Source of the DNA: Mantamonas sphyraenae STR306
Taxonomy: Eukaryota; Protista; CRuMs
Reading direction: 5' to 3'
DNA length: 64,000 bases
NCBI GenBank assembly: GCA_026936335.1
Contig: JAPMXV010000043.1
Location: 248,001-312,000 of the forward strand
The translations under genes and the position numbers were made by a program. Below, one piece after another: positions 1-64,000 of the stretch. The notes below the pieces were generated by a model. The model had not been told where the DNA came from and did no database searches. It was given only the letters and a program-made list of their open reading frames with translations. Numbering within the stretch: position 1 is the first letter of the stretch; each line of letters starts with the position of its first letter.

Positions 1-3000
1 AGTCTGCCGTTTGGGCTACGCACTACATCCAATTCACTGGCGAGTGGGACCCGCTCCAGGTCGATCACTTTATTGCCATGCTGTGGATCCTGCTGCGGCC
101 AACCTCAACCAACAACGCCGCCCTCCTCGGCTCTCAGCAGCTCAAGCAGACCTTTGAAACACTTGCAAATGCTCTCAGCGAAGCAGAGGCTCCCTCTCGT
201 GACGGTTGGGTGTTTATCGACGAAGCAGAGGCGCCTCCGCTAGACACCGACGACGGATGGTCCTCCTCCTCCTCGTCCGGGGCCGCAAAGACCCCTTCCG
301 ACCGCACCGCCGTGGACAACGAAGACACAATGGTGGCATTCTTCACGCAGTTTCCCTTTGTGCCCTTTTTCAACCACATTTTCGACGAGACGAGCACGGA
401 GCTCGACAGCCAGTTGCAAGTGTTTTCCCTCGGCTCGTTCCTTTTGCGCATTCTCTCGTCCGTGTTTGTCAACTACGGGCGCTACCGTCGATTTGTGCGC
501 ATTGCTGGCAAGACGGTGTGTATGCTGGTGCAACACGTGAGCGTGTGGTGCAATCGCGTGTTTGGCGCCGCGTACAACGCTGGCGTCGCTGTGTCGCCCC
601 GCATCCAACGTGAGCTCAACCAATTTTGCGGGTTGGCCGTTCAGTTCCTGTTGGGCTCCAAGGAAATGGGCGTGTGGCAATTCCTGTCCGATCTGCCATA
701 CCAGCATGTCAGCGGCCACTCCGCTTGGCTCATGCTTTTCCTCATGGTGTGTGGACGCCCACGCAGGGGCATGCAAGTGCCCTCTAGCAAGACCGAATGG
801 GACGATATGATGGACGACGACCACATGCGCCGAGTTCAGTTTGCCAAGCGGCTCGAGTCCAGCAAAGAGGCCCCTTTCCTGCTGATGGCCATCTCCGCGC
901 TCGCCTCGGCCCAATTCAGCAATGTGGACCTGTGTCGCGTCGTCGTCCAAGAGCTGTTTTACCCTTGCTACGTGCATCCTTCCTCCCGCGACCTCTTCTA
1001 CAAACAGGGTCGCGACCTGCTTGACCCGATTTGCCGCGTGCGCCCAGCCCTGATCTCCGACCTGCTGCAGGCCGCCGACACGCATATGGACCGCGTCGGC
1101 AGGATATCCATGCACATGTTCAAAGGCCTGCCTATGGAACTGTGGCGCCCCACCGAGGCTCACATCGACCTGCTTGGCACCTGGTTGCGCAAAGGCCTTG
1201 ATTCAGACGCGCACGCCGTTGCACGCTGCGTACTCGACGCCCTCGACTACAGCATCGACAACAGCGTCGAAGACGGTGCTGTGTACGACACGCTCACGGG
1301 TGTCCAGCAGGACCAGCTTCTGAACCGACATCTGGACGAGTCGCACCACGCCTTTCTGGGCCACAATGTTCACCTTCGCATTGCCCTACAATTGGCAGAG
1401 TCTGTGCGATTCCACATGTCCATGGCCAGCATGCTGACTTCGCTCAGTGGCAGTTGGTCGTCTGTGCACGCCTTTTCCGAATGGGCTTGGAAACTGGCCA
1501 GCAAACTGTACCTGACGTCGTACATGCGCACCCTCCAGCCCATGGACGTGTTCAAGGAGCCTTCCATGGGCGACATGGTCCAGATGCTCGACAGCGACAG
1601 GCCAGTGGCCAATGGTCTCGTTGCCTACCTGCTACTGCGCATCTCCACCGTCGGCGTCGACCCGGCGCTGTTTTCCAAGCATGGATGGCGTCTGTTGCAA
1701 CTCATGGTGTACGAAGCCACCCATCAGGACGCGTGGTGCCGTGTACTCTATCACATGCTGCCCACTCTCATGGCCAGTCCTGAACTCGACGCCGTCAGCG
1801 CGGCAAACGCATCCTCCTCCTCCTCCTCGTCTTCCACGCGCGGCCCTTCTACAGACACAGCAGACGCGCCGTCTTTGGACACAGATGCACACCCTACGCT
1901 GACCCAGCTGCTTACGGGGCTGTTCTACGCCGATCAGAGCATGGAAGCAAGCGCCACGGGCATCTACAATGCGTTCACAGGCACGCGAGACAAGGTGGGT
2001 CCGCACACAAGAAAGCTGGGCTCGCTGGTGAGCTTCCAGGTGTACACAGCATTTCTGAGCTACGGCGACCAAAGCAACATGGCACCGTCGGAGCAGCGGG
2101 CCAGTATCCTTCACTCGATTGCACGCTTCTGGATGCGAGAGCTTGCTGCCATGCCTGCATGGTACGCCGATCTGTGCACGTGCTACACGATGGAACAGCT
2201 GATGGGCGCCTGTCAGCTCTCGCGCTGCTCCGCTGCCATCCACACATGGGCCATGCAGCAGCAGGGCGCCCTGGAGCAGGCACGCGCCAACGACCAGTCC
2301 ATGTTTTCATTCTTTTCGTCCACACCCGAGTCCCTTGAAGCCGTCCTGGACAAGAACGCAGAGCTGCTGTCCAACTTTCCCCGTGTGGTGTACCACTTGC
2401 TCGCTGCCGTTGGGCGCCTGCAAGACCAACAAAGCGTGCACATCCAATCTTTGCTTGCACACCAAGTGCCGGGCAACCTGGACATCGATGCACTCCTCAA
2501 GCGTCTCAAGAGCTCCGACCGCAAGCTGCTGCGCGGCCTTGTGTTCTACCGCTGGGTGCACTGGGTCTGTCAGCTCGACTTGCACGATCCCATGCTCATT
2601 CTGTTTGCCCAGGGTATGTTCAAGAGCTTCTTTGTGCGCTGTGCCGAAACTTCACCTGCCGGTGCATACTTTCTCGGTGCCCTTCTCCTCTCGGGCAAGG
2701 AAGGGCAGCAATTGCGCGATTCTTTGGGCCAGCGCTTCCAACGCGCATCCCAGTACTACGCTGGTATGGCCGAAAAGGAAACGGGATATCGCAGCAGCGA
2801 TTCGTCGTCCTCTTCGTCCTCGTCCTCCAACTCGACCTCGGCGTGGTCCAAGGTGCATATGGAGGAGAGGAGGCCACAGTTTCGCATGCTGTCGTCGCTG
2901 TTCAACGCCATGTCGATGTGGCTGCAAGAGCAGAGCGTGTCGTATCTGGAGCAGCGGATGGCCTCTGCCGGCTACGACACGTCGGACGCGTGCACGCCGT

Positions 3001-6000
3001 ACATCGAGTCCCTGCTGCACGAGATGCCCCTCGAGTCGCAAGAGTGGTTGGATTTGGTGGATGGGACATCGCTTCGGCAGAGCATCCTGGAATCGTGGCG
3101 CCTGTGGCTGTTGCCAAGCTCCGTGCATCACAAACTCAGCGGCAGCCTGTTGGTCACATCGAACACGAGTGCAGACACGAGTGGCAGCAAGCGCAAGGGG
3201 TCAATTTTCACAGAGACGGGCGAGTACCTGCCTGCGCCGGAGTGGGACATGTCGCCGCCGGCTGTGGAAGCGCGAGACGTGGATTCGGGATACGAACTGA
3301 GCACGCTCGTGCACAAGGACATCTCGGAGCTGGTTCGGGTGGCGTCTCAGTTCCAGAAACGCTTGGAGCTGCATCTGGAGGTGGACCAGGAGTTTCTGGA
3401 GCTTGCGTGCAGGCAGTTTGAAAACCAGAGGCGTCAGAAGAAGGTGGTGCGCCCTTGTGTGAATGGTCCCTCCGTGTGCAGGCACCCACCCCAGTTTGTG
3501 CTGTCGTTCAGCGAGATTGTCAAGGTGGAAACGGTGCAGGTGGAGATTGGACACAACCGCAGCCGTGCGCGCGAGCTCATCACTCCCATGGACCTGCGCA
3601 GCAGCCTATGCACAACCATCCTGCGTGTGCAGCTGACAGTGGATGAACTTGCCAGCAGGCTGCATGCAAAACCCTCGCTGCTGGGCCAGGGCTGCCGCTG
3701 GTACTTCCAGCTCATGCAGCTGGACACAGATCAAACGCGCACCTTTCCGCCCACGCGCGACTTTCTGGAGACCACCCTGCGCCAGGTGGCTGCCAAGTTT
3801 ATGGCCAAGAGCCGACGCGATCTGCCTGCGTTTGTTCAGAGCATTGTGGCGCATCCACATCACACGTCGCTGTTGTGCGACCACGTGCACCCGAGTCTGG
3901 ATTACACCGTGTTTGTGGACATGTATGTCGATGTGCTCAATGCCGTGCCCGATCTGGGTCAGGCAAACGCACAGCTGCTCCTGGCTCGCTTCCCCGTGGC
4001 TCCATGGATGGAGAGCGGCGCCGCCGGGATGGCCGAACGCACGCAGCTGCTCGATGCCATCTTTGCACGTGTGCTGATCAACAAGAAATTGATGATCATG
4101 CGAGAGCTCTGGATGGATCAGCTGCAGGTGTTTGTGCAGGTGTACATGTCGGACGTGGCCTCGCATCAGGAGCACGTGTTGCGACTGCTGCTCGACGCCT
4201 CGGTCGATGGCTCCCTGGAACCCAGTGTGTGGAAAGCTGTCGGGGATGCGGGAATGGAACGCCAACTGGGTGCGCCTGCCTTGTTGGACACGGTGCAGGA
4301 CATTGTGGAGACCATGTGGAGTGTCCGGCACTCCAACGCGGCAGCTCGTCGTGTGTTCTTCTCGGCGTGGGCCGGGTACATTCCGCACCTGACTTCCCTG
4401 CTCTGTCGCATTGCGTGTGCCGACGTGCTGTGTGCACAGAGTGCGGCTGTGGTAGACGGCGTGCCTCCGTCGTGGCAGGCGCTGGTGGATTTTTCCAAAC
4501 CGCTCGTGTGCACGCTGGTCAAGGAAAACCCGCAGAGTCGAGGCAGCAAGGATCGCTTTGTATACGACGTGCCCTGGAACAAGGAATTTGGCGACGTGGG
4601 TCGTGGGGTCATCAAGAGCGTGTTTGAGTGCGTGCAAGCGCTCCACAGCAAGCAGCAGTGCACCGGTGCTGCTATCTTCCACCTGTACACTCAGCTGAGT
4701 GACGATGGGCCCGTGCAGATCCAACAGATGATCCACAACGCCATCAGCAAGCTGCCGTGGGAGGGAATCCCGGCAGCTTCGCCTCTGCTCGACGCCATGT
4801 TTTCACGTGTGCCTGCGTACGCCTCCAACTCCATCTCCCAGCACTTTTTCCTCAGCGACCTGATGCGCAGACTCGACTGGACGGCTGCGGCTGAGCAGGC
4901 CCTTTTGTTTGGCCAGCCCAATGTGGGCCAGTTTGCAGCCTCCGCTCTGCGTCTGCTCCTCATCTACCTCAACTCGCGTCCCATTCCCTTTGGGCCGTCG
5001 CTAACTTTTTTCTTGCTCCAGATGGCCAACAAGTTGCCATGGGACATGCTCTCTGAGTCGCAGTTTGCGGACATCCTTGCCGACCAAACTGTGCTCCACT
5101 GTCCCCTCGTCGAGGTGCCCCAGGATGCCAATTGGGCCAGCGGCCTCATGCCCGACAGCAGCCAGAGTCTGGGTGCATTCCTGAAGCACAGCGGCGACGG
5201 AGGGGCAAGCGACAAGTCGGTAAACGTGACCAACGTGTCCGACAAAGTCCTCCTCATGCTGCTGCTTCTTGGACGAGCAGGCGAGACCTCTGCACTGGAG
5301 AGTGATTCCTCACAGGAGGCCCCCAACGAAGACCTTGCGCGCATGTGCGCAAAGACAGGCCATTACGTCTCGTTTGTCAGCTCCATGCTGCGGCACACGG
5401 CCCCGCAACCTGGCAAAACCTACACCGAGAGTGCCATGGACGCAGTGTACTCCAGTGGGGCGTTTCTGGATTCTGTGTTTGAAGACACTCCATCGTCGAC
5501 GTCCTCCTCGGCCGCATCAGCCTCGTCGTCGTCGCACAACAGCAACATACTGCGGGTGCCTTTGTTCAACCTGGACGCGTACTGCGACCACGTTCACGCA
5601 ATGCTGGAGCTGACGGTGCTTGTGCAGACGCGTGGCAAAGGCATGGGAGCGCGAGTGGTGCAGAGCTGCGTGGAGCAGGTGGTGAGTCTGATCAACGCGC
5701 AAAAGGGCCCATCCACAGCGCGTGTGGTCATGGAAACAGTGAGCGAATTTGTGTGCGCACATCCTCACGTGGCCTCGGACGTGCTCGACGTGGCATGTCG
5801 TCGGGTGGCCAGCCTCGAGCTGTTGGCCGATCTTTGCGAAGTTTGCATCGAAGCGGCCGGCAACGCAAGCCACAGCTGGCACGAGGCCATACAGCAGCTG
5901 CAGATCCCGCAGATGCAGTACGAAGACTTTCTCAACCTGTGCCTGGAACGTGGCCTGGGCCTGACGCTGTGCACTCACGCGTTGCAGCTACTGGCAACTG

Positions 6001-6596
6001 GCTCCGACGAGAGCCACCTGCGCCACGTGCTGTACCGAACCTCGTTGTGGGCAGTCAGTTTTGTGCCCCAGGCAGGTCTGAACGAGTACAAGGCGGTGAT
6101 TCTGTGGTCTCTGACCATGCAGCAGATGCTCTTGCATGTTGTGCGTGCACACGACGAACAGCTGGCCGAAGCCCTGCTCACACTGGCCAACCACCTGTTG
6201 GACAAGATGGGCGACCCGGGCATCCTCGATGGCTTTCTGAAAATGGTTGGGGTGCAGCGCAGCGGCCTGTCCCAAGGCTTCCAGTTGTTCAGCAAGCACT
6301 TGGGCGCGTACCTGTTGCACCTGCTCGTGTCTCGAGACATGGTGACCAACAGCAAGCTTTTGAACAAAGCCACGGCCAAGCACGAGAAGCTGTTTGCAAG
6401 CATGGCCGGCCTTGCATTTGCACGCGAGAATTCGGCGTACGAACAGGAGCTGGAAACAGCCCAGCAGTTGATGGTCAGCGATGTCCAGGCCTGCCAGTAT
6501 GTGTCTCAAACGGCCCCTTTGTTCTTTGCCAACGACGAGGGGGTTCACTGGGACTGGATGCTGGACATCAACAACGAGATCGGAGAGGAGGAGTGA
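1..6596 (+). CDS. EPG5: EPG5 autophagosome-lysosome tethering factor, 5'-truncated by the window edge
   Basis: The frame is open from base 3, upstream of the ORF-track Met at 78. Recognisable EPG5 blocks: WATHYIQF..DHFIAML, WVFIDE..EDTMVAFFTQFPF, WQFLSDLPY, LPMELWRPT, FYRWVHW..HDPMLILFAQ, TRTFPPTRDF. More than 2190 aa, helical, no intron seen. Confidence 0.85.
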   Translation, partial: SAVWATHYIQFTGEWDPLQVDHFIAMLWILLRPTSTNNAALLGSQQLKQTFETLANALSEAEAPSRDGWVFIDEAEAPPLDTDDGWSSSSSSGAAKTPSDRTAVDNEDTMVAFFTQFPFVPFFNHIFDETSTELDSQLQVFSLGSFLLRILSSVFVNYGRYRRFVRIAGKTVCMLVQHVSVWCNRVFGAAYNAGVAVSPRIQRELNQFCGLAVQFLLGSKEMGVWQFLSDLPYQHVSGHSAWLMLFLMVCGRPRRGMQVPSSKTEWDDMMDDDHMRRVQFAKRLESSKEAPFLLMAISALASAQFSNVDLCRVVVQELFYPCYVHPSSRDLFYKQGRDLLDPICRVRPALISDLLQAADTHMDRVGRISMHMFKGLPMELWRPTEAHIDLLGTWLRKGLDSDAHAVARCVLDALDYSIDNSVEDGAVYDTLTGVQQDQLLNRHLDESHHAFLGHNVHLRIALQLAESVRFHMSMASMLTSLSGSWSSVHAFSEWAWKLASKLYLTSYMRTLQPMDVFKEPSMGDMVQMLDSDRPVANGLVAYLLLRISTVGVDPALFSKHGWRLLQLMVYEATHQDAWCRVLYHMLPTLMASPELDAVSAANASSSSSSSSTRGPSTDTADAPSLDTDAHPTLTQLLTGLFYADQSMEASATGIYNAFTGTRDKVGPHTRKLGSLVSFQVYTAFLSYGDQSNMAPSEQRASILHSIARFWMRELAAMPAWYADLCTCYTMEQLMGACQLSRCSAAIHTWAMQQQGALEQARANDQSMFSFFSSTPESLEAVLDKNAELLSNFPRVVYHLLAAVGRLQDQQSVHIQSLLAHQVPGNLDIDALLKRLKSSDRKLLRGLVFYRWVHWVCQLDLHDPMLILFAQGMFKSFFVRCAETSPAGAYFLGALLLSGKEGQQLRDSLGQRFQRASQYYAGMAEKETGYRSSDSSSSSSSSSNSTSAWSKVHMEERRPQFRMLSSLFNAMSMWLQEQSVSYLEQRMASAGYDTSDACTPYIESLLHEMPLESQEWLDLVDGTSLRQSILESWRLWLLPSSVHHKLSGSLLVTSNTSADTSGSKRKGSIFTETGEYLPAPEWDMSPPAVEARDVDSGYELSTLVHKDISELVRVASQFQKRLELHLEVDQEFLELACRQFENQRRQKKVVRPCVNGPSVCRHPPQFVLSFSEIVKVETVQVEIGHNRSRARELITPMDLRSSLCTTILRVQLTVDELASRLHAKPSLLGQGCRWYFQLMQLDTDQTRTFPPTRDFLETTLRQVAAKFMAKSRRDLPAFVQSIVAHPHHTSLLCDHVHPSLDYTVFVDMYVDVLNAVPDLGQANAQLLLARFPVAPWMESGAAGMAERTQLLDAIFARVLINKKLMIMRELWMDQLQVFVQVYMSDVASHQEHVLRLLLDASVDGSLEPSVWKAVGDAGMERQLGAPALLDTVQDIVETMWSVRHSNAAARRVFFSAWAGYIPHLTSLLCRIACADVLCAQSAAVVDGVPPSWQALVDFSKPLVCTLVKENPQSRGSKDRFVYDVPWNKEFGDVGRGVIKSVFECVQALHSKQQCTGAAIFHLYTQLSDDGPVQIQQMIHNAISKLPWEGIPAASPLLDAMFSRVPAYASNSISQHFFLSDLMRRLDWTAAAEQALLFGQPNVGQFAASALRLLLIYLNSRPIPFGPSLTFFLLQMANKLPWDMLSESQFADILADQTVLHCPLVEVPQDANWASGLMPDSSQSLGAFLKHSGDGGASDKSVNVTNVSDKVLLMLLLLGRAGETSALESDSSQEAPNEDLARMCAKTGHYVSFVSSMLRHTAPQPGKTYTESAMDAVYSSGAFLDSVFEDTPSSTSSSAASASSSSHNSNILRVPLFNLDAYCDHVHAMLELTVLVQTRGKGMGARVVQSCVEQVVSLINAQKGPSTARVVMETVSEFVCAHPHVASDVLDVACRRVASLELLADLCEVCIEAAGNASHSWHEAIQQLQIPQMQYEDFLNLCLERGLGLTLCTHALQLLATGSDESHLRHVLYRTSLWAVSFVPQAGLNEYKAVILWSLTMQQMLLHVVRAHDEQLAEALLTLANHLLDKMGDPGILDGFLKMVGVQRSGLSQGFQLFSKHLGAYLLHLLVSRDMVTNSKLLNKATAKHEKLFASMAGLAFARENSAYEQELETAQQLMVSDVQACQYVSQTAPLFFANDEGVHWDWMLDINNEIGEEE

Positions 6597-6616
6597 TCTG
6601 ATCTGCAGATTCAAAA

Positions 6617-8092
6617 TCATCGAAAATGCACTCTCTGTCCACCCAGACCCACAAGCCAGCCCAACACACGCTCCATTACCTCGTCGGGCAACGTACTCCA
6701 GTGTGCACTTGGTGTGTACGCGTCCATGCCTCCTGCGGAAAACATGCGTTCCCTTTCCTCTCCGTTCATGAGCAATCCCATTTCCGCTGCTCCGTCAATC
6801 TCGTCATCCCACATCCAATGCCAAGAACGTCGCCATCCACGACTGTGAGCCCATTGTCGTGCACAGCAGCCGTAGTCCTCGCCATACGGGTGCAAGTCGG
6901 GACTTGCCCCCCACTCGCGTAGCAAATCAACCACTCGGTCGTTCTCCTCTTCCACAGCAATCATCAGTGCTGTTTTCTTCCCTCGCGGAATGTACCGTGA
7001 TTCAGGTACGGTCCAGGCGTCCACAGCAACGCCCCACTCGAGTTGTTCCCTCATCTCGTCCAGATCGCCCTCCTTCACTGCCTCCAGGAAATCATGTTTG
7101 TGTTGGCTGCTTGTTTGCATCACTTCCCGCATTTTGGGGTCGATGATGACTCCCAAAACGTATGTACGCTTGTTGGCGTGCAGGGCCTCGCGGAAGAACT
7201 CGGATGCCGCAGCCGACATGTTGCGGTTGAGGCACAAGTCGAGACGCTGCAAGGAGGGTGACCGTGCAATCGCTTCACTGATGCTCCTTGCTCCACCGTC
7301 TCCCACACGGTTGTTGTGCAGTGAAACCATGCTCAGCGAGGGGCATTCCCCCAACCCCGGTGCCAGGGCGGACGCCACCTTTTCGTTCACTGAGCACTCT
7401 CGCAGATACAAACATTGCAATGTTGTGCTCTTGCACAGAGCATCGGACAGCGCAGCCGCGCCCTGGACGCCGAGGTAGGCGCCGGGCAAGGAGAAGACTC
7501 TCAACCTTGGCAAATCACACAGAGTCTTGGCCAATGCCACTGTGCCACGTGTTCCAATCCCACAATTGTACAGCGACAGGCTGTAAAGGCGTGGCAACAA
7601 TGGCAACACACCAGCTAGCAGTTCGGCGCCGTCGTCGCCAAGCAAACCGCTGTTGAGAACCAGGTTCTGCAGATGACAACGGCGGCCCAATGCCTCTGTG
7701 AACTCCTCTATGGCTTCTCCCTGAATCGTGGCGTTATGGAGTTCCACTGTTGTGATCTCCAACGGCGTTGATGCCACCAAGAGAGCGGCAGCTTCGGCAT
7801 CCAGGTTGGCAGAGCTGACTTTCAGCGTCTCCAGCCTCACACACGCACGCACCACCTCTGCCAGCACATCCAAGGCGTCCTTTTCGATGCATTCAGGGTA
7901 AAGCGAGATCTCGCGCAAATACTGCAGTGCCGCACCGGCCTCGAGCAACTTGCCGAGACCCGCCGAGTCGAGTCGCACACGTTCGGCAACCTTCACCGCA
8001 TGCGACTTGGACAGCGCTTGGCAAATGTCATCAACAGTTCCATCGTCAAACAACTCTGGCCAACTGGGGTCCACTTTGCGGGTGCGGCTCAT
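6617..8092 (-). CDS. RI-like LRR protein with two ankyrin repeats and a C-terminal F-box-like motif (about 491 aa)
   Basis: Repeated LxxLxLxxNx(I/L)GDxGA units, ankyrin motif TALMIAVEEENDRVVDLLREWGA, terminal WSTLPDEVMERVLGWL. Start placed at MSRTRK (8092). The ORF-track extension to 8332 looks non-coding. Confidence 0.75.
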   Translation of the reverse strand: MSRTRKVDPSWPELFDDGTVDDICQALSKSHAVKVAERVRLDSAGLGKLLEAGAALQYLREISLYPECIEKDALDVLAEVVRACVRLETLKVSSANLDAEAAALLVASTPLEITTVELHNATIQGEAIEEFTEALGRRCHLQNLVLNSGLLGDDGAELLAGVLPLLPRLYSLSLYNCGIGTRGTVALAKTLCDLPRLRVFSLPGAYLGVQGAAALSDALCKSTTLQCLYLRECSVNEKVASALAPGLGECPSLSMVSLHNNRVGDGGARSISEAIARSPSLQRLDLCLNRNMSAAASEFFREALHANKRTYVLGVIIDPKMREVMQTSSQHKHDFLEAVKEGDLDEMREQLEWGVAVDAWTVPESRYIPRGKKTALMIAVEEENDRVVDLLREWGASPDLHPYGEDYGCCARQWAHSRGWRRSWHWMWDDEIDGAAEMGLLMNGEERERMFSAGGMDAYTPSAHWSTLPDEVMERVLGWLVGLGGQRVHFR

Positions 8093-8384
8093 CAAAACAC
8101 GTTGGTTGCAATTGCGCGTGGAATCCGTTTCATTTCTGTTTGTGGTGTCCTCTTGAGTGCACCCACGTGTCCCTCGATTGGCAGAGAGAGCTGCGCCGAC
8201 AGCACCCGTCGCGCACGCGCCATGTGGTGGGGCAGCAGGGAAGGCCGTTCTGGACGAGACCAGTAGGCTTCCTGCGCGCTCACACGCACGCAAAGCGATG
8301 CAGCGACCAGGCAGACTGAGTTCGCGCTCCAATCATCTGCAGCTGGGACGACCTGTGGAGCAGTCTGAGGAAACAGTCGGAGTC

Positions 8385-10851
8385 TCACTCGGTCTTCTGC
8401 TTGCCCTTCCCTTGGGGCGGAATCTTGGCCTTGGCCAGCCGCGCCTTGTAGGCAGCCTTGACTCGCGAAAACATGAGCACCTGGAAGGCGGCTGCGGCGT
8501 AGTTGGTAAGCAGGACAGTGGTTGCGCCGACTGCGCCCAGGAGCCAGGGCAGGAGAACGGGGTTTACGTATCGCAGCACGGCGTGGTCGACGTGAAGGAT
8601 GGGTTTACCCAGAGCAGCATGGGTCAGAGTCAACATGAGGCTGATGGTGCCTGCGGAAAACAGCCACTGCACAAACGGCAGTTGCGGCTTGAGCATGAGC
8701 GTGAGCGGCAACGACGCAGCCAGCCAATAGGCAAGCAGCACGTACCAGTCAGCACGCACCCACGGTTGCAGCGCAAACAGGACAGAGGCACCAAACAGCA
8801 GGAGCATGGACATGATGAATGCGGTGAGCTGCGCGCCAACCTTAAAGTTGGCCGGGTTGAACAGGTGGGCCGGGGTCAGCTCTGCGCTGTTGCCGTGGCT
8901 GTCAAACAGACTCATCATGTCGGCCAGAGCCTGGTCGATGGCCACACGGAACATGTCAGCGTCTGTGTCCTCGCAGCGGCGGTAGGAGGTGACCGAGTAG
9001 AACAGCTCGTCGGCCTTCTTCATGTCGTAGTTCACGCCGTAGCCGTCGACCTTGACAGGGGCAAAGCCGTTGGGATACATGTAGTTGACAGTAGGCACTT
9101 GCGAGGTGGACAGGCGCCAGTCGCTGCTCTTGGCAAACGAGGGATCGTTGAACAGCTCCGGGGTCGGCTTGCCATGCGTGGCGGCAATCATGCGCAGACC
9201 CAACAGGCTACGATCGACATCCTTTGCATCCAAACAGCGCAGGGCTTGCTTTGCATGAAGTGCAGAACATTGGCGCAGCTTGTTGGCCTTGGCCTGTCGC
9301 GTGTGCTGCGACTGTTCGTCCGTCATCATGCGCACCCACTCAAGCACCTGCGGTTGTGCCGTACGGATCGTCGACGTGCGACCATGGCGAAACTTGCGAA
9401 TGTGGCACGACTCGTACGTTGCCGTCAGCTCGCCGTAGCAGCGGTACCACGCAAGCTGCATCGCCAGTTGCATGAAAGCATCCGGTCCACACCGCGCCGC
9501 AGTCTTGATTTGCTCGCGTCCAAATGGGCGGAAGCGAGACATGGCAAACTGGACGTCGTGGGCCACCTCGTCGGCAGCCTTGCGTCCGGCAGCCAAAGCG
9601 TCGCGGACAGTTTGGTCCACATTCCACTCCAAACGCTTGGCCTTGGGCAAGCTGCGCGTGATCTTGGCCTTTCCGAGAGTCGACAGGCTCTCGTCCATCA
9701 TCGTGCGGCAGGTGTTGAGGACCCAGTCGGTGATGTTGGAGGCCACGATGCCGTCCATGAGCGAATGCTCCAAGTTGCCACACCCTTCGCCGTTGGTGAA
9801 AAAGTACACTTGGTTGCCTGCGTCGTACCACATGTTGTGCGACGAGTCTGCGTTGCCGTGCAATCCCACCTTGCCCAACTGCACGCGGTCTTTCGGTGCA
9901 TAGTCTTCGAGCACAAACCAGATCAGTGCCGTCTGCACGTCCTCCAGCGACGCCTCGTTGACACCGCCCAGGCTACGTGTGTGCTCCACGCACTCGTACC
10001 ACGCGTCTCGGTCCAGGTATGTGCCCAGACCCATGCTTGGGTACTCGTCGACATCTCGTGCCGCATCCGCTTGCTCCACCACCGTCTGCAGCATTGCATA
10101 CAGCTCATGCGGCTCATAGTCTGCCTCGCCATCGTCAGGGATAACGTCCAGGCGGAAATACATGCCCTTGCGGGCCACAATGATGTGGCGCGAGTTTTCG
10201 GCGGTGCGCAGATGGTCGGCCTCTTTACCCGGCACACGATTGCATCCATACATGCGCGGGTATTGAGCCATGGAAAGAGGGTGCGTCTGGAAGAACTCCA
10301 CGGGAAATTCTTCGCTGTCAATCATTCGCTTGGAGCGGATGAGCGAGCCGAGATGGAACGCGGCTCGTTTTACGCCGTCCAGTTCGTACTTGCCGGCAAA
10401 CGACTCGTACGACATGAACACATTGGAGTTGCACACCAGCGGTGCACGGTACGAGTGGTACGCGAGGTACTCCCACCACTCCTCCAGCTGGTGTCCACAC
10501 GTGTCCAGCCCGGAGAGTTGTGTACGATTTTGGGTGTAAGTCGCGGTCCGAAATTTTAGGCGTAAAACATGCCGGGGCCCTCCGGGAACGGAGCGGCGTC
10601 GAAGACGGTATCGGTCACACTCACCAAGTCTTGCCCTCCTTCATCTTGGCGTCTGCTCGCTCCTGCAATAAGCCCTGCAGCTCGGTGCACTCCTTGGACG
10701 CCACAAAGTCGTCCACAAGCTTTTGCGTCCGCGCAATTTGGTCTGCGTCATGCACAACAGCCTTCACCGACTCCATGTACTCGGCTAGCGCCGCCTTCAT
10801 GTCCGGTACGGGCAGGTATGGCAGAGAGTCTTCGAATGCGAGCATGGACAT
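8385..10851 (-). CDS. Carnitine/choline O-acyltransferase with a C-terminal multi-TM extension. Exons about 10851-10625 and 10487-8385.
   Basis: LPYLPVP, (W)LEEWW, catalytic EHSLMDG, DAFMQLAMQLA, TYESCHIRKFRHGRT, LSTSQV, DGYGVNY. The intron 10624-10488 (GTGAGT..CAG) joins one base short of frame, probably a missing G. Confidence 0.88.
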
Positions 10852-11009
10852 GGTGAAACGTTGCGTGTGTGGTCTTTCGGGGAGATTGTAGTTTGTTGTG
10901 TTCGCGGTGACGCCGTTTCCACACACTCACACACATACACACACAACTGCATGGAGAGGCTGCGCTGGCCTTTCGTGCTGTGTGTGGTTCGGTTTGTGCA
11001 CTTGTTTGG

Positions 11010-12491
11010 ATGTCGAGGGACCATGCGCAGGGAAGGACAGCGAAAAGGAGGTTGCCGTTCGTGCCTTTTTCCATGCGCCGAAGCACGCTGGTATGGGCCT
11101 TGTTCCTCGTGACGGCGTTTGTCACAAACACACTGTATGCGTTGATGGCGCCATTCTTCCCTCCGTACGCAGAGGAGCATGGTGTGGGACAAGTGGAGCA
11201 AGGGGTGATCTTTACCGCGTTCTCCATCGTCAATCTGCTGTGTTCTCCGCTGGCCGGGTGGCTCATCTCTCGTGTGGGTGGCAAGTTGGTCCTGGTGGTG
11301 GGGATGGCCATCGAATGCGTCACTCTGATCTGGTTTGGCTACGCGACGCAATTTGAGAGCTGGCTGCTCGCCCGCTGCATCGAAGGCATCGGCAGCGCAG
11401 CCTCCTTCACCGCCAGCATGTCCCTCTCCCTGTTTATCTTTCCCGAGACGGCAACGACAGTCATTGCGAGCATTGAACTCGCCGGTGGGCTGGGGTTCCT
11501 GCTGGGTCCCGTCCTTGGCACCATCCTCAACGCCATTGGAGGCTTCTCGCTGCCCTTTCTTGTGTTGGGCTGTGCCTTTGGCCTGCAAGTGCTGCTTTGC
11601 GTGGTGTTTCTGCCTGATGTGCGCGAGGACGACGCCTCGGCGGCCCAGAACGACGACGAGGCCAACAATGCCTCCTTGTCCGCCACAGATGTGCTCCCTG
11701 TCGATGAGACGCCGCTGCACACCCCTTGGTGGGTGTATATTGCTGCTGTCAAGCTTGTGGTTGTGTGGCTGGCTCAAGTGGTGTGCGGCAGCTTCATTGG
11801 CGTGATCGAACCCACCATTTCCAATCTTCTCAACGCCGAGTACGACCACCCAGGCAATTGGGTGCTCACCGGTGCTTTCCTGGCCGTGGTTGTGCCTTAC
11901 ACTGTGCTTGCACCTGTGGTGGGCACCGTTGTCGACCGCAAGATCGTGTCTCCAGGTCAATGCATGGTTGTGGGCCTGCTGCAGATGGCAGTGGGCATGC
12001 TGCTCATTGGCCCTGCACCCTTTTTGCAGACCTGGCTCCCGCGCCACCTTTGGATCAGTCTGCTGGGCTTGGGAACAACCGGAATGGGCCTCTCCCTGGC
12101 TGCCATCCCAATCGGCCCGTTTTTCAACCGCCTGGTGGTGGAGAATGTGGCCCGTCTCAACCCCGACCATGCTGTGTCCACCAACAACCAAAAGATCATC
12201 TCCATCGCCAGCGGTGTGTTTTCCGCCGCGTGGAGCACAGGCAATGCCATTGGTCCCGTGGGTGCCTCCTGGCTGGCCCAAGCCGACGGCTACGCCGAGG
12301 CATACGGCCTGGTGGGTGCGTCCTTCATGGTGTTTGCCCTGCTGTGTGCTGGCACCCTTGTGTTTACCCGCGGGAAAACGCCGCCCAATGTCATTGAAGC
12401 CGAGGACGACACCACCGAGCTCGGAGTGGACACAAGCGACACCGACGAGCAAGGCAAGAAGGTGACAGAGAAGACGCCACTGATCAACTGA
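11010..12491 (+). CDS. MFS transporter, SLC18B1/VMAT-like
   Basis: About 12 hydrophobic segments, APFFPPYA, GWLISRVGGK, RCIEGIG, GFLLGPVLG. C-terminal EKTPLI resembles a dileucine sorting signal. Start is 11010 or 11073. Confidence 0.85.
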   Translation: MSRDHAQGRTAKRRLPFVPFSMRRSTLVWALFLVTAFVTNTLYALMAPFFPPYAEEHGVGQVEQGVIFTAFSIVNLLCSPLAGWLISRVGGKLVLVVGMAIECVTLIWFGYATQFESWLLARCIEGIGSAASFTASMSLSLFIFPETATTVIASIELAGGLGFLLGPVLGTILNAIGGFSLPFLVLGCAFGLQVLLCVVFLPDVREDDASAAQNDDEANNASLSATDVLPVDETPLHTPWWVYIAAVKLVVVWLAQVVCGSFIGVIEPTISNLLNAEYDHPGNWVLTGAFLAVVVPYTVLAPVVGTVVDRKIVSPGQCMVVGLLQMAVGMLLIGPAPFLQTWLPRHLWISLLGLGTTGMGLSLAAIPIGPFFNRLVVENVARLNPDHAVSTNNQKIISIASGVFSAAWSTGNAIGPVGASWLAQADGYAEAYGLVGASFMVFALLCAGTLVFTRGKTPPNVIEAEDDTTELGVDTSDTDEQGKKVTEKTPLIN

Positions 12492-12515
12492 GCTGAAAAA
12501 GAAACGCGGTGGCAA

Positions 12516-13130
12516 TTACAGGTACGCCTCCATTCGCTCCCTGCCCTGTTCACGCATCTTGGCAAAGTAGGCAATGGTAAAGACCTGTTCAATGCTCGAG
12601 GCCACCTTGCTGCTGATGTTGCATCCGAGAAAGGCCGACTCGTTGAGGAGGGAAAGAGCCCCGTCGGCCTGGAGGGCATCGCGGAGCGCCACCACGCCCT
12701 CGTCGCTGATGTTGGCACATCCCTGAAAGGACACGCTGTGCAGGGACGAGTTGCTGCCGCACAGTTGCGCCAGAGCATTCACTGTCTCGTCACCCACCTG
12801 GGTGCCGTCCAGCGAGAGTGTGGTCAACGTGGAGTTTCCGGCCAACGCCTTCACCAGCGCCACTCCACCCTTGTCCGTCACGCCCGTGTGTGCCAGCGAC
12901 AGCTGCTTCAAGCTGCCATTCTTCTTCAGGGCCTCAGCCATGGCCAGAGCCGTCTCGTCACCGATGGCGCTGTTCTGAGCGAGCGAGCAGCGCTTGACCC
13001 ACTCGTTTTCTGCCACGGCCTCAGCGACGGCCACGCCCTCCTCGTCGCCCAGATCCAGGTCGTTGAGCAACATCTGCTCCCATCCACTGTCGTTCTCCTG
13101 CACCTTTTCGAGCTGAAATGAGAAGGACAT
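12516..13130 (-). CDS. Small RI-like LRR protein (204 aa)
   Basis: Five to six LxxLSLxxxx(I/V)(G/T/S)DxG repeats. Confidence 0.8.
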   Translation of the reverse strand: MSFSFQLEKVQENDSGWEQMLLNDLDLGDEEGVAVAEAVAENEWVKRCSLAQNSAIGDETALAMAEALKKNGSLKQLSLAHTGVTDKGGVALVKALAGNSTLTTLSLDGTQVGDETVNALAQLCGSNSSLHSVSFQGCANISDEGVVALRDALQADGALSLLNESAFLGCNISSKVASSIEQVFTIAYFAKMREQGRERMEAYL

Positions 13131-13190
13131 CTCTCTATTTCAATTGATTGGAGCGCGGTCCGCAAGCACCCGCGCACTCACTCACATCCT

Positions 13191-15816
13191 TCACGCGTCT
13201 TGCTGCTCACTGACAGTGGGGATCTGCTCCATGTCCAGCTCCTCCTTGTCCCACACAGTCTTCCACAGGTCGGTTGCGCTCATGCCGTACTTGGCCGAGA
13301 TACGGTCGATAGCCTCGCTGAGGATCTCCTCCTCGGTGCGCACGCGTCGCTCGCCACCACGCTGGCCCTTTTGCTTGTGCTCCATCACCTTTTGGATGAG
13401 CTCGGGCTTGATGTTGGAGCCGGCGAGGTCTTTGGCACCCTTGAGACGCATGTAGTTGACGACCACAAAGCACAGACTGAGACCTGCAAACATGACGGCC
13501 AGCGACGGGATCCAGGCCAGCGAGGGCTGCGTCAGGTACCCGACTGTGCTGGCCGTAATAGTGACAAAGAGGACCAGGCTGATGACACCCACCGTCACAA
13601 AGCCGGTCATGCGCTTGATGAGGTACTGGGCGTCGTTGTCGTGCTCGTAGTGGTACTTGGCAAGCGTCCTGTGGGAAAAGTTGTCCAAAAGGTACACCTG
13701 GTCGGTTTCCTCGTCGGTGAGATCCAACAGTTCGACGAGCTGATGGGAGACAGGGTCGTACGCGGGGTCGCCGTTCATGTGCACCTCGATGCCGTCCATG
13801 ATCTTCTCCATTGTCTCCTTGTCCTTGATCGGGTACGCACGCTTGACCAGGTAGCTGGCAAAGGTGCACACGCAGGGCAGCACGACAAAAAATGAAGCGG
13901 ATAAAGTCGAGCACAATGGGCGGTTGCGGTTGCGCCACGCCACCCACCGAGGGCGCAAAGCCCACCGAGTAAATGATGGCAAGCGGCAGAGCCTGGGCAG
14001 GGATGCTTACCACCTTGGGCACAAAGGTGGCAAACACGGTAAAGTTGCCCTCGGAGCGGGTGCCGTTGAGAAACTCGTCGTAGTCGATGGTGTCGGCCAT
14101 GATGGATTCAATGAGAAACTGGCCACCCACGGGGATGCCGTTGAGGAAGGAGACCATGATGAGCTCGGTTTCCATGCCCTCGCCAATGAAGCCAAAGAAG
14201 AAGTTGGTGAGGGAGTTGAGCAGGTTGTAGCCGAGAAAGACCGGGAACTTGCCGTAGCGGTTGGTCAGCCACAACCACACGGGCATGCTCATGAGACCCG
14301 ACACAAAAGGGCAGCCAGACAGGCGCTGAGGGTGGCCGACGCATTGGCGGGCTTGACAACGTATGTGACAAAGAACGGGAACATGGCAGCCAGGAAAGCC
14401 AGCGCCACATAATCCAGGATCATGCCCACGAGCAGGGGACGGAAGGCTTCGTTCTTGAACGCACGCAGGATGGAGGGCACCAGGGGAGGCGGCTTGTCCA
14501 CGGACTTGACGCTCTCCTCACGCTCGGAAACGTTGCGCACGAGCGACAGCTGTGTGATGATGAAGTAGCCACCAAAGATGCACGCAAACGTGGTCATGAT
14601 GGTGCGATCGTCGGTCACAAACAGACTCATGAAGCCTGGGCCAGCTGCACCTGTGAGCGTACCCAACGAACCAAACAGCTTCTGCCAAAAGAACACAGAC
14701 GAGCGCTCGTCGTACGACGGCGTCAATTCAGGGCCCACTGCAGGCGCGGTGGTCGGGGAGGGCACAGGCGCCGCCGTGGTGTCAACGAGTGTGAGTGAGA
14801 GTGGCACACGTGCGATGGGGTGCAAGCGAGATGGAAACGCAAGTGAGGGAGGGAAACGGGCGCGTTTGTGGAGAGAGGCGAAGCGGCGAGGTCATGTCAG
14901 CAGCGAAAACGTACGGGCGGTGTACGGCACGTTGGTCACTGTGTCTGCCGCGTAGAAGAGGACGTAGAACACGCCGAACCAATAAGCCACCGAGTCGTCG
15001 GTGAACGATGCTGGGGGTGACATCAGCAACACAAAGAAGATGCCGTAAAAGAAGCATCCATAAAAGATATACGGGCGACGTCGTCCCTGAACAAACGCCT
15101 CCGGTCTGAAGCAGGCATAGGGTGGGGCATGTGTCAGCAGGCACCAAGGATCAGCGCATGGCAGGGTCCACCGGCCTATGCGGTGCCTCTGCGTGGCCAC
15201 AGTCGGCTGCGGCCCTGCTCTGCTCAGGGAAATGTGGCGGTTGCAAAAGGGAAAAAAGGGCGCCGTGGCTCCCCACGCGATATTCGACACGATGTGCTTG
15301 CAAGACACGCTGGCGACAAGAGCATGCGCCACGTACGCGTGTGGAGCAAGGCAGGGCGTGTGTGGAATCCACTTACTTGGTGCGTGTAGAGTCAGAGACC
15401 CAACCCATGAGGGGATCGGTAATGACATCAAAGGAGCGTGCAAGCGCTGTGAAAAAGGCAATGAAGGAGAGGCGTGCGCCGATGGTCTCGTAAAACAGGG
15501 TACCGTGGATGGTGATGAGCATGGTCAGCGAGGTGATGGAGAACTGAGGCATGCCGTACCAAAGCTTGATGGCCAGCGGCAAGCCAGCATCCACTACAGC
15601 CTCCTTGGAGTCTTCCACATCCTTGACCACCTCCTTCTTGACGTGTTGGTATGTTTCGATGCGTGTGTTGCTGCGCGCACGGCGGCTGTTGGACGCATCA
15701 TCGTTGTTGCTGGGTGCACTCGCCGTGTTGCGGTGCACCAGTGTGCCTTGCGACGCGGAGCTGGACGATGTCAGTACCTGCATTTCAGCCTGGGCGGCGG
15801 GTTGCGAGTCCGACAT
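13191..15816 (-). CDS. MFS_2 (GPH/MFSD2-like) cation symporter. Exons 15816-15377, 15105-14915, 14737-13191, with two 1-nt frame breaks.
   Basis: KLWYG, DVITDPLMGWVSD..GRRRPY, VPYTALGPELT..YDERS, ADTIDYDE..GTRSEG. Canonical introns. Frame breaks sit in A-runs at 14305-14308 and 13887-13892. Confidence 0.85.
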
Positions 15817-15965
15817 GGCCAAGAACAGAGGTCGATTGGGTTGCCGGTGTGCAGAGGGGTTTGCTTGGCTCCGCCACTGCTCCCGCGACGAACCCTCGGC
15901 ACAAAGAGGGATTGATGTGAAGGAAGAACGGACGGATGGACGACGTGCAGGGAGATGAACAATGA

Positions 15966-17185
<1,220 letters not shown>

Positions 17186-17334
17186 AAAGGGAACACAGAT
17201 CACAGATCACACATGGTTGGTTGCTGGGGCGGACGGCGTTGCCCTTGGGTGGATCATTGAAGGGTGTTTGTTGGGTGCATGGCCCTGACGATGCGCACGC
17301 GGAAGCACGGCTTCGTAGTGTGCACGCGCTCACC

Positions 17335-19161
17335 ATGTCGTCTTTGCGTGGCCCTGCTGCTCCAAAGCAGCCTGGCCTGTCATCGAAAGCAGCTCTTGGC
17401 TGCCTGTGTGAAATCCTGGAGGAGTTTGGTGTGGCGTCGGCGTTGCCAGACAACTTCCGTGCAGCCAAGCAGAATGAGCCGCAGGTGGCCAATCTGTTCT
17501 GGAAAATACTGCACAACCTGACACTGCTGCAGTTGACACAGTTCCAAGACCCGGAACATGCGCAGGTGGTGCTTACCACAGTGTGGGACTACACGTTGGC
17601 CGAGTCGCAACGAAGGCGCGCCGAGTTGGTTTCCTCTTCCTCCTCCTCGTCCTCCTCATCCGGCGACTCGATGTCGTCGTCCAAAACGCCGTCATTCACG
17701 GGTGAGCAGGTGACAGAGCTGCAAGTGGCGTTCATCAAACACCACCTGGGCCTGTGGGACTATCCGTCGCACGACTTTTATGAACTTCCTGTGCGCACAC
17801 GCAACACACGACAACAGCTGCTGGCACTGGGTTTTCTGGTGGAGCGCACGGGCCTGTTTGAACGATGGAACGCCCTGTTGCAACGCAAGCTGAAGCTGCA
17901 CAACACAGAGGACGTGCCGTTGCCGCCCTACCCAGCCGACACGTCGCTTCTGCCCGCCACGCTGGATGCAGCCACACAGGCCATGGAAAAGGCCCATGCA
18001 TCTGCACACACACTTGCTTCGGGCAGCGAGGACCACTTGGATGATCGTGTGCATGCCTTGTACAGCCGTGTGCACGCGTCGACCAAGCAGTTGCGCGGGT
18101 TGGCCGACACGTATGTGCAGCAGAGGCACACATTGCTCCAGGCCCAGTTGGAGCATGTGGACGCAGATCAGGCGCCCCTCTCTTTGTACGAGGTTTACCT
18201 GTGCCAACACCCACAACTGCTGCGGGCGCACGAAGAGCAGCTGCAGCTCGCCGCAGCTGCGTACGACGAGATGACGCGTGTGCGACATGCAGAAGACCAA
18301 TTTTGGGTGTGGATGCACTCTGTGCTGGAGCTGGGACGTGAGGAGGGCCTGGTGGGCGAAGACTCGTTGGCACCGCCGGACGACTGGCAGTTTGTATGGT
18401 GGGGCGGCAACACAGACCGTGCGTGGAACGCGTTCCTGGACTCGACTCAGGCACGACTTATGGACGAGCTGGACCAACGGACGACGCTGTTTGAGCAGCT
18501 GAAGCGAGCGTGGCAGCATTTGCGAGGCGAATTTGACGAGGAGCAGTACGCGGTGGTGCAGAGCGAACTGGCAGGGTTGGCCAGTCAGATCGACGATTGC
18601 ATGCCCGAAACACACACACTGTACAAAAACGCCCTCAAAACACTGGACATGCAAACGCCGTACAATCCAGGCACGCCGTTGAAACCGGACGACCTCGCCG
18701 CGCTCACCGAGCTACAAAAGAGCATGGAGAGCCAGCGCGAGTCAGCACAAGAGGACGGGGCCGGCACAAGTGGGCCATCCAACGATATGCTGTCGCCCAT
18801 GCTTCACCCAGACCTGCATCTACAGTATGTGCTGTTGGACAAGAGCCGATTTGAGAAGCGAGAACGGGATCTGGCACGCAAGGAGGAGCTGCGCAAACAG
18901 GCACACAGCTCGTTCCTGCGTGACTATCTCAACGACGACTATGCGGAGGAATGGGCAGACTCGGTCACGCTGGACTCGCTGGGCTTTGCCAACAATGAGG
19001 AGGCGCAGCTGGCTCGTATCCAGGAGATGGAGGACGACACGCGGGCACGCCTGGAAGCCCTGCAGCAGGACGCAGACCAGTTTGTGGACGATGCCTTGCA
19101 CACGGTGCAGACGTCGCAGGGTCTGATCAACGTTGCGTTTGGTTCGAGTGGCCGGGAGTGA
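17335..19161 (+). CDS. TEDC1: Tubulin epsilon and delta complex protein 1 (centriole)
   Basis: PDNFRAAK..LFWKIL, RQQLLALGFL, LSLYEVYL, FWVWMHSVL match the TEDC1 motif pattern. Confidence 0.75.
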   Translation: MSSLRGPAAPKQPGLSSKAALGCLCEILEEFGVASALPDNFRAAKQNEPQVANLFWKILHNLTLLQLTQFQDPEHAQVVLTTVWDYTLAESQRRRAELVSSSSSSSSSSGDSMSSSKTPSFTGEQVTELQVAFIKHHLGLWDYPSHDFYELPVRTRNTRQQLLALGFLVERTGLFERWNALLQRKLKLHNTEDVPLPPYPADTSLLPATLDAATQAMEKAHASAHTLASGSEDHLDDRVHALYSRVHASTKQLRGLADTYVQQRHTLLQAQLEHVDADQAPLSLYEVYLCQHPQLLRAHEEQLQLAAAAYDEMTRVRHAEDQFWVWMHSVLELGREEGLVGEDSLAPPDDWQFVWWGGNTDRAWNAFLDSTQARLMDELDQRTTLFEQLKRAWQHLRGEFDEEQYAVVQSELAGLASQIDDCMPETHTLYKNALKTLDMQTPYNPGTPLKPDDLAALTELQKSMESQRESAQEDGAGTSGPSNDMLSPMLHPDLHLQYVLLDKSRFEKRERDLARKEELRKQAHSSFLRDYLNDDYAEEWADSVTLDSLGFANNEEAQLARIQEMEDDTRARLEALQQDADQFVDDALHTVQTSQGLINVAFGSSGRE

Positions 19162-19190
19162 ATGGCAAGAAAACACGAGTGTGAATTGGC

Positions 19191-19913
19191 TTAGTTCAGA
19201 CGCATCTTCTGGAATTTGGTACGCAGACGGTCGAGTTGCTCGCGCAGCTGATGCTCGAGGAGAGCAAAGCCGCTTTCGTGGTCAAACTGGATGTCGAAGC
19301 AGCCCAGGCCCACGGTGCCCAGATCCTTGCCAAAGAGGAAGGCCTGCATCTCGACGCAGGCAGAGACGTTGTACTCGGTCAGCGAGACGTTGGTGAGCGT
19401 GATGCAGATCTTGCCAAAGTGCACCCAGGGCGTCTCCACGCACACGTGCGGGTCGCTCAGCGAAACCGTCTGGTTCAGGATGACGTGCTTGCCCACGTTG
19501 ACGGCAAGGTCAAATCCGGGTGGTTTGGGGATGTAGGTGACGTTCTGTGGGGGAGGGGAAAGGGGGGGGGGTGAGCGCGTGGACAGGTGTGAGCGGAGTC
19601 GAGTGCTGGCGGGTCATTTCCAAACACCCGGCTTCTTGTTTTCGCCCTGGCATGTGAGGGCATGCAGCACGGGGAAACGTACGGCGCAGCACTCGTCGTT
19701 GATTTTGATGGCGTGGATGTCCACGTGTGCGCAGCAGTCGCACTGCATGGTCTTTTGGTCGCAGCGGCAAAAGTTTTGCGGGCTGAGCTTCTGAGCTGGC
19801 TGCAGCTCACGCAACGCCGGGGCGGTGTCGTCGTGTTCGGACGACGCACACACAGACAGTGCCACACAGAGGAGGGCAAGGACGCAAAGGAGAGCAGAGG
19901 AGGTCGAATGCAT
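19191..19913 (-). CDS. Secreted cysteine-rich protein, DUF4773-like. Exons 19913-19683 and 19544-19191.
   Basis: Signal peptide ALLCVLALLCVALSVCA. Cys pattern CxC..CxCC..C.NVTY.P..N.TVS...P..C..C..C..CF. Canonical GTACGT..CAG intron in phase 0. Confidence 0.7.
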
Positions 19914-19980
19914 GCTCGTTGGGTTCGATTTGCCCCAACGGACGCGGCGGCCCAGCCACATCAGCAACACCGAACGCACC

Positions 19981-21441
19981 ATGTCCGAAAGTGAGAAACA
20001 GGCGGAAACAACACAGGAGCAAGAGACACAGGAGACGCAGGAGACACAGGAGGTGACGGCGGTGGAGAGCAAGGCAGAAACCACGGAGGAGACGGAGAAC
20101 ACGGCAAAGGAAGAAGAAACGGAAGAGGAAGAAAAGGGGGAGGGGAACGGCAAAGCCCCGGAGGGCAAGAGTGGCAATGCAGAGGAGAGCAAAGGCACAG
20201 ATGGATCGGGACTGTCGCGATGGTTGGAACAGGCACTGATCCGAGGCGATCAGGTGTTGCGTTCGCTAAAGGAGAGCGCGGACACGGCCATCGAATCGAT
20301 TGACGACGGCGTGCAACGCAGCGGCCCCATTTTCAGCTCGGGGGCAGAGCAGATCACGCGGTTCTACTACGACACGGTGGGCCACCACGGCGGCTACGTG
20401 AACACAAGTGTGGAGGAGCAACAATTGGGCTACGGCAGCCTGCTCACGTTGAACAGCATCAAACTGGCCAGCAGCCACGCGGAGTTTGTGTACACCGTGG
20501 ACAACAACACGTCCTTGGTGAGCCGCTTCATGTATCGGGACATTTCACTGGCAGAATTGACGTCACGCTTTGGCGACAACGGCGTGCGGCGGTTGTTTGC
20601 CTTGATGGCAGTCCTGTCCGGTGTGGAGTACATGGCCACGCTTCCGGCTGCGTTTGACATCTCGTGTGTGGCCGACGTGTTTACGTTTTCGGCCGCCAAG
20701 CACATTGGCGCGTGGATGGGTGCCATGATGCAGGGCCACGCGGCTGCAAACGGCGCCAAGGGAGGCGTGTGGGCAGGCCCTGAGCTGCGCGCTCACTCGG
20801 CTGCATTTGCCACGGAGGATGAACATCGTGCGTCGCAGCATGTGAGCGTGAAGGAAGGCGAGTTTCAGGTGGAAATCGAGGCTGGAACGCCCGTGTTGTT
20901 GGATTTCGGCGACCTTGCAAGCGCAGTCGCTGCGGCGCTGGAGAAGCGCAAGCTGGAGGCGGCAGAGGCCGAGCAAGAGGCCAGTGGCGTGGAGGACCAG
21001 GGGGGTGCCGGGTTGGACTCCATCGATGGGGCGTACTTTGTGCAGAGGCACAGCGACGCAGAGATGCTCACGCTGCACGCGCGACACTACGCCTCGGAGC
21101 GGTTGAGCGACTGGACACAGGTGCGAGGGGCACAGGTGGAGGTGGCCATGCGTGTGGTGTCCATGCTGCCGGTTGTCTTGGCAGTCAATGGGCCGGCCAA
21201 GATGATTCTCGGCAGCCCTGCGCCAGCGCACGCCTTTGTCACCACCGACGCCGATGTCCTGGCCCTTCTCAACGCCGTGCTCGGCTCTGTGCCGGTGCTT
21301 GCCCACTTGTGTTTCTCTGTGCACAACGCTGCAGGGGCACTCACCTTCCCCGACGCAACATGTCTCGATGCAGCTGTGGATCCCGAGGCTGGCGTGGACC
21401 AGGCGGTTGTGGACGCGTTGCTGTCGGCAGCTGATGCATGA
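19981..21441 (+). CDS. Hypothetical protein (486 aa) with an acidic QET-repeat N-terminus
   Basis: Long ORF with backbone-like codon usage. ATG 19981 is divergent from the gene starting at 19913. Confidence 0.7.
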   Translation: MSESEKQAETTQEQETQETQETQEVTAVESKAETTEETENTAKEEETEEEEKGEGNGKAPEGKSGNAEESKGTDGSGLSRWLEQALIRGDQVLRSLKESADTAIESIDDGVQRSGPIFSSGAEQITRFYYDTVGHHGGYVNTSVEEQQLGYGSLLTLNSIKLASSHAEFVYTVDNNTSLVSRFMYRDISLAELTSRFGDNGVRRLFALMAVLSGVEYMATLPAAFDISCVADVFTFSAAKHIGAWMGAMMQGHAAANGAKGGVWAGPELRAHSAAFATEDEHRASQHVSVKEGEFQVEIEAGTPVLLDFGDLASAVAAALEKRKLEAAEAEQEASGVEDQGGAGLDSIDGAYFVQRHSDAEMLTLHARHYASERLSDWTQVRGAQVEVAMRVVSMLPVVLAVNGPAKMILGSPAPAHAFVTTDADVLALLNAVLGSVPVLAHLCFSVHNAAGALTFPDATCLDAAVDPEAGVDQAVVDALLSAADA

Positions 21442-21517
21442 CGATGGACCTGGTTGACGGGGAAACCTACATGAGGTGATTCATGAGGTGATCATGGTGG
21501 AACAGGACACGGAGATG

Positions 21518-21618
21518 TCATTCTCGGTGTGAAGGAAGAACTGGTGACCGTAGAGCTGAACGTGGAGGAAATGTGCGAAGAAGCGGATGGAAGCGGGGAC
21601 GACAGTGGTGCTGTGTGA
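21518..21618 (+). pseudogene. Orphan copy of the last ~33 codons of the LRR-ANK-coiled-coil gene (33198-36145)
   Basis: Encodes ILGVKEELVTVELNVEEMCEEADGSGDDSGAV* with no upstream gene body. Confidence 0.8.
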
Positions 21619-21673
21619 CCAATTCTGCAACGTTGTACGCTATCAACGTTTCCTGTTTGTAAATTCGTATCAT

Positions 21674-23536
21674 TCAACATGCCACGCGTATGCTCGTGAT
21701 GTGACCTTCGCTTCCTGGCGTGGAGGACGAAGCGCCAGCTAGGCCCACCTCCAGACTTTGCACGCGGGCCAACAGCGCATCAGTACTGGACTCGGCGTCA
21801 AGTACGGCCCCAGTGATGCGCGTGAGCTTTGTGACGATCTTGCGCTTGCTTTTCTGCAGCGACACGACGTCGCCTTGAAAGTCGTTGAGCTGAGACCGGA
21901 GTTCGGCCATCTCAGATGCCAACTCTTTGGTTTGTTCCTCGACGAGTGCCCGCACATCCTCGGAGACATCAGATTGAGCACCCATGCGCCGTCCAATCTC
22001 GTCCAGACGGCCTTGCGTCCCCTTTAGGCTGGAAAGGATGGCACGGCCAATGAGGGTGGTCACGGCGTGTGCCCGTGCGTTGTCCTGCTCTCTGACACGA
22101 GTGGCGTTTTTGAGCATGCACGTCGAAAGTGCATACATATCGTCCGCCATGGCGACCTCTTCCTCCAGACGCGTGGCAATGTTTTCGTGCTCATGCAGTT
22201 TCGTTTGAGCTTCGTCCAGCATTGCTTGGAATGTGTCCAATCGTTTCTTCGCCTGCACCAGGAATCGATTGTCAATGGATGACAAGATGTCATCATCGTC
22301 GTCGCTGTCTTCGCTGTCTTCTTCCTTCTCCTCGTTGTCCAGGATGCTCTGGACCTCGGCTACTTTTTCTTTGCACTCGGGGATGGTCATGTCTTCCAGG
22401 ATGCGCTTCCTTGCCAACACTGCAGTGAGTCTCGTTTGCAATTGAAGGTGTGTCGCTCTGGTTGTCTGCCCTTTGGGTGAGCTCACAATTGCTCACTCGC
22501 GATCCCATCCGCACCCATCCGCACACAATCCGCTCACCCACCTCTGTCTGCTCCTCAAGAACCGGTATTTCTTTGTTCAACGACGTTAGTGACTCATCTA
22601 CTGAGCACTGCGGTGCGGTCCCAGGCGGAGGTCGCTCGCCAGTGGGTCAGTCTTGGCGACAGTCTCGTCAAAGGCAGTTCCAGTGTCCTCCCAACGCCCC
22701 CTACCTTTTCCTCGAACCAGTCCGCTAGTTGCAAATCTTTCACGTCGTCAGGGATTGACATGGATTGCAGTTGCGATTCAAACTCCTGGCACAGGGGTAC
22801 CAACTCGTCTGCGATGTCCATCACACCATCTGCGCAGGCGTCCGCAAGCGCTTGGATGTAAGCAATCGTGGTGTGCCGAGTGTAGCTTGAGGAAGAAAGG
22901 GAAGCGTGGGCAACGTGAGTGGCAGGTGGCCATAGGTGTCCACTGCGTGGTGACCTGCCACCTGAGGGCTGTAGACCTTACCTAAGACGTCCTTGTATTG
23001 CATAAAGAGAACGGCCTCGGTTTGATCCAACATCATGGAAGCATCGGAAGCCCTGAGAATGACATCATGGGTGCGCGAGTACACGCGGTTTGCAGCGTCT
23101 AGGTCCAGCAACTCGGCGTCATTGTTTTCCAGCGCCCGAAGATGGACCAGCTGGAACTGGGTCACCAACTGTGCCAATCGACGCAGTCTGCCAGCCATCG
23201 TGATGGACGAACAGATCCTGTGTCAGCACAAAACTCTATGGGAGCCATGGAACATTGCACCCACCTGGGCTTGATGATGGACATGGCTAGTCGCTGAGGG
23301 TCGGAAACGCCGTCAACCTGCAGCACCTGCTCGTACATATCCGACATCTCCTGGACAACATCGGCAACCTTTCTGCAATCGCCATCCACGCTGACAATCA
23401 TGCCTATTGTAAGTACGACGTCCATGTGGTGACAGACAAACGAGTTGCTTTGGTATTTGCCCGGCTGGCGCCGTGCTTTCAACACACCAGCCCCTTGGGA
23501 AGCCCATCGAAGCCTCTCAAACAGTGAGCGACACAT
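21674..23536 (-). CDS. Coiled-coil protein, copy A (mirror of 31279-33142)
   Basis: Same 5-exon model as copy B. Differs at A/V and G/V codons and by a 1-nt indel inside an intron donor (GTAGGG vs GTAAGG). Confidence 0.55.
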
Positions 23537-23677
23537 AATGGATTCGCCTCGGCAGAAATGACTTGGCGTGAAACCGGACAACGTCACTCCACGGGTGAGG
23601 ACAATGTGAATGCCCGATGACACGAGGAAGCAGGGCGTTGCGTTTTCCCGGCTGCAAGCAAGCTTTTCTTTTCACCC

Positions 23678-24556
23678 ATGATCGACGAAGAGAACACCTT
23701 CCACGACGCTTTACTTCCCCAGGACAACTACGAGGAGCAGAAGGAGAGAGAGCGACGTGAACAACAACCACAGGAGCCGCTCCCGGATGCCAAGGCTACA
23801 CAAGCTGGTCCCCGAGTAGCAACCACGGGCGAGGACGTTGTCATCCCCCCTGAGGTGGAAGAAGAATGGGCCCGTCGTCGTGCTGAGAATGAGATCAACA
23901 AAGACGGTGTGGTCCTGAAAGAGGTCACGAACCAGCTGCGGGAGCAGTGCCATGGCGAGGAAAAATTCGTGAAAACACTTCGCTACTACTCCCGAGCAGA
24001 TGAGAGCCTGGAAAGGGCAAAAGAGCTCAAGGTGGCGTACATACTGCTAGCAGTGTTTGTGATGCTGCAAGCATTCACTGGTGCCGTAGGTATTGCTTTT
24101 TCCGTGCTGGGTTTGGTGTGCTGTGGGTACATGTTGTACGCACTCAGAGGTCAAAACCCGGCAGCGGCCAATACTGTGGCCAAAGATCGTACGGTGACCA
24201 AGAAGGAAGGGCCGTACATTCATGCCGCGGCGATTCAGGGGCGGCGGGATGACCCCACCCTGACCAACGCAAAACTGGTGCACTTTGAGCACGTGCTGCA
24301 CTACAACACAGTCAGCTCTGGCTGGGCAGCCTTCCATGCCAAATGGTACAAGATTGTAGCATACTGGGCGATCTTTCTGCAAATCATCGGAACCATTGTG
24401 GGAATAGCCACAGTAGCGTCCCCTCCAACAGAGCAACCATTCTTTTTCGGAACCGTTGTTTTTTCCGTGATGTGCTTCGTGTACGTTGTCCACGGATACA
24501 AGTACTGGGTGGCAAAGAATAAGGAAAACACGACGTACACGTTCGGGTGGAATTGA
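23678..24556 (+). CDS. Uncharacterised 4-TM membrane protein, copy A (292 aa)
   Basis: Acidic N-terminus and four hydrophobic segments. Paralogous to 30260-31138 and 36417-37283. Confidence 0.8.
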   Translation: MIDEENTFHDALLPQDNYEEQKERERREQQPQEPLPDAKATQAGPRVATTGEDVVIPPEVEEEWARRRAENEINKDGVVLKEVTNQLREQCHGEEKFVKTLRYYSRADESLERAKELKVAYILLAVFVMLQAFTGAVGIAFSVLGLVCCGYMLYALRGQNPAAANTVAKDRTVTKKEGPYIHAAAIQGRRDDPTLTNAKLVHFEHVLHYNTVSSGWAAFHAKWYKIVAYWAIFLQIIGTIVGIATVASPPTEQPFFFGTVVFSVMCFVYVVHGYKYWVAKNKENTTYTFGWN

Positions 24557-24731
24557 GGATGACCCTTGAGCTTGCTGTGAGGAAGTGAGGTGGCGGCGCG
24601 AGGGGAGGCGAGGCGACGAAGAAAGGGACCAATGAAGGATGAAGGCACTGCATGAGCATGTGCTGGGTCTGTATGCAGGAAAGGAGGGGGACGAGAGACT
24701 GGTCCTTCCATCAAAGCAGACGTTGCGGGAC

Positions 24732-27700
24732 TCAGGCACCGAATCCTCGCTCCTGTTCCACGCTTTCCTCGCTCCTGCCCACAACTTCTGACATGTCCAC
24801 TGTTCGCATTCTGTTCAGAAACTCAAACACTGCGGAGACCTCTTCGGGTGGGATGTCAACTTCGTTGCCGCCAGCGGAAAGTCCCGATGTGATTTGGTAC
24901 AACATCTTCTCCGTGTCCTCGAGGTGCTGCATCATCACACCGCGTTCACGCATGATTTTCTCATCCATCATCCAGCCCAAAGTCTTCTCATGATTCCTGC
25001 TCAATTGCTTCAAGGCCCGCTTGAACTGCTTGACGTTCACCTTGCTGTTCATCTCTTCCTTCAAACTGTCAATTTGCTCCTGTTGCGCTGTTTGCGTCAT
25101 AGTCAACGCCAAGTACAAGTCAGCCTCCCGCTCCAACTGGCTGGAGCTGTCAATGTTGACGCATTTCAGCTCGTGAACAATGCGTGAGAAAGTGGGCCGC
25201 TCTTTCGGATTTGTCTTCCAGCACTGGGTGATGATTGCCTCTGCCCACTTCGGGATTGTCCCGTCCTCCACGTATTCTTCCAGTTCCTCGCGTTCATCTT
25301 TGTTTTCCAGGAGCATCACCATCAATTCCGATTGCTCTATGTCTGACCATGGCCGTGTCTCAGTGAACAGTTCCCACAACAGCACACCGTAGGCAAACAC
25401 ATCCACCTCCCTGCCATACCTTCGAAGTCCCAACTTTTCGTGCGTCGAGCTTCCGTCTCCACCATCATCTGCATTGCTGCTGCTGTTGCTACTGCTGCTG
25501 CTGCTGCTGCTGCCGTTACTACTACTGCTACTGCTGCTGCTGCCTTGGCTCCGGTTCTTTCCTCGGCGCAAGGGACGACGGTTTCTGCTTTGCCCCAGCA
25601 TGAGCTCTGGAGCCATGTAGTGCCATGTGCCGGCAACGTTCAAAGTCTTTCCGCTCTTGGATGCCGAGATTTGCAGGCACATGGCCAACCCGAAATCGGC
25701 AACTCGGGCGACTCCATCGCCATCCAGCAGCACATTTCCGCTCTTGAGGTCACGATGAACCACATTCTGGCTATGAAGATACTCCATTCCGGATGCAATC
25801 TGGATAGCCATCGTGTGCTTCTGAGAATTGTTCAGAGGGCGGCGAAACTTGTGCAGAACATCTTCAAGGGATCCGTTTTCGCACAGTTCTGTGCAGATGC
25901 AAATGTGTCCTTCCTCCGCACAGACTCCAAGTAGTGGCAGCACGTACTTGTTGTTCATCTTGGCCATCGTTGTGACCTCTCGCTCAAAGTCAAGGACGCT
26001 GAACAAGTCTTCCGAGAACTGCTGCATGGTAAACATCTTGACAGCTACTTGCACACCATCTACAGTGCCCCTGTACACTTTACCTGTGGCACCTGTGCCC
26101 AGAAGCTTGCCAGAGTCGTACGTGATCGCATCCGCACTCTTCATCATATTCGTCCCGAGCAGCCGCTGCAGTCGATCTCGTGCTGTCAAGGCCTCATTAG
26201 GCTCGTTTGTTGCACTCATTGTGTCATCTGACTCTTCAGTAAGCTCACCTTGATCTTCACCTGCGCTGGTTCCTTCTAGGATTGCGAGAACGTCTTCGTG
26301 TCCGCCCATTTTGGCAAGCTGCACTGCGGTTTGACCGTGCGTACTGCACGCCTCCAAGTCTGCCCCGTAGTCCATGAGCACCCGTACAACCTTCCCCTTG
26401 CCCGCGTAAGCTGCCATCATCAACGCAGTGGCCTTGTCTTTGCGACCTTGATTTACGGAAGCACCTCGGCGGATCAACAACTCAACAGCCTCCACTTGGC
26501 CTTGCGAACTAGCATACATGAGAGCAGTTTGACCACGTCCCATGGTTCCGTTGGGATCGACGCGCCTGTCCAACATGCAATTCATCACCTCGAGATGGCC
26601 GAGGTACGCTGCCATGATGAACGGTGTCCACCCGTCGCTGGTTTGTCGATACACATGTGCTTTGTGCTCCATCAGAACTTCCACACACTTCGCATGATTC
26701 TTTGTGGCAGCCATGTGCATCGCCGTCCAACCCTTGTTGTCCACAGCGTTAACGTCCAGATCCAGCGCAATAAGCAGGGCAATGGTGTCCGCCTGTCCGT
26801 GCTGCGCAGCGGCCATCAGAGCTGTGTATCCATTGCGCTTCGTTGCAGTGACCTTTGCTCCTGCGCGAACAAGTGCGGCTATGCACCCAAGGCTTCCCAT
26901 AGCTGCAGCTGTCATCAAGGGTGTCTCACCGTCACTGTTGGTGTACCCACAATCTGCACCATTGGCCACCAGCATTCCTGCGCACTCCATATGCCTCCCT
27001 TGCCACGCAAGCACGAACGGGGTAACGTAGCGAGCCACGGTTGCCTCAGTCCTTGCCCCGGCCTTTACCAACATCTCAGCAACCTTTGTGTGACCGTTTT
27101 GGGCCGCAGAAAACAACGCTGTCCATCCGCTGCGCTTCCTTGCGTTTGGATCAACACCACTCAGCAGCATGATCGCCACGCACCCCTCATGTCCACCCAT
27201 TGCAGCAACCATGAGGGGTGTCCACTCTTCAAACCGAGCATCCAAAGAGGCCCCTGCTTGTACCAGCAATAGGAGACAGGTGCCTTCGCCGGCATTGCAG
27301 GCGGAAAACATCGCGTTCCACCCGTTGGGCTGGCATTTGTCCAGGGAGGCACCCGCTTCAATCAATGATGCCACAACTTCAGCTTGACCGCGTCGGGTGG
27401 CGTGCATGAGCACCGTTTCTCCATCGGGTGTTGATGCGTTCACGTTTGCTCCACCCTTGATAAGCTCGACCGCGCATCCCTGCTCCTCGTTGACGATCGC
27501 CATGATCAGGGGTGTCGCTCCGTTGGAGAACGCGGCGTCTGCTTTTGCTCCACGTTGTAGCATCATCCGCACCAAGTCACGGTGACCTTTCAACGTTGCA
27601 ATGCCAAGGGCAGTCGCGCTGTCGTTTCTGGCTTCCAACTCTAGGTTCGCATCCAAAAGGAGCAACCGCAGGCACTCCTTGTGTCCCTCCTGGCATGCAC

Positions 27701-29397
27701 TCATGGCTGCCGTCCAACCATCACTTTGTTTTGCGTTGGAATCCGCCCCTTCTGCGAGGAGAAAGGACACTATGTTGCTGTGTCCCTTGTGGCACGCAAA
27801 CATGAGGGCGTTCCATCCCTCTTCATCTTGATCGTGCACGTTCGAAACTTCCAGCAAAGACTTGACAATGCTCAAATGAGGCTCTTGACACGCTAACATC
27901 AGAGGCGTGCGCCCATTGGACATGGGGATGCGTCCGTTTGCCTGGTGTTTGACGAGCTCTTGAACACATTCAAGTGAGGAGCAAGACACGGCTATTCCCA
28001 GAGGAGTTCTTCCGTGTGTGTCTCGGTGGTCGACGTTTGCACCTGCGTCACACAGAACGCGGACAACGTGATCGTGGCCTCCATTCGATGCCAACGAGAG
28101 GGCTGTCCACGAGAGACCGTCGTTTGCCAGCTCCAGTGAGGCACCATGATCAAGCAGACACCTCACAGAATCAATGTCTCCCAGTGACGAGCTCCACATC
28201 AGGGCAGACCATCCGTGTTGCTGTGTTGCGTTCACATCCGCTTGCGCGTGGGCGAGGCACTGGACAGTCCCCGAGTGCCCATTCTCAGCTGCCAGAAGAA
28301 TGGCCGTGGCGCCTACATCTGTGGTTTCCCAGTTGAGCGTCGAATTGTCAAATGCCAGTAGTTCGATACAACATGTGCTGTGCCCTCCTGCGGCTGCCAA
28401 ATGCAAGGCAGTCCATCCTGTCTCAGATCGGATGGTGCCATCCGCACCCAACTCAATGAGGCACTTGACTACTTCTGTGTTTCCCAGTTTGGAAGCACGC
28501 ATCAGCGCAGTTAGACCGTCAACGTCCAAAGCGTCCACAGCTCCGCTTCGCAGAAGAAGTTGCGTGAGTTCCGAGTTTCCGTTGCCGGCGGCGACGGACA
28601 ACAAGGACACACCACCTGGACGAACCGATTGGGAGGGATCAGACCCCGATTGAATGAAACGGCTTGCAGCGTCGGCGTCGCCCAACAAAATTGCCCAGGG
28701 CAGACCCTCAGTTGCCCGCCTTTCGCATTCTTGGTACACGGTTCTGGCAGCATGAATGAGAGTGCTTGCATCTGAAGCATCGCCTTCGATGAAGTCTAGG
28801 ACGCCAGCGTGCAAGAGCGAAAGGCGGTCGTCCTTCACGTGACACAGAGAGGACACATGTCAGCGATGGTACTGCGTTCCAACGTATGTACTGCGCGCCG
28901 TATCCACGCAAAACACTTTGCAACATACCCTAGTCATGGATCCTCCATGCAGGATCACGAGCGGTGCTCGCAACTCGTCCGCTTGCAATTCGTCGGCAAC
29001 GGCCAAGATACCATCCAGAGAGCCCCTATCCCATTCCAAAATACTGCCAACGTGCGTTGTTGATGTCCGAGATGACCAAGGTCCCACAGTGAGCCGTGCA
29101 TCGATGCCGGAGAACTCGACTTGCAAGTGATCGACACCTTTCCACCCTTGATACATCAAGGCACGTCCCCAAAATCACGCAAACACCAAGGTGTCAGTTG
29201 TCAAGCTTCCCCTAGCCACAGCTCACAACCAACCTTGTTGGATGGTGGCGACCCGATTCGCGTCTGAAACGAGAATCTGCAAATGTAGACTCTTACAATG
29301 AGTGTCAGTTCACCCTGCCGCTCTCCAAGTGTGCTGCCCTGCTGACAACATCATGCGCTCTGGGGTGCGAGCTTACTCTTTCACTTTTGCGTGACAT
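24732..29397 (-). CDS. SPRY-like + about 24 ankyrin repeats + TKL protein kinase + helical C-terminal domain. Exons 29397-29377, 29276-29234, 29146-28929, 28832-24732.
   Basis: Ankyrin GWTALMxA repeats. Kinase motifs GTGATGKV, VAVK, HRDLKSGN, DFG, APE, DVFAYG. Three phase-compatible GT-AG introns with CTGAC branch points add MSRKSERILVSDANRVATIQQGWKGV. An alternative start is at 29475. The 5' exons are less certain than the ankyrin-kinase body. Confidence 0.85.
25476..25541. repeat. (CTG/CTA)n microsatellite encoding a poly-Ser insert in the kinase domain
   Basis: Directly visible trinucleotide run. Confidence 0.85.
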
Positions 29398-29504
29398 TGT
29401 CTTGGAAATGAGTTCCAAACTCTGCGAGAGGTCCCGTGCTTTTTCACTGCCACAAGAGGAGCAAGCAATTTTCATCCAAAATCGACAGCGAAAAATATCA
29501 GAGA

Positions 29505-30084
29505 CCTGGAAACCAAACAAGAACGAGAGGAACTGGAAGAATACGTGGAGGACGGGACAATCCCGAAGTGGGCAGAGGCAATCATCACCCAGTGCTGGAA
29601 GACAAATCCGAAAGAGCGGCCCACTTTCTCACGCATTGTTCACGAGCTGAAATGCGTCAACATTGACAGCTCCAGCCAGTTGGAGCGGGAGGCTGACTTG
29701 TACTTGGCGTTGACTATGACGCAAACAGCGCAACAGGAGCAAATTGACAGTTTGAAGGAAGAGATGAACAGCAAGGTGAACGTCAAGCAGTTCAAGCGGG
29801 CCTTGAAGCAATTGAGCAGGAATCATGAGAAGACTTTGGGCTGGATGATGGATGAGAAAATCATGCGTGAACGCGGTGTGATGATGCAGCACCTCGAGGA
29901 CACGGAGAAGATGTTGTACCAAATCACATCGGGACTTTCCGCTGGCGGCAACGAAGTTGACATCCCACCCGAAGAGGTCCCCGCAGTGTTTGAGTTTCTG
30001 AACAGAATGCGAACAGTGGACATGTCAGAAGTTGTGGGCAGGAGCGAGGAAAGCGTGGAACAGGAGCGAGGATTCGGTGCCTGA
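29505..30084 (+). pseudogene. Headless duplicate of the kinase 3' end (last ~190 codons)
   Basis: LETKQEREELEEYVEDG...RGFGA* matches the kinase C-terminus. It has no ankyrin or catalytic core, and there is an in-frame stop at 29392. Confidence 0.8.
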
Positions 30085-30259
30085 GTCCCGCAACGTCTGC
30101 TTTGATGGAAGGACCAGTCTCTCGTCCCCCTCCTTTCCTGCATACAGACCCAGCACATGCTCATGCAGTGCCTTCATCCTTCATTGGTCCCTTTCTTCGT
30201 CGCCTCGCCTCCCCTCGCGCCGCCACCTCACTTCCTCACAGCAAGCTCAAGGGTCATCC

Positions 30260-31138
30260 TCAATTCCACCCGAACGTGTACGTCGTGTTTTCCTTATTCT
30301 TTGCCACCCAGTACTTGTATCCGTGGACAACGTACACGAAGCACATCACGGAAAAAACAACGGTTCCGAAAAAGAATGGTTGCTCTGTTGGAGGGGACGC
30401 TACTGTGGCTATTCCCACAATGGTTCCGATGATTTGCAGAAAGATCGCCCAGTATGCTACAATCTTGTACCATTTGGCATGGAAGGCTGCCCAGCCAGAG
30501 CTGACTGTGTTGTAGTGCAGCACGTGCTCAAAGTGCACCAGTTTTGCGTTGGTCAGGATGGGGTCATCCCGCCGCCCCTGAATCGCCGCGGCATGAATGT
30601 ACGGCCCTTCCTTCTTGGTCACCGTACGATCTTTGGCCACAGTATTGGCCGCTGCCGGGTTTTGACCTCTGAGTGCGTACAACATGTACCCACAGCACAC
30701 CAAACCCAGCACGGAAAAAGCAATACCTACGGCACCAGTGAATGCTTGCAGCATCACAAACACTGCTAGCAGTATGTACGCCACCTTGAGCTCTTTTGCC
30801 CTTTCCAGGCTCTCATCTGCTCGGGAGTAGTAGCGAAGTGTTTTCACGAATTTTTCCTCGCCATGGCACTGCTCCCGCAGCTGGTTCGTGACCTCTTTCA
30901 GGACCACACCGTCTTTGTTGATCTCATTCTCAGCACGACGACGGGCCCATTCTTCTTCCACCTCAGGGGGGATGACAACGTCCTCGCCCGTGGTTGCTAC
31001 TCGGGGACCAGCTTGTGTAGCCTTGGCATCCGGGAGCGGCTCCTGTGGTTGTTGTTCACGTCGCTCTCTCTCCTTCTGCTCCTCGTAGTTGTCCTGGGGA
31101 AGCAAAACGTTGTCGAAGGTGTTCTCTTGGTTGATCAT
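30260..31138 (-). CDS. Uncharacterised 4-TM membrane protein, copy B (292 aa)
   Basis: Mirror of 23678-24556. N-terminus MINQENTFDNVLL vs MIDEENTFHDALL, plus one T/I change. Confidence 0.8.
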   Translation of the reverse strand: MINQENTFDNVLLPQDNYEEQKERERREQQPQEPLPDAKATQAGPRVATTGEDVVIPPEVEEEWARRRAENEINKDGVVLKEVTNQLREQCHGEEKFVKTLRYYSRADESLERAKELKVAYILLAVFVMLQAFTGAVGIAFSVLGLVCCGYMLYALRGQNPAAANTVAKDRTVTKKEGPYIHAAAIQGRRDDPILTNAKLVHFEHVLHYNTVSSGWAAFHAKWYKIVAYWAIFLQIIGTIVGIATVASPPTEQPFFFGTVVFSVMCFVYVVHGYKYWVAKNKENTTYTFGWN

Positions 31139-31278
31139 GGGTTAAAAAATGGCTTGCTTGCAACTGGGAACGACGAACGCCCTGCTTCCTCGTGTCATCG
31201 GGCATTCACATTGTCCTCACCCGTGGAGTGACGTTGTCCGGTTTCACGCCAAGTCATTTCTGCCGAGGCGAATCCATT

Positions 31279-33142
31279 ATGTGTCGCTCACTGTTTGAGA
31301 GGCTTCGATGGGCTTCCCAAGGGGCTGGTGTGTTGAAAGCACGGCGCCAGCCGGGCAAATACCAAAGCAACTCGTTTGTCTGTCACCACATGGACGTCGT
31401 ACTTACAATAGGCATGATTGTCAGCGTGGATGGCGATTGCAGAAAGGTTGCCGATGTTGTCCAGGAGATGTCGGATATGTACGAGCAGGTGCTGCAGGTT
31501 GACGGCGTTTCCGACCCTCAGCGACTAGCCATGTCCATCATCAAGCCCAGGTGGGTGCAATGTTCCATGGCTCCCATAGAGTTTTGTGCTGACACAGGAT
31601 CTGTTCGTCCATCACGATGGCTGGCAGACTGCGTCGATTGGCACAGTTGGTGACCCAGTTCCAGCTGGTCCATCTTCGGGCGCTGGAAAACAATGACGCC
31701 GAGTTGCTGGACCTAGACGCTGCAAACCGCGTGTACTCGCGCACCCATGATGTCATTCTCAGGGCTTCCGATGCTTCCATGATGTTGGATCAAACCGAGG
31801 CCGCTCTCTTTATGCAATACAAGGACGGCTTAGGTAAGGTCTACAGCCCTCAGGTGGCAGGTCACCACGCAGTGGACACCTATGGCCACCTGCCACTCAC
31901 GTTGCCCACGCTTCCCTTTCTTCCTCAAGCTACACTCGGCACACCACGATTGCTTACATCCAAGCGCTTGCGGACGCCTGCGCAGATGGTGTGATGGACA
32001 TCGCAGACGAGTTGGTACCCCTGTGCCAGGAGTTTGAATCGCAACTGCAATCCATGTCAATCCCTGACGACGTGAAAGATTTGCAACTAGCGGACTGGTT
32101 CGAGGAAAAGGTAAGGGGGCGTTGGGAGGACACTGGAACTGCCTTTGACGAGACTGTCGCCAAGACTGACCCACTGGCGAGCGACCTCCGCCTGGGACCG
32201 CACCGCAGTGCTCAGTAGATGAGTCACTAACGTCGTTGAACAAAGAAATACCGGTTCTTGAGGAGCAGACAGAGGTGGGTGAGCGGATTGTGTGCGGATG
32301 GGTGCGGATGGGATCGCGAGTGAGCAATTGTGAGCTCACCCAAAGGGCAGACAACCAGAGCGACACACCTTCAATTGCAAACGAGACTCACTGCAGTGTT
32401 GGCAAGGAAGCGCATCCTGGAAGACATGACCATCCCCGAGTGCAAAGAAAAAGTAGCCGAGGTCCAGAGCATCCTGGACAACGAGGAGAAGGAAGAAGAC
32501 AGCGAAGACAGCGACGACGATGATGACATCTTGTCATCCATTGACAATCGATTCCTGGTGCAGGCGAAGAAACGATTGGACACATTCCAAGCAATGCTGG
32601 ACGAAGCTCAAACGAAACTGCATGAGCACGAAAACATTGCCACGCGTCTGGAGGAAGAGGTCGCCATGGCGGACGATATGTATGCACTTTCGACGTGCAT
32701 GCTCAAAAACGCCACTCGTGTCAGAGAGCAGGACAACGCACGGGCACACGCCGTGACCACCCTCATTGGCCGTGCCATCCTTTCCAGCCTAAAGGGGACG
32801 CAAGGCCGTCTGGACGAGATTGGACGGCGCATGGGTGCTCAATCTGATGTCTCCGAGGATGTGCGGGCACTCGTCGAGGAACAAACCAAAGAGTTGGCAT
32901 CTGAGATGGCCGAACTCCGGTCTCAGCTCAACGACTTTCAAGGCGACGTCGTGTCGCTGCAGAAAAGCAAGCGCAAGATCGTCACAAAGCTCACGCGCAT
33001 CACTGGGGCCGTACTTGACGCCGAGTCCAGTACTGATGCGCTGTTGGCCCGCGTGCAAAGTCTGGAGGTGGGCCTAGCTGGCGCTTCGTCCTCCACGCCA
33101 GGAAGCGAAGGTCACATCACGAGCATACGCGTGGCATGTTGA
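31279..33142 (+). CDS. Coiled-coil protein, copy B (about 503 aa). Model exons 31279-31550, 31598-31833, 31965-32110, 32209-32274, 32351-33142.
   Basis: Four GT-AG introns give one continuous frame of 1512 nt. The intron 2 acceptor is the least certain. Resembles the post-ankyrin part of the 33198-36145 protein. Confidence 0.55.
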
Positions 33143-33197
33143 ATGATACGAATTTACAAACAGGAAACGTTGATAGCGTACAACGTTGCAGAATTGG

Positions 33198-36145
33198 TCA
33201 CACAGCACCACTGTCGTCCCCGCTTCCATCCGCTTCTTCGCACATTTCCTCCACGTTCAGCTCTACGGTCACCAGTTCTTCCTTCACACCAAGAATGAAC
33301 TCACTTTGACCGATGACATTCTTCTTCAAAGCCAACACATCGTCTTCCATCGCTGCCAGACGCGTGCGAACCAGTTCAATTTCGACAGCGGTCATTCCAC
33401 CATCTCCACGTTTCTGGATTTCCGTTAGCCACTCTCTCATCTGAGGCTGCTGTTTGGCCAAAAATCGGATCGCTTTGCTCTGGCTGCTGCTGGAAGCCTT
33501 CAACGATTCGGTTTCGCGTCGGAGATCGCGAAGCGCGGTTTGTACCTCCTGCCTTGCGTCTGCATCCATTTCATGCAGATGTTGACACCAGGATACATGG
33601 TCAAAATGTACTGCATCCAGAATTTTCGCCTGGTTGCCTTGAATCTGCAGCAAGGCATCCAAGATCTGAGTTTGTGTATCCGCGTTTACGCTCTGCGAGC
33701 TAACGTCCGCGCTTGTGCCTTCAGTCAAGTCCAATGATGAAGAGTCAGCCAGCGATGACTTTTTCGCACCGATGTGTACCAGGGCATCATCAAGGTTTGA
33801 AGCGGTGCGACCCAACATCTCTTCCGCCGCGTTCACGGTAGCCAAGATGGCCTCTTGCTTTGCCGTCATGTCCGCCACCATCATGATTGCGTTGTCGCGC
33901 TCCTCTTGTGCATCCTTGTACGCGTCTGGAGACTCATCCTTCAAGAAACGTCGCATGGAAACCTCGGCTTGCCGTGCTTTGTCAACTTTCCTCCCCTTCT
34001 CCAGTTCCAGACGGCGGATCTCTGCCAGCAGTGAAGTGCAGGCAGACTCCGTTGCCATCTTTGACTCGTTCTCCATGCGGTGGAGTGATTGCAATCTCAA
34101 TTCCATCTGATCCACTGCATGAGCTGTTTCCTCCATGTGCAGCTTACACAACTCCGCGAGCTCCACCAGCGCTTTGCCCAGTCCTTCATGAAGCTCACAT
34201 AGTTTACCCAGTTGTTTGCTCCACACTTTTGCCTGCCTCTTGACGGCCTCCGCGTCGGCATCGTCCAGCTCAAACTCTTGTTGTCTTAGTTCAAGGTTGC
34301 CGATGTTTTCCTCCAGCCGTTGCAGACCGTGTGCGTATCGTTTGCCATCGTCATCAATGTCTTTGGCGTGAATCAAAACCGTTTCTCGCAGATTGAGGGC
34401 CATACTCCCAAGCCAAAGGCCGGGAGAAGAAGCTGGAACTCCAAGGGCTGCCTCCGACCACACACTTCCCCACTCCTGCGCAGCGTTTGCGTACGCCTCT
34501 TCACGCATCGATGTTGCGTTTTGTGCCCTGTTTAAGCACAGGTTTACAATGTCCATACTCGTTTGTAGCTCAGCCTCCCGCGCTCTGCTTTTCGATATCA
34601 TGGAATCTGCCCTTTGTCGTCTCTCCACGGCATGCGTGTGTGTCACAATCAACCGTTCCAGTTCTTCTCGATTCGTGTCCGCAAACACCTGAAAGCGGTG
34701 TTTGGCAGTTGTACACGCTGCGCTCAGTACCGCCCGGGCTTGTGCACATTGCTGAGCAGAGCCGCTCTTCACTTTGCTCAGCACCCGATGGTGAATCACA
34801 CCAACATTCTCACCCTGTAGAATAGCGCTCAAGTTGTTCACTAATGAGGATGAGTCGGACATGGGCAAAGAATGCGCACTCTGCTGCAGGACCTCCACCA
34901 CATCTTGCACATCCGCTTGCTGAGACTCTGGGCCAAACGCATCCAGTGCCGTACCCAAGTCCAGGATCCACTCCAATCCCGCCACGAAGGAGGCACAGGT
35001 GGCTGAAGTTGAATCAACCCAGCCGACACTGGAGAACGCTGAGACGAGAGCATCGTTGCCACATTCTGTGGCCAAGTCCATCGGGCTCCGTTTGTAGCCA
35101 CTCGGACGAGTGTGCGCATTGGCACCGTGATCCAACAGCCATCGACATAGTTCCTCGGATCCACTCGCCGCAGCCAAATGAAGGGGGGTGGTTTTCAGGT
35201 CTGGCCAAGTGTTCACGGACACCCCCCAATCAAGCAGCTCCTGCATTTTCACCAGGTCTGCATCACGGGTTGCTTTCAAGAGAGCGTTTGCGTGCACCTT
35301 GTTGCGCATGGTGGCTTTCTTGAGCACGCTGTCGCTGACACCAACGACAATCCAACAGGTTCTGTTGCTTTCAACGCCGGAACCCAAGGCTTCCGCCCCT
35401 TTTGCCTGGATTTCGTTCTTCTTCAACTCCAGCCGTTGCAACGAGCTGTTCTCTGAAATTCCCACACCCAATGCTGCTGCTCCTTCACACCCGATGTGGT
35501 TGCTGTTCAGGTCAAGGCGCTGGAGCGTCTGGTTGCAGCCTAAGCCCTTCCCCAAAGCTGTGCAGCCGATATCTCCAATCACATTCCCTGTGAGGTCTAA
35601 CCAATGCAGTGTCATGTTTTGTGACAGTGTTTGACCCAACGCTGTCGTACCTTCGTCCTCAATCTGGTTGTGGTTGACTTGCAAGACACACAGGGTTGTG
35701 TTCGAACGCAACGCTTGTGCCAAGGCGACTGTCCCTTGATTTCCAATGTGGTTGCCGTTCAAGTTCAGTTTCTGAACGGTGTTGTTCACCACAAGTGCTT
35801 TCCCGAGGGCTGCAGCACCTACGCTTCCAATGTGGGCGTTTCGCAAATCGACGTCGTGTAGAGTTTCGTTCTGCGTGAGCACCTGGGCGAGAGCAGCTGC
35901 ACCCTGGTCTCCGACATCGTTTCCATCCAGGTCCAGTATTTTCAATGTCTTGTTGAGCGATAGAGCGTGACACAGAATCTTGAAGCCGGTGATGCTAACG
36001 CCAAGTCGATGCAGCGCAAGGACCTGTGCCCTCTCAAAAGTTAGCTTGGGACTGCAGCAAACACCCACACCCACTTGCCTCCGTCACAACCATACCTCGC
36101 CAGCTCCTTGTACAGCCTCTCCCAATTCTTCCACATCTCCTGCAT
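33198..36145 (-). CDS. RI-like LRR (about 8 repeats) + ankyrin (2-3) + long coiled-coil protein. Exons 36145-36096 and 36030-33198.
   Basis: NxTLxxLxLxxNxIGxxGA repeats, TPLHLAAASGSEELCRWLLDHGA. A 65-nt intron GTATGG..GCTAAC..AG links MQEMWKNWERLYKELA to RAQVLAL. Confidence 0.85.
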
Positions 36146-36416
36146 CGTCAATGAGTGCTCTCCACTGCTCGCTCGAACGATCAACCATACTGCTTCTGCG
36201 TTCCCACGAGCGTTAGCTCGCTCTCTGGTCGGTCTGTTCAACCAATGGTATCACAGGGACAACTCTGTGCACCAGTGTCATACGTTGGCATTCGAAACAA
36301 CTCACGCAACGAAAGAATTTGTTTTTACGATTGGTAATCGCAACGCGTCGCTCCTCCGCGCGTGGCATACCAATTCAGTCGTCCTCCCCTCTGCGAAGGA
36401 CAATACAAAACGGTTC

Positions 36417-37283
36417 ATGGACAACGACCAACAGCTGAACGTGAACCTTCTTCCTGGTGACAACAGCGATGAAGAGTTGCTCAACTTTGTCGAACAGGAG
36501 GACGCACCAGTGCCTGACAGCATCGATGAATCATGGACTTCACGAAGGGAACAGAACACAGTAGATGATCACACGGTTGTCATTGCTTCGGAGAACATCA
36601 CCGAGCACATGCGCAAGCAGATCTATGGCGAAAACACCATAGAACAAAGGCTACACTTCTCGCACAAGCTCGCACACGATCGATTTCAGGGTCGAAACTG
36701 GCTGCTGTACTTGCTCCTGCTCGGCGGTGGGATTCCCTGCATATGGTTTAGTTTACCGAATGATTGTGGTCCGAATATGAACCTGAACTGGAGCGTTGGA
36801 ATCCTTGTCGTTGTGGCGTTGTTGTGCTCTGCGTTCTGGTTCAGGCTTTACAAAAGGGCACCCAAGCAGTTCTACCGTCAGCGTGTTGTCAAACACACTT
36901 TTCCTGACGTCATTGTTGCTGCAGGGATCTCGGGGACGGGAACAACGGTGACGTTGACAAACGGGCGATTGGTCCACAGAAGCTCGTCGCTCACGGTCTC
37001 CGTCGAGAGCGATGGTCTGATCCGCAAATGTCACCGCCTGCATATTATCACGTGCTTGATTATTGCTATCTGCGCGGTGACATCGGCTGTGATGTTCCCC
37101 CTCACTGAGACAGCCACCGTCGACACCTGGGGTGACCCGATATGCAACTCTGCTGGAATCGCCTTCATTCCAATGTGTGTGGGTGTTGGCCTTACCTACG
37201 TGCTTCTTTACGTGGCGTTCCTTTATGTGCTGAAAACCCGACAAAAAGAATTTGGATGGACGACGAGTGTTGTCAAGACCTGA
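36417..37283 (+). CDS. Uncharacterised 4-TM membrane protein, divergent paralogue (288 aa)
   Basis: Shares LLP.DN, W..RR..N, R.Q..GE, I.AA.I.G.....TLTN..LVH and terminal FGW with the 292-aa proteins. Confidence 0.8.
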   Translation: MDNDQQLNVNLLPGDNSDEELLNFVEQEDAPVPDSIDESWTSRREQNTVDDHTVVIASENITEHMRKQIYGENTIEQRLHFSHKLAHDRFQGRNWLLYLLLLGGGIPCIWFSLPNDCGPNMNLNWSVGILVVVALLCSAFWFRLYKRAPKQFYRQRVVKHTFPDVIVAAGISGTGTTVTLTNGRLVHRSSSLTVSVESDGLIRKCHRLHIITCLIIAICAVTSAVMFPLTETATVDTWGDPICNSAGIAFIPMCVGVGLTYVLLYVAFLYVLKTRQKEFGWTTSVVKT

Positions 37284-37373
37284 CAGGGAGGGAACCCCGA
37301 ATCTTCCACCATCAATGCCAACAAGTGCACACTGCAAGAAAAACTGTTGCATGTGGCAGCAATCTCAAACCCT

Positions 37374-37787
37374 TCATTCCAATTCTGCCTCCAACTTCTT
37401 GATGGTGCGTGCGGTGCGCGTCCACTTGCTCTTCCAGCGACGGAGACGTGCATCGATGCGTGCGAGCTTGGCACGCAGACGCGCACACGAGGTGCGCTTT
37501 GCGGTAGTGCTGCACTCTGCATTGGCAAGGCGCTTGTGCAAGCGAGCCTTGCGGTTGATGAGTCGCAGGCGGCGGTGAGCACGGCGTTGCTGCTTACCCC
37601 ACAGCGTGTGCACGTGGACCACCTTGTCCACACGAGCAGCCTTGGCACGCGCGTGCATCAGACGGCGCCCTGCATAGAGCGATCGCTTGCTTGCAGCGCG
37701 GAACTTGTCCGCTGCACGACGCAGCTCCTGCGACGCAGCTGCGTTGGTGGTGTTGATGATGGGTGTCTTGTTGTTGTCAATGTTGCT

Positions 37788-37820
<33 letters not shown>

Positions 37821-40800
37821 GATGATGCGGTTCCTGCGCGCAAACACACGCTGGAGCTGGCGACGACGGCGACGCAGGCGCCAGTGAGCACGTCGCTTCT
37901 CGCGCACAAACTGCCGTCCCACGGTGCCATCGACCGCCTGCACGAGACGCGCACGACGCAGCACACGCGCACGGTCTGCCTCAACGCTTCGCTGCAGACG
38001 CACAACTGCATCGTTGCTGCGCTGCGCCCTGCGCATGGAACGGCGCATGAGACGCTGGGCGTGGCGTGTGGCACGACGCAGGCGCGCCTTCATCACGGGT
38101 GAGTTGGGCGCACGCACGTTGTGCACAAGGGCACGCACGTGGCGAGAGGACAGGCGACGTTTGCGCAGACGGGCGGCGACACCTGCTCGCACACGCACGA
38201 TGGCCTTCCGACGACGACGCTGGCGCAGAGCACGTGCCAGCTGGCGACGGTGGCGTGCCAGGCGACGTTCGCTCTCGTTCAGGTGCTCGTGGGTCAGGCG
38301 ACGCGTGGCGCGAAGGCGTCCGTGCAGCAGGTTACGCAGTCGTGCGTAGCGCATTTGCAGACGCGTCACGCGACGCATGCGACGCATGGGTTGGTGTGAC
38401 GCCAGGCGGCGCGTCAGACTGGCCATGTGACGACCTGCGCCACGCGACGCCGCAAGCGAACCCGTGCCCAGCGACTTGCGCAACGCACGCGCATACAACG
38501 CAAAGTCTCGTCGTGCCCCACGGCGTGTCTTGCCACTGGCACGACGCACGCGGCGACGCAATGCATGCAGACGCTTGCGCAGCAGAGCCACCGATGTGCG
38601 ATCTGCACGCAGCCGTTGCTTCCAGCTGTGGTCCATGCGCTTGCGCAGCACGCCCATGCGACGACGCAGGCCCGTGCAACGCACCATGCGCACACGCAGG
38701 TTGCTGTATCGCGGCTTCTTGGACGCACTGCTGCTGCTGCTGCTCGACGGCGATGCCTCATCGGACACCTCCTCCGCAACAGCTCGCAACGATCCCTTGC
38801 CACCACGGATGGCCTGGCGCAGGTGGCGTCGCAGGCGTCGGTGTTCACGACGTGTGGCGCTGTAGCGGCGACGCAGACGTGCGTAACGAGCGCGTGCGCG
38901 GCGACGCATGCGACGCGCGTGACGCAAGGAGCGGCGCAGGCGACGTGCGCGGATGCGACGCAGAGCGCGGCGCGAGACGAGACGCTTGGCAGGACGCAGC
39001 TGGGTGCTCACGAGCTGCATGACACGTGCGCCATCGGCAGAGCGGCGGGTCAGGCGTTGGATCTTGGGTGCACGTGCACGCAGCACGGTGGCCTTGGCTT
39101 CCACCTGTCCCTTGCCGTGGACCGCACGTGCAGCCTGGGTGCGTGCGTTCTGCATGCGACCCACCACACGCGCCGCCTTGGCCACACGCACAGCCAACGC
39201 GTCGGCACTGCGCTTGGCTTCGTTCAGCTTGCGTTCGGCAACCAGCAGACGTTGCTGCAGGCGACGGCGACGGTGCACCGACACGCGACGGCGTGCCTCG
39301 TGTGCCGATCGCCCACGGCCCAAGCGACGCACCACACGGCCCAGTGCAGCCACACGGCGTGCGGTCGCAGCCTGGCGACGCGACGCGGCACGCAGGCGAC
39401 GGCGTGCGCGACGCAACGATCCGCGCTGGCGGCGGCGCTCCTCGCGTTCCACCGTACGGCGTGCGCTCAGATGGGTGGCCAGCACGCGCTGTTGCACGCG
39501 GCGCAGGGAACGCATGCGACGGCGCAGGCGACGTGCGCGACGTCGGCTGTGGGTTCGACCAAGACGAGCACGTGCGCTCGCCAGGCGGCGGTTGGCACGT
39601 GTCATCTGCTTGCGCATCAGTCCGCTGAGGTCCTGCACGCGTGCACGCAGCTTGGCCATTGCACGTGCGCTGGCGCTCTTGTACGCATTTGCGCTGCGGC
39701 TCTTGATCGTCGCACGGCGTGTGCGCAGACGTGCCTCACGCTTGCTCAGTGCTGCCAGACGCTTCTTCAACGCTGCCAATGTGGAGGCCTTGCCCTTGCT
39801 GTTGCTGTTGCTCTCCAGCGCACTCACGCGCGTTTGCAACTTGCCCTTGCGTGTCGCCAGTGCGGCCAGGCGACGGTCCATCATCTGCACACGCAGACGC
39901 ACGGTGCGCTGGTGACGCTCGCTGACCACCAGGCGGCGGCGAAGCAGACGCACACGCGCCTGCAGCAACGTACGCTGCAGGGTGCGCACACGCTGCACGC
40001 GTCGGTTGTACACACGACGCACACGCTGCAGAGCACGCGTGCGTGCCATGCTGCGACGGATGCTGGCACGGTGCTTGCGTCCCGGACGTGTCACACTCAG
40101 CGCCTTGCGTGCAGCACGCACACGTCGCAGATAGGTCTTGGCCGCACGCACCTGTGCCTGCAGCGCACTCACAAGTGCATTGCTGCGTCCGCGTGCAAGC
40201 GCACCCGCACGTCGTGCAGCACGCGTCTCGCGACGCACACGCCGCTTGCGCTGGCGGAAGCGCAACACACGTCGTTGGCTGCGCAGGCGGCTCTCGCGTC
40301 CTTCCAGCGCTGCAAACTGGGCCTTTGCACGTCGGCTGTGACGGCGTGCAGCAGCCACACGTTCTCGCAGCTCACCGATCTGTGTGTTGATCTGCGCCTG
40401 CGCAGACGCACTCTTGTGTGTGCCCGACGCCATGAGACGCGGCACGCGTGCTTGCAGACGTCGCGCAAGCTTGGCAAAGCTCAGGCGACGCCGGCGCAGC
40501 GCACGTCGGTGGCGGCTCACGTGGTGCAGCATGCCCGTCACAAACGCCTTGTGGGAACGCGTGTGGCGCCGTTCCGCAATGTGTTGGCGCGCACGGCGCA
40601 CCTCGGCGCGCTTCTGTGCGTCCAGCACACGACGCCACGCCTTTTTCATCGCCAAACTGTTGGCACGCAGACTGTGCAGGGCCGTGCGCACGTCGGCGCG
40701 ACGCAGGCGACGTTCCTTGCTCAGGCGCATCGAACGACCGCGCACGCGGCCCAGCAGACGCGCAGCCACGCGGTGGTTGCGTCGCTCTGCACGCAGCGCA

Positions 40801-41840
40801 CGGCGCGCACGCACACGCTGGCGACGCACACGGCGCAACACACGCCCTGTGTCCAGCATACGTGCGCGCAGGCGCATCATACGTTCCAGACTGCGCACGC
40901 GTGCCTTGACACGCAGCATGCGCATAGCCTGCACCTTGGCCTTGGCACGCGCCTCCCGCACCGCCTGATGATTGCGCGGCACAATCACTTCTTCGGTCAT
41001 CACCGCGTTGGGTCCCACGCGCTGTGTGCGTGTCATCTTGCGCACAGACGCGTTGGCCTCCGTGTACATCTTCTTGGCCACAGCAAGCTCCTTCACAGCC
41101 TCCTTCAGCAGCTTCTTGACATCCTCCGCCAGAGCACCAGCACCCTTGCTCATGCCCTTGGTTGTCTTTTGCTTCAGCTTGCGCTGGCGCTTGCCTGCGC
41201 CACGTCGCCGAGAGCGTCGCACACGCATGCTGCGTCTTGTGCTACTGCTCTTGTTCCTCGTCACGCGCATAGTCGTCTTGACGCCCATGCGGCGCTGCAT
41301 GCGCTTGATACGCCGTGCCTGGCGTGCACGCACACGTCGCAGACGTTGCACGCGACGCGCCACACGCTTCGCAAGGATGTGTGCTCGCTTCGTCTTGCTT
41401 GCGCCATGTTCCGTGCGCTTGAGACCCGCGTACTGCTTCTCACACTTGCTCAGCCTTTGCAGCACCATCATGTGTCGTGTGCGAAGTCGATCAAGCGCAG
41501 CCCTCTGGCCGCGCTTGCGCTGCGCACGCGCTGCCTGCAGGCTACGTGTTGCTGCAGCAAGGTTGCGCTCCATGGTGCCTTCCAGCTTCTCCAGACGTTT
41601 CAGCGTCGGCTTCATCTCCTTCAGCCGGCGCATGAGCGACGACGGCGCACGCACGCGTGAGCTTGCCCCGCCGTTTGCCACCGCGTCGTCCTCAGACTCC
41701 ACCTCGGCAAACATGTCCTGCGTAGGCATCTCATCCGCACTGTCCACATCGCTCTCATCGCTGCTGTACGGCATAGCCGCTGCCTGCGCCGTCATGGCGC
41801 CCAGCAGACACAGCAGCAGGGTAAGCACAAAGACACGCAT
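37374..41840 (-). CDS. Secreted, extremely Arg-rich helical protein (1488 aa)
   Basis: Signal peptide MRVFVLTLLLCLLGAMTAQA, then a short acidic segment, then about 1430 aa dominated by R/A/L/V. Uninterrupted 4.5-kb ORF with biased CGT/CGC codons. Confidence 0.8.
37790..37821. repeat. (GTT)n microsatellite encoding poly-Asn in the Arg-rich protein
   Basis: Directly visible. Confidence 0.9.
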
Positions 41841-42525
41841 TTTTTTCCCGGTTGCTTCTTCCGTTTGGGGCTGAAACACGTTGGTTCGGTCTATACATCC
41901 AGCGCCACCGTACCGTCACATCCCCGCCCGCCCAGTGTGTGTCCACGCGTGTGTGATGGCCGTGTCTCCGTGTCAGTTGACTCCTCCTTGCACGTGTTCA
42001 CGCCGACCAAACGCCCAGAGGAAAACGGCGGCGCTGATTTCGCCTCCCGCTTGCGCAAAAAAAAAAGACCACCTGCACAACGCCACACACGTTGTGCCGT
42101 GCCATGCAACCACATCCACATCCATGCACACACTCATGCAACCATGGTTGGCCATGTCGCCTGTCTCCTGCATACATTCCTGTCGCCCACGCGCTCATTT
42201 TCCAACGTGCCACGCGGACTCGGCCCACGCGCCTACCATCCCCGCCCTAGGCAAATGCCACCTGCGCAGGTGCCACCATGCACGGATGTCTACCCATCAC
42301 GCCCTCGCCCCATCTATGCCCCCGGACACACATGCCGTGGGAAGCACAGCCCACACCGCAATCACCCACCTTTGAGACTCAGGAAAGGAAAGATGTTGTC
42401 GTTTCTTCTTTGGGAGTGCCACTCAGGTTCGAGGAATGGGGTTCGCAAAGGAAACAAGCAACAAAAGGAACGAAAAGGTTGTTGTTGTTGGGGGTTTGTG
42501 TGCCTCTTGCAGCGCGTCTCCCTCT

Positions 42526-43416
42526 TCAATCTCCATCGTCTCCATCATCGGCCCACTCCACCTCCTCCCACTCGCCCATGTCACCTTCACCGTCATCGTC
42601 CTCAAACCAATCTGCAAACTCCTCCTCGTCGCCTTCGCCGCCGACACCATTCGTCTCCTCGTCGTATCCGTACAGCTCCTCCTCTTCCTCGTCCACATGC
42701 TCCAGCCATGCCTGCTGGTACTTGCGCTCCGCCTCTTCGTCAGCGTTGGTGTGTGTTCCCAGCGCCATGGCCGCCGCCGCCGCCTGCAGCTGGTCCAGAT
42801 CGTACCTGTTCCGAGTCCGCTCCAGCATCAAGTGCGCCACAAAGTTGCCTCCGTCCACCAACATCCACCCGTCGTTGTCTCCAGCCCCCTGCACACTTGG
42901 TCCTTCACTTGCGTACTCTTCCTGGTCCCACTCGCCTCCCTCCTCCCCCAGTGCCTTCCGCAGCCGTTCAGCAAGCGCACGCAGGTGACGTTCAGACGCA
43001 CCTGTGGCGATCACCACGTGGTCCATGCCCATCTGTGAGAAGGTGAGAGAGAGAGAGAGGGTTTGTGTGCGTGTGTGTGTGTCGTGTTCAATGGTTAGAG
43101 TCCGTGTCAGCCTGCTTCCTCGATTCTTCTCCTCAGCCGGCTGCCGTGTCCTCCCAACAACCCTCCCAACCACCCTTCCGCCCCGCATAGACATGGCCCC
43201 TCCACGTACATGAGACCCCTCGTAGCTGGTCACGTCAGCTGCATTCTCTTCTTCAAGCAGCTGCACAACTTTCGCCGCCTCAAGTGGCCTGTTCAGCAGC
43301 CCTGCTGCCATCCCAATCCCCCGCACCGGCATCATACCGCTATGTACACCTGCCACACTCGCCACCGTCCCATGCAGAGACACTCCTCTGGATGCACTGC
43401 TTGCACGAGAAAACAT
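42526..43416 (-). CDS. MALSU1: Mitochondrial ribosome silencing/assembly factor (RsfS/Iojap family). Exons 43416-43210 and 43032-42526.
   Basis: VIATGASERHLRALA, WMLVDGGNFVAHLM, RNRYDL. Ser/Arg-rich presequence, in-frame 177-nt GTACGT..CAG intron, acidic tail. Confidence 0.85.
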   Translation of the reverse strand: MFSRASSASRGVSLHGTVASVAGVHSGMMPVRGIGMAAGLLNRPLEAAKVVQLLEEENAADVTSYEGSHVRGGAMSMRGGRVVGRVVGRTRQPAEEKNRGSRLTRTLTIEHDTHTRTQTLSLSLTFSQMGMDHVVIATGASERHLRALAERLRKALGEEGGEWDQEEYASEGPSVQGAGDNDGWMLVDGGNFVAHLMLERTRNRYDLDQLQAAAAAMALGTHTNADEEAERKYQQAWLEHVDEEEEELYGYDEETNGVGGEGDEEEFADWFEDDDGEGDMGEWEEVEWADDGDDGD

Positions 43417-43466
43417 TGACGCTGTTCCGCGTTGCGCAAGTTCCGACACCCCTAAAAATCCACACC

Positions 43467-44393
43467 ATGAGCCAGTCGGACACCCAACTGGCTGTTCCCC
43501 TCGACGTACCAACAGACACAGAGGTGGTCATCTACCACGCACGCTGTCCCGACGGCTTCGGCGCCGCCTACGCCGCCTGGACTGTCCTGGGCGACCAGGC
43601 TGAGTACATCCCAGCGATGCACGGCGACAAACTCAAACCTTCCAAATTGAGAGGCAAAAACGTGGTCATTGCCGACTTTTCCTACAAAAAGGACGTGTTT
43701 GCCAAACTTCTGACCATGGCCAAGAGCGTCCGTGTGCTTGATCACCACATCACCGCCGAACAGGAGCTCCTGCAGGACTACAGCGACTATTGCGTCCTCG
43801 ACATGGACCGCTCCGGCGCAACCATCACCTGGAGTTGGTTCCACGACAACCAGGAGCCGCCCACCCTTCTCCGCTACATCGAAGACATGGATCTCTGGCG
43901 CTGGGCGCTCGACGGTGCCCGTGAGTGGGCCGTGGCCTTTGAGTCCGAAGAGTTGAGCTTCGAAAACATCCAACGCATTGTCGACGGAGGCGACGACGCC
44001 GTCCAGGAGCTCATCCAGCTCGGCAAGGCCCTCTCCCACTATCGCGACGCTCAGATCGCTCGCATCATCCGTACCTGTTGCGTCGAGCGCAAGCTGCGCG
44101 GATACAACGCCCTCGTCGTCAACAGCTCTCTCTGGATGAGCGACATTGGAGCGACGCTTGTTCGTGAACCGTTCAACGCCGACATTGGTGTCATCTGGTT
44201 CTACGACGCCGACAAGGGCAAGTACAAGTTTTCCCTGCGCGCACTCGACGGCGATGTCACCGACGTCAGCGCTGTCGCTGGATCCTTTGGAGGAGGCGGC
44301 CACAAGGCTGCTTCGGGCTTCCAGTGGGATGGGGCCTTTGAAGAGGTGTGGGACGTCCAGGAGAAGGACGAGACAACCGCCGAAGCCGGCTGA
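43467..44393 (+). CDS. DHH/DHHA1 phosphoesterase (nanoRNase-like)
   Basis: YHARCPDGF, DFS, LDHH, DMDRSGA, IEDMDLW, SLR, FGGGGHKAASGF. Confidence 0.9.
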   Translation: MSQSDTQLAVPLDVPTDTEVVIYHARCPDGFGAAYAAWTVLGDQAEYIPAMHGDKLKPSKLRGKNVVIADFSYKKDVFAKLLTMAKSVRVLDHHITAEQELLQDYSDYCVLDMDRSGATITWSWFHDNQEPPTLLRYIEDMDLWRWALDGAREWAVAFESEELSFENIQRIVDGGDDAVQELIQLGKALSHYRDAQIARIIRTCCVERKLRGYNALVVNSSLWMSDIGATLVREPFNADIGVIWFYDADKGKYKFSLRALDGDVTDVSAVAGSFGGGGHKAASGFQWDGAFEEVWDVQEKDETTAEAG

Positions 44394-44532
44394 TTCGCTT
44401 CCGAAACCCAAATGAACACAAACAGTTGCCACCACCACCACCACCACCATCACCAAGATCTGTGCCTCACCTCCGTCCGTCAGCCCGTCTTGCTGTCTCT
44501 TTGTCCGACTCCTCCGCCAACGAAACGCAGCC

Positions 44533-47500
44533 ATGAGTCGGCAGACGTACCAAGACCTGTGGGAGGAGTCCATGGAGGACTTGGCCTACCTGCTGGAGGA
44601 CGAGGTGCAGGACAAGCAGGTGGTGCGTCGTATGCGAGCCAAGGAAGACATTGTGCGAGTGATGGCCTCCTACTACATCAAGTACCTGCGCATCTACCAG
44701 AAGCTGGAGGATGCGTACGATCAAATGCTCCACCCGCAAAAGCGCGACCTCATGGGCCGCACTCTGGACGCAGTCATGGGTCGCATGCTTGAGTTTAAGG
44801 AGGATCTGGTGTCTCGCATGCACACAGAGTACCTGCGCTTCGACGACTTGCTCCTCGATCTCAAGCTCGAGCCCGACGCCCTCGAGCTGCGGCCTCCACG
44901 CTACTTTGTGGCCAACCACGTCGAAGAACTGCGTCGTATGGACGAAAAGATTGTACGTGATTGAGGTGTGGGGTCGCGTCGTTAGCTCTGTCCTCCGCAG
45001 GAGCTTGCCGAAAAGGGCTGATCTCACCAACGGTTCTTTTGGACCTCTCGCTCACACCCCCCGTGTGCTGCAGCTGCAAGTGCAGCTCGCACAGAGTGCC
45101 CAGATGGACGACTCGGACGAAGAGCGCGAGAACCAGATGAGTCTCGAGGAGGCCATCATGCTTGTGCAACGACACGAGCGAGCTCGCCAGGGAAAGCGAC
45201 GCTTCAAGTACGTCCTCTGGTCCCAAAGGGTTCCCCCCCCACGCACACCCGCGTTCCCAGCCCATTGACACGCAAGCACCAATCCACCCCACCCATCCCA
45301 ACACGCCTGCCACACAGCATCATGCAAGAGCTGAGTGCCAAGGAGCGCGAGGCCACACAAGACCTGTTTGACATGCAAGGGGAGCTGGAAGCAGACCGGG
45401 CGGCGATGCTGATCCAGCGCAACTGGCGAGGGGCCATGGCTCGCTCGCTGTACAAGAACAAAAAGGTGGAATACGAAGAGTTCCTGGGCATGCTTCCATC
45501 TCCCAAGTCACGAGACAGCAAGGATGTGGTGGAGGTGGCCGAGTCGCGACGTGCAGGCTACCGTGCCCTGCAGACCAAGTACCAGCTGGATTTTGCCAAC
45601 GAGGCGGAACGCAAGAAGGAAACGATTATGGAGCGGCAGAAGCCGTTGTGGGAGGAGACCATGCAGAACGACGCCAAGATGTACGTGGCCCACCACATTG
45701 CCGAATACGACAAGTTTCCCGACTTTCCCAAGGGCGGCACCGCAGAGTGGGAAGGCATCGAGTACACCGTCGACTCGGACGACTCGGATTACGAGGAGGA
45801 GAAGCCCAAGAAGAGGAAGAAGAAACAGGGAGAGAAAGGCAAAGGGGCTGGCAAGGGCAAAGCCGCCGCCGCCACCACCCCATCCTCATCGTCCACAGGT
45901 GGCGACAAGACACCACGCACGCCACGTCGCTACGGCATGGGGCGCAACAAGAAGGAAGACGAGGCGCCCAAGACGCCGCTGAGCGAAACCAAGTTTGACA
46001 ACATCCGCAAGCTGGGCAAGCACACGACGCGGTACCAAGAGCAGTGGAAGGACCGCAACGAGGAGAGCAACTTTAAGCAAAAGGCAGATCTGAACCTGTA
46101 CGAGGAGCACGTGACACCCAAGCTGGAGCAAGAGGTGCGCAAACAGGTGGACGAGCTCCTGGCCGTCACCATGGCCAAGTGGAAGCGCGACTACACGGCA
46201 GAGAAGCGAGCCAAGGCACGGGCGGCACGCAAGGGACGCAAGGGACGCAAGGGCGCCACAGGCAGCGGCAACAACACAGGCAAAGGCACTTCTTCGTCGT
46301 CCTCCTCGTCATCGTCGGGCGCAGGCGCTTCGTCGTCACCGCGCAGGCGCGCAGGCCATAGACGCAACGCCGGAGGCACGCCGAGGTCCGGTGGACGCAA
46401 CTCGGGCAGCCGTGGAGGCTCGAGGGAAGGCAGGCGTGGGGGACGCAGGCGAAGACGGGGAGGACACCACAGGCGAGAAGTGCAGGACATCGACATCGAT
46501 CCTGTGGAAACCGCAGAGTTTCAGGACTTGGTGGCGTACGGAGTCATCCAACAGTTGCCCCAGCACACAATGAGTGACTTTGTGGGCCAGCACAAGTTTG
46601 TGGAAACCGTGCCTGCAGCTGAGGAGGAGCAGCTGGTGGAGCCGACCCCTGCCATGGCCGACCTGCGGCGCGTGGTCACCGAAACATGCATCATGCCCCT
46701 GGGCTCTGCCTATGTGCGCAAGAACTGCAAGAACAGCAAGGCAGTGTTGCTGTACGGCAACGAGGGCACGGGCAAGGAGTTGATGGCCCAGATTGTCGCC
46801 GCCAGCGCAGGCGCTGTGCTCATCGACCTGTCGCCCCGCAAGCTGGAGGGCAAGTTCCCAGGCCCCTTGGGTGCCAAGCATCTGATGAACCTGGTCAAGG
46901 CGGTCACCAAGATCGCCCAGCCGGCGGTAGTGTATGTGGAGAACATCGACCACGTATTCTCCGCCAAACGCCGCAAGAGCGCACGCATCAAGTACGCGCC
47001 TGCAGACCGTCCGACGCGACTCAAAAAGCACATTGTGGCTATGGTGAAGCGGTGGAAGGACACCGACCGATGCCTCTTGCTTGGCAGCACACACACACCC
47101 TGGTTCATGGACAACCGATCCGTGGCAAACCTCTTTACACGCCACCTCTACTTCCCCAACCCGGACTATTCGTCGCGACAGCTGCTGTGGAAGCACCTGG
47201 TGCACCGTGAGGTGGGCCCCGAGATGATTGCTGCCCACCATTGCGACGCAGAGTTGGACTACGCCACCCTGGCTCGCTTTAGCGACCAATTCACAGTGGC
47301 CAACATCCACACTGCCCTGCTTTCACTGCTCCATCTGCGACGCAGGCGCACACTGGCCGAGGAGCCCCTGGCCATGCAGGAGGTGCTCACAGAGATGGCC
47401 AAGATCACGCCGGCCGCCACAGGCGCAGACATGATTGCGTTTCGCAAGAAACTGCCACACAGCAAGGCACGCGTGGTTGAAAAGGAAGAGTTGGATGCGT

Positions 47501-47571
47501 TGGAGGAGGAGCGCAAGAAGCAGGCCAGGCAGAAGCGCCGCAAGAAGCCCACCACAACAAACGTGCAGTGA
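44533..47571 (+). CDS. IQCA1: IQ and AAA domain protein (N-DRC subunit DRC11). Exons 44533-44952, 45074-45207, 45318-47571.
   Basis: LEDAYDQMLHPQKR..LDAVMGRMLEFK, IQRNWRG, CIMPLGS, Walker A GNEGTGKE, PDYSSR. Canonical introns. Confidence 0.9.
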
Positions 47572-47616
47572 CCAGTCAATGCAATTTCCCAAAAATCATT
47601 CTTCCATTTGTTTTGT

Positions 47617-50600
47617 TCACGCACGCAAGGATGATGACGTCGACGATGAAGTCGACGACGACGATGCCGTCGTGCGCGCACGCGCGGATGTTGGCCGTCG
47701 ACGATGCGGCTCGGCAACCACGCCAGGACGCTTCGAGGACGACGTACGTGCCGACGTGGGTCGCTTTGGACGCACCTGGCGAATTTGTTTGTGCTGAAGA
47801 CGCACCTGGGATGGCTCGAGCACAAACGAGGTCCGTCCGCCTCGAGCTTGCTTCAGCTTCAGGTCGCCGTCCGCCAGACGGATGCCCTGGGCAGGCAGTT
47901 CCCCGTCGAGCTCACTCACAACGTTGCCTGTGGCCGAAATCCACGAGTTGGTGGCTCCTTGCTGAAAGGTGGACGGCTTCCGCGTGCGCTGGCGCCAATC
48001 GCCCGTGCGTGCGTCGTAGTAGTAATCCGATTCAAGGTGTTGCCACTCGTCCAGACCCAACTTGGGACTCGATGTCCGTTGCAGTGTTTCCTGTTGCCGC
48101 ATGTGCGCAGGCTGAAACGCACGCACGCTTTTCACCATTGCGTCGGTCTTGATCTCGCTCCACGCACGCACCTTGTCATGCTTCGCCTTTTCCCGCGCCA
48201 GCGCACGCTCCCTGTTCTTCCTGTACATCGCCAGCATCGTCTCCATGTCCCTGTCCGTATCGTAGTACAGCGGCGTCACCACGGCCGTGTCGGTATGCAG
48301 CGACTCCTCCCCCACGCTTTCGCCGGCTCCTGCCCCACTGCGACTCGGCACAAGTCCCTCTGCAGTCGCACGCCCTGGCGACCTGCCGCCTCCCACTCGA
48401 GCTTCTTCCACCGCTTCCTCTTCCTTTTCTTCCTCTTCTTCTTCTTCGTCTCCGTTGTCATCGTAAAACAACAATCCAGACGACGACTGTCCCTGCTGCG
48501 GCGCTCCACCCTCTTTGGCAACGGCAGCATCATCCAAATTGTGCATGCGACGGTTTTGAGATGGAGACGTCGACGCACGGGAAGGGGTCATACGCACCTC
48601 CACCACGTCCTCCTTGTCGCCTGCCATCGCTTCCACCCCAACCACCACCCCCGCCCCTTCCTCAACCTCATCCTCATCCTCAACCTCATCATCCTCAACC
48701 TCCTCAACCTCATCCTCGCTCTCGTCCTCCTCCTGCTCCTCCTCCTCGCGTTGCTGCTCCGTAGCCTCCAAGTTTTCCGTCGTGAGCTCTCGGCCGACAA
48801 ACACGGTTTCGCCACGGTCCTTGCGAAGCTGCTCCTCTTGAAGCTTGGCAGCCGTACGGCGGCCACCGGTCATCTTCAGCGTCTCTCTCTTGATGGCAAT
48901 TTCACGAGACTCGTCAAACAACACCTGCTCCTCTTTGTAGCCCACAATCACGTTGCGCAGCCATCGACCAATCCGCTCCTCGCTGCTGTTGGCTGCCATC
49001 AGACGCCGTTTCAGCGCAATGTCCTTCTCCGCTTGGCTGGGGCCGGGTGTGGTATCGCCCACCTGCTGGGCACTCTGCGCGTCCTGCTGCTGCTGCTGAA
49101 GTTTCGCCTGTGCCGCCGCCTCTTCCTCCTCGCGCTTGTGACGCTGCGAGCCCTTGAGGATCGATCGCACAGGGGGCCCAGCGTAAGCTTTGATTTCTGG
49201 TGCATCGACAGTCACGTTTTCCAGATCCAAGTCGTGTTCCAACACCGCCGGCGACAAGCCCGACATCTCAGACATCTGTCGCACATACTCCTCCAGCGGG
49301 TTTGTGTACAGCTGGACCACCACGTCGTCCTTGAATGCAACCTTGTGTGTCCTTTCCTCCTTTCCCTGTGTGATTTCATCGTCGTCGTGGATGGCAACGC
49401 CTTCCCCGTGTCCGACAACATCCTCCTCGCTGTCGGTGCGATGTAGAGTGCGCCCCTTTGACGACGAAACGACATCGCTGCGCGAGTTTACCAGCGTGTT
49501 GGTAACCAACAGCAATTCGCGCTCGCGGTTGACCTCCTGCGTATGTACAGCCTCTTCGTGCAACGCCTCCTGTTCCATCATTGCACTGTTGTCTCTGTGC
49601 CTGGCGTAGCGCATGCCCTCGGCCGACTCTTTGCCCTGCCGTTGTCGCAGCAAGCGCCGGTCCAGCCGTCGCAGCTGGTCCACAAAGTTGGCGTGCAGGT
49701 TCATATCCGGGTGCCGCAGCGACAGAAACTCCATCGCTGTCTTCAGCCGCCACCGGAACCGGAACATCAGGATGCCCAGCAGCAGACAACACGACCGCGA
49801 GTCGCCCCGCACACTGTGGATGAGCACACCCTCGCCTGCGTCCAACGCAGCCTCCACAAACTTCACCGCAGTGCGCAGCGTGCGGTTCTGCCCGTCCAGA
49901 ATCGTGCAGTAGGCCGAGTTTTTCCAGTCGAACGTCAGGTACTTGACCCCCTGTTGCACCCACAGGTTGCGTACAGAGGCCCCCGCACAGTTGATGATGT
50001 GTGTGATCTTGAAAGGGAAAATGAACGAGGCCTGTGTCGCGGCCTGGTGGTCGCCCAGATACAGGCCATCCACAATACGGATGTCAAACGGCGCAGAGGC
50101 GCTCAAAGTCCCGCTTCCGTCCAGATTGGTGTCCACTTTGGCTTTGACGGCTTCCAGCGCTTGTTTCTGGTTTCGTCGCTTCTTTGACGCTGCCTTGCGC
50201 CGCGACTTGCGCTTGCTACTCTTTCCTGTCCGCCTGCTCTTCTTTCCCGATGTGCTTGCTTCCTCCGCGTGCGTTTGCCCGTTGCCTTTGTCTTGTTGTG
50301 GGCCAGGAGACAATGGCGCTTGCACCACTCTTGTATGCATCAGCTCCATGTCCTGCACCAGCTCCGGGGCAAACTGCACCCGGCTACGACTCTTTGCATG
50401 CTGTACGCCATCCTGTGTTGCGCCCGCCGTCGTCTCTTTGTCCTCCTGCTCCTGCTCCTGCACCAGCTCATCCACACTCTGCACATTCTCCTTTCCGGTT
50501 TCCCGACCATCGGCAAACACCACGACCGCCTCTCTGCTCCCTGTGCTGCTTCCGCTTCCACTGCTGCTTCCACCCGACGGTGCTTCCGACCCCACTCGCC

Positions 50601-51612
50601 AGTCTTCATGCAAAAACTCGCGTGCACCGGCAGTCTCGCGCTGAAAGATGACTTCCGAGTCGCCCCACGGATCCAACGCACTGTCGTTTGTGTTGCGTGG
50701 CGACCTGGTGGTCAGTCTCTCAAAGGCCTGTGTGTTTGCATCTGCATTCTGCCTGGGTGACACCTTCCACATGGCCTGGGGCAGTTTCACGGTGCGGTTG
50801 GGGCTTGTCGATGCCCCCTGCATCACCAGTGATGTCTTGGGTGACAGTTGTCGCACGTATGCAGTAGGCGGTGATCGCATGTTGCTTCTGCCCGGTGATG
50901 ACGGCGACCCAGGCGGCGATGCAATCGGCGTCGCGCCAGTGAGATGAGCGTAGACGCTCTTTGCCGCGGCGCGCTTCTGCTCCACACTCGGTTGACTGAA
51001 CGAATCAGCCACACTCCACAGGCGTTGTGAATCCAACAGAGCCGAATTGACCATGTCTTCGGCGACGACGTCTGTGCTGATGACACGTGGAGACGTCGTG
51101 GGGCTGCGTTGCGCGCTGTGGCTGCCGCTTCCACCAACGGATTTCTGTGTCCCCGCGACTGTGCGTCCCGACGACTCGACGCGCAGCCAGTCGGCCTGGT
51201 AGCCCGCCGACACGGACGAAACCGACGAAATCTGGCTGACCACCTCGTCTTGATCGCTCAGCTGCAACGAATCGTCCGGCAGCGGCGATCCTGGTTCGGG
51301 GCTCACCGTACGTCGCGGCACGTACTCCTTCCGAACCTCGTCCTCATCGCCCACCGTCGTCACTTCCACCACAGGTGCTCGGTTGCGTGCATGTGCACTT
51401 TGCGGCCGTTGGTAGGCTTTCCGCGTGCCACTGTGTCCACTGGTAGGCCTGTGCGGTTGGACGATGCGCCTCGGGCTGTTGCTCTTGTTGCCCTGCTCCT
51501 TTCCCGACCCCTGAGTCTGCATGCGCCCGCGTGCAGACAGAGGACGCACCACAAAGCCCACTCCCATCCCCTGGGCAATGCGGTTGGCCGCTCCTTGCTC
51601 GGTCCAGCTCAT
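47617..51612 (-). CDS. Dual-specificity phosphatase-domain protein with catalytic Cys replaced by Ser and long disordered flanks
   Basis: DGLYLGD, ITHIINCAG, VLIHSVRGDSRS, NFVDQL. Start placed at MSWTEQ (51612). Confidence 0.8.
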   Translation of the reverse strand: MSWTEQGAANRIAQGMGVGFVVRPLSARGRMQTQGSGKEQGNKSNSPRRIVQPHRPTSGHSGTRKAYQRPQSAHARNRAPVVEVTTVGDEDEVRKEYVPRRTVSPEPGSPLPDDSLQLSDQDEVVSQISSVSSVSAGYQADWLRVESSGRTVAGTQKSVGGSGSHSAQRSPTTSPRVISTDVVAEDMVNSALLDSQRLWSVADSFSQPSVEQKRAAAKSVYAHLTGATPIASPPGSPSSPGRSNMRSPPTAYVRQLSPKTSLVMQGASTSPNRTVKLPQAMWKVSPRQNADANTQAFERLTTRSPRNTNDSALDPWGDSEVIFQRETAGAREFLHEDWRVGSEAPSGGSSSGSGSSTGSREAVVVFADGRETGKENVQSVDELVQEQEQEDKETTAGATQDGVQHAKSRSRVQFAPELVQDMELMHTRVVQAPLSPGPQQDKGNGQTHAEEASTSGKKSRRTGKSSKRKSRRKAASKKRRNQKQALEAVKAKVDTNLDGSGTLSASAPFDIRIVDGLYLGDHQAATQASFIFPFKITHIINCAGASVRNLWVQQGVKYLTFDWKNSAYCTILDGQNRTLRTAVKFVEAALDAGEGVLIHSVRGDSRSCCLLLGILMFRFRWRLKTAMEFLSLRHPDMNLHANFVDQLRRLDRRLLRQRQGKESAEGMRYARHRDNSAMMEQEALHEEAVHTQEVNRERELLLVTNTLVNSRSDVVSSSKGRTLHRTDSEEDVVGHGEGVAIHDDDEITQGKEERTHKVAFKDDVVVQLYTNPLEEYVRQMSEMSGLSPAVLEHDLDLENVTVDAPEIKAYAGPPVRSILKGSQRHKREEEEAAAQAKLQQQQQDAQSAQQVGDTTPGPSQAEKDIALKRRLMAANSSEERIGRWLRNVIVGYKEEQVLFDESREIAIKRETLKMTGGRRTAAKLQEEQLRKDRGETVFVGRELTTENLEATEQQREEEEQEEDESEDEVEEVEDDEVEDEDEVEEGAGVVVGVEAMAGDKEDVVEVRMTPSRASTSPSQNRRMHNLDDAAVAKEGGAPQQGQSSSGLLFYDDNGDEEEEEEEKEEEAVEEARVGGGRSPGRATAEGLVPSRSGAGAGESVGEESLHTDTAVVTPLYYDTDRDMETMLAMYRKNRERALAREKAKHDKVRAWSEIKTDAMVKSVRAFQPAHMRQQETLQRTSSPKLGLDEWQHLESDYYYDARTGDWRQRTRKPSTFQQGATNSWISATGNVVSELDGELPAQGIRLADGDLKLKQARGGRTSFVLEPSQVRLQHKQIRQVRPKRPTSARTSSSKRPGVVAEPHRRRPTSARARTTASSSSTSSSTSSSLRA

Positions 51613-51666
51613 TGCCGGCCGTTTTTGTCGTTGACCGGCCCGTGCGGCTCCCAACCCAAAGCAGCC

Positions 51667-53817
51667 ATGGTACGCGTCCCATTCTGCCACACTCCAGCCC
51701 ACACCGTCTCCCCATGTGCCCTCTCCTCCGTTCAAACGGGGTTGGCCACGTTGCCCGTACCCAGCCCCAATTGAGCACACACACGCACTCTTTGGGTCTG
51801 GCCCCACACCTTCTTGATGGGACCACTGACACCCCCACCCCCCTTCCCCTTCCCCACACACACCCCCACCCACACATGATTCACGCACGCAGTCGGGTCG
51901 TCAGCGAACACCACGCAGACGCAACTCGCGCCGAGGCCGTCGCCCACGCCGCCGTGGCCAGCAGCAGGCTGCGGAGGACCTGCAGAAGAAGCGCGAGGAA
52001 GAAGCTCGCAATCTGTTGTTGGTACGTTGACACAATGTGAGGGAGGTGCATACGCCATACGTGGACATGCCACATGGCTCCATGGTCTGTGTTGCAGGCC
52101 ACCAGCCGTCGTGGATCGTCGTGCAAAATGGATTCGCGGTTCGGGCAACGTGTGCCTGGCAAACGCGTAACGTTCGGAATGGAAACGCGGCGCTGCACAG
52201 CCACAGCAGACTCGCACGCTGACACATATGGAACACACGCGCACACATGCATCCCACAGGAGCGACAAAAGCTGGAGGAGAAGCTCTCGCGGGTCAACAA
52301 CAACAAGATCCGCGTGCGCTGGCGTTCGATCATGCGGGAAGCCAAACTGACCGACCTGAAAAAGGAGGTGGAGGTCATGATGCAACACCACGAGCGCGAG
52401 ATGGACCGCAAGGACGCCTTTATCAACATGCTGGACAAGGATCTGGACGAGAGTGCGGAACAGTACGTTTGCCGTGTGTGACGTGTGAGGCTGCGGAAGG
52501 AGAGGGCACAGCTTTGAGCCACCCCCCCCATTTGCAGCACACCACACACACACACACACACACACACGCTGTGACACACAACCATCCCACTCACACTCAC
52601 ACTCACCACCACCCACTATCAACAGGTTCCTGATGGCCATGCGATCACACCTGCGCAATGTGGACAAGTTGATTGAGATCCACACGACGTCGCTGGCACA
52701 GCTGGAGTACGAGTTCAACGTGGAGCTGCAGACGCTGCAGCAGGAGTTTTCAGCGGAGCGACGGGAAATCATGAAGCAGCACAACCGGGAGCACAACGAG
52801 TTGTCGCAGATCATGAACACAATGGAGATGCGGTTCAAGAGCGAGGAGCTGAACGCGTTCCAGGTGTACAGCAACATGCAGGAGGAAATCAAGGGCAAGA
52901 AGCAAGAGGAGAAGGAAATGTTGAAGCGACAGCTGCAGACGACGATTTCGCTGCTCAAGGGTTCGTTCGACCAGGCGCACCGCCACTACACAACGACCAC
53001 GGAGAACCCGCGTGCGCAGTACAAGGAGCTGACGCAGGAGGACACGCGGCTTGTCAAGCTCATCGAGTCGAACAACAAGCGCATCATGAAGCTGACGGCC
53101 AAGGTGAATCACCTGAAGGTGAAGCACAACAACAACGTCAAGGAGTGCAGCGCACGCAACAACGCACTCAAAGAGGAAAAGGACGCCATTGCACAGCACT
53201 TTCGCGAGCTCAAGGGCCGCATGAGCAAGTTCCGAGAGGCACAGGCCAAGCGTCTGAAGGAGCTGACCAAGAATTCAAACAATGCCATGAAGGAGCTGGA
53301 CAAGAAAGTGGAACGGGCCGAGCGCATCCTCAAGCTGGCCGAGATGAACAGGAAGCTGGAGACGGAGCGAGAGAAGGTGCTGCCCTTCTACGAGAGCACT
53401 GTGGAGGATTACCAGGACGATGAGCAGACAGAGGAGGTGCAGACACGCGTGCAATCGTACCAGGCGAGCGCGCTGACCTTTGAGGGCAAACCCGTCGACG
53501 AGTGGCACTACCTGGACAACTTTTACAAACGATTCAACAAGGTGCTGCTGGACAAGCTGGCGTTGGAGCGAGAGCACGCCAAGCTGGAGCAGGAGAACGA
53601 CGACCTCAAAACCCTGCTCAAGCAGTACCTCGAGGGCGTCAGTGTCAGCGAGGCTGTCATGGAGAAGCCCAATCCGCTGCTCATTGTCAACCGACGCACA
53701 AACGCCATCGTGCAACCGGATGCACGTGTCGTCCACGCCCTTAGCAAGGGTGAGGTGCCGTCGTTTGCCTTTAACGTCGTCGAGGCCCAGACCATGAACG
53801 CGTCTCGGTATGCGTGA
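51667..53817 (+). CDS. CCDC65: N-DRC subunit DRC2. Exons 51667-51669 (ATG only), 51893-52021, 52260-52462, 52626-53817.
   Basis: WRSIMREAK, DRKDAFI..LDKDLDESAEQ, RSHLRNVDKLI, ILKLAEMNRKLETEREKVLPF, NFYKRFNKVLLD, LKQYLEG, NPL. All joins are in phase. The first exon is less certain. Confidence 0.9.
52543..52567. repeat. (CA)n microsatellite in a DRC2 intron
   Basis: Directly visible. Confidence 0.9.
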
Positions 53818-53899
53818 CACAGCACAAACAGAAACACACACACACACACAACAGTACATCGGATGCATTCATTGTTCAATTCAATTCATCCCACCTCTC

Positions 53900-56800
53900 T
53901 CATGCGCCCAAAAGAGCCCACTCGTTGCGGCAGCGAACGGCGGCTGCGCGAACGCGTCGCTTGCGGTCGCCCACAGCGGCATTGAGGCCGCGGTACACGT
54001 CGTCCTTCCACGGGTGGACGCGGTCGTAGGGCAGATTGGTGAGATGAAAGAGACAGTTGAGTGCAGAAATGCGGATGGTCATGAGGGTGCCCTCGTCGGC
54101 AAGGGCCAGGAGGCGAGGAACAAGGTGCTGCAGTTGGCTCTCAACCATGCTGGGCGTGTCCTTGCACATGCGTTCCAAAGCCTGAAGGGTGGACGCCAGC
54201 AGCGACTGGTTGTCCACATGGAGCGACTGCAGCAACAGGGGCAGCAGCGATTCAAGGGACATCTCCAACACACGGCTGCGTACGACAGCCATGAGCTGCG
54301 AGAGGGCAATAAGGAAGGCGACGGGCACAGTGAGCGCCGATGATTGGTCGTCGCTGGCGCTGCCTCCGTCTCCGTCCTGCTCTGTGTTGCCCTGAAGAAG
54401 TTGCTGCACGAGGAGCGTAAAATACTTCTGCTGGTGGAGAAAGTGCACGTTTGCGTGCCACTGGCTCTGCAACATCCATGAGTCGTTGCCGAGCACGTGG
54501 TGCATGTGGTCGGCCAGTGCAAGACCCACGTCGTCGTCGGCCAACATGCGACACAGCGACTTGACTGCCGGCGGCGCACGTGCATGGTTGCGTACAACCA
54601 AGCCCTTGGTCACCCACAGCTGCGCCAGAGCCATGTTGAGGGTCGTCGGTTCGCCCCCGTCTTCCAACGCCTTTGTGTGCAGGGCAGCCAGGCGACCGGC
54701 CACCTCTCTGTCCTCGCCGTGGTTGATCAGCACACACAGTAGCCTGCCCGCACGTTCACGCACCTCGGGGCTTGTGTGTGTCCCGCATGCAAGAGTGTGC
54801 ACCTGTCGAAACACAGTGTCGATGTCTTGCACCTCTGTATCTTTGCGGCGTGTGGCCATGGCCGCAAGCTCAAAGGCAACCAGTTGTTGCTGGTGCACGT
54901 TGGCCGACTGTGCGTACGTGCACGCCTCTGCGCCAAAGTGCAGTGTGGCCACCATCTCCCCAATGACCACCCCCTGTGTTGCTGCGTCCAACGACACCAG
55001 CATCGACTGCACACACCCGTGCACCCTGTCCCACATGGCACTGGGCCATCCTTCGTCCCCTTCCTCGCTCCCTTCCACATCCATTCCCGACGACGACGAC
55101 GGCTGCGGCTGCGACGCCGCAAGCGCCACAAAGGCCTCGAGCATCGGCGGCAACAGCGACGTCTGTGCACACTCGGCCATCATGTCCACGTCGTGGCGCT
55201 GGGTGGCCAGGATTCGATCCAGCGCCTCCAAGGCAAGGTGAAGGAGCACAGGACGATCCAAGTGCTCCTGGACGAGTTGCAACAGGGCAGGTGTGACCTG
55301 TCGCACCAGCTCTCGGCTGCCTCCAGAACAGACGCTGGCCAGATGCGCCAGCAGGGCCTGTTCCTCATTGTTCTGCGTTGCCTCCACAAAGATCTGTCCG
55401 TCGTACCCGGACGGATTCTTGAGGGCGTCCAACAGCGTCTGTACACACTGGTCGATGACGCAGGCGACATGCTGCACGGCAAACTTGTGCAACGCCTGCA
55501 ACGCTTGCTGTCGTGCGCTGCTCTTGCTGTCCTGCAACAGCACCTGAGTCAGATGGGCCACCACAGGGTCGGCCTGCTCTTCACTCAACACACCCTCGTT
55601 CCACGCCGTACCCACCATCGCCGCGAGTCCGGCAATGGCAAACGATTGGTTCTCCGCACTCTGCGTGCCATCCGCACCAAACAGCGCATCCTGGAAGATG
55701 TCCACCAAACGGGGCGCAAACGGAAGCAGAGGCGACGCGTCGTGCACCCATGCGTCGTCCACATGCAAGCCGAGGTCGTCCTCGTCCAATGTGTCCTGCC
55801 CCTCCTCTTCCTCCTCCTCCTTGTCCTCCTCTTGCTGGCGTAGGAGAAGAGCACGCCTTTTGCCCAGCTGCTCCACCGCGTTCACCAGTGTGGTGCACAG
55901 AAACAGCATGTCCTGGCGGGTGGTAATCTTGTTGGAGCCCAGGTACATGTCGCACAGCGCAGGTGCGAGCTCTTTGAGGAGGATCCCAGCCGCGCTGGAC
56001 GAGGCACCGGCCACCGCCTCAAAGACAGGACCCAATGCGCGCAGACTGCTGTGCAGCGGCGATCCCAACGTCTGCGTGCTGTCGTGGATGACCATGTCCA
56101 TGAGGGTGCGCAGGTGTGCAGAGAGGGGCGACATGGAGAGGACCATGACAAAGACTCGCAAACACTCCAGCGAAGCCTGGATCACGCCGTTGTCGTGGCC
56201 ACTGAGAATCTGTGCACGGAGACACGTCCACAAATCCTCGGTGTAATCGTGCAAAGGATCCGCGCCAAACCGATGCATACAATAGGCGAGGGTGGCCAGG
56301 CAGTCGATTTGGCTGGAGGGGCCGTCGCCGTCGATCTTTTCAATGAGCAGGGGCAGGGTGTACGGTGCCATGTCCGGGGCAGCACACAGGATGTCCTGGA
56401 GTGGGAGGGCCAGGTCGTCAAAGGTGATGCCGTAGGGGTCGTTGGGGGGCGGACGGAAGCTGATGGGGAAGTAGCAGCTGGTGACGTCGTGCAAATCCTC
56501 CGCAAAGTGCTCCCAGCCCGGAATGTAGCGGATGCAACTGAGAGCCAGGGGAAAGGCCAGCACGAGGCAGCGCGGGTCCTTTTCGCCATCCATGGCAGTG
56601 ACAAACTGGAGCACAAAGACGTCCCCCAGCTCCTGCAGTGCGGTACGCCGATGCTCCATGAAATGGGTCAACAGACGGTAGACCAGCAGACGCACAGAGA
56701 CGGGTTGGGATTGCACGTGCACCGAGTCCAACATGCTGCACGGGGTGGGGGAAGCGGGGGGCGGATGGAAACGGAGTGGGGTGGGGTTAGTTTCCGGCGA

Positions 56801-57396
56801 AGAACGCGTGTGGGTGCATGGCATACGTGGCAGAAGGTGTGGGAAGCGTACCGTTGTGTGATCTGCTTGGCGTCATTGTCGGTGAGTTGTGACGCATGGG
56901 AGGCGACGAGTGCGGAAAAGGCTCGGATGCACTCGGGGCTGGACGGGCTGTCCTCGATGCGGCTCAGAAAGAAGGCCACCAGGACGGGCAGGGCGTCCCC
57001 GAGCTGCAAGTCAGGCAAACGCTGCAAGACTTCGGCCAGAAGACGGGTGGCAGCCACGCGCACATTGTCGCTGTCCGAAGTGAGGTAGTCGCCCATGTCG
57101 CCGATCAAGGACTGCAACGAGGTGTCGTCCGTAGCACGGTTAATCTCTGGAGGGAGGTGTGGTGGTTCGACAACGCGGTCAGATGAGAGAGGAGGGAGAG
57201 CACACGCCGGGGAGTGGAAATGTGCACGCGTGCAGGAGCAGTGGGCGGGGGGGGGGAAAGGGTGAGGAATGCGCGAAGGAAGACCAAACGCACTGATCAA
57301 CACTCCGTTGAGCGCCGTGGTTTGCTCCTGCGCACTTGCGCGCGGGTCACAATAGTTGGCGAGCAACTCTGCCACAGGGGCACTGGAGAGGGACAT
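53900..57396 (-). CDS. MMS19: MMS19 cytosolic Fe-S assembly targeting factor. Exons 57396-57294, 57146-56852, 56735-53900.
   Basis: MDGEKDPRCL, CYFPISFRPPPNDPYGIT, WVTKGLVVR, DRKRRVRAAAVRCRNEW. Confidence 0.93.
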
Positions 57397-57466
57397 GAGA
57401 GAGGGATGGACAAGCAGGCGCATGGAGCACCAACACACACACACACATCCCAGAGAAACACACGAC

Positions 57467-57721
57467 ATGTTGCGACGACCAGCCACACGCATCCAACTGT
57501 CGCTGGAAGACGCAGAGGAGTACGAGAGCATCCGACAGGAACGGCTGGCCAAGGCCAAGGCGGAACGCGCGGGAAAGGAAGGATCGTCGAACAGCAGCAG
57601 CAGCAGCAGCAGCAGCGGGAGCAACAGCAGCGGGAGCACGGGCAAGGGCACGGGACGCAAGAGTGCGTTTAAATCGGGTGCATCGCGAGAGACAAAGCAA
57701 AGGATTGGGTTCTCCGGGTGA
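57467..57721 (+). CDS. CDC26: APC/C subunit CDC26/APC12 (84 aa)
   Basis: MLRRPATRIQLSLEDAEEYE matches the CDC26 N-terminal MLRR.PTR.EL...D..E motif. C-terminal RIGF. Confidence 0.85.
   Translation: MLRRPATRIQLSLEDAEEYESIRQERLAKAKAERAGKEGSSNSSSSSSSSGSNSSGSTGKGTGRKSAFKSGASRETKQRIGFSG
57593..57616. repeat. (AGC)8 encoding poly-Ser in CDC26
   Basis: Directly visible. Confidence 0.85.
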
Positions 57722-57736
57722 GGAGGCAACCCAAAC

Positions 57737-59017
57737 ATGTTTGCAGCGCGGTGGCGAAGCAATGGTGTTGGCGGTGGTGGAAAGGCGGGAAACGCGGTGC
57801 AGCTGCTGCACCGGCCAGTGATGCTGAACGAGGTTGTACAAAACGCGGTGGCGCAGGTGGGCGAAGCAATGAAGCAGAGAGAGAAGGATGGGGAAGAGGT
57901 TCGTGTGGTGGACGTCACCCTGGGCCTGGGAGGACACACGCTTGGCATCTTGCGCGCTCTGGCCACACAGGGTTTGTTGTACGACACGCCACGACCAGTG
58001 CGTGTGTTTGGATTCGACAGGGACGCAGAGGCAGTGGCATTGGCCCAGGCTCGCATGAAGCACCACGGCTTTGGTGAGCGTGTGTTTGCCGCACAGCAGG
58101 CCACGTTTGACGAGGTCCAGGACGCCATGGAGAGCCACACGGCATGCATGGTATTGGCCGACTTTGGTGTGTCCACGATGCAATTGCTGGAAGGACGCCG
58201 TGGCTTCTCGTTGCAGTCTGAGGGCAGGCTGGACATGCGCATGGATCCGAGCAGGCAGAACCGCACCGCGCTGGACGTCATCCGGGAGCAGGAAAGTGCG
58301 GAAACGCTGGAGGCGCTGCTGCGTGGCTTTGGCGAGGAGAAGTATGCCAGGCGGATTGCAGAGGCAATCGTAGATGCACGGTGGGAGCTGGAAACGACGA
58401 GGCAGCTGGCCGAACTGGTGGAGTCTGTGGTGCCAGCAAATCTAAACACACGGAGGCGTCGAGGTGGGTCCAAGGCACGTGTGGTGGTCCATCCTGCGAC
58501 GCGTGTGTTCCAAGCATTGCGCATTACGGTGAACGAGGAGCTGGAGCAGATCGAACGGCTGATGTCCTGGTTGCCCCAGGCAATGGCGCCGGGAGGGATG
58601 GCACAGCTGCTGACGTACCACAGCCTGGAGGACCGGCTGGTGAAGCAGGCTCTGCGCAACCACAAGCGCAAGAATGTGCAAGAAGACGACGATGTTCTGC
58701 GTTTGCTCACCTCTGTGATGCGTGGTGAACACGAACAGCATGCATGGTGGGCAGACGAACAGCAAAACGCAGCCGTGCAGGGAATCTCCATGGCAGCCTG
58801 GCAACGCAACCATGCCCAAGGACGAGGACACAGGATGCCGCGTCGCTGGGTCGGCTGGCTGCAGCTCAATGGCAAACGAGGGACGAAACCCACGGGCCAG
58901 GAGATCCAACACAATCCAGCCTCGAGATCGGCGCGCCTACGAGTGGGCAAGTGGATGCAATTGGAACGTGAGGAAAGGGAAGGGGATGCGCAGCAGGAGG
59001 CAACCGCATCGCCATGA
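57737..59017 (+). CDS. METTL15: RsmH/MraW-family rRNA m4C methyltransferase, probably mitochondrial
   Basis: HRPVMLNEV, DVTLGLGGHT, DRD, DFGVSTMQL..RGFS..LDMRM, HPATRVFQALRITVNEEL, YHSLEDRLVK, NPASRSARLR. Confidence 0.93.
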   Translation: MFAARWRSNGVGGGGKAGNAVQLLHRPVMLNEVVQNAVAQVGEAMKQREKDGEEVRVVDVTLGLGGHTLGILRALATQGLLYDTPRPVRVFGFDRDAEAVALAQARMKHHGFGERVFAAQQATFDEVQDAMESHTACMVLADFGVSTMQLLEGRRGFSLQSEGRLDMRMDPSRQNRTALDVIREQESAETLEALLRGFGEEKYARRIAEAIVDARWELETTRQLAELVESVVPANLNTRRRRGGSKARVVVHPATRVFQALRITVNEELEQIERLMSWLPQAMAPGGMAQLLTYHSLEDRLVKQALRNHKRKNVQEDDDVLRLLTSVMRGEHEQHAWWADEQQNAAVQGISMAAWQRNHAQGRGHRMPRRWVGWLQLNGKRGTKPTGQEIQHNPASRSARLRVGKWMQLEREEREGDAQQEATASP

Positions 59018-59023
59018 ACAAGC

Positions 59024-60978
59024 ATGTCCAAGGCGGAACAGGACGTGGTTGACACACGCATGCATGTGCGCAACCCGTACCGACAACGTGTGAGCGATTT
59101 CACACTGCTTGCCAAAGAGCACGCCGAGCTGGAGCCCTTGTGAGTGTCAGCTTGGTGCCGTGCATGCGTCGGCAGTTACAACTGGCCCCACAGCCACACG
59201 CTGACCCTTGCTCATGCATTTGCTCGTTGCACAGCGTGCGCGACAACGACGGCGAGGCATCCATCGACTGGACAGACCCAGAGGCCATCCGTGCCCTGAC
59301 GCAGGCGCTGTTGAAGAACGATTTTGATCTCCGCGTGCAGCTGCCGCCCAACCATCTCGTCCCGCGCGTCACAAACAGGCTCAACTACCTCTTGTGGCTG
59401 GAGGATCTCCTCAACGGTGCGCCTGTGGACACCCGACTGCCCTTCCGCGAGTCGTTGCCAGCGCTGCAAGGCCTGGAGAAGCGATCGACAGTGCGTGCGT
59501 TTGATCTGTACGTGCTTGTGTGCGCTTTTACCCTCTTTTGGCCGCTGCCCAGCAGCCCACGCTGTGAGAGCAGTTTGTGTGTGTGCGTGTGTGTGTGTGC
59601 ATGAGCTGTGTACCCCTGTTCTTTAGTGTTGCTGGCCTGCCTTTGAGTCCTGTGTCTAGCTGCTTCTGGCGGCAAAGAGTGAGGAAGGTGGCTTTGTCGG
59701 CGTCAAACCCAGGGAAGAGAAGGCATGTGACTGAACAAGCGCTACCCACGGGTGCGTTTGGGACCTGTGCATGCATACGCACGCTTTGCGTGCGTAGCTT
59801 ATTGCCACGTGCACTGGTTGGACGGCGGTCGCTCATTCTTATATTCTTCTCACACTCTGTGTGTTGGGGACTCTTCACCCCCTCCCTTTTATCTCTCTCT
59901 CAGGGGCACAGGAGCATCCGCCATCTATGCACTGCTAGGAGCACGCATGCACGGGTGGCACTTTGTGGCGAGCGAGCTGGATGCAGAGTCTGTGGAGGCT
60001 GCGCGTGAAAACGTGCAGCGCAACGGCCTGCAGGCACTGGTGGACGTCCGTCAGGCCAAGCAGGCACAAGACAGACTGTGTGCAGTGTTGGATCAGGAGC
60101 AAGACGCAGGCCAGTGGGACTTTTGCATGTGCAACCCTCCATTCTTTGAGGACAGTGCGGAGAAGAGGGCGCTTGCGTTTCGCGTGTGCGAGGCCACGGA
60201 AGGGGAGCTGGCGGCCGAGGGCGGCGAGGTGGCGTTTGTAGGCGGCATTGTGGAGGATTCGTTTGTGCTGCGGGAGCGGTTCCGGTGGTACACGTCGATG
60301 GTGGGCCGCAAGAAGAGCCTGAAACCGCTGATAGCCAAGTTGAAAACGCACGCAGACGAGCTGACGTGCATTGTGCAGAGTGTGTTTGTGCAGGGCAAGG
60401 CGCACAGGTGGGCGCTGGCTTGGTCGTTCACAGATGTGGCCGACGCAGAGCGCATGCACGTGGTGTACCCGGAGTACAAGCTGCTGTCCAAGAAAAGGAA
60501 GCGCACACAACGCGATGCACGGCAACACGACACACAGCACGATCAGAAGCGTGCACGGTTGCACATTCCCCTCCCTGAACGTTTTGACGTGGCGCACGGC
60601 GACGCACACGCAGTGCTGGCCATGCTACACGACGTCATGGGTCAGCTCCACGGCTGTGACGCAGCGATGGTGTTTGACAACGCCGGCGCAGGCAAGGAGC
60701 TGCATGTGGAGCACATCTTACATGAGGACAAGTGGAGTGTGAGCGGGCACGTGGCTGTGGAAGGCCAGAGCGACGGAGACGCGCTGCAGTTGAGTTTCGA
60801 GAGCGCCGTCACGCGCTCTCCCTCGTCACGGCGCTTGGCCATCGAGACGGTGTGCACTGAGCCAACGCGTGAAGAGTGGTTCCTTGCGTTGTGTCGAGTG
60901 ATCAGGATGGTGCTCCTTGCGAGTGTGGAGATGCTTTCGCAAGCAGCAACTGTGGAAACAACAACAAATGCGCCCTGA
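59024..60978 (+). CDS. METTL16: METTL16/RlmF-family m6A methyltransferase. Exons 59024-59139, 59235-59507, 59904-60978.
   Basis: MHVRNPY..DF, IDWTDP..LTQALLKNDF, LVPRVTNRLNYLLW, DLGTGASAIY across the splice, CMCNPPFF, GGEVAFV, WYTSMVG. Confidence 0.93.
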
Positions 60979-60984
60979 TGACCT

Positions 60985-62249
60985 CTATTCGACCAGATTC
61001 ACACGCACAAACTCCCAGTACTTGGCTCGGATGGGATCCTTGACAATGAGCTCCGAGGCAAGCTCGGCCGCAGCATCCTTGTCTCCCTGGGCCTCGTAGA
61101 TGTCGAGCAGCGCGGCAAGCACATGAACGGCGTCGCCGTTGCTTTCCTTAAACCCCTGCAGCAGCTCAAGCACCTTGGGGAACTCACCCAGGGGTGCCTT
61201 GCTGTCGGGCATGTTGATGCGCATGAGACCCTTCAGGTAGAGGAACGGGGCCTCGTTGTTCAGAGCAGCGGTGAAGTTGACCTTGAGCCAGGCCAGTTCG
61301 TCACCCTGCAACCAATCCACCCATGCACTACCTGTTGTGTCTGCGTAGAGGTGGGCAGTGACATGGAACAGCTGGTTCCATGCGCTGTTGTTGCGCAGAT
61401 CCGACTCGATCATCTTGACCATGTTCTGCCGTTCTTCCTCCCACAGGTCAAACATCTTCACCACAGCCACGCGGTGCTCCCACGCGTGGTAGTTCTTGGA
61501 ATCCTCCGCCAGGATCTCGTCTGTAAAGGCAATCTCCTCCATGGGCTCGCCGATCTTGGTCACCAGCGTCAAGCGGTGATACCTGCGCCGTAACACCATC
61601 CAACCCGTGAGCCCTCTCGCCTTCCCCGACCCCCACTCTGTCCTCCCAGCCATACGCGCAACCTACCACACTTGGTAATTCTTGGGGATCTCCCGTGTCA
61701 CCTCGTTTGTGAACGCAATCTCCTCGCGCAGGTCCTTGTTCAGCGCCTCCAGGCATTTGCGTCGGAACGCCCTGCAGCGTGGAACGCCGTGTCAGCTCGC
61801 CATGTGCACGCAGCAAGGCAGAGGGGATGGTTAGGGACGAACGGTGTACGGAAGGACCCTGCAGAGAAGGTTTGTGGACGCTAAACATGGCCTGTGCACA
61901 CGTACCACGCGGTGAAGTTGGCCGGGTTTGCGTCAATCACAGCGACGACAACTTGAAGCTGCGCTCACTCAGCTCCTCGGCCTGGAGCATGGCCCGAAAG
62001 TAGTCCATCAGTTCCCGGTCTGCATCGGTACGTGCATGACACAGGGAGGGAGGGGGTGGCACATGGGGTGGTGAGTGAATGTGAGTCAAAAGTTGTTTGG
62101 GGCCGTCCATCCTGCTGCCCAAGGCAAAACGTACACGAGTCCTGGTAGTTGATGGCCACCAGCGGGTTCTCCCCATCGTCCTGCGGCACAGGCGTCACAT
62201 CCTTCCATTCCTCCTGCTCAGAAAGCGGCACGTCCTCGACGTCGGACAT
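60985..62249 (-). CDS. FNTA: Protein farnesyl/geranylgeranyltransferase-I alpha subunit. Exons 62249-62135, 62019-61906, 61771-61667, 61582-60985, with a 1-nt frame break near 61942.
   Basis: WKDVTPVPQDDG, MDYFRA, NPANFTAW, PKNYQVWYHR, DSKNYHAWEHR, RNNSAWN, DPIRAKYW. Confidence 0.92.
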
Positions 62250-62433
62250 GCTGGTGATTTTTTTTGTGATGGATGTGGTGGAGCTGAAAGCACAGGACAA
62301 CTTCTTTGGCCATCTGCGGTTGACAGTGGTTGAGGGGATGCCACGTTTGGATGGGAGGTCCACATGGAGCTGCTATGGTCAAAGCCCGACTCAACCCACA
62401 CAAAACTCTCATTTTCTCGCACCCGGACGCGAG

Positions 62434-64000
62434 ATGGGCAACGAGCAGTCACAGGTGCATCGCGAGGTGCTCTCCTCTCTGCAGTCCATCACATCCGCCA
62501 ACTGGCGAGAAGTGTTGACGTCGTTTGTGGATCGAGTGCCAGCGGATGCGTCCATCGACTGCACCGACAAAAAGGTGCTCACAAAGCTATTTGCCCTGCT
62601 CGAAACGCAAGTGGCCCTACGCATGGAGCAAGATGACATCCACGGACTCCCATCCATGCCCTCTGCTTCTGGACCGGCTTCCTCCAGCGGCGGCGCCGAC
62701 CCGGAAAGCGTGTTTGATCCGAAAGGGGTCCAGCTCCTTCTGCAGTCGCTCTTCCGCCTCTTTTCCTCGCTGTCCATGTTCAAACTGGCAGCCACCGTGC
62801 GTTGGGATCTCCTCAACGACCTCCTTACCTTTTGGGAACACCCCGAGTGAGTGAAATTGCCTGCGTGATTCCTCGGAGGGTTGTGCTTGGACGACGACAA
62901 CATCGCTCGTTTTCTCACTGCCGTCTCTCATGCCTGACCTTGGCCTTCTCCCTACCCTTCCCACCCCCTTCCCGCACACAACAGCGTGGTGTGCGACACA
63001 CTGGACCTGATCCATCGGATGGTGCAGTGCAGTTTCGAGCCCAAGGCCAACGAAGAGAGCAAGTGCGACGCAGCCGAGGCGGCCAACAAGTTGGCGTTTG
63101 CCGGCGAGGACCGCCTCAACTCGCTGCTGGCCATGTTCCATGCACACAGCTATGGCAAGAACAGTGTGCTCCTGTGCAAGCTCATGCAACTGTTGGTGTC
63201 GCTTTTCTGCGAGCGGCAGCACACGACTGCGTTTGAGCAGGTGCAGAGCTTGCACAAGATGTTCCTCCCGTACGACACCGTCCTCTACGACCTCACTCGC
63301 CATGCCCACCCGCAGCTGCGCATCCTCTCCACTCGTTTCCTCGTCCAGCTGTTTCTGGAGAGCGATGAGGCCACGTACAGACAGTTGCAGGCGTCGTCTC
63401 TCGCCGCAGGTGTCCTCCTCTGGCACATGTTTTCTGCCTTTGAACCCAGGGCAGGCATGTGGTCGACGCAATCACAGGATAACGATGCTGGGAATGCAGG
63501 AGACGGCAGTGGTGACGTGGCTCAGGCAGAAGCACACAAGGACGACGCTGCGCACAGTGACAAGCACGAACAGACACAGACACAGGGAGAAGGTGTCGCT
63601 GAGGTGGGAGACACCAAGGTGAAGAAGGAACAGACAGAGGTGGTGGAGGTGGATGAGGATGAGGTTGAAGAGGAAGAGGAGGATGATGCCATGGCTTCGT
63701 TGGAACGATCGTCCACAGCGTGGGGATCGGCCCTCACGGTTGCCAACGAGGACAACCCAGAGACAAAGGCCACGGGCCAAGGTGAGAGCACGGCGGCAGG
63801 CGTGAGTGGCACCAATTCATCTGCGTCCAACACACCGAACGCAAGCAGCAGCGGCACGACCAACATTGGCTCCAACACACCGTCGAGCATTGCCACGCCG
63901 TCTCCGCTGCAGGCCACCCTCAGTGGGTCTGAATCGGAGCCAAGCACACCCGTGGGTGGGTTTGAGGGCTGGGAAGTGGTGGATCACCACTCGTTGGATG
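62434..64000 (+). CDS. RME-8/DNAJC13 N-domain-like protein, 3'-truncated. Exons 62434-62846 and 62985 onward.
   Basis: After the intron, EAANKLAF..FCERQHTT..LYDLTRH..QLFLESD..QLQASSLAAGVLLWHM parallels RME-8 motifs. N-terminus MGNEQS. Confidence 0.6.

Follow-up and report, generated by a model that had tools for sequence, protein, structure and literature searches.

The window (the whole stretch of Mantamonas sphyraenae STR306 DNA that was analysed, 64,000 nucleotides) contains an island of 15,932 bp, positions 21444..37375, and two convergent host genes face it with their 3' ends. The left flanking gene (19981..21441, + strand) belongs to no Pfam family and ends 2 bp before the island. The right flanking gene (37374..41840, - strand) encodes an Arg-rich product of 1488 aa, and its stop codon lies across the right junction. 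In the predicted gene models, open coding sequence makes up about 81% of the island. As the preliminary description had stated, there is no housekeeping gene: a Pfam scan of 11 island ORFs gave no match to such a family.

The GC content is 54.1% in 21444-37375 compared with 59.2% in the left flank and 60.8% in the right (31 versus 95 windows of 500 bp, p 4e-16). Thus, the GC drop described earlier is real, but its size, given as 52 versus 68%, is not. The stretch with 68% GC is 38001-41000, within the Arg-rich ORF; at 3-6596 lies a large ORF with 59.4% GC rather than about 68%, and its earlier label, EPG5, is without Pfam support. GC3s is 0.57-0.64 in six island ORFs versus 0.67-0.80 in 10 flank ORFs, a set that leaves out an LRR-ankyrin gene (0.61) and one wrongly framed ORF. 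The dinucleotide ratios of the island match those of its flanks.

Genes of the island

Three genes encode proteins with four transmembrane segments (4-TM). Copy A (23678..24556, + strand; 292 aa, P0001) and copy B (30260..31138, - strand) are 97.9% identical, while 4-TM C (36417..37283, + strand; 288 aa, P0002) is 23-24% identical to A. Both types contain four hydrophobic segments, and A and C are homologous (E 3e-10; score reached by none of 1000 shuffles, z 19.9). The two have kept 70 identical residues, and at conserved residues only 11 of 37 four-fold sites are identical, which is near saturation. Comparison of the predicted proteins thus shows the two types to be old paralogs and suggests a long-lasting constraint on the protein. 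A homolog search confirmed none of 2957 candidates, and the best value in the ESM Atlas was 0.80. Against 1.84 billion proteins, a two-sequence profile gave a single match, the NACHT-WD40-type protein P0006 (E 4e-4), which was dismissed as a repeat artefact because its score is spread over 12 repeated stretches. The 4-TM family, old though it is, has no credible homolog among the billions of proteins searched. Its model (pLDDT 45) has no Foldseek match at E 0.001. The best VIA match is a designed four-helix bundle (Z 7.7, rmsd 3.4, 115 aligned), which was not counted as evidence. Pfam, profile, PADLOC and NCBIfam searches matched the 4-TM proteins to no described toxin or antidote family.

Each 4-TM gene is adjacent to a gene for a long helical protein. 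Helical/coiled-coil copy A (21674..23536, - strand) is predicted to have five exons and to encode 503 aa, with a splice model that comes from GT-AG enumeration without RNA support and in which the intron 2 acceptor is uncertain. Its frame is open in both arms of the duplication described below, and copy B (31279..33142, + strand) differs from A by 2 aa. The third helical gene (33198..36145, - strand; predicted 968 aa, one 44-nt intron at 36095-36052) encodes RI-like LRRs, ankyrin repeats, and an all-helical tail of ~600 aa. Pfam bears out the LRR-ankyrin front end earlier assigned to one partner, that of the third pair (LRR_6, E 2.8e-31; Ank_2, E 6.5e-9), and this front end is paralogous to the product of a flank gene at 6617-8092 (E 1e-26). 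A search with the junction of front end and tail returned 35 generic ankyrin or LRR proteins at a coverage of no more than 59%.

The tail itself has no homolog among 7995 candidates and nothing usable in the ESM Atlas. Its AF2 model is all-helical (pLDDT 57) and has no Foldseek match. The best structural match is an Snf7 hairpin (Z 11.6, rmsd 1.0, 99 aligned), tied with many other helical hairpins; MLKL and HeLo are absent from the structural matches listed. XaxAB (Z 9.8) and YaxB (Z 9.7) lie inside this helical-hairpin background and were not taken as evidence.

Between the first two pairs, as the preliminary description had noted, lies a gene for an ankyrin-repeat TKL-type kinase with a helical tail (24732..29156, - strand; predicted 1443 aa, one 96-nt intron at 28928-28833). 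Pfam detects Ank_2 (E 1e-141) and PK_Tyr_Ser-Thr (E 3e-55; 187.8 bits versus a cut-off of 23.1). This domain, together with intact catalytic motifs (Gly loop, VAVK, HRDLKSGN, DFG and APE), identifies the predicted product as a TKL protein kinase, whose PDB relatives are EGFR and CTR1. A receiver-like N-terminus was also considered; separate exons gave no support for it.

Pfam finds no NACHT, NB-ARC, TIR or HET domain in the island ORFs. A P-loop/Walker A motif is likewise absent from the five island proteins scanned, and its sole six-frame match falls in a non-coding frame, in line with the earlier statement that NACHT and NB-ARC are missing. There is also no Pfam match to HeLo/4HB or gasdermin, and the models, at pLDDT 45 and 57, are too low in confidence for fold-based exclusion of these families or of HET and NACHT. 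PADLOC and NCBIfam matches are generic (ankyrin, kinase and coiled-coil), and none reaches a curated NCBIfam cut-off.

Inverted duplication and divergent pairs

Two parts of the island are related by one inverted duplication of 3,796 nt, 99.34% identical, whose arms are 21518..25311 (A) and 29505..33298 (B). Only 25 differences separate the arms, and 15 of these sit in a diverged patch at 23640..23713 (mirror 31103-31176), which covers the 5' leader and first 12 codons of the 4-TM gene and contains five amino-acid changes plus one silent change in codons 3-12; X2 contig 23610-23743 spans it. Outside two patches, the arms differ at six sites in ~3.7 kb. The arm ends carry truncated gene copies. 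At 21518..21618 (+ strand) lies an orphan end of the LRR-ankyrin-helical gene, its last ~33 codons (tblastn to residues 915-951 of P0003, E 3e-14), and at 29505..30084 (+ strand) an orphan kinase 3' end, consisting of the end of the C-lobe and the tail and divergent from the kinase promoter. The edges of arm B are bridged by X2 contigs 25551-29556 and 33261-37405. With contigs running across each of the four arm ends and twice the depth in the arms, an assembly artefact was judged unlikely. The contigs are compatible with either orientation of the DNA that separates the arms.

Inverted duplications at inversion breakpoints, generated by staggered breaks, are a described mechanism in Drosophila (PMC1885836). 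As in the cases given there, the island has non-repetitive inverted copies and truncated genes at the ends of the rearranged segment; however, its 3.8-kb arm is longer than the maximum of ~1.9 kb given there, a template switch would look the same, and no allele of the ancestral form was seen. We propose that the two convergent host genes would once have enclosed an older block of five genes (kinase, 4-TM, helical gene, LRR-ankyrin-helical gene and second 4-TM), of which 3.8 kb would then have been copied in inverted form in a recent event, either a staggered-break inversion or a template switch.

The three divergent 4-TM/coiled-coil arrangements with short gaps reported earlier are present, with ATG-to-ATG distances of 141 bp (23536/23678), 140 bp (31138/31279) and 271 bp (36145/36417). 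The first two, described as mirror copies, are indeed near-identical, but they are the arms of one duplication and so constitute one case, leaving only two independent pairs. Furthermore, the 503-aa helical model and the LRR-ankyrin tail are not detectably related (best BLAST E 0.58; score reached by 120 of 500 shuffles, z 0.6). In general, coiled coils can diverge beyond detection. The three pairs therefore come down to one recent duplication plus one pair with a partner of no detectable kinship.

A divergent layout is also common in the flanks. When gene strands are taken from codon-score calls, with starts assigned separately, 7 of 22 junctions between adjacent flank genes are divergent, 14 of 22 flank genes have a divergent 5' neighbour, and the gap is about 230 bp or less in four of the seven divergent cases. 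With two independent cases, partners without detectable homology, and a head-to-head layout that is the local norm, conserved pairing is not established. The proposal that the pairing survived substantial divergence is thus not confirmed, homology being detected on the 4-TM side only, and that of a conserved sensor/executor pair is not supported. The plant NLR pairs RGA4/RGA5 and RRS1/RPS4 (PMC9528088) have the same head-to-head layout with a short shared intergenic region and one partner with LRRs. However, both partners of a plant pair have an NB-ARC/NACHT P-loop domain, whereas the island partners have no nucleotide-binding domain, are not detectably conserved across the two cases, and share a layout that is common locally.

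An allele without the island

Four sequencing runs (X1-X4) were compared with the window. In two of these, X1 (depth 13.6) and X2 (depth 20.5), position 21443 is joined to 37376, with 30 letters matched on each side of the joint. This island-less allele has an estimated ~47 other bases in place of the island. The X2 contig has 77 loose letters after 21443, and on one side the match is 30 letters long both in the island-less contig and at the right junction of the island, one short of the bridging threshold. The left junction zone (21444..21517, 74 bp) is bridged by X2 contig 21408-21555 and has an 8-nt word in common with the spacer of the other allele; therefore, the true left break may sit slightly right of 21443. 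X1 and X2 are DNA runs of a single study, and the window itself may derive from them, so that they are not independent.

Contig depth in these runs, which is not equal to copy number, is 37-40 in the flank, 22-24 in the unique island, and 44-46 in the arms for X1, and 54-57, 29.6-33.3 and 60.8-65.2, respectively, for X2. Thus, the island is at ~0.6 of flank depth and the arms at ~2x island depth. Short contigs of the island junction (21.9) and the island-less joint (20.5) have similar depths in X2; X3 has only short pieces, at depth 4-6. In the DNA runs, the left flank has 12 variant sites in 2.4 kb (a count that omits one site confined to X4 and a cluster at 20381-20525 derived from a paralog) and the right flank four in 1.5 kb, and no variant site is listed for 8.3 kb of unique island DNA. 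Given the island-less joint and these depth ratios, one of two haplotypes likely carries the 15.9-kb island and the other lacks it. Because the same runs also contain an allele without it, the island is likely dispensable. This agrees with the term accessory island used earlier and with the predicted presence/absence variation, seen here in X1 and X2 of one study. We consider this structural part of our explanation highly probable. A mixed culture would give the same contig picture as a heterozygote.

X4, recorded as 'DNA?', looks like RNA, since it contains a spliced joint (19544-19683, CT..AC) and covers the flanking genes. At 94% likeness, the only X4 contig on 21250-37370 is 19971-21610, which spans the left flanking gene and ends just inside the island. 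X4 cover is absent over the island genes, which shows neither silence nor expression.

Possible origin and role

The island gene families are likely native to the host. Our preferred, though tentative, explanation is that the island is host-derived and dispensable and acts as a cassette for recognition and signalling, not as conserved sensor/executor pairs; a role in defence or recognition is held just as tentatively. In such a cassette, binding of a variable ligand, for example a viral or bacterial protein or one from a non-kin cell, would fall to the LRR and ankyrin repeats, and the kinase would pass the signal on by phosphorylation. The 4-TM proteins would serve as anchor or output at the membrane, and the long helical stretches as oligomeric scaffolds. 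Ankyrin, LRR and TKL domains are generic and do not point specifically to defence. In lancelet pangenomes, defence and signalling are over-represented among dispensable genes, which are often hemizygous (PMC12373286). The island shares with these the absence from one haplotype and the content of signalling and repeat proteins, but the lancelet is an animal analogy, and the island is a single locus with orphan membrane proteins, in a compact flagellate-type genome and from one study.

Rather unlikely, in our view, is that the segment has no joint function and consists of young or fast-evolving lineage-specific genes that were rearranged together and drift as a weakly selected structural variant. 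Such drift would fit the truncated copies at both arm ends, the helical partners without detectable kinship, the common divergent layout of the flanks, and the low GC3s of the flank LRR-ankyrin gene. However, seven of seven genes have open frames in the predicted models, the kinase motifs are intact, and the 4-TM paralogs point to a long-lasting constraint on the protein.

It is improbable that the island is a selfish toxin-antidote element of the C. elegans peel-1/zeel-1 kind, in which every offspring would receive the 4-TM proteins as membrane toxins and only carriers would be rescued, by a linked soluble protein. As described in PMC3144186, peel-1/zeel-1 is a 19-kb insertion/deletion in which the toxin is a novel four-pass protein and the antidote comes from a host family that has expanded. 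The island resembles it in indel size (15.9 kb), in its orphan four-pass proteins, and in having a neighbour from a host repeat family, the LRR-ankyrin partner. In addition, its linked genes are found together within an insertion/deletion polymorphism (X1 and X2, one study), and the arm differences cluster at the 4-TM start. Nevertheless, there is no sequence link to a known toxin, the two diverged 4-TM types have neighbours that are not detectably related, and the ankyrin kinase would be without a role. We give similarly little weight to a selfish or self/non-self supergene, without an NLR nucleotide-binding domain, in which the hemizygous 4-TM proteins would be toxins or recognition receptors, each restrained by its divergent helical partner, with the ankyrin kinase as relay and the palindromic duplication diversifying the toxin N-terminus.

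Even less probable is a hemizygous mating-type or kin-recognition locus, with one type carrying surface 4-TM proteins and a kinase relay and the other lacking them; unpaired DNA would then have lower GC3 and tolerate a palindromic duplication. Presence/absence allorecognition at Podospora het-V, with linked genes, offers a parallel (PMC10890737), although the island has no HET or NACHT match of the kind found at fungal het loci. The one-haplotype state with near-equal junction depths, the low GC3s with host-like dinucleotide ratios, and the membrane and kinase content agree with this proposal. Against it, the material is from one study only, the flanks differ by just ~0.3-0.5%, and Pfam finds no transcription factor or HET domain. 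Foreign origin, already unlikely, is the least probable: a giant-virus, transposon or horizontal insertion with ankyrin and kinase cargo, genes that giant viruses commonly have, would account for the lower GC, hemizygous insertion and orphan genes, but none of four viral scans confirmed a relative, Pfam finds no mobility or virion genes (transposase, integrase or capsid), no terminal repeat or target-site duplication is evident at the island, and the predicted spliceosomal introns, native paralog and host-like dinucleotide ratios argue against it.

Metagenome scans found no related locus, and the literature searched (limited, without supplements) contains no description of such a protist island. 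For free-living heterotrophic protists, little is on record about cell-autonomous defence, kin recognition or selfish toxin-antidote systems. The natural island-less allele in the same material is a built-in control, so that the role of the island is directly testable. Should the island be only drifting structural variation, it would still show such genomes to contain hemizygous blocks of several genes that haploid assemblies hide.

An island probably carried by one haplotype

The seven-gene island (21444-37375) separates two host genes that converge on it with their 3' ends, and its presence/absence variation makes it more clearly accessory than the preliminary description claimed. Contigs of four runs were placed on the window: X1 and X2 (DNA, one study), X3, and X4 (RNA-like, though recorded 'DNA?'). 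A joint running directly from 21443 to 37376 is found in X1 and X2. In X2 the island-less allele parts from the window sequence at 21443 and goes on for 77 different letters; if 30 of these belong to the right flank, about 47 bases stand in place of the 15,932-bp island. Contig depths, which are not copy numbers, are 54-57 (flank), 30-33 (island) and 61-65 (arms of the inverted repeat) in X2, and 37-40, 22-24 and 44-46 in X1; these depths fit one haplotype with the island and one without. In X2, depth is 21.9 on the short contig across the island junction and 20.5 on its island-less counterpart. Variant sites number 12 in 2.4 kb and 4 in 1.5 kb of the flanks and none in the 8.3 kb of unique island (omitting one paralog-derived cluster and one X4-only site). 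The haplotype evidence comes from a single study, possibly the window's own source, with joint contigs having 30-letter sides, and a mixed culture instead of a heterozygote could produce it. An X4 contig extends from the left flanking gene into the island to 21610.

The genome is that of a compact, intron-poor eukaryote; we infer a flagellated protist, since the flanks encode PCNA, TEDC1, MMS19, carnitine acyltransferase and a flagellar NYD-SP28 protein. At 20351-20564, within the left flanking gene, contigs of all four runs align but differ at many positions (19 substitutions each in X2 and X3) and then continue elsewhere, pointing to a paralog of that gene. In or beside a DUF4773 gene, X1 and X4 have a 20-nt insertion allele (19176), and splicing has removed a 138-nt intron (19545-19682) in X4. 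The reported drop in GC is real (54.1% in the island versus 59.2% and 60.8% in the flanks), but the 68% figure belongs to the right flanking ORF (37374-41840, -; 66-68% GC), which encodes 1488 extremely Arg-rich residues with a signal-peptide-like start and matches no family in a Pfam search.

Inverted arms

Self-comparison yields one long repeat, 21518-25311 (arm A) inverted relative to 29505-33298 (arm B), 99.34% identical over 3,796 columns. The arm ends fall inside genes: the first 100 bp of arm A are the 3' end of the LRR-ankyrin gene (33198-36145, -), and arm B opens with the final 580 bp of the kinase gene (24732-29156, -). The 25 differences comprise 4 at the kinase end, 15 in a 74-bp patch covering the leader and start of the 4-TM gene, and 6 scattered elsewhere; the patch suggests either that a third paralog converted it or that it escaped homogenisation between the arms. 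Because X2 contigs span each of the four arm ends and the collapsed arms are about twice as deep as unique island, the repeat is likely genuine rather than an assembly product. The arms show the inverted-duplication pattern described, in the excerpt cited, for inversion by staggered breaks (PMC1885836); a template switch would leave an identical picture. Pairs 1 and 2 are thus mirror copies, as first noted, but they form the arms of a single duplication and count once, which leaves two cases among the three pairs.

The duplicated kinase 3' end sits in an open frame (29395-30084, +) divergent from the kinase promoter, where an ATG at 29716 could yield the 122-aa helical tail of the kinase alone. 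An exact 13-nt direct repeat, at 37162-37174 (in the pair 3 4-TM gene) and 37371-37383 (across the right junction), is probably due to chance.

Gene content and pairing

The three divergent 4-TM/coiled-coil arrangements (23536/23678, 31138/31279 and 36145/36417) are present, with ATG-to-ATG gaps of 141, 140 and 271 bp, and both 4-TM types have four hydrophobic segments each. The LRR-ankyrin front end reported for one partner is seen by Pfam in pair 3, where RI-like LRRs and ankyrin repeats precede a tail of ~600 residues predicted to be all-helical. The ankyrin kinase described among the pairs keeps its catalytic motifs intact, and Pfam matches ankyrin in it at least 19 times; by eye, its first ~115 predicted residues (28700-29156, -) resemble the closing part of a receiver (REC) domain, for which a search with the exons taken separately gave no family match.

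The claim that the pairing survived divergence is not borne out. Pairs 1 and 3 do have homologous 4-TM proteins (23% identity, E 3e-10, z 19.9); of 37 four-fold sites at conserved residues just 11 match, so that their split is old and the protein was constrained. A shuffle test detects no kinship between their helical partners: comparing the predicted 503-aa, five-exon pair 1 model with the LRR-ankyrin tail gives z 0.63, and 120 of 500 shuffles do as well. Furthermore, 14 of 22 flank genes have a divergent 5' neighbour, so two such cases are expected by chance about four times in ten. With two independent cases and no kinship detected between the partners, the chief argument that a sensor/executor pair has been conserved fails. 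Since coiled coils diverge fast, an ancient duplication of the whole pair, its partners since diverged, is possible.

Possible function and origin

Domain content, together with the enrichment of dispensable lancelet genes for defence and signalling, as excerpted from PMC12373286, tentatively suggests a dispensable recognition-and-signalling cassette, a reading to which we give somewhat less than even weight. On the same grounds, the LRR and ankyrin repeats would be the ligand-binding parts, the kinase a relay, the 4-TM proteins a membrane anchor or output, and the helical regions scaffolds. As described earlier, NACHT and NB-ARC are missing (Pfam, motif scan); because a nucleotide-binding domain defines a paired-NLR locus in the passage cited (PMC9528088), that assignment is rejected. 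That the island is a structural variant of functionally unlinked genes is rather unlikely. A toxin-antidote element is less likely again: the closest known layout is peel-1/zeel-1, described in part of PMC3144186 as an indel of 19 kb that encodes a novel toxin with four membrane passes, but the likeness is one of layout, without homology. Allorecognition by presence/absence is described for Podospora het-V (PMC10890737, in part), and a mating or kin locus is doubtful here.

Foreign DNA is very improbable, and a host-derived block is favoured, because dinucleotide ratios are host-like, the LRR-ankyrin module has a native paralog, four viral scans found no relative, and no mobility gene or terminal repeat was found in the island. 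GC3s is lower in the island (0.57-0.64) than in the flanks (0.67-0.80). The paralog (6617-8092, -), whose GC3s is likewise low (0.61), shares the LRR-to-ankyrin junction of the island module and matches it at 27% over 315 aa (E 1e-26); its C-terminus looks F-box-like by eye and has no Pfam match. A further, small RI-like LRR gene lies in the left flank at 12516-13130 (-). Loose-ended contigs at 34263 and 35468-35512 (85% likeness) suggest more LRR genes elsewhere in the genome and, from an X1 contig at 34263, perhaps a sequence related to the helical tail. Sequence searches gave no credible homolog of that tail or of the 4-TM family.

A toxin-antidote or recognition-supergene reading is improbable; the locus is probably a hemizygous dispensable gene island, of a known kind, holding an orphan membrane protein family.
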